A DNA stretch of 47,914 nucleotides, filler included, from Sphacelaria rigidula (taxonomy: Eukaryota), in NCBI GenBank assembly GCA_964200075.2. It is 2 parts of 2 records of this genome, joined end to end, with 100 filler letters (N's around TTAATTAATTAA, not from the genome) between each part and the next. Parts side by side here need not be neighbours in the genome. Positions count along the whole stretch, not along the records: positions 1 to 23,913 come from CAXNAA020000239.1; 1 more part is not named here. One strand, given 5' to 3'. This document shows, in pieces, positions 1-47,914 of the stretch. The notes beneath the pieces were generated by a model. That model saw only the letters and a program-made list of their open reading frames with translations, was not told where the DNA came from and ran no database searches. The stretch's first letter is position 1; each line of letters begins with the position of its first letter. Made by a program: the position numbers and the translations under genes.

Positions 1-2
1 GC

Positions 3-680
3 TGTCATGTAGCATGATGCGGTGTTGCGATGGTGTGTATGGCGGGACCGTACGAAGCGATCTTGGGGGTGGATGCCAACGATTTCTCTTTCGACAGAGA
101 CATTGCCGCCTCATATATGCTCGAACCAGATTGGAAAGCTCGACGGGTATTCGCAGTACGGTTGAGTCGTGCAATAAACTATTCACGTCGGGCATCGGCC
201 GTCGATTCTTCAGGACAGTGGACGCCCGATCATCCGCTCGGCACATCACTGCGTTGGCAGTGATATCCCCCCACCACGTCACTAACAGCACCTTACCGAC
301 CTTACGGACAGCAATTTGACGCCCGAGATTTTTGTCTGGGCACGAGCCTCGAGATGAACAACAGTGAAAACATCCGTCGACAATCAAACAAACGTTGTTA
401 TGCTCCGTCGCCCGCAGCTAACCAGGGATGGGCGGCATGTGAAACCACGGACGCACTTCCTACTCCTCCTAAAATTGCGCATCAGCAGTGTCGTGCGGTA
501 CTCCTGAGGGCTTTTCGTCATTCAACGGCTAGGGTCTTCAAACCTCATTTCATTGATGAACCTCATTTTATAGAATCCCCTGTTATACAGAGTGTTTGTA
601 CAGCTCTCGGCATCTACCCTGCCCTGTGCTGTTCTCATGGGGTAAAGGAAGACCATGATACTGGCGAGCGAGAGCAGTGA
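3..680 (+). pseudogene. Interrupted coding-like frame of unknown product
   Basis: ORFs 30..263 and 354..680 share a frame and are separated only by TGA at 261-263. Confidence 0.3.
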
Positions 681-1289
681 AGCAATGCGCTGACTGCCCG
701 TAAGCACCAGCGACTGCGACAGCAGTGGTGATGGCAACCAAGCCACCATGGCTGCTGTCGTGCTCTTGAGGGTGTGTTAGCGTGCGGCGGGATTTCAAAC
801 GTGTTTTCAATCACATTTTCGTTAGCCCAAAGCTATCAGAAAATCAGGATTTTCTAGTATATTTGGGCTGTCGGAAAATGCTATCAGAAGCATTTCTATG
901 AAAACGCGTTTTCTGATAAATGACCAAAAAGCCACTTTTCATGTGATCAGAAGAAGAAATCATTTGATACATAAAACAACGTTTTTGTGATACTAAAAAT
1001 AGAGCGCTGATCGAGAGTGGCTTTGGTCATTCACTCGAACTTGGCCAATCTTTGATTCCGTGTGTGTTTTTCTTTGCCTCTATCACTTGCGGGTGCTTAC
1101 AGCTACACCTCGATATCCTACTCGGGGACATCAAGGGCCTCAGTGGCGAGCTACTACAGAAAGCATACCGGGCCTCTTGGAGGGGCATTTCGGAACTGAA
1201 AAAAATCATTCACTCATTGACCGCTTTCCGCTATCAATCGTATCCTCTACTCTCAATCTCACGAATACACCGTTATAAGAAGTAGCCGA

Positions 1290-1628
1290 CGGATCACCGT
1301 CAGCGTCACGCACACCGTAACATTACGTGTTACACGACACGTTACAACGACGTATACACTAGTAAATGAGCCGCGACATGCGCAGAATGAAACGTTACAT
1401 TCGAACGTCACACGTGTCGACGTAACGCTCTATTAGACGTTACACGTGACATTGAAACATTTCATATTACGTTACATGTGACGAAACGTAACGTGATATG
1501 GGGTGATGAATGTAACGTGAACGTGACGTTAAATTTTTTAACCTGACATACGTAAGGTAACGTGGACGTCAAAAAAAATTACGTGATGAACGTAATTTGA
1601 ACGTGAACGTGTAACATGTAGACCCCTG
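1290..1628. mobile_element. Terminal segment of a hAT-like DNA element with ACGT-rich subterminal repeats (copy 1)
   Basis: Dense ACGT/ACGTGA/ACGTTA motifs ending in CCCCTG; alignable to 24680-25056. Confidence 0.6.
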
Positions 1629-1632
1629 ATAA

Positions 1633-2030
1633 ATTGGGGATGGAATTTTCATTGGGGATGAAAACCCGGAGAAATAAAATATTCGTATCCACACCAAATC
1701 TTCGAAATATGGTTACATTTCTTCACTTGCTGGTAGCTATTAACAGCTACTACACGCAATACAAATTTGGATTTCGATCACCGAAATGATATGGTCCTAG
1801 GTGAAAAACCAATGTTGGGGTCCGATCGGATCACCAAAATTCCCCAAAATTGATTTTTCACGTAGGACCCCAACATTTCGGTTGTCAAAATCCAGATTTG
1901 TATGGCGTGTAGTAGTTGTTAATAGCTACCAGCAAGTGAAGAAATGGAACATATATTTCGAAGACTTAATGTGAATACGAAGATTGTCATTCTCCGGGTT
2001 CTTATTCCCAATGAAAAATCCATCCCCAAT
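1633..2030. mobile_element. Palindromic MITE (about 400 bp, long inverted arms)
   Basis: attggggatgga..ttcattgggga at the left end versus tccccaatgaaaaatccatccccaat at the right; arms pair along most of their length. Confidence 0.8.
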
Positions 2031-2161
2031 GTGCAAAATCATATGTTATCCCCTAGTGGCGCAGTTAAACTGCCCCCGCTCGAGCAACTACTCGAGTCTG
2101 GGGGTGATCCATCCTGATCGTCTGCAGTGCTGCTCTTATCTCGTGTTACACACGCCGGTCG

Positions 2162-2556
2162 CCCCGGTGTCTCAGTTGTTAACCTCGGTACCTTCTTGCG
2201 GTTGGGGTGGCTCAGTTGATGACCTCGAAACCTTCTATCGGTTGGGTCGTGGCTTCGAACCTCGGAGTGATGTGGGATTTTTCTCATGCTCAACAGTGGA
2301 GAGCAACCATGTCGTGGGTACACGAAATTCGACTTCAAGGTCGACGAGGGAAAGGGACTGTTGACCCCCTTTCGTGATGAAAAATAATAAGGCAAGCACT
2401 GCAGGAGGAAGGTGGAGTATCAAAAACAAAACAAGACAAAAAGAACTCCTGTGTTGACCATTATCCTGTGTGACCCCCGGCTGGTGGGCACACATATACC
2501 GACAGGTGTAGACCGGCGTCCAGAATAATTGATGGGACGACAAAACAAGCACACAT
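2162..2556 (+). mobile_element. tRNA-derived SINE (copy 1)
   Basis: A-box GTGGCTCAGTTG and B-box GGCTTCGAACC; body matches 16500-16779; CAA/CA-rich tail. Confidence 0.75.
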
Positions 2557-2719
2557 CCTCTCGTAACCGCAATACTCCAAACAAAAGAACTTGCCAATAA
2601 TGAATTTTTGTTGGTGTGCGGTGTTGAATGAAGGAGTAGGTTGGGTTGATGGATGGGAGGTACATGTTCAGGCCATGCGGTTGTGTTTGGATTGGACCTA
2701 GATCCATATCTCCCCAAGG

Positions 2720-3704
2720 AACACGGGATCTTATGAGTTGGGGATGAATCTTATATTGGGGATGGGAAACTCGGAGAATGAAAATCTTTGTATCCACACC
2801 AAATCTTCGGGATATGGTTCCATTTCTTCACCTACCTGCTGATAGTTGTTGACAACTGATACACGCCATATAAATTTGGATTTCGATCACCGAAATGTTG
2901 AGGTCCTAGGTGAAAAGCCAGGTTTGGGGAATTCTGGGTGTCCAACCGGACGCCAAAATGGTTCCGAAATTGGTTTTTCACCTACAACCCCAACATTTCG
3001 GTGATCGAAATCCAACTTTTTGTGGCGAGTAGCAGTAGTTGTCAACAGTATCAGTACAGGAGTGGGCGGTCTAACTATTCATTTTATGGCATTTTGTGAT
3101 TTCTTCGTAATTGACGATTTTCTTGGGCTCTTCTCGCCTGCCACCGCGTATCACATCGGGGATCTGAAGATACTTGTATCCGCTCCACATTCCAAGAAAA
3201 TAAAATCATCTGTACTCGGTATTCAGTGACTTACGGCTGACCGGTCGTCGGGGGTCCTGCGACGTTTCAGCCTAGGTTCTAATTCTTCGGTATTTTCGGT
3301 CAATTGAGCCTGTCCCGAACACATTTTTGAAGAAATGTACAGTTTTTTTTTTCGCTTACTCATTGCACTAGAGCCGAAAACTGTGTTCCACGGTCAATAA
3401 TACCCTCTTGATGAACGGGTTATTTACTCGTTTCGCCCGATAACACCAGCCAGCACTGACTTGGGCACCGTGTTTTGAGGATAATCTGTTTATTGTACCA
3501 AAATCTCCCGACGCTAGCAATTTCCAGTTCTCGAAGAGTAGAACGCGAGCAAAACCCCCAGACCCCGCTGGATAGTTAGACCGCCCACTACTGTAGGTGA
3601 GAAATGGGACCATTCAAAGATTTCGTGTAGATACGAAGATTTTGATTCTCTGGGTTTCTCATCCCTAATAAAAGATCCATCCCCAATTTCTAAGATCCCA
3701 TGTT
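2720..3704. mobile_element. Second copy of the palindromic MITE, interrupted by a nested insertion
   Basis: Ends aacacgggatctta / taagatcccatgtt; homologous to 1633-2030. Confidence 0.8.
3057..3593. mobile_element. Tc1/mariner-like non-autonomous element with TA target-site duplication
   Basis: 22-bp TIR CAG(G/T)AGTGGGCGGTCTAACTAT; TA at 3055-56 and 3594-95. Confidence 0.85.
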
Positions 3705-4265
3705 AAGGCCTGTGCTCGTACCTGCAATCGGGTATATCTACAACGGCATACCCCAACCTCGAGTAGGGGTAGAGGAGGCTTACAGAGCTTACACACTGTC
3801 GGGTACAGGTTCAAAAGTCTTGAAGAAATTACAGAACTTATCGGGCACGGTATAGAAGCTTACAGGAAACCTTACCGGCAATTGGGTGTTTCTTCAAGAG
3901 CATACCCACGCTCCGGGTACGGGTGGACATTCCGCACAGACCTCACAGAACAATTGGGTAAGGGTATGGGAGGCTTACAAATTTCACAAAAACTGTCGGG
4001 GACGGTATGGAGGTTGCGCAGAAAACGCCGCAACCGGGTATCTCATCAAGAATATACCGATGCCCCCCGGTAACGGTAGGGGAGTCCTACAGGACCCACA
4101 AAACTATCGGGTAAGGGTAAAAAAGTTTTGGAGAGTTTACAGAAATGTCGGGTACCGGTATGAATGTCTCAAACACGTTACAAGACTGTTGGGTACGGTA
4201 AATACCCGGGGGGAAAAAATACCCCAGGTATTTAGAAAACCGTGCCCCACAGAACACAACCTTGG
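3705..4265. repeat. Element made of degenerate 35-40 bp ACAGAA..TCGGGTACGGTA subrepeats
   Basis: Recurrent cgggtacgg / ttacagaa motifs; imperfect ends aaggcctgtgctc / gaacacaacctt. Confidence 0.6.
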
Positions 4266-5521
4266 AAAATATATACAAGTGTCCCTCCCGAGCTCAGAGT
4301 CACTTGCGTCACATGCCACGGTAATGTCACGGATACTCCATTGCGGTCCCACCGCGTTGGGATAGTCCGGATCATTACAACCACCATCGCAGTTCCGGAT
4401 ACCCAATTGTACAAGGTGTCTCGATCATGTGTGACTTCAACCACAAACTGACTACAACTGCACTGGGAAGAAAGTGAGCTGAAAAAAACAATTAGTGGGC
4501 TCATGTAGCTACCAGCCCTTTATACATGGATGATTACACGACCACCCCAAGTGGAGGCCAACATCAAGTTACTGTTTATTCGGCTATCGGCAACCGACCG
4601 AATCATTAACTCGGCACTCTGCTGTACCGTTATATATACGAAACGCATCCAAGTACAATGCCAAAATGCCCCTTGATGAAGTTTACCGTAAACAGCGACC
4701 ACTTTGCGGGTTCACGTCAATACTACAATACCGGAGCTTCCAACATAACCATCAACGTCGCACACGAAGCGCTCAGACAAGGCATCAAAGAACCACGAAG
4801 TCACACCCACGGTTCGTGAAAAAGCAGCGGGTTCCGATTCACCTTCCGAATAATTTGGTTGTCAAGCATTAATAATCCAACACCTGTGAAAACGTCAAAT
4901 AAAAAAACGATGTAAACGTTAGACTTTCGTTTTCTTGCCGTTCCAACGGTGGCGATCGTGTGTGCCCGTTAGGAAAAGTACGTGTTCAAATACAGTCTCA
5001 TGTGTGGATTTCGTCACGGGCAAAGCAAGTACGCGTGGAATCGAAGACATAAATCTTGGGATGGCTGCAACTCTGAGCTTTCCAACGGGTATTACTGCCT
5101 TCCTTGTATAACCATATCACGTATTAAAAACTATCAGGAGGAAAGCACTACGAAGTAAAAGGACGGTAAAAAGTACATGCAGCACTCCCTTCACCGGAAC
5201 ATCACAAACCAACGGCAGCTACTGACAGCTGCACTTAATGATACAACTGCACATATGTGATCACAAGAAAAACAGAAGCCCAGTACGCTCGGTTATACTT
5301 ACAACTTCGTTCGGAGTATCGACATTCAAACGCAATAGCCGGTGAGATGCGACAAATATGTCTCGCATGATATTCATCGTGACAATTTATGATAAAACCG
5401 AGCATACAACTAGTATTGGAATATCAAGTATAACAGATCCGGGTGGTGGGTGAGTAGACAGTGCGACGACCACTATGCACACGTCCTCCCTCGCTCCACA
5501 CTTTGGCACTCCCATGTAAGC

Positions 5522-6586
5522 TCAGGCAATATTCGTTCCCGGAGCACCCCCTTCACCGTTCTGCTCACTGTCGTCACCTTGTGGGGCCTCCTCTCTCAAT
5601 CCCTCAGCCAACCCGTCCCCGTCGTCATCGTCCTCGACAGGATCGATTGCATTTTCTGCTGCCCTCAGTTCCTCATCCTTTCCAGTGAACCACACGGGCA
5701 GAAACGTCCTTATTTCTTTGGACGAAATGCACGGGATGAATGGAGGGATGATGTCGAAGTTGAGGTGGAGAAACATCAGCATCTCCACCCAGTACGTGTC
5801 GAGGCGGCTCCTTCTCCCCCTGAGGAGCTGCTCCACTCCGCTCAAGTCTCGCTCGACTTGTGCTGCTGAGGCCTGATTGCCGAACACTTGCTGAGCCACG
5901 TGGCGCAGCACGGGGAACGCGTGATTTCCGGTCTCCCGCCAGTACGTCAGCGCTTCATTCAGCTTCAAATCTGCCCTCGAAATGGACACAGCCCTGTAGC
6001 GTCCCAGTTCGATATCCACGGCGGTCTCGATATCATCTCGATGATCTTTCGTTTCATTGTCGTCATCGTCAGAGAGCATGTTGGCAAGTTCATCGTCCTC
6101 GTCCCTTACTCTGTCGACCTTTGTCGGGGGCATCTGACTCAGCTGTGTCTTATGAATCTTTGCGGGATGCGCAGCTATTTCTCGCTCTGCCTGCTCACGT
6201 GCGGCTTGGACCGCTATCGTGGTGATTTCCTTCCACGTGGCGTCTATCCTTGCCGTCACCTCCGCCTGAGCTGTCGGCGTAACCGACTGGAGACTGGAGA
6301 CAGCACTCGCGTCTATGGTCTCTAGCTTCATCCATTGGAGGACGTTGGCCTTGCTGTAAGAAGGTACGAGGGCGACTTGGGCATCTCTGTAGAAGGAGGG
6401 GAAAGATTGGTTGCCACTCCATACTCGCCCGTGATACCTCGAGACCATCGCCGAGCGAAGCGCCGCACGAGTCGCCCTTCCCGTGTCTGTCAACTGCGCG
6501 TGGGGTACCATCTGGAACCCCAGCTTAAAATTGTCCATATCCAAATTCAACTTCTCCTCACCGCACGAAGATGGTAGGCAAAACAC
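5522..6586 (-). CDS. hAT gene exon 6 (C-terminal dimerisation domain, catalytic Glu, acidic tail)
   Basis: Acceptor cag|GTG; 354-aa ORF with YW..FPVL..A..ASAAQVERDLS..RRSRL typical of Dimer_Tnp_hAT. Confidence 0.9.
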   Translation of the reverse strand: MFCLPSSCGEEKLNLDMDNFKLGFQMVPHAQLTDTGRATRAALRSAMVSRYHGRVWSGNQSFPSFYRDAQVALVPSYSKANVLQWMKLETIDASAVSSLQSVTPTAQAEVTARIDATWKEITTIAVQAAREQAEREIAAHPAKIHKTQLSQMPPTKVDRVRDEDDELANMLSDDDDNETKDHRDDIETAVDIELGRYRAVSISRADLKLNEALTYWRETGNHAFPVLRHVAQQVFGNQASAAQVERDLSGVEQLLRGRRSRLDTYWVEMLMFLHLNFDIIPPFIPCISSKEIRTFLPVWFTGKDEELRAAENAIDPVEDDDDGDGLAEGLREEAPQGDDSEQNGEGGAPGTNIA

Positions 6587-9500
6587 CTGTCAGCAATCGT
6601 CATTTTCAGTCAATGCAAACTCAGATTTCTGTAGTGAGGAGTGGAAAGATTGGTGAGTGGAAAGATTGGTTGCCACTCCACACTCGCACGTGATGCTTCG
6701 AGACCGTCGCCGAGCGAAGCGCCACACGAGTCGCCCTTCCCGCGTCTGGCAACTGCGCGTGGGGTACCATCTGGAACCCCAGCTTACAGTTACCAATATT
6801 CAAAATCAACTTCTCACCGAACAAAGGTGGTGGGCAAAACACATCACCAAGCGAAGCAATATACTAAGCACGAATGACAACGGAACTCGAAGGGGAAATG
6901 GTGACTTGCAACTGGTGAAACGGCGGCCGGGAGCAACTTTCCAGTGATGTACAGCTTGAAATGCCATGGTAAGCATTGGGGCACTGAAAATAGATGACGT
7001 ACAAATCGTTACAAACTGCACATCGAAAACAAACATGGCATCCATAATCGAATTACATTGTGGTTGCTGGAATGAATCCACCGCCTGTTCATTGGCTGGT
7101 CGCGCCCCTATATTTGTAACCAATACATGCGCGCGCTACAGACGCCTACGCTTCACGAACGCAATACAGTGCAATCTCAAGTTGAAAGCCCTCCTGGTGT
7201 GCGGACCTACCAAGCACACTACCCCAAACCGAGTCAATCTCACCTTCAGGTCTGCCTTGGGGTTGAGGGTTTTCACCAGCAAGGCGCCGAGCAGAGAGTG
7301 CAGCTTGCCACTCATGGGTTCTGAGTCAGACTGCCCATCACGCAGAAGCGCCGCGCATGGCTCCAGGAGAGAAAAAATCTCCCGTATCTCTTCGTGCCTC
7401 GTTTCGAGCGGGAATGCATCTCCGTTGTCCACGTACAGTTGCCGAAATGGATGCCAGCACCGGATGATGCACTTGATGGCCTTGCTCAGCGTCAGCCACC
7501 GATGTGGAGCGTGCTTGGTCGCCTTGACGACTGCTCTGAGCAGCTCAACCTGTCATGATGAGAATACATTGGCGAGCACGGGAGAAAGCGCTATGTGAGA
7601 AGATGATTGCGATACTGTAAAGATTATTCCCATGGCATTTTGGTTTCTTCGTCTAGCAGCTCAAAGCTCGGAGGAACCAACGCTCGAGTCAATATTTTAC
7701 GAGAATACTCTTGCTGCCCCCGCAACAAACACCATATCTTATTGGCGACATATGAAACACTGTAAACGGTGGGTGGGGAACGTTCTACGTGTCACATCCC
7801 ATCAAACAAGTCAAACCACCAAAGTCGCCGCATGTTGACCTTAATATCCCCAAGCTCCGCCTTCAAGGTGGCAGACTTGCTGACCACCTCAATGACCTGC
7901 ACCACCGCCTCGATCACGTCCCGGGCAGCCGGATTTTTCGAAGAGGCCGGTGTCGGGGAGGTGCCGAACCCATGCTCGCATCCCTTGCTGACCATGTGCG
8001 AGACACACCAGTCCCACGCTACCCCATCGTCGGCCTCACAGTCGACCCCGAACGCCTTGCCGTCGGAACCAGCGTCGGTTGTGCACGACGCAAAGTGCTC
8101 GACGCTCAGGCCAAACTCGGCGATGGACGCCTTGAAGATCTTGAATAGAATCTCAGAGGTCCTCTCGCCGAGATCGGAGGCCGGGCGATAGAGCTTCAGC
8201 TGATACGTCAACCCAGTACCGCGAGAGAACGACGCGCGGGCACGAGGATAAATGTCGGTAAAATGAAAAGGATGGAGACAAGATTATGGTGATAATAACA
8301 GCAGGTATCTTTCAGTGGGGGGAGATACCGTATGTACGGTCAACTAGCAATGGCATGACCAATTAGACACAACAGTGACGCTTGTTTTACTTTCATATCA
8401 AGCCTTCTAAAGGACATGCAATTCTTCATCGAGAGGGAAACCTCCTAGGAAAAATCGCTCGTTTTTACCAATGTGTTGGAATTTGAGAATTAGTCCCTTA
8501 CTGCAAGTGCTCAAGCATTTAGTCAGCACCGTTGCGTCCATACAAGCACATTCCACGGTGCTCTGAACATCGACCTCTTGTCTACAACTTCCATCTTACC
8601 GCGATCACAGCGTCACGGAGGTTGAAGCTGCTGTCAATCCAGAAGATGTGGATCTCAAGAAATCTCTTGCCAGAAACCTCGCACCGCCAGATGTCCATGC
8701 TGAAGTGGAGAATGCGCAGCAATGCAGCAGCCAGTTCTTTCCTCAGGCCCTCCATTATGACCTGTCCAGATTGCAGTTTTGTGTCCGGTTACACGCGATT
8801 CACTGCAAGTACGATACCCTTGGTTAACCATTTTGGAACTGTCTCCTTTCATTCCTGAGTCAAGCGCCTTATAGCCCACGAGAGCCCATGGATGCGGAAG
8901 GAGAAGCAAGAACGCACCTACCACCATATGGGCCGCACAATCAACTTAAGCACACCAATGCGGTTGGATTGGTTCCGTCTCATGATTGCATTCTCGAGAT
9001 GAATGCTGCTGAGATATAAGAACATTGTCAGTCGGATTGGCTCTAGTCTCCTAGTAACCATGGCCCTTCACACGGTCTCATGAACGGCAGAGAAATAGCA
9101 AAACCTCCTGCTACGTGTACTATATTTGGCAAGACGCATGGGAAAAATGACCACATGAGCAAGCGAACCTTTCTCGAAACGTCCAATCCGCACCAAGCAC
9201 GCCCTGTCGTACAAGTTTGATGTTTTCACATGAAAATCAACCGCGAAGGGCTGAGTTGTACTCTTCACACGCGCTACACCATCAGCTGAGTCCGCTAATC
9301 TTGGGGTCGGGCCGCCTATTTTTCCGTAACACAAAAGTGCACGCGCCGAAAGTGGTGTGCATGGTAGGACACATCCCCACGTGCTGCAAATAATATCTGT
9401 TTTGGACGGTGAGCACAGTGCTGCTCTTGAGGGCCACATATATTCCACAATGCACGCACATGCTGCAGGTTGTGTCGTGTACTGATCGTTCATGCAGAGA

Positions 9501-12500
9501 TGGACTTGTCATTGAGGGCATGCCCAATACGAACAAGTAAAATTCAAAAACTAGGACGAGTTTGTCATAGCACGTACTGATTTGGTCCAGCTCGTAGTGG
9601 AACTACGATCCTGGTGCTGAGCAAGCAGCGTACGACTTCTTCCTGCAGATGTTTCACAACGTGCTATTCGCCGATTATTGCAGGCGACTGCGCTTGGCTG
9701 CCGTACTGTTTAGGAGAGATAAAGCCACGCGGCAGGCCCTGCGTGCAACGTCAAGGCTGCAGCATTGACAGTCCGGTCCGAGAACTTGACACCAGAATCT
9801 CTGGCTCAAAAAAGACGACCGACTGCCAAACGGAACGCAGTAATTAGGTTCCCTGCATCTGTACCGTCCACCTGAAATTCGCTGCACGCTCTGATCGGTT
9901 ATACAGACAACCTCAGATTTTCGCGATCCTGGGTGACCAGATACGGCGTGGTGACGGTGTACTTTGGCAGCGATTTGGCGCAGATGTCAAGATAGCCGAA
10001 ATTTTGCTCGGTCACGCTGAAAATCAGTAGGTGGGCGACTGATATAAAGGTGAGGGTAGCGAAACTACGTTTGACAAAAAAAACTCACGCCGCTCAAAAC
10101 CGACGGCCAAAGCAATCACTGAGAACAATATTCCAAATGCAGGTCGAGTAGAGTATGTACTTTTGAGTACTCGTCGTGTACAAGCTCAAATATTTTACTC
10201 AAATAATGAGTAAGCAACCTGAGTGATACTCGAGTATAGACTATCACTTGGGGATGAACTCAATACTCTACTCAAATTTTGGGTAGATTGAGTATGGCCT
10301 CAAATATTCTACTCAAATTTTGGGTATTTTGAGTACAACCTCCAATACTCTACTCAAATATTGAGTAAGCACTCTCAGTACCACTCGGGTATGATGAGTA
10401 ACGATGACCGTCGGCGACTTCGTGACGTCACTTCACAGACTATGTTGAATACATGAGAGAACGATGACCATCAATGACATAAACGGCGTCACGTGACAGG
10501 CCACAATGAGTATGAGTGAATAATGGCTATCGAAAAATAAAAAAAAGCGTGCAGGTGAATGAACCTACCTGCAGCAGCTCACCTCCTGCCCCCCGCCATG
10601 GCAGTACATACTTTATGCCTCGCAACCCCTTCGATATCAGTTCAAGTATAGAGCGCTACTCATCATCATTGAGTAACCGAGTAGACGGGTAGTCGGGTAG
10701 GTATTGTATTATATGAGCAACTTTACTGGCCGCACATGTGACGTCTCCGTGGGAGAGTCAGCGGTGGAAACAGTGCAAGACGCGGAAACATCGGAACAGT
10801 CGCCAGAGGCAGGAACAGAAAAAGGCGCGACGGGGTCAGGAGTGATAGACCTGACCCCAAAAGAGGCTCCGGCGGTCCGCATTGTGGAGGCGGCCCATTT
10901 GGTTTCGATCCAAATGCTTTCTCGAATATACTTTATCCGAATGTTTGCTAACGTTTAATCGGAAATCAGCACTTATCATGGGTGGCCAACTCTGGAAATA
11001 TACCGTTACGTACTCTACCCGAGTTTCAGTATCTTGCGTATGAACTTGAATACTAAAGTAAAAGTTAAACCCAAGGTTTTGGTGCATCGGGTCTGGCCTC
11101 CGATACTCTACCCAACTTTCGGGTAGATTGGGTATGACCTCGAATACTCTGCTCAAATTTTGAGTAGATTGAGCATCACCTCAAATACTCTGCTCAAATT
11201 TTGAGTAGATTGAACTTGACCTCAAATACTCTACTCAATTTTTGGGTAAATGGAGCATGACCTCAGATACTCCACTCAAATTTTGACTAGATCGAGTACG
11301 ACCTCAAATACATCATTCAAATTTTGATTGAGCACTCGAAGCAACACTTGAGTATAGGGTATCACCTGGGTATGATGTCAGTACTCTGCTCAAACTTGAA
11401 GATCACGGGTCCAGCAAATGAAAAAAATAAAAAAGAAGTTATGAGCATTTGAAATTTCAGCAAGAACAAGATAATGACGAAAGTCCAAGAAAAATAGGAG
11501 AATCTGCGGCTGGAATCGCGAAGTATCAGTCCCTCGGGCGCAGAACGTCTTCCTTAAATTTCAGCTCAAGACTCGTCGAATTGGGCCGTGCGTTTCACAT
11601 TTTCCGTGATGCTGCTGCACCCCTATAAATCAACTGATGGGAGACTCCAATTATGAAGGTCATGAGTTCGAATCCCGACACATCCTCTTTTTTTTTTCGT
11701 TCGTCGTTTAGCTTACACATTGATGAGGTACATTTTTTTTCATTTTTTTTTCTCATTCAGCGGCGGTGCGGTGTGTCACCAGGTTGGTCTACACTTCACA
11801 GTGATATGCTTACATCGGGTTCATTCGGGAAACTGGGGAAGCTGTGGTGTGAGCAAGGTTTAGCAGCTTTCAAGCTGGCCCAGCTCGTACTCAAATTTTG
11901 GATAGATTGAGTACGGCCTCAAATGCTCTACTCAAAACATGAGTAGATCGACTACGACCTCCAATACTCTACTCAAATATGTCGGGAGAGTGGTACCACT
12001 TGACCGCGAGCCAGGATGATGCAAGGATAAAACACTCGTGGAGTGGCTGATTTTTAGCGATACCTGGAGACCAAGCTACACCCTATTGGCGCGCGCGGGG
12101 AGGGGGGGGGGAGGGGTAGTTGGAAAATTCCAGACCACCTTACCGATTGTCGATGTAGTGTACATTCACTCCGGTGGTTAATGCCGCTGCTTGTAAAAGC
12201 CTACAAGGCGGTGTCATTTTGTGCTCAAGTACCAATATTTGTTCAAGGCAAAAAAAGTCGGGAGAGGGCGGGGCCGCATGTCCCTCGACCGAACAAAAAG
12301 CCACCCCTTCGTGTTCGGTTCTCAAATGGTGTACGTGAACTGATGCTCACACGCTCACGAGAAAGCACATTGGAGGGAGGCAGGATACATAACTAGAGAC
12401 CCCGACTGCACGATGAGATAAGAAGCTGCACAACCGCGTAATAACTTCGTGGCACAGCGGAAGCTGTGAGACAAGGACCGGATAAATTGAAGAACCACAC

Positions 12501-15500
12501 GAGAATGTGTAATAATAAAGCAAACATGATATTACAATACATATTCAGCGGTACCGCGGTACATCATAATCCATATGGGCTGGTCCGTGAAAGGAACATC
12601 GATTATAGTCGGACAAAGCGTTTTTCACGCACACGAAGCAGATCAAGGCAAACAAATATGTAGATGCTACTTGGTATGTAGAACAAAGTGGCCATACTTC
12701 CTTCTCAGTCCAAGGCCGTGATGAGAAGGCAGGGGCGTGCGAAATAGAGGGTCTCGAAGTGTACAGCATCCAGCATGTACGAAATCTTCGAGATACCGAT
12801 CGCGACGACGTTGTGTCTGTTATCGTAGATGCGGGGTATATTCTTGAACTTGGTATGCTCTTCGAGCAGTAGTGTACACCCAGCATGCACAAAACCGCGG
12901 TGAGGGCGAGGGGTGATGCGCAGCCGACCAAAATATTGATGAGACATGAGAAGAAGAGGTGAGAGGAGTTGAGTCACTGCAAGTATCTCTCATAACTGGA
13001 GGAAACGGTTCTCTCGCACCAGCGCAACTTCATGCCAGCGCGACCTATTTGCAGGTGGGGTATGCAAGTTAAAATGCGCACGTCGCGAACGCCTCCAGAA
13101 CCAAATTTACGACAAAGCCGATTTCAACTACTCTACACACCAAACAACCGTCGCCCTCCACATCAGTCCACAGCAGGACAGTAACGAAAGGATCTTGTCG
13201 CAGGGTAGGAGACAACACACGTCGTCGGCGACGAGCTTTCTGATTGACACTGATGAACCAACAGTCGTACTGTGTTCTTGGCCAGCCAAGCACCGCGCAT
13301 GCTCGATTGTATGGATGCAATGAAGACACCGCTGTATATGCAGCTGCTGCTTGCTATCGAGCATACCGCAATACCATACCGTTGCATTGTTGTACAAGAC
13401 ACCACACTTTCTGCACACCGTTGTGCAGGCTATTTAGACGGCACCGCGGGTAGTAGTAGTTTTCCGTAGTATACCACTTGTCGACTGTAAAGAGCACTAC
13501 ATGCCTCGTGCTACTGCGGCCTGCTGTACAGACATACGTGCAGAGTGTACATACAGTGTGTACAGCAGACAACAGACAAAAGTACACAGCGGTGTGATTT
13601 CACAACCTCACCCCCTCCCTTGCGTGCATACGGCCGTGTATCGTATAGTACTCAGTGTACCGCAGTATCCATCGACACGTCATCTGCACGAATACGCTGT
13701 TTTCTCCGTGCATAGGCTGCGGCGGGTGTGAATGGTCATCATCACGTGATCACACACATGCATGACAGGATTACATTCGAACACTCGAGTGTTGGGCCAG
13801 TTGTACATGCGCCAGCAACCATCAACGTTCTTCTGTGGGAAATTAAGCAGTGTGCTCCAAGTAAAAAGAACTCATTCTATGATTCCTGTTGACATCGAGC
13901 AGAGAAGTAATCGTCGCCCACGCTTGTGGTACCCTGCTCCAAGACAAACTCTGTTCGGTGCTACTGTCCTGCTGTGGGCTGCTGTGACGTACGACTGTTG
14001 TTTCGTGTATGCAGTGTTTCAACTTAATTTAGGATTTGGCTCTGAAGGCGTTCACGACCTGCACGCCCTTATTTGCATACTCCACCGGCAAATAGGTCAC
14101 GCCATACATGGCCTACAATTTCAAAGCATCTTCCAGGTAGCTTGTGAAATACACGATAACATCTTCACACGGATTATGCTGACTAAAGTCCGGGGCCGTC
14201 AAACGTTGTGCCAGGTTAGTTTCGCTCGTTTCAACAGTTTTCTCCAGTCCCCGACGATCGAACATCCAACATTCTCGGAATAACTTCATGTTTTCTCCCA
14301 TTTCTCCGTATGTTTGTTGTAATGAGCGACGTGTTACCCGCGCACATTTCCCTGAGGGCATCCTGGGTATTACTTCCTCTGCTCGGTTTCACCGGTTATT
14401 TGGGGTTGTGTTGCCATTATCGGAACAACCTTACGTTACACGTCATGGCCAAGAGTTGGACGAAATTCCACACACGCGTTCTTGTGGGCAAGCCCGAGGT
14501 CATCAGTGTTTGACTGTTCAAAGGTACGAGAGAATTAAGCAATGTATACAGGCTACGAGCTACTTGAACTAACCGAAGGTCTCAAATTCTCGGGCCTTTT
14601 TTGCGTTTGCTCAATTTTTCGCGCCATTTTCGGGCGTCGAGACACGAAAATTACCGCACGTATGTCCAGCCCAAGGTCACAAGTGTCTGAGTATCTAGTT
14701 TCGTGTGATTTCTACGGGATCCTCGGTCCCCTCTCGAACCTCCTGTCGAATCGCCGGGGACCCCGTGAAATCGTTGGAGATCATTACTCGAGTACGTTTG
14801 GGCACGGGTGATCCCTGGCTCGACTTCATATGCACGTGTCAGTATTTTTGTCGCCAAACGCTGAAAAATGACGGGATAAATCGCCGTCGATTACAATTTA
14901 CAGACGGAATATGCAATACGCGGCGGGTCTGGGGGGAGGCAGGAATACCTATTTCTGGTTAACCTACACTCACCGCTTTAGTAGCGTGGAACACTTCCAC
15001 GATGACATGCTTAACACGCTGTCGGTCGATCTGTTTCCACTGCCCGCTGGCTAGTTCCATCAGATCGCAAAACTCGCGATCTTCCGACAAAGAGAAGGGC
15101 TGCATCGTCTTGATGACCACTCGAACATACTGCAACTCCAGTGCCCTAGTTTTTGCAAGGGAATTGTAAACGGAGATCAGGACGAGGAGATCGCCGATCG
15201 ATCAGGAAGTTGTGCTATGAACACTTTTTTGGGTCCCTCGACATTTCAGGCACGAACATACGAGCTGGGCAAGCAGTACATCCCGCATTTGCGTCTACAA
15301 TCATAACTCGTCAAGTTTATCAAATCAGCTCGACTCGAGCATATCGATGTGAACTGCAGACCAACCTGGAAATGCACGGCACCGCCGCTGGTCGATTGGA
15401 GAAGTTTTGGCGATGATGTTATTGNNNNNNNNNNTGTTTTGAGTACCTGTAATTTTTTGTGTTGTTGTGTGATAGCGTGTCTGTTTACGTTTTGTTTCAC

Positions 15501-18500
15501 GAAATGCGGTGGGAACGCGGTAGGCAATTGCGCCGCACAGGCACGCGTTGACTCGACACGAGCAGGCAAAAGCACACTGGTACGAGTAGTGCGGCGAGAT
15601 GGCATCAAGGTCGTCAACAGCTCCATAATGGGAAAGAACCTCCCAGCCAACGGCCATGTACCACCGTAAGAGGGAGAAGTACTACCTAAAACCGCGCTAT
15701 ACACCCCCCAGATGCAAGGCGCTATGCCAGATTATGCGCATAACAAAAATGGTCGTGTCGGGATTCGAACTCGTGACCTCTGTAATAAGAGACGGTTGTA
15801 CCACTTTGACCACCGGGTGCCACGCGAAAAATTGGGTGCTGTGGGTAATTCGAAGAGTTAGGCGCCGAAATTTCGACACGACACTTTCATCATCACTACA
15901 CACAACATTCCTGGACGTGCATCCGTATTTCTCTTCTTTTTTCGCGAAGTTACAGCATTTTTCTAGTCTTTGCAGAGATTTCAAATCGCTCCAACTTCCT
16001 GTATTTGTTTTTGTTTTTTCCAATACACCTCGAGAAATGTTGTGAGTAGTGATAATCAAAATATTGTGTCAAAATTTCAGCGCCCAACTATTCGAAAAAC
16101 CCACAGCATCGCCACAATATGTTCAAAAATCACCGTCGGCTGGCCAAGCCTGTACAGGTTTCTTTTTCAAAGTACAAACACTATTAAATATATAAGTTTC
16201 TTTATTTGAACACTGTTTGCTATTGTTGAAAGATATCAAACGCCTGTTGCCCTATCACTGTACGTCAACATACGTACGTCACTTGCTACAGATTCGGGGG
16301 ACCTCGATATTCCACGGATCTGCGCTCAAGTTCGTGTCAAACAGTCCTCGAATCGTGACAAACGAATCCAAGCTTCCCCGATTTGGACCAAATTGGTGTC
16401 CATACAATGCGTTTCCAGAGATGAGGTCCCCCAATCTCCGTACAGATGCGTTTTTGTGACTGCCTTGCAAAACGATCTCAAAAACTGAATTGCAATACTT
16501 TTTCTCACACCATGCCCAACAGTGGAGAGCGACCACGTCGTGGGTACACAAATTTTGACTTAACGGTCGACAAGGGAAAGGGACTGCTGAACCCCTCTCG
16601 CGATAGAAAATAAAGGCAAGCACCGCAGAAGGAAGGTGGGTGACTAAAAGCAAATAAAAAAGAAAAAGCTCCTGTGTTGACCTTCCTCTTGTGTGACCCA
16701 AGCGGGTGCGCCCACATATACCGACCGGTGTACATCTGCGCCCAGAATAGAAGGAACGACAACACACAACACACAACACGTGTACGAGTACGAGCTGGGC
16801 CAGCCTAGAAACGGATTCAAGCTCTAAAAGCAATGTCTCATCGACACAGACGAGTTGGGCCGTGATCTGCATGTCGTATTAGTCTTCCAATCAAGGGGAA
16901 GGTGCCCATCTGCTCAAAAATCTGTGCCAATATTTTCTGATTGATTAAACCCCATGTTTAGTAATTCCTATAACTTGCGGAGATAGCGTCCGCACTAAAA
17001 TCCATATGAAACCTCGATCGATACATTCAGCGGATGATGACGATTTTTGGTGTGGACCTTCCCTGGAGCACGGGGAGACGATAGATACCCTCACCTTCAC
17101 CTAATTCGTCATCTATCTCGAAATGTGGCGCACATAAGTTTACACTAAAATCGATATATTACGGGCAAAGGCACTAGATGCCCTAAATCTGGATATCGCG
17201 TCTCAGTTTTTGAGAGTTTTCCCATGAAATTTGGTGTGGAAGGAACTGCTAGTGCATAATGGCATAAAATAAAACAGCTTGTTACCTTTTCTTCATTTTT
17301 TCTTCACTTTAGTCGTGTTTTTAGTGGAGTTTTGAGGAGGTATGAACATTGCTCTGTGAGCTTTTTTCAATTTTCCAGCCCAATTTTTAAAATTTCAAAC
17401 TTACTAACATGGAGAACCACGAAGCTGTGCCGATTAAAACAAAAAGTGGTCTTCATTTTTTTTCTTCATGGAAGTTAGGGCGTTCTCGTGAAGAAATCGT
17501 TCTCACTATACTAGAACGCCCTAAACCAGTGAAAAAAATGAAAAAAATGAAAAAAATCAACCTGACCAACTTTGTTTTGTTGATTATCCCTTAGAGAGCG
17601 CCCACACAAAATTTCAATACACGAAAACCAAACGTGGGCCGGTGAGTGGCCTGCTAAATACTGTTCCGAATTTTACCGAACCTGCTTATAAAAGGTCGAT
17701 GCTGTGGCCAATATTTGGAGTTGGAGCGTAAAATTTGGTATGGACAATGCACAAGGCATGAAAAAAATTGCGCCGGCACCAAAAGCTTTCCTTTATGAGT
17801 CAGGGGCAACAACCAATTTTCATTATCAGTAAAATGCCCGGAACTCATGAAAAAAAAACTTTTGGAACCGACGTAACTTTTTTCCATGCCCCATGCGTTG
17901 TCCATACCAATTTTTACGCTCCAACTCTAAATATTGGCCGGAGCACGGGCCTGCAATCTCAAAATCCGCCTCTAGGCTGGCCCAGCTCGTATGAGTATCC
18001 AGATTCAGTGCACCAAGTGCCTCTGCTCGAAATATATTGATTACAGCATAGAACCCAACGTGCGCCATATCTCGGAACAGATGACGAATTACGTAGGCCA
18101 AAGTGGAGGTGTCGATCGTTTCCCCCTGCTCCAGGGAGTGTGTCCCCACCATAAATCGTCATTATCCGCTGTATATATCGTTTGGTGTGCCATTAGAATT
18201 TAGAATGGACGCTATCTCCGTACGGTGTAGGAATTACTAGACATGGGATTTCATCAACGAGAAAAAAATGGTGCTCGCAGTCGCAGGCAGGGTAATATCC
18301 AAGACAACACCGGTCTCACAGGCGGTACTGTCTATCGGTATATGGGCTATGGGTTATAATAGTGTACCCAGCGTTTGCTTTTGATTGTTGCCGTGCCCCC
18401 GATATGGTCGCGGTGGCCGGGGTTGGTGTTGCAGTCTCCATTTGCGCTCAGCTTGCTGCTGTATCCTGCAAGACCTCGGATATGGGGCATGATTCAAGAT

Positions 18501-20865
18501 AGCTCAATCGTCGTTGTTGTCTATTGTTTCATGTTGCTCGGGTGGAACATGACCCGAGAAAAGGAGTGTATCCGCTAAATTGTTGCTGGCTCCCTTTCGC
18601 AGGCTGTCGTGCTGTTGTTCTGGATGGCTCGCGTTTATCGGTGCCGTACAGAAATGAAAAGCACGGTGCCAACTGGCCATCGGGCGAATCTTATTCATCT
18701 TGATGCGATACAGATACAGTCAGTACTATTACAGAAAGTTGTTGAGGTACAACGCTGGAGACAACCAAGGACTCTACCACGGTTAGGACGAATCATCACG
18801 GGTTCGAATCACCAAATACACGATTTCTTCGGCCTGAGTGCCCAAAAGGGTGAAAAAAGTTTACCGCCGGTCCAAAAAAAGGGGTATCCACGCGACTTTT
18901 GCGCCATTCCACGTTACTGGGCTGCGTGTACCTGGTTTGCAACGCTGAAAACAAAGCCTGGGGATTGATTCGTACGATTCGAGTGAATTACGCAAAAAAC
19001 AAGTAACTTCCAGACGAATCATTCATTTGTCCGACCCTTGGACTCTACACACGGGATATCATATCAGACAGCTAACGCAACACTCGTACGATTGTGCATC
19101 TCTCTTGCGTGTGCGATTCCGTGTGCTAGAACACCGCGTCTTTTCCAAGGTATACAACATGTACCCTTCGCTTGATTCATGACTCACTTGATGCTCTCAT
19201 CAAAAATATTATCGATCGATGCTGACTGCACGTAGTTTTTTCAGCTCTCCTCCTGCTACTGCCCTGGGCTGTAGCAGGCTGACGGAGGGAAATGAAGCCC
19301 AGACCAGGCCTAGACAAACGGTGCAATCTTGTTGACCTTTCTGCGGCCGACAGGGTTAATGTACAGGTAGCGCACGTTTATCCAGCGCAAATCCCAGTAC
19401 GAGTCATGGAAAACAATGAAACAGTCGCTGATTTCAGTTCACGTATTTCATAACGACCCGTGCCCATGAACTCGGGGCCAAATATTATTTCAAGGACAAC
19501 GATGCGGTAGCAATTGCAGATATCGACTACGCTTGACAAAGGAAAATATTCTCGTGTCACCCCCCAGCTAGACCCCGGTGAGCGGGACAAGAGACACGTT
19601 CCAAACGTATGGCTGACCAAAAGGGGTAGATTCGGCATATACAGACTGTAAATACAAAAACGTATTTGCAGACCCAAGTCCGAACGGTATAGCACCCTTG
19701 ATAGTCGACAAACACAGACAAAATGAACCGTGATATATTGGGTTCGATATTCATGCAAGTGATCCCCGCACATGAGCATCAGTGATGGGTCTGACTCGAG
19801 AGCAATATGGGTCACGGAGAAATCAGTACCACCGAGTCCGAGTTGCACAAGTCGGACTCGCACTCGTTCGACGAGTCGAGAATTTGCCCGTATTTTTTTT
19901 CTGTTCTCAAGTATTTTGGTGCGGAGGGGTATAGAACGTGAACATGATGACTGCATCTGGACATTTCGATAGTAAAATCAACTAGTCAGTACAGTCAGCA
20001 CCACGCACAACAACAGTGTGCTGAAGAAAGGTACATCAACCTGGCACGTGGAGTTGTCACCTCACCTGGCTATGGACCCTCCGAAGGCCTCGTTTGCCGC
20101 CATGTTCACGCTAGAAACGCCATTCTTGACGCTTTGGTGTTCTCCGTCTTCGTCCTGAGTACGCCGTCCGATGAGGCTACGAGGCCTCTTGAGGTGCTTC
20201 TTGATGTTCGCTGTCTTCGCGTTGAAGAGACCGTTCTCGGCGCTTTCCTTCTTGACGCCCTGTTTTTGGTGACCCTGTGCGACGGCGCCCTGTTTTTGGT
20301 AACCCTGTGAGATGGCGCCGTGTTTTTGGTAACCCTGTCCGATGAGGTTATGAGCTCTCTTCAGGTGCTTATTGATGTTGCTGTTGTGGCCATTTCTGAT
20401 GGTGATGCTGGTACCCCTCTCCCTACATTCCGCGCTAGCCTTGCACCACCACTTCGCTTCGCACCTGTCTTCATTCTTGATGTCAAACGATCCCCACTGG
20501 TGAAGGAATGACTTTTGGGCGAGGCTCGAGCTACGGCAGCTGTAGCCTGGGGCTGGAAAGTGATGAAGGACAGCCTGAAGAACGTCATCCGGGACTTGCA
20601 CGATGGAATGTGTATTGCAGTCCAGGGTTTGCGGCAGTGTCAGATCGCCACGGCGGCCGCTGCTGTCTACATGTTCATCAACCGTTGCCGTCGAGTATAC
20701 CGTGGCTGGAGGTGCTGCGCTCGCAGGTTCCGGCGCTGCACCAGCGGAACTTGCATGTGCAGCCGAGACCGCGTTGTCCGCCGGAACGTCTGAGCTGCTT
20801 GCCGATGCTGCACCGCCGCCGTCACTCATGAAGCCGTCCCGATCCGGCAGCGCCGAGTCCTGCAT
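5522..20865 (-). CDS. Spliced hAT-family transposase / ZBED-like protein, about 954 aa: join(complement(20066..20865,14974..15145,8600..8761,7840..8199,7244..7549,5522..6586))
   Basis: Six exons joined by GT..AG introns with matching phases (2,0,0,0,0); 2865 nt with no internal stop. Motifs occur in hAT order: BED finger (WWCKASAEC..NINKHLKRAH), MQPFSLSEDREF, SMDIW (D1), CTTDAGSD (D2), WCVSH (CxxH), HRW, and YWRE..FPVLRHVAQQVFGNQASAAQVERDLS (E; hAT dimerisation domain). A 10-N gap lies in intron 1. Confidence 0.8.
6660..6845 (-). repeat. Degenerate tandem duplicate of the 5' part of hAT exon 6
   Basis: Highly similar to 6401-6587; translates FCPPPLFGEKL..KLGFQMVPHAQL; the acceptor reads gat|gtg rather than cag|gtg. 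Confidence 0.85.
7244..7549 (-). CDS. hAT gene exon 5 (KHAPHRW)
   Basis: Acceptor cag|GTT, donor AAG|GTGAGA; 102 codons. Confidence 0.85.
7840..8199 (-). CDS. hAT gene exon 4 (TTDAGSD, CVSH)
   Basis: Acceptor cag|CTG, donor AAG|GTCAAC (weak); 120 codons inside ORF 7792..8211. Confidence 0.85.
8600..8761 (-). CDS. hAT gene exon 3 (first catalytic Asp, LHFSMDIW)
   Basis: Acceptor cag|GTC, donor GCG|GTAAGA; 54 codons, VIMEGL...RDAVIA. Confidence 0.85.
10140..11982. repeat. Arrays of a 41-bp unit (ctcaaatactctactcaaattttgagtagattgagtatgac) at 10140-10400, 11095-11395 and 11888-11982
   Basis: About six tandem units at 11098-11335, each containing the palindrome CTACTCAAA/TTTGAGTAG. Confidence 0.8.
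11397..11888 (+). mobile_element. Non-autonomous element with AGATCACGG 5' end, internal tRNA-like cassette and GCTGGCCCAGCTCGT 3' end (possibly Helitron-like)
   Basis: Interrupts the 41-bp array; both termini are shared with 16789-16872. Confidence 0.55.
14974..15145 (-). CDS. hAT gene exon 2 (ALELQYVRVVIKTMQPFSLSEDREFCDLMELASGQWKQIDRQRVKHVIVEVFHATKA)
   Basis: Acceptor ctag|G, donor GCG|GTGAGT. Resembles the hAT 'LPFSxVEDxEF' region. Not in the ORF track. Confidence 0.8.
15425..15434. other. Assembly gap (10 N) in intron 1 of the hAT gene
   Basis: Run of n. Confidence 1.
16500..16779 (+). mobile_element. 5'-truncated SINE (copy 2) with (ACACA)n-type tail
   Basis: Alignable to 2280-2556; tail gacaacacacaacacacaacac. 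Confidence 0.8.
16950..18248. mobile_element. Foldback element with about 250-bp inverted arms and an internal insertion
   Basis: ccatgtttagtaattccta..cggagatagcgtcc versus ggacgctatctccg..taggaattactagacatgg; a second inverted repeat inside at 17700-17945. Confidence 0.75.
20066..20865 (-). CDS. hAT gene exon 1 (Ala/Ser-rich N-terminus plus BED zinc finger)
   Basis: ORF 20062..20865 with W-W-C-x5-C...N-x-x-K-H-L-x3-H; ends at a phase-2 donor AG|GTGAGG. Confidence 0.75.
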
Positions 20866-21630
20866 TATGGCTGTTCTTGTACAGGGTACTAACTGCGGTG
20901 TGTAACACTCAGAAGCACGACCTACCGAGTACAGGGGTGTTACCCTGTTAACTACGTTATAGTGCTGCTGTGTAGTGGAGTGTACCCCTTTGTACTGCCA
21001 ACCTGTAATGTTTTCACTGCCTTCCTGAAGTTATGATCAGGGTCCGTAGAAAAAAACTGTTCATAAAACCACCATGGCGTGAGCGAGCGCTGAATGGACT
21101 TTACCACACACAAAATCTGCAGGACTTCACGTGGTGAAGTGTCTGTGCTGTACCATACCGTTTCACAGGGTAACGATGATTGCGCAGTATCAGCTGGAGT
21201 ACCCCAGTACTCCCGACGGAACTCACTATTGTAACTCCGGCAGCCACAGCCACAGTACCTCGGAATGTTGAGGTGCGCCGACCAGTCGGTACTCCTGGTA
21301 CCCCCAGTTTTTCAGCAGGGTGTACCCCAAGCTACGCTGGGTACTAGAGGTTTCCGGGAGTTGGTACCCCGCGTGCCTTGAAATATACTGTATAAAGTAC
21401 TCGGAACAGACCGAGTATTGTCGGAGGGGTACACTTTTGTTAATATATTAGTCATGATGGTCAATTTTGATCATCGTATGGTACGTTACCCCACTCCTCC
21501 TAAAAAAAAAGGAGCTGAACGAATTTGTGTGCACGAAGTAGGTACATAACTAAGCAACGAACCACCACACAATCAATATATTTACCTATTTTACTACGCG
21601 CGTTTGTCGTACGTGCATGCAGCACTGGTG

Positions 21631-22080
21631 ACCGGTCGGGGTAAACCGGCCTGCACATATTCTATTTTGTAGTTTAGGGTACGGAGTATATTTTCTCCAC
21701 GGGGTAAACCAGCCTAAATATTTTCTATTTTGTACTTTAGGGTGCGGGGAGTATATTCATTTTCTCTAATCGGTACCGCTCGGGGTGCAGCGTTTATTGT
21801 GGAGTAAAAGTCATTGTAATGAAAAAATGATACGCGGCTGTCCTTCGAGGGGGTGCCTGCCGGGTAAACTCGACGTGGAATATAATTCCGGGATGGTGGG
21901 GGGGTGTGATTACTTTTTCTTTAAATGGAAATGAGTATTATATACACGCAAAAAGGAACCATGCGTGTCTTGATTTGAGATACCCCCTTACATGTTGTGT
22001 AGAGATAAGAAGATAAATGTGCGGGGAAAGGGCGTGACCGGCGTTATAAACCCCGCGAGTATAATACACCCCGACCTAGT
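21631..22080. mobile_element. Probable MITE with an internal ~60-bp tandem duplication
   Basis: Ends accggtcggggta / taca-ccccgacctagt; tandem repeat at 21637-21757. Confidence 0.5.
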
Positions 22081-22867
22081 AGGGGTAAGAGCACGGACAG
22101 GACTGTCACAAACAGTGTTTTGTCGCCAGGTTGTTGATATTTGGTTCTCGATTTCAATTTATTTTTGGCTAATTATTTTTCAATCATATATTTATTGGCT
22201 TCACGTATACGTGTAGATTGAGTGGGAGACAATGGACTCTACGATGGTCTGAATATATTTGATAATGGTCGCCTGCAGCATAGGATCTTCGAAGACGAAA
22301 AATCAATCATGCGTGTACCCAGGTCCGACCCGTCATTTGCAAAACTCAAAATATTAACAACAATAAACGCGAGGTCATATTTTTGTTACAGCCTACTACT
22401 GCTACTGCGAACACAGCAGGTAGACTGATTGAAGCAAGCTGCGGCATAACACGGTCGCCAGCATGCAGGCGTGGCTGCGGCACCATATATATACACTGTC
22501 ACCACTGCATAGGAAGGACTCGTCGAGGCTCACGAACCCACAGCACAAACCTCCACTGTCGTCGCCATCACCAGCAACAACAGCTCCATCTTCGGTCATC
22601 ACTGCTTTACTTCTGTCGTGGGTCTTTTCTTGTGTGCGATGCTTTGTGCTTTCGTACTTCTTTTGCGCTCTAGCGCGCGCAACGGGTGTTCATCTGAAAG
22701 ACTGAGGGATCATGTTCGGGGGTACGGTACTTCATTCAAAAATAAAAATAAAAAACTAGAAAAAACACGACATCGAATAATTAGATACAAAAAAAAAGAG
22801 AGACGGAATAGAAAAACAAAAATCTGAGTTCGTTACGATGGAGATCCAAACCTGTGATGGTAAATGC

Positions 22868-23230
22868 GGGGTACCGGTGATTACCGGTAATGAGGTTGGG
22901 GGGTAGGTAACATGATATTTCCCGGGCAATGTTCCAGTTTTTCAGTAACGGTGCCCCCGCATATATATCCCCTAGTCACCACCAGGGGGCCTCTGCAAAT
23001 CCACTTCGCACACAGCACACAGCACACCATGCAGCACACAGAGCACTCAACCACAGCAGAAACGCGCAGAACACAGCAACACAGCGAGACACGGAACCCC
23101 CGGGAATAGGGCACTTATTTCGTCCCCTCGCGGTAGTGGTCATTACCGGTGGGTAACACCAAAAAAACTTGATTTGAGATGGTTACCGGTAGGTTAGATG
23201 GAAAATCCGGGGTATTTACCATCCCTCTGA
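22868..23230. mobile_element. Probable MITE remnant with TTACCGGT subterminal motifs
   Basis: Repeated (tt)accggt(aa) motifs at both ends. Confidence 0.4.
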
Positions 23231-23913
23231 TCCGAACTACGGACGATGTGCTCCGCTCCGTCCACTCCGGATATCCGTTCGGTTTGACTCTAATCCTAAT
23301 CCGCGCCGTTTGAAAAACAAATCTGCGAATTTTATTTTTTTATTTTTTGTACATTACGATGGAACCTGCATGCTCGGGCCATCAACGAGAACCCGCTCAA
23401 ATGGTGGGGGCTGAATGCGCACAAGCACCCACTCATTGCGCATGTCGCTCGCAACGCCCTGGTTGTGCGGCATCGTCAGGTCCCTCAGAGCGAGTACTTG
23501 TATCGTCGCAGAGTGGGCATATTTTGACACAACAAAGAAGCGGAACTTCTCGGAATGGCTTGAGACGCCGATTTTCTAAAGGGTTCTTGGGAGGCGGCCG
23601 GGAAGTTTATACTCGAGCAGCACTCAGTTGAAAAAAATCCGACAGAGTCATTGCCACCAGTTTTTGGTGGTGAGATCGTGAATTGTACCATCGCGAGGAG
23701 AGATGGGGCAGTCGATGCAGCCAGTCATGACGCACATCACACGCGTGCTGTCACGGGTCTGTCACAAACAACATATTTCGGGACACGTACGCCCCAAGAT
23801 CGAAAATTCGAGTTTTTGAGGGGGGGGGGGGGGGGGGGGTACTTATGATCATGCATGCCATAGGCATAAGACCATTGACCTCACCCAGCCTGTTGTCCCC
23901 TGTTTTATTGCCG

Positions 23914-24013
23914 NNNNNNNNNNNNNNNNNNNNNNNNNNNNNNNNNNNNNNNNNNNNTTAATTAATTAANNNNNNNNNNNNNNNNNNNNNNNNNNNNNNN
24001 NNNNNNNNNNNNN
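23914..24013. other. Scaffold gap containing an artificial TTAATTAATTAA linker
   Basis: 44 N + ttaattaattaa + 44 N = 100 bp. Confidence 0.95.
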
Positions 24014-24679
24014 CTCTGCCCCACAGCTGACATTACAAGTCATCATCGCAGCACAGCACCACAACATCATGATCATCTGGACCATATTTCGTTGTTTTTT
24101 GTTCTTTATTCCTTTTAGTGTACTATTCCTTTGAGGTCTTTCGGTGACATTATCGCGCGCTACAATCTATTCTTTTGTTTTTTTGTTGATTTTATTCTTC
24201 TTGTTTTCACTTTTCATTATTCGGTTGAATTTTGTTTCTCGACGAAGTAGCGAGCGTTTTTTTTCCCATGTTGGGTGCATTTGTCCTGCGCTCACGGCTG
24301 GTTTCGTGGCGGTTTGATCTGATGGAAAAGTGGAAAATCCATCAGTCTGTGTACAGTGAAACAAAAGCTTGTCAAGCCGGAGAAATGTGTAGATTGCCTG
24401 GCGGTGTAAACCTGTCATACACGTGTAGAACCAAGGGTAACGACGTAGTTCTGTCTACGAAATGCCAGGAAAACTCAAGCCGGCGTTCAATCACGTTCGC
24501 GAACTATTGTATGTACAGTATGTGCTGTCGTGCGAATGACCAAGCATTCGAATCTTGAAAACTTGAAAGGAGACAGGGAAAAGACAGGGGAACTTATCCG
24601 GTCAAGGACGAATGCATGGCACACTGTAGAGAAAGAAGCGTTATCCATCAGGTAATGCGCCTACGATCAAACATACGAC

Positions 24680-25056
24680 GGGCGACCGTCAGTACCACGT
24701 ACACGATAACTTCACGCGTTACACGACACGTCAAACACCTCCAACACTGGTGAATGTGCCGCGATATGCATAGAATGAAACGTTATATTCTAACGTGACA
24801 CGTGTCAATGTCACGTTACATAATACGTGACACGTTACAATACTACGTCACATATTACGTTACATGTGACGAAACGTCACGTTAAATTTTTTCGACGTGA
24901 TAAACGTCACTTTCACGTTACGTTAAATTTCCAGATGGCACGTTCACGTAACGTGAAATTTTCCAAACGTGACACGCGTCACGTGTCACGTTACGTTGAA
25001 TTTTATGAACGTGAGTCACGTCACGTTCACGTTCACGTGTCACGTATCCCTCCCTG
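24680..25056. mobile_element. Terminal segment of a hAT-like DNA element with ACGT-rich subterminal repeats (copy 2)
   Basis: Shares gccgcga..atgc..agaatgaaacgtta and catattacgttacatgtgacgaaacgt with copy 1; ends CCCTG. Confidence 0.6.
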
Positions 25057-25070
25057 ATTTTTATCATCAA

Positions 25071-25533
25071 TACGCACAACCCTCGGGGGGAGCGATTTGA
25101 AGTTTCTGCTAGAACTGGGAAAATGCTACGGGTGTACTTCGCTGGAAAAAAAGAATTACGTCGGCATCCCTCGGGAAGGAGAGTTTACCAGTTGGGATGG
25201 TGACAATTTTTTGAGATAGTTCGACTTGATTTTAGTCTAACCAGCGAAAATCCGAATATCTATTGGGGCTTTGCCCCAAGCGTGCTCCTCGCGCAAGCGC
25301 AGAACTTGTTTTGGTCGAAATCGGCGCCTGGGTCGCCGATTTGAGGTCTGGCAACGCACCCTTTGCCTATGTAACACTCTACACCCCTTAGCCCGAGTGT
25401 TCTCAGTGTGCCCTCGTTGGGGTTAGGGTTAGGGTTAGTGTTGGTGTTATAGTTTGTTCGAAGTTATAAGTTTCTGAGAAATTTCTCACCATCTCAAGTG
25501 GTAAACTGACCTCCCCTCGGGTTGTTGTGCGTA
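25071..25533. mobile_element. TIR element containing interstitial (TTAGGG)n repeats
   Basis: tacgcacaac..cggggggag versus ctcccctcgggttgttgtgcgta; gggttagggttagggttag at about 25420-25438. Confidence 0.6.
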
Positions 25534-25617
25534 CATGTGTGCAGGATATCCTGGTGCAATTTTGGCCGAAAATACCTCGAATTGGGCGCAGCGGAGCATT
25601 TTCCGTGTGACACCGCT

Positions 25618-25689
25618 GCGCCCGTTTAGTTCAAGTGATACAGGAGACTCCAGTTGAGGAGGTCACGATTTCGAATCCCGACGGACGCC
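25618..25689 (+). ncRNA. tRNA-like pseudo-cassette inside a repeat (related copies at 11616-11685 + and 15751-15822 -)
   Basis: 72 nt; acceptor stem GCGCCCG/CGGACGC, A-box-like TAGTTCAAGTG, B-box TTCGAATCCC; the other arms are degenerate. Confidence 0.5.
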
Positions 25690-26507
25690 TGTTTTTGTTC
25701 CGTCGGTAAGGTCATACGTTATGCAGTACAATTTTTTTCATTTTTTTCTTAATTTTTGTCAAGTAACCAAAAGACGCTATTTTTGTGTATTTTTGTGCCG
25801 CGTGTGCTATACCACAGGTGAGGGTATGTATCACCTACGGGTGATACATTTTTCAACTTCGACGGTTGCTATTGAGAGCCGTTTCGCACTGTCGAACAAT
25901 CCCGCTGACCCGAAGATCTCGAGAAGATCTTCTCAATGATACAGACATCCGGGGGCGCTACCGGCACATTTTATGAGGAAAGCGAGTTACAACAAATGAT
26001 CTCGCGGAGACGTTTTGCACCTTCGCCGATGGCAGCCCCCATCCCCCACGACCGCACACACTTGCGTTCACGTTTGATGCGTTTGGCGATGTTGGACTTG
26101 TGTCGGCTACCGGCAATTCAGCGCGTTCGTCTACCAGACTAAGTCAACATGATTTCACGCTTCAAACGTTTGGTTTCCAACTGCACGCGCCGAACGTCCT
26201 CTCCGTGAAGAATACATCTGTTGTGCGAGGTCGGATCAGACAGGCCTCCAAGCTTATTGTCGCCTTCGCATATCGCAACGATTTTATCAACGGCTTGAAT
26301 ATGTGATATCCGAGCTACTTGTCTCTGTTTTTAGGCCATGCTTCTCACTGAACACGTCAAAATCGTACTCCCTGTGCGAAAAGTCCCTGCTGAAACAATC
26401 AACACTACAGTACTCATTCACCACCCTCGGATAGTCTGCACGATTTGATTAAGCTAGCCCTGCCCCCAACCTCATCCTTCCCCTGCCGTGCCATCACCCC
26501 ACCCCAG

Positions 26508-26753
26508 CTTGTGTATTGAAAGGAGGCGAGCCGAGTGCGTGTATGAGTTGAGGGCGTCGAGCAAGCCCAAGAAGCCACTAGGATGCACCTCCACTACCCC
26601 GGCATCACCTGTAGCAGCAGCAACAGCAGCTGTAGCGACAGCCGGATTGTTGAACCGTGCGAAGCGAGCACGCCCTACCGCCTCGGGCCCTAGCGAGTGC
26701 ACGACACCGGCAGCGGGAGTGATTGCTCACGCCCAAGTATCTTCGGTCAAACG
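26508..26753 (+). CDS. Zn2Cys6-like gene exon (second half of the zinc cluster, LCIERRRAECVY)
   Basis: Acceptor ccccag|C, donor CG|GTACAG. Confidence 0.7.
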
Positions 26754-29700
26754 GTACAGTACTTGAGAATTCTATCATGTTGTACACATACACCCTGTAG
26801 ATACTTTACTTCCAATATACCTCTAGTTCAGGGAGGGAGAACGTTGTCGGGTGCAGTAGTGGCAGCAGTTCCTGAGAAATTCAAAGTTGAGTAGTGTTTA
26901 CTCGGGCTTGGTCTCGACATCAAAAGTGAACCACTGCAAGAGAAAAACGTTTGTGGCCAGCTTGGGTACTGGAGGTAACAGCAGTTCGACAGTATATGTA
27001 TTCCTTTCTGACAAAGCAGTGGTCGTCGATAGAACCTCCATTCCTTGAATTCAGCCGGAAAGCAACACCACCAGGTGTGTATCCATGATAGGGTTTGCTA
27101 CAGGGTCTCAAGAGTGCACGGCAGCAGTGGCGTCGTATCTTTTCTTACTGCACAGCAACTGGGCACATTCGCGGGAGGGGCGAGCCACGTCGCAATCATG
27201 CTAGAGAACAACAAGACAACGCCGTAAACGAAGCGTAACGGTCGACGGAAGTAGTATCATATATGTTACCATATTTGTCTTGCCGTGCCTATGGTGAACA
27301 GGTGTCCGCTCAACCCCTCGCCAGCGACAGGGCTGTTGGGCATGCAGGAGAACGTCTTCTTATGGGACTACTTCGACTGCTTAGGCTTGCTACCCTTCGT
27401 GACCAAAAGGTGCACCAGCTGCTATTTCATGACAAAATACCGTAGGTGGCGGTTCATGCCTTCCCCGTTATAATCTGGTTCATGCGCTGACGACCGCGAT
27501 TCCCTCGAGAAGTAGAACCGTGCAGTCTCCCGGAGTAGGATTATCGGAACACCTCGGGCGAAATGTTTCCAGAGATCCGACGTCGGCGGCATAGCGTTGA
27601 CCTCAGTCACTTGGCATATCGGCTTCTCTCCGTGCAGAGTGTTCTGCTGTATGAGGAAATGCACACAAAGCGATTCGTGTGGGTAGATCCTGTGCAACAT
27701 AATTCGGCTACAGGAATCCGATATGTATTGGCGACGAGAGTAACTAGTTTTAGGGGGAAACGTCTTACTCTGGTATTGCATCAGAATTTCGGTGTCGAGG
27801 TCTCCTGGGGTCGTACCAGGTGGGCGATATCTTTTGGCTGATGCAGGTTCTTGTGCTGTAGCCGAAGTGCCGTCATGATGTAAGAGGGACAGCTCTTGTC
27901 CTACCCTGACTGTTCTCCTTCGTTTTTTTTTAACGCATTGGTGGGCGCCGTCGTTTGGTTGACACTCGTTCTTGCGCTGCGGGAAAAATGTTGCCTATGA
28001 TATAGTGGAGTGAGTTATTGTCCCGACGAGGCAGGCGCCCTCTCACCCGGCCCCCGATGACAGCCCTGCCCTCCTATTTTTTCCTCCTCACGACTGAAGG
28101 TATGTCCCGGTGTTGTATCGCAAGATTGAGCACGCTTTTAACATTACTTCTCCTCCTTGCCTCGTGCACAAATCTGCATATTCCCCCTGCCCCGCCTCCG
28201 TACAGCGAGGTTCGGCAGGCGATGACTGGCATAATGGCTGAAAGCAGCAAGCAGGCAGACTGTCTTGAAGGGCCGCAAAGGTTATTGTGGCCTCTAGCTG
28301 GAGGTGGGGATCTGGGTGAAGCCGGACAACGGAGGGGAAGCGGGGGCGCGGGCGGGTGGAATCCAACGGAGAGCAGTGCGACAGAGGGTGTGAGGACAGG
28401 CACCGACTCAACGACGTGTCTGTTTTGGTGTGCGATTGCTCTTGGCGCTCTCGTCAGGGGTCCGCCTATGGAAAAGGTGAGCCCCCGGCCCCTCGTCATG
28501 TTTTTTTCGTGTGTGTTGTACTGACTCGATTGTCCCTAGGCGAATGATTAACGTAGAGAGGAATTATCTCCTTTCTCTGTGGCCTTCTCAGCGTACAGCT
28601 ACGGACGTGCCCGTGGGTAAGATATACCAGGGTTGATGGATCTCCAAACATCTAACGCTCATTAGACAGGAAAGAGTGCGGAGATATTCGCGGCACCGTT
28701 TGAAACTTGATAATGTAATTTATTTCGCCTCCATACCTATGTGTAGTACACCGGGAAGATGTTTAGTACCACCTGATGTCTGTGCAAAGCTGTTCTGCCC
28801 GTGTACGATTACCTGGCTACTCGACCATTCTACCTCGTAGTAAAAACATACAAAAGTGTATGTTGCTTCCGCAAAGTACGTGAATATGGGTCGCGCTCTT
28901 TTGCGCCGCGTTCATTTTTTTGATAGTTGATCGTTGTCAGCTGGATACGGGCAAGGGCAACACCCTAAGTTGAAACCTCATCTGCCGGTTGATACGAAGC
29001 CGAGCTGTTAAACGAATGCAGGCAGATATCGTACGTTGAACGTGTGTAATTGTCGTTAGCTAGGCATGCTCATACTAGATACCGTCGGCGGGAGTAAAAT
29101 ACCACCAGTCGGGTGATGAAGGCGTTGCAAACATTTTCCGGACATTTGAATGTGCTCCTGGTCTACATGCGGAGGTGGTAGCTTGTTTGCGTGGGGTGGA
29201 TGCAGCTGGTTCATGTTTCGAGGAGCTGACCCTGTCGATGCCGTGCATTGCAGCTTTGATCTCGACGTGAGTCGAAAACATCATGGCTTCCCTCCCCGTC
29301 TCTCCGCTCTGATGTTGAGTCGCTGCTGCTGAATAATGAGAGACTGCAATGACCGACATGCCAAAGGTAGAAAGATCTGTACTAGCACAACATGCTCTTA
29401 TACCATGGACCGCGTTAAGCAGTGTCGGGGAGACTAAACTCCCGGCTTCTTGCCTCCTCTGCCTTTTCCGTTGCTACGAGGCGACCGTGTTCTCTACAGT
29501 TAGTTTGTACCGCCGTCTGTTCTTCGCAATTTCTCTGTTTTTTTTTCTGAAGAAATAGTGTTCCATGTTCGGTGTTTCTGTGCTTGGCTTGAAATGTTTG
29601 TAGGTTAAGCGCTATGTGCAGATGGCGCGGCGGGCACTGGCGGGTTGCTTCGACGAATGCACTCTGGGAACGGCAAGGTGAAGCAAATGTGAAATGAAAT

Positions 29701-32700
29701 GCTGGGCAGGGAGTGCCCCAAGATCCAAGTGACTTGTGTGGATCTGCGGACAAGACGGCTGAGTAGTGGGGTACATACCCGCGAAATGGGCAGCTGTGGT
29801 GTGGTTGGATGCGTAGTGAGATGTAGCGAGCGAGGTCGGTGGTCCGTGTCGTGTGTCACGGCGGTCGTGCTGGAACCAGGGCAGGCATATCATAATGTGT
29901 CACAGTGCGTGTGTATCGTGTGACCTTGTGTCCGTAGGTTAAAATGATGGGCCTTTGGCTTATCTTGTTTCGTGTCTTGCGCGGGTGTAACGTAGGAGCA
30001 CCTGTTCGGTCCAAACGAGGATCTGACGTGCCTTTTCTCGTTGTACAATATACCCTTCATAGCAGTCAGGGTGTCGTTTTGCTGGTAACGCGGACCAAGT
30101 GGGTTCATGCATCGCGCACGAAACCCGCGTGTGACCCAACCATACCTAGGTCTCTAGACCTAGCTTCAGTTATCTACACGTGCTTCTACAACACCAGAAT
30201 ATAGTTGATATATTATGTTCATATTTAGCCGAATATTACAAGTTCTTCGGTGAAGTTGTAGGCAAAATGCTCTCGAACAAAAGCGGGATACGTCGAGAAC
30301 GGCACCTACGTGAGTGAATGATGACCTCTTCACTCTGTTGCGCCTTACTCAGCAAAAGTTGGAGGCAAAATGACCGTAAGAACACGATATGTCGAAAAAC
30401 TAAAATAAAGTAAAAACGACCATTTATTCACTAAAGAGACAAATGCTTTTGGATACTGCCGGCTATGAACGATTCGTTTTCTCCCCAGATTGACGCACAT
30501 GTACGAAACTATCCACGGAAAGTATCCGCACGAAAATGAAGGATCGATATGTTGGGTAAGTAGAGAAGAAGACACGGTGATTTATCCATGAAACGCCGTG
30601 TAGTCACACAGCATCACGTACATATATATAGATATACATCTATATATATCGAGACCCAGGTATCCAGGTTCAACTCGGATCAACCCGTAGGGATGGGCCG
30701 AGTGAATACGACGAACAGGTCTCACAGGCCGTATCCCCTGGCGTCGAGCTGACGTATGCATCGAGTCTTTGGCCTCCTTTCGTTTGTAAGCGGCGACGGC
30801 GTATCCTCTAGCGTTATAGGAAAACGGTGAAGTGAGAGATTTTCCAGGTCCTACGTTTCACGCGCGGTACGATGTATTGGATACGTTGCGCGCTTTTCCA
30901 GTTCGTTTCGTCGGGATCAATTGCGAGTTACTGAGATCGTACCCTCAGATGTTGAGCACACGGGATGTTAATGGATGACTGGATACTGCACTTATTGAAT
31001 CATTGATGTAGTGGTGGACCCGGACTAACCCTGACGAGCACTGCTACTGTAGCTGCTGCGAGGCTGTCAAACCAACTGCCGAATGATGTCGATGTAAAAC
31101 GTTCAAGCTTTCCTGTGTCACTTTCCCCATTTCACGTCCGGAGTTGGAGACGTGCACAGCCTACGCGTTTGGATGGTTCATCTACATTGCAACGTTCTGC
31201 CCTTGGCTTACGTGCAATGCATCTTCCTTTCTGCTCCTATTGTTTGTATTCAGGCAACGCAAACGTTCCCACGTACCTCTTTCTCTCCGTAGACTCACTC
31301 TGTTGTTGTAACCGAGTGGTTTATTCGCCCCTACGGCGTATCGCGCTTGTGCTGTTATCGCAGGGCTCACATGATGATGGCGTTCGTACATAACTTCTTG
31401 GGGGAAAAGGTCAGTGGGAAGCAATTGTGTGGCCCTGGAGTTCGATCCCTGCTGTGTTGATGGATTTCGTGCGTTCCGCATCATGTGGGGGGGTGTACTC
31501 ATGATCTTGCATGACCTAGTCATATGACCAGTGATATCACATCCCTACAAAGCCGGGACCGAGCGCGCGGGGTTGTCGTCGGACCAGGCTCGCAGTCAAT
31601 CATCGAGCGCGAAGCGCCGTGACGTGTTCGGCGGGTCGCATGAAGGGTGAAGCGCATCGTGCTAAGATGTTTTGGCCCGAAGCGTCCTGGTATCTTGCAT
31701 GAGGATCACAGCGTACAATGAGTTGCTTCATTTTCTGGTATCGCCATTGCCAGAGACAGCCACGGCTTACACACAGCCTCGTGGGTGTCTCACCATTTAC
31801 AAACCAAGAATTATAGTATCATCATCCCTTTGCGCGGAGTTGAGGTTCTCCCACGCCGCACGATATGATCTAGCTCGACCATCATCCCGATTACCGCAAA
31901 AAGAATGCAAGCGCGCAAGAACAACTAGCACCCTGGGTGCCTAGCTGACGCAGTGAGTGGCGTGTTTTACAGCGCCATTGCCAACCGACACCAACACCAT
32001 AGGGGGTTCCGTCCCTACAAATCCGGGAGGGACCACGCCGGGTTTTCGCCGAACCAGGCTGATTCGCATCACGTGGGGATAGGTTTCCTCTTTTCCCGCT
32101 GTATACCAGACGTTGTGTTTATGTCATGGTGGCGCTTTGAAAAGTCTTCACACATCGTTGTCATTAACGACGGGTGCTCCTACATGAGGTACGGAGAGAA
32201 GGAGAAACTGGGGCGCAGCTTTCTGCTTGGCTCCCCCCCAAACCCCGATTCACCAGGTGGTGAGCGCTGGTTTGCTAGTGACGGAGTGCTTCCCAAACTG
32301 CTGTGTCACGCGTAGAACTGTACTGGGGTGACCTGTTTCCCCATCTCTTCCACGGCCCTGACCGGCGCCAGAGGATCACCGGCGAAACGTTGCGGAAATG
32401 CTACACATGCGCAGAGCAGCTTGATTGTATCGTGCCGCAGGTGACGAGGTGACGGTGTAAATAACCCCCGGATGGTGGGCTTTCGAGATCCGCACACCGA
32501 TGACAAGGGTGAGGTATTCGGGGGGAGTGATGTATTCGTACCCCGACTCAGACAACGTACCGAGTTCGACTACCGGACCACGGCGGTGAGTCCTTGCGTC
32601 GTCGTGTGTGGCGTACTAATGCCCTTTACCTTCACGCGAACGTTCGTTCGTTTGTGAATATACCCTCCCTTGCTTTTCGAATCGTGACAGGTGAAACACG

Positions 32701-35700
32701 GCAAGTACATGGGCTTCGCGAAGAATATTTTGGAGGAGTTACAGCTGTCCCAAGAGATCCCGCCGGTGAGCTGTTGATGCCATGCACAAGGCATGACGAA
32801 GATAGACCACGGTTTTTGACTCGACCTTTCGAGAAGCCAGTGGGTTTTGAGGTCTTGTCAGGGCACTTCGACATTTTTTGTACTGCAGGTGCGAAGATCT
32901 TGCAGCATCGACGCGCGCGTGGTGGGGAACTAACCACCCCCCTCACTCCACAGGAACACTTGTTGCCCCCCATGCAACGGTCAAGCCACAACACTTCACT
33001 CAAGCACACAGATAGTCGCTTGATGACACTGAACTTCCGTTCATACTGAACGTCAACAAAACAAAGAACAGTTTTTATTGTTTTCATTAGGATCGGCTAT
33101 TGGCGTTCTTATTCGCCTTTCCCTTACTTTCCCTTTCTTCTTTCTTCCGTGTCTCTGTTCCCGTTTGGTTTGTATCTCACTTTTGTTCATTTTGCATCGT
33201 CCCATGTTTTCTCGAGTTTCCTTCGGCGAGTGTTCCGTTCGTTGTGTTTACCTTGGGTACTGTACGGCTATCTTGTATCACGGCTGCATACTATTCCCTG
33301 AACAGGTTAACTATAGAGAATACGGGCCACCTAGCATGAAGCAATGTTGGCTACCCGTATGCAAGCCGTCATCTTCTGCGAGGGAGGACATAGTCCTCAT
33401 ACTTAGGGTCGTGCGAACAGTTTCGGTGGCGGCTCGGTCAAATTTGGAGGAAAGAAATTGCGCACTGATGTAGTACAGTACGGTAAATATCCGACTCGTG
33501 CAGAGGGTTTGCGACTTCTACCGTCGAGAACCGTGCAAACTCTCTTTTAAGTGTATCTTCTATTTTTTTGGGTGATGTCTGACGGAGCGCGCGGGGTTTT
33601 CGTCGGACCAGGCTATAGTCTTATATTTTTTGGGGTGATATCTTGACTCAAGCACAGTCCTCGAGGGATGCGCGAACGTTCGAAGAAGCTCAACCGACCA
33701 GCTTTTCAATATTCAGCCTGAGCAGAATTCGGGGTATGTGTACCACCCAGAAACATTTTGATGTGACTAGCCATTCAAAGGTTGCGGAAATTCGCATGTG
33801 TCCATCTTGACTATTTGCCTTTGTTTGTTCGGGAATCTGTCGAAATCATCCTCGCGGCGCTTGTCCGGCTTAGGAGATGGTGAGACTGCTGATGATGGAA
33901 GAAAAGACGCGCGTGTTGTTCTCGAAAGAAGCCACGGTGGATGATGTATGGAGGTATTGCGAGGAAGGGCAATCTCTACCAGAGGTAAGGAAGGGTACTA
34001 CTCGCGCAGTGCTACACACATGTTTTGCGCCCGGAAACATATTGCAGAAGAGCAGAGTACAATCAGGGAATATGCCCGGAACACGACATTGCGACTGTTG
34101 TAGGCGAGATATCACGTCGCAATAGAGTCCAGGATTGCATTGAATCGTGTGATGGCTTGACCGTGGCAAAGGAGACCGTCCGGTTCTATAGGCACGACTG
34201 CAGTAAACAACACGTTCGCAAGGTTAGAAACGGATTTTTTCTCGGAAAAGGGAGGTATTCCGTGATGGACGCCAAGACGGCCGAATCGTCCGAAACGGCC
34301 GTCACCCCCATGAAAGCCCGTGATCTGACGGGAAATTCTGGGCGAAACGTTTCAGATTGACGTGGTCAGTGCAGAGGTATGAGGGTCAGAGTTAGCAGTT
34401 CTGCATACATCCGGTCGTATCTCATGGATGTAGTCACCGATTTCAAGTCTGATTGCGCCACGACTCCCGTCAGATCACGGGCTTTCAGGGGGGTTGACGG
34501 CCGTTCAGACGATTCGACCGTCTTGAGTGTAACTAACGGAAAACGTTCCGTTCCGAAAACAAAATCTGTTCCTAATCTCACCAACATGTTGTTAGTAATG
34601 TTCACTAGTTGAAAGTGTTCAAAATAGTAAGGTCGAAGTTACTCCGCGTTTACAACTGCGTACCGTTTTTCTGAGAAGTTGCGCGTATCGTCGCGTGTGT
34701 TAACCCTGCAGGAGCCGGAACCTAAAATGACCACAGTAGATTTTTGCGGAATCCTCAATCCTTCTGGATGTCGAAACATGGCACTCGTAGTACATTTCCC
34801 GTTTCGATAGTGCGGGAAGCACCTGCACACCACTTAACGTCTTTAATATTGGCACATCGCTCAGCTTCTTTAGGATAATGAATGAATACCACAAAAAATC
34901 TCACAGTCACAGCAAAAATAAATGCAAGTGTTGGCACGTTCTGGAGGGCGTGTTGACAGCCGTTGATCTTCAGAAGGACGAGGCGATCCTACTGTAGTTT
35001 GTTTTTCTTGGTCAAGGTGCAGACTGCATGCATCTACTGCAGCAATGACCGTTTACTATCTAGCAAACGTGCCAGACCGACCAGCTTTGGGCAGCTGGAC
35101 GCTCTTGAGAAGCGAGCAAGAGGCGTGCGCACATGTTCAGTGCGACTGGTCGGGTTTTGCAAGAATACTCCTCACAACTCTCCTTCGTGGCTTCATTTAG
35201 TGCAACATATGAATGATTCTACCGAGCTGAGCACGCCTCGGACACTAAATTCCCATAACGCGCTTGAGACACGCCCTCACACCGTGAGTACCCGTCTTTT
35301 CGGTGTGCCGATGACTCATTTTCCGCTTCGATGTGTGCTGCTTGTCACCCTCCTTCTTCGGACGCGCGGGCCCCGCGCGCGATGAAACCGGTCACCGCGT
35401 TTGTTCCTCGTGAAATCGAACAATTCAGCCAAGCGACGCCGAGCAGGCCGAATGCCTCGCGAGCTTCATCATGCATGCTGACATTCGTGGGTGAGTGGGA
35501 CTTCGTAGGACGTCGTGCATATTAGGTACAGCAGGTGTCAGTTTTCCCGTGGTTTTCAGGTGCCATACAACAACTACCCGCCCATTCAACTGAGTGTTGT
35601 TATTGCCAGTCATGACTCAGAGGTCTGATTCTGTCCCTGAACATAGTGTACTTTTACTTACACTCGAATCAATCAAGCAAACCGAACAGGCACACGGTGT

Positions 35701-36181
35701 GTTGAAGGCCGCTGGTTCATGGGGCAAGCCTTGTTTGTGATCTACAGTTACCTCTTCCCGTTCCCCCGCATTGTGATGAACCCGAAGCTAACATGGTGAT
35801 GACACCGAAAATACGGATCACGTTACCGGCCATAACTTGGCCAGTTTTTACTTCACCTTTGGAGATGCTATCGTACATGTGATCGAATCGGCAAGTGGCA
35901 CAAGAGGTCCTCAGACACTGTATCGAGGTGAACAGGGCAGTTTGTATCGAGGCGTTCCAAATGAGTGTTCCAGACGTTCCGCTACCTGAAGAAATCATTG
36001 CTTCGTCGACTAGCATGATAATACGTTTCAAGTGCAGATGCAGCCAGACTTGCGTGTATCTCACGGCTCACGGCTACCTCACCATGAGCGAGAGCAGAAC
36101 GTGGAAGAAGACTCTAAAATCGTAGCCATGATAGCTCCCGTGGTCAAGCGGGCGTGACCGCGTATTGTACGTGGCCACAGG

Positions 36182-36218
<37 letters not shown>

Positions 36219-39200
36219 TGTGTTGTGACCGTTCCATGCATAGTACCGGCGACTGACTTCATCCGGTACCCTACACAGCACTGCGTTATTCGTACTACTG
36301 TGCAGGATGCACCCCCTCTCACCCGTTTCTCTAATCGCGAGCTGTGACTCAGAATCTGTAGAGGCCAGGACAACCTCAAATGGTGCCCAGCACTGCTAGT
36401 TGCAGCCTCAACGGAGACGTGTTATAGCGTGATGGACTGCTGTCAGAATAAGGCGGCTATGTACGCCGTATACATCAAAATATGGTGCGCAGAAATATTC
36501 AATTTCGAAAGAGTAATGTTAAAAAATCGTTTTTGACACCCAAATGACACACACCCCACGTCAGCGGACATCTAAGAGACGAGTTGATTTCCAACGTACC
36601 TGATATTTTCGGTGGGTTCGGCGTACTCGTCGTGTGTGGAGTGTTTTCTCCCATGAACTATCCTCTGCAATTAGTGTCGCCATGCCAAGAAGGGCTGTCT
36701 ACGGCGGACCCGCATATCCAAGCGGGTGCCATCGAAACGTCTAACATGTAACGTTTCGGGAAATATTCGAACTCCTCTCATTTCGAGTAGATATTCGTTG
36801 AACGGGTCGACTCAAGTCTCTCGGCCGCTGCCAGCGTAGTATTTCCTAGTGAACCTCCGTCCGTACGTGTAATGCACCAGTGAACCCCAACTCGCAATGC
36901 CTCACTAGATGCGGAAGATTCTTGGAGGATATGCTGCGGCACGGCGACTTCTTGTCGGAAGCCGATCGGTGTCAGCAATTGTCGGTCGATTGGGGCAGCC
37001 GACGCTCAACGCTTCTGTTCACGCTGCCCAAGGGAAATGAGCCGAAGCACCATGGCTTGTCCAAAGCCACTCATACCGTCGTCAACTCTCTCTCACCCAA
37101 GATGGAAAGTGTCACACGCAAGGCGGAAAAGTGAGTAGCAAATTGTGGTATTGTAGGCTTCGAGGTGGAAGCGGGAGAGAGAAGAGGGAGGGGGGCGTGC
37201 TTACAGGTGGATACGTGAATTTGTAAGGACGGTCAAGAGTATGGGTAACCATCACAGTTCATCTGGATAATTGTGAATCAAGATGTAGACAAACATCGCT
37301 CGCCGTACCTTCCTTCTGCGGTGCTTGCCTGATTTTCTATCGTGAAAAGGGTTCAGCGCGCTTCCCTTCGTAGACGGTAAAGTCGAATTAGGGCTGTGAA
37401 TTGGACCAGTTTATACTGTCGATGAGACTAGAATTGGAGTCAAGCTGAAACTGGCGACGAGGGCGCCAGTTGATGTAGTCTGTTTTAGGTTTGCCGTTGT
37501 CGGCTATTTTAATACTAATCGTCATATGGTGAGTTCAAATCGAAGATGCTTCATTGTATACGATTTGACCTTCATGTGTTTCCGTCATGGCCAACATGAA
37601 CGGAGCGACTGTCTTCAAACTACCACATTATTATGTTGTCACCTTCAACATCAACTTATCAACTTCAGATTTCAAACTCCATGTATCAGATTCCAATTTT
37701 TTCACCTTGTCTTAATTTCCATTTCTCCTCCCACCTCTTGCTTACCCTCCGTACCTGTGCGGTTTGTGCCCGATGCTGTTGGCTGTGAAGAGCTGGCGTC
37801 TGCAATGGCTTCGGTGGCATGATGTGCTATTCGTGAGTGGTGCTATGCACAGATTATGGTGTTTCCCACTGAACGCTTTCCGTGCAAAAGTATCGAGCAG
37901 CCTGAAGTTGGCATGTATGGCCTCGTCGCATGCTCACACAGTAGGAAAAAAACAAGTAAGGTGGGTCGAAGGGGGGATAACCCGTGTGATCGAAAGATGC
38001 GACTGTGAAGGGCGATTCGTCGAGTATGTTGCAAGCACCTGCATGATGGCGAAGCTCGATGCCACGTCTCGACGTGTGTCGCGTGTAGAATGGCACTTTC
38101 ATGCCTCTGCGATGATTTCTTCTGCCATAGCTCGTCATTACTATGGTTTTCTCGGATCATGCCTCCTCCCGTAGACAGTCGCTTTCAACCTCTTTGCGTC
38201 CCTCACCATCAGTTCAGCCACCCAGAGAAGCAGGATTCAATTCCCGCACCCCCAGGTGAATGAGCGATCAGTTCTCTCCTCGAGCTTATGAATGTTACTG
38301 AGTCGTTTTGAAGGTCTTGACGAGTTTCGCACAACGTGCATATTCTAACCGTTGGCTCTCTCTCTCTCTTGAACGATCATGCGTGGCCTATACTCGCAGA
38401 AACCTGGCTTCCCTGAGGGCGGTTCGAAATAATATGGTGGGCTCCCTAGCGGGCATTTGGCGATGCGCTGACATCCTGCTGGCGTATCCTGGCCTCGTTC
38501 GTTACTCCGCCTGGTCAGTTTAGAGTTTCAGCAAAGTCGGCAGTTGAAAAATCCTTGCATCGTAGCTCATGACGTCCTGCGTGAACGACTTCGCGAAAAC
38601 CCGAATCCATTGCCTTGCCTATCTTGGGATGGTTCCCAGAACCTGACAGCACAGTAGTTTGCGAATCGTGTCCCTTCTGTTTCGCTATGCTGCTCCCGAT
38701 CCGATATCGCCCACCCTTTGGTGAGTGAGGCAGCTCCGAGTCCGTTCATGGGGCAAACTAAGGGTGAATCATAGCGCTTTCGTTGCTGTACGCCGGCCCC
38801 ACTACACCGTCTGTTGATGAGTCTTGCCGGTCTCACTGCGCTGCGTTGTGGCAATGTTGCCTGTGAACGTATGTTTCACAATATATCTCCTTGACCGCCG
38901 AGAGTACGGGGGACCTGCCTATCGCCGGAGCACTGAACTGAACATGCCGAATAGGTACTCGGACAACTGATACCCAAAAGCCTGAGCGGAATTTCCATTG
39001 TCCGAAAGAAGATTTAGTCAGATATGGCCGTATTGATGACTCGACCTGAGCGACAGTGCGTTTGTTGCGGATGCCGGAACTGACAGGCTACACGCAGCGC
39101 ACTGCGTGTTCACCACCTTGGCAGATACGCAAAACCGCCAAATGTTCGAGAGAGTGCGAAAAGTGTACAACGCATTGAAGCCAGAGGGACACCTGCCCGT

Positions 39201-40129
39201 GCCACCGTTCGAGGAGTGGACGGACGTGTCGCAGGTTTGCGACTTCATCGTCTGCAGGTGACTTCATCGTCTGGAGTAGTGATTGCAAGTGCGCGCAGTT
39301 GTGGTTGCCTGTAACTCCTTTCTTGAAGTTCGTTGACGTGAACACCAAAATGACATAACTGCACGTTCACACCGGTATCTACATCCCCATGCATATATAT
39401 ATATATATTTAACTGTTACTCCGTATCCGTCGAAAATGGTCGACTGTATATGTAGCATATCAAAGATTTTAGCCAATTTGCGCTCGTTGTCGGGGCGGTG
39501 ACAAATACATGTTGATGTGAATCATGAAGAATCAAGGTACTGAAAAGAGCAAGGTCCAGGAAAATTGTGTGATTCGGAGTGCGGTGAAGGACAACTGGTT
39601 AGATTGATATGTTGTTTCTCGTTTTCCCATGGCTTTCTTTACGAATGGGATGTAGAACTAAAACGTTAGCCGAATCATTTCACTGCACTTGTGATTACAT
39701 GCCGTGAAGCATTCTAAAAATTACCAAATGCTCCCGTGACTTCCCTTGAGCGCCCTTCCAGGTACCATGCAACGCCTGGCATCGTTCCCACGGTCTCTCA
39801 AACTCTCGTTTCGTTGGATAAAGATGATTTTTTTCTGTAGAAAACTCGTGAGGAATTACTTCTGTGGTCGCTAGTTTGAATATCTTTCACACCCTGGACA
39901 ATACAATACGTAATATATATATATATATTGCCCGCTCAATATATCAACGCGTCGGGTGGTCAATATATATTGGGCGAGCAATATGATGACATGAGAGAGG
40001 GTCAGTATATATTGTGCCATCAATATATCAAGGCTCGCGACATGCAATACATATCGACCGAACAATATATCACGACACGCGCCACATCAATATATTGGCC
40101 GAGTAATGTGTTGGTGCGAGAAGGCACCA

Positions 40130-40164
<35 letters not shown>

Positions 40165-41054
40165 GTAATATATTTCCTGCCACCCGAGGTCAATATATAT
40201 TGACGATTCAATACACTCGACACCCGAAGCGCCGATACATATTGCCGCCCCAATATGTCGTGCGTCAATGCGTCCAATATATGTTGGGCGGACAATACAC
40301 GAGGGAACCGACGGCCACAATACATACTGGTGCAACAAAATATATTGATTATCAACATATAGATTGGAAAGTGTATTGGAATTAGTATGGTGGGCAGTTC
40401 TTCGTTCGCGGGCGCCATTCAAAGACGTATTTTACATGCCGAAAATGCTCAATGTATTCCTCCGCAAGCGTGTTCAATATATATTGGCTCCACAATGGCT
40501 ATCCGAACAGCGTGCACAATATATATTGGAAAAACAATACTTCTGCATGGTTTGCGTTCAATATATATTATGTTGAAAATATGCTACGCATCGCCTCGAC
40601 TCAATATATATGGACACTTCAATACATACACGGCCGGCATGCACAATATATATTGAATGTTTTGTTCCCGGAGCAACTGCATGTCCAATATATATTGACA
40701 TACATTACTTCATGATCATGACACGAGCAACATATGTTGTTGCTTCAATGTCTCCGAGGATTTTTCAACACAATATATATTGAAAGGACAATATTTGCGC
40801 TGGCTCCAATACAAAGTATTGGTATCATATTGGAGTATGCTATATTGTCCAGGGTATAAGCAACACAGCCCCGGTGACCACAGGGGTCCCAAAAAGCGCG
40901 TATCGACCCGTGTTTTCTGTCGTCGTGATGTTTAGCCAAGATGTTTATATTGCATGCTGGAAAGGGGATGGGCGGCCCCGCACCGGTGGCCAGATAGATA
41001 TCAGGAGGCATATATACCGGGTCGCCTCTTCTGTCACCATATGTTCTAACCAGT

Positions 41055-41086
<32 letters not shown>

Positions 41087-44000
41087 CAAACGCATTCGAC
41101 AACTTTTCGGAGTAATGCACACGAACTTCTGCGGCTCCCTTTCAAGCTTTTCCCAATCTGCACGGGCTCCGGCATCCATCGCGTGTGGATCTCTCCTAGA
41201 GCGTACACGATACTTATGATATCTAATATATATTGACCGGCCAATATATCGTCACCCACGCAGATCCAATATATATTGACCGGTCAAAATGTTCTCATCA
41301 ATGCGACCCCAATATATTTTGGTCGTGCAATATGCTGTCGCCCACGCTGCCCCAATATATATTGATGGGACAGTATGTGTTCAACCCAATAGTACCAATA
41401 TAAATTGGGCGGGCAATATGTATGCAGTCCCACGACATCAATATAAATTGGGCGGGCAATACACGTACAGTCTAAGGATACCAATATGTATATTGCACTG
41501 GCAATATATCGCAAAATTCCAATATGATCGACTACTATATATTGGAAACATATTGTATTGTCCAGGGTGTGATATTTTTCAAAAACATCACGCCGTATTT
41601 TCCCTCCAATTTTCGTAATTGTTCGCGTTCCAAACCACAAAGGCTGCATTTGGAGACACGCAATGAGAAAGCCTTAACTGGAAACGTACGAAAGCTCAGG
41701 ATTGCGACTATCTAAAGATGTATGTCTTGGGTTTAAACGAGAAGTGCCGCGATCATGGAAAACGAATCAGAATGCGTACCCCTGAACAGGCTGTCTAAGT
41801 CTGATGATGAAATCAGAATTGATCGTCCGTAACCAGCGTGCAGAACCAGATCTATCAGGAAGACTGCCAGATTGTTGAACACCACTCGAGACATGTTTCG
41901 TTTTCTCGAGTGATGGCTTCGGGGTTATGATGCACTTTTCCACACGGTTCATAGGCAACAGCACTTGCCCAAGAATCGCACAACTGGGAACGTGAGAACA
42001 TTCTTTCCACCGAAAGTTGGATAAGTGTTCCTTAACATTTGATACAGACAGTACAAATGGTGAAGGAGATATAACTTGACGCAAAAGCAAAGTGTTTCAT
42101 GGCACACATTTTGTATTTTTCAAGTCTCCAACGCCTCCACATTGTTGGTTGCGCCATGACATATTTCTCGTTATTATTGGGCGAGAAAAGTCGCAGATTC
42201 CCTAATTTTTTTCATCAATGATCTCATGGCTTGATTAATCTGGAGTTTTCGTTCTCATGGACTATACTTGTCTATCTGGTCCTTCTTTGCCATCCTTTGT
42301 TACATGACCCGCAATACTTGAAAGGTGAACCGAACAGTTCATGGCCATTAGCCGTCGAAGATTCAACGTCTTCTAAAAATACGTGCGTACTAGATATAGA
42401 TAACCCCTCTACTCCGTGAGTATGTCCGGTTAAGTCTTAGAAGGTCGTCGGAATGCCCTCCGGTTTCAAATCGAACTGTTGCATTGGATTCCTTGAAAGT
42501 TCTTCCCGCTAGAAAATATTCTCCTGTAATGTGATAAGACAAGGAGTATGAAGTTGCTCTTGTCATTTCCCAAGATAATAGAGAATATATGGCTGGCGGG
42601 TATGAGAAGTAGATCTCAGGTGCATGAGGGCACGTGCATCTGAACAGCCGTGCACAAACTTGTCACGTTTGGAAGACAGAGTACGTCGTGGTCGGTAACA
42701 GGTGTTGGATGACGTGGATTTGTAGGCATACAGCACTCCTTTTCGGTTGAGCAGCGACCAATAGCAGCTGCTGCAGGTTGAACGTCTGCATGCGCTTTGA
42801 GGCTTGAAGTATTCCGTGATTCGATAGATTTGTGCTATGGCTTATTCAAGAGCATGTGGTGTTTCGAAGGATGACTCGGCAAGAGTTCATCGCCACCTAG
42901 CCCAACTCGGTTCCTCATTGCCGATTTGGAAGCCAGCATAACGGTAGAGACTAATTGAACACATCTTGAAGGGTCAGCACTCACGCCAGGCTGATCCTAG
43001 GCTGAGTACCACTCTACTGTCTTTGCACCGGTTGGTCAGCTGATTACATCGCACTCCTTCACTCGAAAAATCTCGCTTCATTCGCTCAGACTTGCTTCCA
43101 TTTTCTTATTTCTACTGGTCTTTGCCTTCCTCTACATCATGGTTTTGCACGTGTTTCAATGGCTGTCGAGAAAACGGAGTGTTCATCCGTGTCGGGAGTC
43201 AAAGCCTTTGATTCTTTTGCAAACAGCTCTATTCTTGCTTCATCTTGAATCGATCCCATTTTCACTGTCGGTCACTCACGTTCTTGGCTTCTCTATAATA
43301 AGAGATATTTCGACAGGTGTCCAATATATCACTAACTTTTCTCGTATAGACACAAAACGGGGTGCCGTTCTCAGGCGTTGCACGGCTGTGGTTCAATATG
43401 GACTCTCAAGATATGCTCATCCAAACCCAAGCATATTCACGCACACGCTCATCACTACTTTTGGTGCTACTCCGACCCTACACGTCTCACGTTACGCTTG
43501 CTTTTGATGGCGAATAAACAAAACAGATCGATGAAGGTGAACCAGAAACAATTCAGGTCCGCACACGAAAGCTCTGACAAGGGTGCCTCATCCCATGTTG
43601 TTGGTGTTCCGGACTCGGAATACGCGGTCCCTCTGAGCCCCAAGCAGTGCATACCGGGCGACACAACACACCCTTCAACAACGTCGACGGGTGTCGCCAG
43701 CACCATGAGATCCTCGAGCCCTTCGAATGCTTCCTTCCGCGCGAAGAGTCCGCACAAGGAGCAGCAAGAAGGATTTAACAAGGCGATGGACAACCTGCAG
43801 GAGAGCTCCAGCGAGAGCGCCTGTCAGCTGGACGCGATTGACGGCTCGTCGCGGAAGCAGACGCCCTTGTCGTTCGGCGACATGGTTGACAGCACATCTA
43901 CGGCGGCAGCCGTCACCGCGGCGGCCGTCACCCCGGCGTTTGGACAGGTGGTCTGGAACGATGGAAGTGTTGCAAAGGTGCGTGATGGTGCAGCCCCGGG

Positions 44001-44757
44001 TAGGTGTTGCGTTGCCGGCTGTCTGTACGGCTTCTCCTGTGCTGCAACCGAATGCGTCGAGAGCAGGGGTGGCAGTGGTGTTTGTGGAGCAGGTTGCGAT
44101 GGTGTAGCTCCTCAACAAGCTCAGCCTTGTTATCCTGTAGGAAGTGATGACGAACAAGAGGCACTCTTCGGCATTGGACCGGGCGTGCAGCATTTCTGGA
44201 TGTCGGCGTTCGATCCTGCGCTAGCGGTGCCCGAGCGCAAGGATGATCATGGAACGGAGACATCGGCAGAAGAGCCAACGGCAAAGTGCAACCGAGCAGC
44301 CAAGCGGGCATTGGTTTGGGCACAAAGGGATGCGGCGACCAATACGCAGAAAATGTCTCTTGCCGAGCAGCTTTGGCGTGGAAGTTATGCGAGCTGTGAG
44401 GAGGAAGAATTTTCGTCGCCGCTGCCCGTCACCGTGGGCTGTTCCGGCAACAGTAATGGCTTACGCGATGCCGGAGCAGCGTCGATATCAAGCGCATCAA
44501 CAGTATCGGGCTCGCCAGTGCGCCGAACTCCCGAGGGGAGAGTATCATTGGTTTCTCCTAACGTCAGCGCTCACGCAGCCGGCGACGATATCACACCTCC
44601 CCATGAAAACAGCAGCAGAGGTGGGGTGGAGGCTCGAGATGGAAGTGTGTCACCGCTGGGTGCAATAGAAATCAGCCTTGAGGCAGAGGACATGTATGTC
44701 GAGGATGATTTGTTCAGCAAGGTGTTTCTCGAAGAAGCCTTCGGATTCCCGGAGTAG
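26508..44757 (+). CDS. Multi-exon brown-algal Zn2Cys6-like protein, 5'-incomplete: 26508..26753, 27302..27409, 28206..28476, 29604..29677, 31364..31409, 32691..32765, 33874..33984, 35429..35490, 36909..37130, 38400..38513, 39087..39257, 43527..44757
   Basis: Phase-compatible GT..AG exons give one open frame. Blocks LCIERRRAECVY, PSPATGLLGMQENVFLWDYF, TCLFWCAIALGALVRG, YPGLVR and PVPPFEEW..CDFIVCR resemble, from recall rather than a search, an expanded Ectocarpus family. The middle exons (35-38 kb) are less certain. Confidence 0.7.
27302..27409 (+). CDS. Zn2Cys6-like gene exon (CPLNPSPATGLLGMQENVFLWDYFDCLGLLPFVTK)
   Basis: Acceptor cag|G, donor AG|GTGCAC. Confidence 0.8.
28206..28476 (+). CDS. 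Zn2Cys6-like gene exon (...TCLFWCAIALGALVRGPPMEK)
   Basis: Acceptor tacag|C, donor AAG|GTGAGC. Confidence 0.8.
29604..29677 (+). CDS. Zn2Cys6-like gene exon (VKRYVQMARRALAGCFDECTLGTA)
   Basis: Acceptor tttgtag|GTT, donor AG|GTGAAG. Confidence 0.75.
31364..31409 (+). CDS. Zn2Cys6-like gene exon (AHMMMAFVHNFLGEK)
   Basis: Acceptor cgcag|G, donor AAG|GTCAGT; phase fits both neighbours. Confidence 0.7.
32691..32765 (+). CDS. Zn2Cys6-like gene exon (VKHGKYMGFAKNILEELQLSQEIPP)
   Basis: Acceptor gacag|GTG, donor CCG|GTGAGC. Confidence 0.7.
33874..33984 (+). CDS. Zn2Cys6-like gene exon (EMVRLLMMEEK...QSLPE)
   Basis: Acceptor ttag|GAG, donor GAG|GTAAGG. Confidence 0.7.
34205..34593. mobile_element. 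Palindromic MITE in an intron
   Basis: Inverted arms of about 150 bp, e.g. gaaagcccgtgatctgacggga / tcccgtcagatcacgggctttc. Confidence 0.8.
35429..35490 (+). CDS. Probable Zn2Cys6-like gene exon (PSDAEQAECLASFIMHADIR)
   Basis: Acceptor ttcag|CCA, donor GG|GTGAGT. Confidence 0.5.
36182..36217. repeat. (TA)n(GA)n microsatellite; other (TA)n runs near 39393, 40133 and 41059
   Basis: Read directly from the sequence. Confidence 0.95.
36909..37130 (+). CDS. Probable Zn2Cys6-like gene exon (CGRFLEDMLRHG...TRKAE)
   Basis: Acceptor actag|A, donor AA|GTGAGT; inside ORF 36880..37134. Confidence 0.55.
38400..38513 (+). CDS. Zn2Cys6-like gene exon (NLASLRAVR...CADILLAYPGLVRYSA)
   Basis: Acceptor cgcag|A, donor TG|GTCAGT. 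Confidence 0.75.
39087..39257 (+). CDS. Zn2Cys6-like gene exon (LHAAHCVF...PVPPFEEWTDVSQVCDFIVC)
   Basis: Acceptor gacag|G, donor AG|GTGACT. Confidence 0.8.
39888..41571. mobile_element. TIR element with many CAATATATATTG-type subterminal motifs
   Basis: Perfect 21-bp TIR CACACCCTGGACAATACAATA; an extra internal TIR-like copy at about 40842-40855. Confidence 0.85.
43527..44757 (+). CDS. Zn2Cys6-like gene terminal exon (Ser/Ala-rich, acidic C-terminus)
   Basis: Part of the 459-aa ORF 43378..44757; phase-2 acceptor aacag|A gives CR-SMKV; TAG stop. Confidence 0.75.
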
Positions 44758-46680
44758 AATGGGAGGGTTCCTGGAGACGGTGTACGGATGTTTACCAGTC
44801 TAGGTCCGAACTGGTCGCCACGCTGTACTCAACCACCGAATGGTGAGTTATTCTTATTGACATTTGTGTGGTGTGCTGCTGCACAGACCTCGTCGAACAC
44901 GGAGGTGCTGCCAGCATTGTGGTTGCCTGTCATACAACTTAACACCCGATGAAGGTTTGGGTGTAGCAATTTGTACATGATAGGACTGGACGCAATTCAT
45001 ACGCGGGGTTTTAAAGCGGGGGGAAAGGTTCCTAACGTGGTGTTGATGGATTTTATTCGCGCGTCTGATATGTATACAAGCGAGCAAGGAACGTTATCAT
45101 CTCTTCATACTGACGCGGTACTGCCCTGAAATTTGAAGGAATTGGGTGATACGAGACTGCAGAGTGTCGCGTGCACACTGTGCTCATTTTGTCGTAATTT
45201 TGTGTCCCCCCTTCCTCACTTTATATATTTCTTTCATTAGCTCACGTCTTCGATCTTCCCATGGCGGAAACTAGTGTAGTAAACCAGCAGTGTTGGTATT
45301 CCAATCCATTATTATAGGTACAGTATTTAAAGCATTTACGGTACCCGGTGAAGTATTGTCTATTGTACCTGGTTGTATGTTGAACTTCAGCGACGCCCGC
45401 CCTTCGTTCGATCTTTGTTCCATGTGGCCTAGCAATATATGTTTTCCTTCGTGCATTGCCCCTTGAAGGGTGTCTTCGATGTCTGACTTGCGGTAGGCGT
45501 AGCGAGTTGCAAGTGTGAAGGGTGTATTCCCCTTTTATCGTTTCCGTTTCGTCGTTGCTCAATTTCATGTCAGGCGTGGGGTTTTGTGCTTTTCTTAAAT
45601 TATTTTACACCACCAATATGATGCAGCTTTGGGTACGTGATGCTGGATCGCCAAATATACAGAAATGAGCAAAGCGCTTTGTGGAGTAGAAATAGCACCC
45701 ACCCAGTCATTTTCAAGTAGTGGCAAGTGGTGAGTATGAAATGGTGTCTGTATCCTTGTCCTAGCTCCGCACAAGATTTTTATTCCAGTCAATGTTGGAG
45801 CGTGGGATGCTTCTTGTTGGGGTGCTGAACCGGACCCTCTTGTGCATAAAATGAGGCAAGGGTAGGGTTGTGGTTGTTCGGTCGTGGTCGTCCCTTCTGT
45901 GTGTGTCTGTTGCATATATCCACGCGGCGGTTGGTTCGTAAGACAGTACGAATGATGCCGCAAGTAATTTGACACGCGGGCGCATATAAGACTGTCGGGA
46001 TATATGCCCATGGCGGTATGCGCAACTACGGTTGCCCGGCGGCGCGCTTTGTTTTATTTATCATTTCCCGTGATTTTTAATTTTCGGCGGACGCAAGTAT
46101 AATCGTAGTTTAGGCGGTCATTGTTTTTATCACTGTCGGTACTGTTTAATGTCAGTAATACTCTCACCTGTATTGTTTTTGGCAGCAACTCGTCGCTGTA
46201 GCTGAGATCCAGCTACATCCCGCTCGGTTGCATTCCTGCAGTTTACTCTTTTGTTTGAAGTTCAGTAGAGCCTTGAGTTCTGATACATCGGGCGTGAAGC
46301 TACAGTCAAGTGGTGTTCGCTGCGCGAGCACACAGGATGGTTTGTAAGTATTTCCTTGGGTACAGTTTGTCATTTGCGAGGCCCCTCCTAATTACAAACA
46401 TAAAGCAACACTAGGAAATTGCCAGGGCTGGGTACTGGCGAAGTCAGTCAGGATCCTGTATACTGGCTTCGAAGCCAGTATACAGGATCCGATCAGTACA
46501 GTGGTGCCCCCCCTCCGGCTGGTGAGGGGGCCCCGCCGGAGGCGCTTTTTTACGCGATTTGGCTTCACTAGAGCATAAAAAATGAGTGATTTTGGCCCAT
46601 GTGACAGAGGCACTATATCGCGGGGAAACGATAGAAATTTCGAGGACAGCGCCCAAAATTATTGGTTCTCTATTTTTTTA

Positions 46681-46860
46681 GGCCAACTTCTATGGGAGCG
46701 TTTAGAATTTTATTTTGCAATAATTTTAAACGACTTTTTTTCTTTTTTCTTTGCCGTGGTTGTGTATTTTGTATCCGTTCACCATGATGACAAAGAAGAA
46801 AAAAAACTCCTCTGAAATTGTTGCAAAATAAAATTACAAACGCTCCCATAAGAGTTGGCC
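46681..46860. mobile_element. PIF/Harbinger (Tourist-like) MITE with TTA target-site duplication
   Basis: TIRs GGCCAACT..TATGGGAGCGTTT; TTA at 46678-80 and 46861-63. Confidence 0.8.
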
Positions 46861-47291
46861 TTACATGAGGGAATGTGGCACGAATCTTTGACTTTGCAAC
46901 ACCCACAAACTCCAGGATCTTCAGGATCGTGGGACACGTAGTCTGTGCATATGAAAGTGCATCAAACTGTATCTTCCACCAAACCCCTTACGTTGAGGAG
47001 AATTAAAAAAATGCAAGCAACCAAGTAGAAAGCCCTGTAAAACCAGCAGTTGAAAGCACAAGGCACAAGGTTAAAAGGTGGTGAGCGGCACTCTTGTTTA
47101 CTGGACTGGACAACCTCTCGCAAAAAAACGAAGGAAACAACGACACGGCAGCCCTGAAATTAAACCAAGAAGCCAACAAAAAAACAAGAAACAAAGGGGA
47201 CACGAACCAGCTTAGCATGCTAGTACGTACGCGATAAGCATGGTGCCAAAGCTACACAACCGTAACCTACAGGGCGGTGCCAGCGCTGTGG

Positions 47292-47318
47292 GCTGCTGCT
47301 GCTGCTGCTGCTGCTGCT
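47292..47318. repeat. (CTG)n microsatellite
   Basis: gctgctgctg run. Confidence 0.95.
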
Positions 47319-47914
47319 CGGCTGACGCAGCGGACGTAGCTGCTGCTGACGCAGCAGCCCCACCACTGCCGGGGTCTGAAGCAGACGGCGAGCTGCCAGA
47401 GAAGACAAACCTGTCCATCGTTGTATGGTCTCCCGAGCTGTATGGTTCGCGTGGGATGTGCTGTGTGCTGTGTCTCCTTTGAGGCGGCCTGAATAGATGG
47501 GTTTCCGCTGGTTTTTGAGGCGTGTTGAGGAATCTACGTAGATGTGTATGTACTGGTGTATATGCACTGGCAGTACATATGCACGGGCAGTACGTACTGG
47601 TTCAGTACCCAAGCCTAAAAATTGCCTTTTTGGAGGTTTTACGTCGCTTCACGCCCTGAAAAAGAGAAATGGGGGTTTTTACATGTTGGAATTGTTACAG
47701 GGTGGATGATGACTCTGAATAGAAGGCTATAGGGTGATGCGATTGCGGGTCTGCCGAACCACTCTTCAGCCCAATGACGATTTATAAAAGATAAAGACGC
47801 TATCTCCCGCTAGCGCACACGAGGTCAGAGAAAGAAAGACCAAAAACCAATGCAATCCGAGGGCAAATGTGTCATATCGTCTCACGATAGCCGAACTGCA
47901 CTGCACCATTGCTG

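Follow-up and report, generated by a model that had tools for sequence, protein, structure and literature searches.

Structure and transcription of the locus

The window, meaning the whole stretch of DNA that was analysed, comprises 47,914 nucleotides, filler included, from Sphacelaria rigidula (GCA_964200075.2), of which positions 1 to 23,913 come from record CAXNAA020000239.1. Its minus strand carries a hAT gene of six exons and five introns, all of the latter bounded by GT and AG in the splice-site and phase analysis. Only one set of strong splice sites is phase-compatible across the six stop-free pieces on this strand, and it yields the six-exon model, in which the joined exons measure 2865 nt and form a stop-free frame of 954 codons followed by a stop. 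An earlier note on this DNA had proposed a phase-matched model of six exons and 954 aa; exactly the same coordinates were recovered, with support from RNA. The features of the locus are as follows:

20866..21235, minus strand: 5' UTR; RNA contigs stop at 21183, 21210 and 21235 (putative start)
20066..20865, minus strand: exon 1, coding part (residues 1-266 plus 2 nt); the 15144/20065 joint is present in three of three RNA runs
20350..20445, minus strand: BED-like C2H2 finger, C141-x5-C147-x19-H167-x4-H172, read from the codons; motif conserved in relatives
20256..20342, minus strand: in-frame tandem repeat of 30 nt x 2.9 within exon 1, encoding 10-residue repeats of QGYQK type
15146..20065, minus strand: intron 1, GT..AG, 4920 nt as assembled, almost all high-copy repeats
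14974..15145, minus strand: exon 2, from splice sites, phase and RNA joints
8762..14973, minus strand: intron 2, GT..AG, 6212 nt
8600..8761, minus strand: exon 3, carrying the first catalytic Asp, D347 (codon 8693-8695)
7840..8199, minus strand: exon 4, carrying D420 (8074-8076) and C443/H446 (7996-8007)
7244..7549, minus strand: exon 5, carrying R515/W516 (7496-7501)
6652..6842, minus strand: copy B, a decaying duplicate of the first 191 nt of exon 6, inside intron 5 (90% identity over 161 nt; 72% of amino acids over 64 residues)
5522..6586, minus strand: exon 6, coding part and stop codon, from Pfam, RNA joints and motifs
3912..5521, minus strand: 3' UTR of about 1.4-1.6 kb, from RNA contigs; it enters a high-copy repeat below 4135, and its end is approximate

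The coding part of exon 1 starts at the first in-frame ATG past a stop at 21031-21033, and past 21228 the RNA contigs give a depth of no more than 0-1. Exon 6 encodes the hAT dimerisation domain and an acidic linker besides the last part of the insertion domain, and it carries E845 (5852-5854). The long introns had been put at about 4.9 and 6.2 kb, in agreement with the lengths listed above, of which that of intron 1 is nominal since a 10-N gap (15425-15434) lies within it; introns 3, 4 and 5 measure 400, 290 and 657 nt. An alternative acceptor for exon 6 at 6386 (strong, phase 2) was dropped, as the RNA contigs use 6586.

The gene is real, transcribed and spliced as predicted. All five predicted joints were found at their exact coordinates in three of three RNA-like runs (X6, X7 and X8; window positions 3000-22500), which represent three samples of one study and are taken as RNA-derived because their contigs are spliced, and all five were absent from the one DNA run examined (X1). 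The RNA contigs skip 4920, 6212, 400, 290 and 657 nt, with CT..AC on the plus strand, and a single contig bears all five joints in both X7 (4793 nt) and X8 (4808 nt). The contig pieces align to the window without a single differing letter or gap. Exon-bearing RNA contigs have a word depth of 72-93 and unique intron stretches one of 0-1, and the transcript extends over at least 17.3 kb. Regular spliced mRNA, a criterion of domesticated transposase genes, is thereby documented in these three runs. It had been considered that the gap at 15425 might falsely join unrelated loci; the transcript connects both of its sides.

The encoded protein

From its sequence, the predicted product is a complete DDE transposase of the hAT superfamily (Ac/Hermes type). 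When the six ORF pieces were run separately against Pfam, the sole match was to the hAT dimerisation domain (PF05699; E 4.1e-6; 26.9 bits against a cut-off of 21.4; residues 212-277 of the exon-6 piece), which the earlier note had suggested looking for, and the catalytic core gave no match of its own. Full-length comparisons link the exons: the protein aligns with P0151 in a single HSP over residues 309-915 and with P0101 in a single HSP over 90-898, and an HMM profile built from 13 relatives recognises one domain spanning 254-923 (E 2.9e-171). Only exon 6 had served as query for these relatives, which makes the match across exons 2-5 evidence in its own right. Of the columns that are invariant in the family the protein retains 10 of 11, and of those that are nearly so 15 of 17 (25 of 28 together); the CxxH and RW columns are invariant across the 13 relatives.

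The same profile matches the structures of the Hermes transposase (PDB 2BW3, 4D1Q, 6DWW and 8EDG) in three blocks at an E value of about 2e-26. Hermes has its first Asp (IDLWT), second Asp (TDRG), CxxH (CSSH), RW and Glu (SERTF) within these blocks. The window protein has all of these residues at the same profile positions, as D347 (SMDIW), D420 (TTDAGSD), C443/H446, R515/W516 and E845 (VERD), and it has the C-terminal hAT dimerisation domain. The DDE triad, in an RNase-H-like core split by an insertion domain, can thus be aligned to Hermes through a common profile, and the D, CxxH, RW and E motifs named in the earlier note hold at Hermes-equivalent positions.

The N-terminal finger, described earlier as a BED finger, is a more qualified case. 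Its CX5C...HX4H motif is conserved in the family, with all four residues kept in P0101, P0012 and P0146; however, Pfam zf-BED gave no match in it even at E<=10. P0101 has a sub-threshold zf-BED match (E 0.4) at the homologous place, and the top named cluster in the ESM Atlas is a BED-finger cluster (score 0.96), in which 10% of members carry zf-BED. A PDB sequence search with the finger region returned chance matches only (E 0.36 and 0.51). The finger is best described as BED-like.

Relatives and sequence constraint

In protein searches with exon 6 the closest relative is P0001, at 89% identity, and the next are at 45% or less; no orthologue was found among them, and the databases searched showed no crowd of near-identical proteins. 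P0001 has Ala at the position of the catalytic Glu. For exon 1 the protein search returned nothing besides P0155, a genomic ORF 100% identical to it. Given the Ala for Glu and the lack of an exon-1 match, P0001 is as plausibly a decaying paralogue within a small transposon family as an orthologue. Among the more distant relatives, P0153 comprises 34 member sequences, and the only one from a named brown alga is that of Pylaiella littoralis (39% identity), which fits a brown-algal origin of the gene. A search for longer proteins with exon 6 as query yielded only P0151 (scored among 8000 candidates), and the full-length product of the window gene was absent from that database. A metagenome scan gave 78 pattern matches and one locus, L001, on a contig of 1113 nt, with 50% identity to the exon-6 piece between residues 207 and 339 of the latter.

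Copy B in intron 5 provides a local comparison for exon 6. The two copies differ by 17 nonsynonymous and 2 synonymous codons, and copy B has lost 1 codon. Over the stretch covered by P0001, this relative agrees with the exonic copy at 10 of 11 amino-acid differences, and the exonic copy retains the state common to P0001 and deeper relatives. The decay of copy B, together with the ancestral state of the exon at 10 of 11 sites, points to constraint on the coding sequence, which may act at the level of the host or of the transposon alike.

Copy number, transposon ends and surroundings

The locus is apparently single-copy. In the DNA run X1, depth over the exons is 65-69, equal to that of the unique flanks and the unique parts of the introns, and no variant exon letters were seen. 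Reads were compared at 95% identity, so this depth reflects copies at 95% or more; contig depth is also a rough and poor measure of copy number. At that identity, exon depth gave no sign of several dispersed near-identical copies.

The earlier note had found no TIR pair or 8-bp TSD around the gene, and three scans bear this out: pairs of TIR and 8-bp TSD numbered 3, 1 and 3, against shuffle means of 0.6, 0.4 and 3.95. None of the candidate TIRs exceeds 12 bp, the best being 859/21721, and two hits of one scan lie in repeats. The scans cover TIRs no shorter than 11-12 nt that carry few mismatches, and TSDs with 1 mismatch or none; ends that are short or degenerate would be missed. Since positions 23914-24013 are a spacer (N44-TTAATTAATTAA-N44), the upstream flank is surely contiguous only for about 2.7 kb beyond the transcript, to 23913.

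Nested high-copy repeats account for roughly 8 kb of introns 1 and 2; bins within 9510-12113 and 14718-19925 have DNA depths from 1e3 up to 5.7e5 in run X1. Intron 2 is about half high-copy and about half at single-copy depth, and it includes 41-nt arrays at 10262-10367 and 11103-11327. The repeats, arrays and foldbacks noted earlier in these introns are real; the SINE label attached to some of them is unconfirmed, as ARAGORN found 0 tRNA genes and Rfam 0 matches in the whole window. What speaks for that label is B-box-like motifs, seen in repeats D12, I14 and I15. Many relatives of the intron repeats are at 95% identity or more, and a long residence at the locus is therefore not required. Ten inverted-repeat pairs in the window were checked for TSDs of 2-10 bp, and none has one of 8 bp; no hAT-type non-autonomous substrate was thus identified in the window. 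Pfam gave 0 matches on 16 other long ORFs, and hAT-coding sequence is present in the window at this locus only.

Comparison with known hAT genes

ZBED genes are domesticated hAT genes. The same is reported for DAYSLEEPER/SLEEPER (PMC3499209) and for Kat1 of Kluyveromyces lactis (PMC4763223). The gene has in common with this group that it is transposase-derived, lacks recognisable ends of its own, is expressed and keeps a putative DNA-binding finger and a dimerisation domain; with Kat1 it also has retained catalytic residues in common. It differs in that orthologues, selection or a phenotype are documented for DAYSLEEPER/SLEEPER, ZBED and Kat1.

Nearer at hand are the hAT families of Ectocarpus, for which 128 copies are reported in four families, 13 of the copies being intact; brown-algal transposase genes are stated to be intron-rich and hard to detect (PMC12477816). 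Compared by description, these families resemble the gene in their low copy number, their richness in introns and, apparently, their brown-algal lineage; unlike them, the gene here has no recognisable ends and is at single-copy depth. Given such low-copy, intron-rich hATs (PMC12477816), introns alone are no argument for host recruitment. The gene differs from Hermes and from hAT elements generally in its CX5C...HX4H finger, which Pfam zf-BED does not recognise, and in having five introns across 15.3 kb with no element ends found.

Interpretation

The explanation that we favour, with about an even chance of being right, is that a transcribed six-exon hAT gene sits at a fixed and apparently single-copy locus without recognisable transposon ends, where it is immobile, is kept by selection and encodes a working enzyme. 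The stationary copy would be a former autonomous element that lost its ends and whose introns 1 and 2 took up numerous repeats, and its frame would have been held open by selection, not by youth. The protein may still function as a hAT enzyme, binding DNA through its N-terminal BED-like finger, oligomerising through its C-terminal hAT domain and cleaving DNA at its cognate ends through the hairpin mechanism of hAT enzymes. It seems about equally likely that this activity serves the host (domestication, as for Kat1 or ZBED/SLEEPER) and that it supplies transposase in trans to non-autonomous relatives. To call the gene a candidate host-kept transposase is reasonable but unproven. Many domesticated hAT genes have lost catalytic motifs; the intact motifs here count against domestication, as active transposons have them too.

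The gene might instead encode the transposase of a low-copy autonomous hAT that is mobile or very recently immobilised, its ends overlooked or beyond the contiguous sequence, its frame kept by selection within the transposon lineage and P0001 a decaying sister copy. This is a real possibility, short of an even chance. It would account for the integrity of every catalytic motif, for a closest relative, at 89%, that has lost the catalytic Glu and for which no match to exon 1 came up, and for other relatives at 45% or less, some of them many-membered (P0153), and it gains from an upstream flank contiguous only to 23913, from the copy numbers of the Ectocarpus hAT families and from the abundance of introns described for brown-algal transposase genes (PMC12477816). 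Against it stand the failure of the scans to find a TIR and TSD pair above chance, exon DNA depth equal to unique sequence with no variant letters, and databases in which no swarm of near-identical proteins appears. A transcript of at least 17.3 kb, two of whose introns together contain nested high-copy repeats of roughly 8 kb, also speaks against it, usual hAT elements being far smaller. That the locus is a dead relic, with ends recently lost, a frame open by chance, residual transcription and no function for host or transposon, we regard as improbable. The many relatives of the intron repeats at 95% or more would allow a perhaps short time at the locus, and by our estimate roughly one 2.9-kb frame in four would survive a neutral divergence of about 1%; however, the protein retains every catalytic residue and 25 of the 28 columns conserved in the family, splicing is clean in all three RNA runs, and the neutral 191-nt duplicate in the intron is already short of a codon and altered at 17 residues, unlike the exonic copy, which has stayed in the state shared with P0001 and deeper relatives.

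Within the favoured reading of a selectively retained, stationary transposase, a bolder version seems unlikely on balance: a still-catalytic, host-retained brown-algal hAT that cuts or rearranges host DNA like Kat1 or the ciliate PiggyMac, perhaps together with the catalytically dead P0001. The literature search found no such host-retained catalytic hAT gene for brown algae. If recruitment were true, it would be a case of transposase domestication that left the catalytic centre intact, in the brown algae, which became multicellular independently, and the question would be which DNA is cut. The expression of a full hAT transposase from a locus without obvious mobility bears on the annotation of brown-algal transposons, and the gene illustrates that splice phases read from sequence alone can recover a true 15-kb gene. 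The RNA contigs also reproduce the 30-nt tandem repeat of exon 1 letter for letter.

Gene structure and transcription

The descriptive part of the analysis is secure: the window holds a real, expressed and complete hAT transposase gene. Six stop-free pieces run along the minus strand from 20865 to 5522 in the ORF list of the window, and a listing of all GT and AG sites inside these pieces, each with its phase, gave one coherent model, which reproduced to the base the six-exon structure proposed in the earlier note.

Exons of the hAT transposase gene, each defined by ORF and splice phase
20865-20066, minus strand, exon 1
15145-14974, minus strand, exon 2
8761-8600, minus strand, exon 3
8199-7840, minus strand, exon 4
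7549-7244, minus strand, exon 5
6586-5522, minus strand, exon 6

The exons sum to 2865 nt (954 codons plus stop), and exon 1 holds an in-frame repeat (30 nt x 2.9). The five introns, all GT..AG, measure 4920, 6212, 400, 290 and 657 nt; the first includes a 10-N gap at 15425-15434, and its true length is therefore not fixed by the figure of 4920.

Four runs labelled 'RNA?' (X6-X9), all from one study, contain a fraction of 0.56-0.64 of the words sampled from 5522-8800, where the exonic share is 0.58. Contigs of X6, X7, X8 and the DNA run X1 were aligned to positions 3000-22500. The five joints predicted in the earlier note were all found at their expected positions, reading CT..AC on the plus strand, in three of three RNA-like runs and in none of one DNA run. 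X7 and X8 each have one contig (4793 and 4808 nt, respectively) that leads from ~21183-21210 through all six exons to ~3912-3924, while two contigs cover the same exons in X6; the pieces match the window with 0 differing letters and 0 gaps. Word depth is 72-93 on the exon-bearing RNA contigs and 0-1 in the unique intron stretches 8859-9509, 12114-12764 and 13416-14717, and therefore the gene is transcribed and fully spliced. As the transcript links exon 2 and exon 1 across 15425-15434, this gap does not join unrelated loci, a doubt raised in the earlier note. The contigs delimit a 5' UTR of ~320-370 nt and a 3' UTR of ~1.4-1.6 kb that extends into a high-copy repeat, with expression level and exact transcript ends lying beyond the reach of contigs from one study. 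Faint RNA contigs over intron 4 (7550-7839; X6 at 7522-7867, depth 5.6; X7 at 7632-7838, depth 3.1), with their depth of 3-6, suggest a little unspliced RNA or intron retention.

The encoded protein

A Pfam search of the separate pieces returned a single match, which lies in exon 6, passes the cut-off (E 4.1e-6) and identifies the hAT dimerisation domain. The spliced model aligns in single HSPs with two full-length related database proteins, P0151 (model residues 309-915, 36% identity) and P0101 (residues 90-898), and fits a profile of 13 relatives as one HMM domain (254-923, E 2.9e-171). Because exon 6 was the sole query used to retrieve these relatives, the continuous match over the exon 2-5 junctions supports the model independently. 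The family profile matches Hermes transposase structures (E ~2e-26) over blocks containing both Asp, CxxH, RW and Glu, and the catalytic motifs named in the earlier note are present at the corresponding profile places as D347, D420, C443/H446, R515/W516 and E845. In the window protein, 10 of the 11 positions that are invariant in the family are conserved, as are 15 of the 17 nearly invariant ones; the exceptions are R to C, L to I, and F to L in ERDF.

The BED finger assigned in the earlier note held only in part. The four residues of the N-terminal finger (C141-x5-C147-x19-H167-x4-H172) are conserved in P0101 and in two further relatives, P0012 and P0146, and among named ESM Atlas clusters the one closest to it is of the BED-finger type (score 0.96), yet Pfam zf-BED does not match the window finger even at E<=10; on this evidence the finger is classed as BED-like, not BED. 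P0101 has a sub-threshold zf-BED match (E 0.4) at the homologous place.

Relatives and coding constraint

Searching exon 6 against the complete set of 1.84 billion representative proteins recovered 289 relatives at E<=1e-3 (nine at E<=1e-30), most of them exon-sized fragments. The closest is P0001, a 333-aa protein from one contig, which aligns gap-free to exon 6 at 89% identity. It starts just inside exon 6, as expected of a genomic ORF, and carries Ala in place of the catalytic Glu; it retains the Phe of ERDF, where the window protein has Leu. The remainder reach at most 45% identity, the one named relative being from the brown alga Pylaiella littoralis (39%). Several distant relatives start where exon 6 starts, with the motif Q|VF.LP, and from this shared start intron 5 seems old in the family. 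The only match to exon 1 was P0155, a 100% identical 267-aa genomic ORF; since the protein search found no exon 1 partner at the ~89% of P0001, the latter may belong to an orthologous gene of a closely related organism, or else be a paralogue that is partial and catalytically dead.

At 6652-6842 lies a local duplicate of the exon 6 start (191 nt, 6396-6586), and this upstream copy, the only other hAT-coding sequence found in the window, is now decaying within intron 5. It begins exactly at the first exon base, without the splice-acceptor surroundings that the exonic copy has. The two differ at 19 codons (17 nonsynonymous, 2 synonymous), and the intronic one has lost a codon. P0001 agrees with the exonic copy at 10 of 11 amino-acid differences in the part that it covers, and deeper relatives match the exonic copy at conserved sites, a pattern that shows the coding copy to have been held, by constraint on its coding sequence, while its neutral intronic twin decayed.

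Mobile element or host gene

Outside the coding region, a search was made for inverted ends flanked by 8-bp target duplications. Pairs of 12 nt (<=2 mismatches; duplication <=1 mismatch) gave three matches, where 20 shuffles averaged 0.6; two of the three lie in a dispersed repeat and one does not extend beyond 12 bp. Ends at 10/11 matches gave one (0.4 expected), and ends that begin with YAG, as hAT ends typically do, gave three (3.95 expected). Nothing stands out among these candidates, in agreement with the earlier note, which had seen no such ends; the search had ~2.7 kb of surely contiguous sequence upstream of the transcript, because positions 23914-24013 read N44-TTAATTAATTAA-N44. The stretch has the look of an artificial spacer with stops in all six frames, of the kind used for stringing contigs together, and the DNA beyond 24013 may not be a physical neighbour of the gene.

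X1 DNA depth is 65-69 on all exon-bearing contigs, equal to that of the flank 21228-22500 and of unique intron parts, with intron repeats at 1e3 to 5.7e5, and the X1 contigs list no variant letters in exons. Several gene copies at >=95% identity, the range to which the depth comparison is limited, are thus argued against.

hAT transposases, brown-algal hAT elements and hAT domestication are all already known. Four hAT families with 128 copies, 13 of them intact, are reported in Ectocarpus, and introns are described as abundant in brown-algal transposase genes (PMC12477816). Among the papers listed by literature searches, none dealt specifically with a domesticated transposase in brown algae; one general review surfaced.

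The reading we hold most likely, at about even odds, is a stationary, end-less, single-copy gene whose frame would be kept open by selection and whose protein is predicted still to bind DNA, to oligomerise and to be able to cut DNA. Within this reading, a host function and a trans-acting source of transposase are about equally likely. A low-copy autonomous element that still moves or recently did, P0001 then being a sister copy in decay, is the main alternative and somewhat less probable, and the constraint on the coding sequence would fit selection within a transposon lineage as well as selection at host level. A functionless relic with a frame open by chance is improbable, since conserved family columns are kept and the intronic duplicate has decayed. 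The 'domesticated' label of the earlier note is only partly supported, its observation of an intact hAT gene having stood.

Other features of the window

The longest other open frame (43336-44757, plus strand, 473 codons stop to stop) has no Pfam match at E<=0.01 and lies beyond the spacer, so its linkage to the gene is uncertain. Dispersed repeats (families D5, D7, D13-D15) recur in the flank downstream of the gene, in intron 1 and past the spacer, with the copies 1287-1499/24676-24887 and 2285-2527/16511-16749 at 78-85% identity; X1 depth reaches 5.7e5 in bin 16020-16670. Copies at 11640-11700, 15737-15806 and 25633-25703, where ARAGORN and Rfam found nothing, bear a GTTCGAATCCCGAC-type motif, which we take to resemble a tRNA B box. 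Positions 39900-41500 are AT-rich, with 42-43-nt arrays around a palindromic CAATATATATTG motif and (TA)n runs (families D2, D3 and D6).
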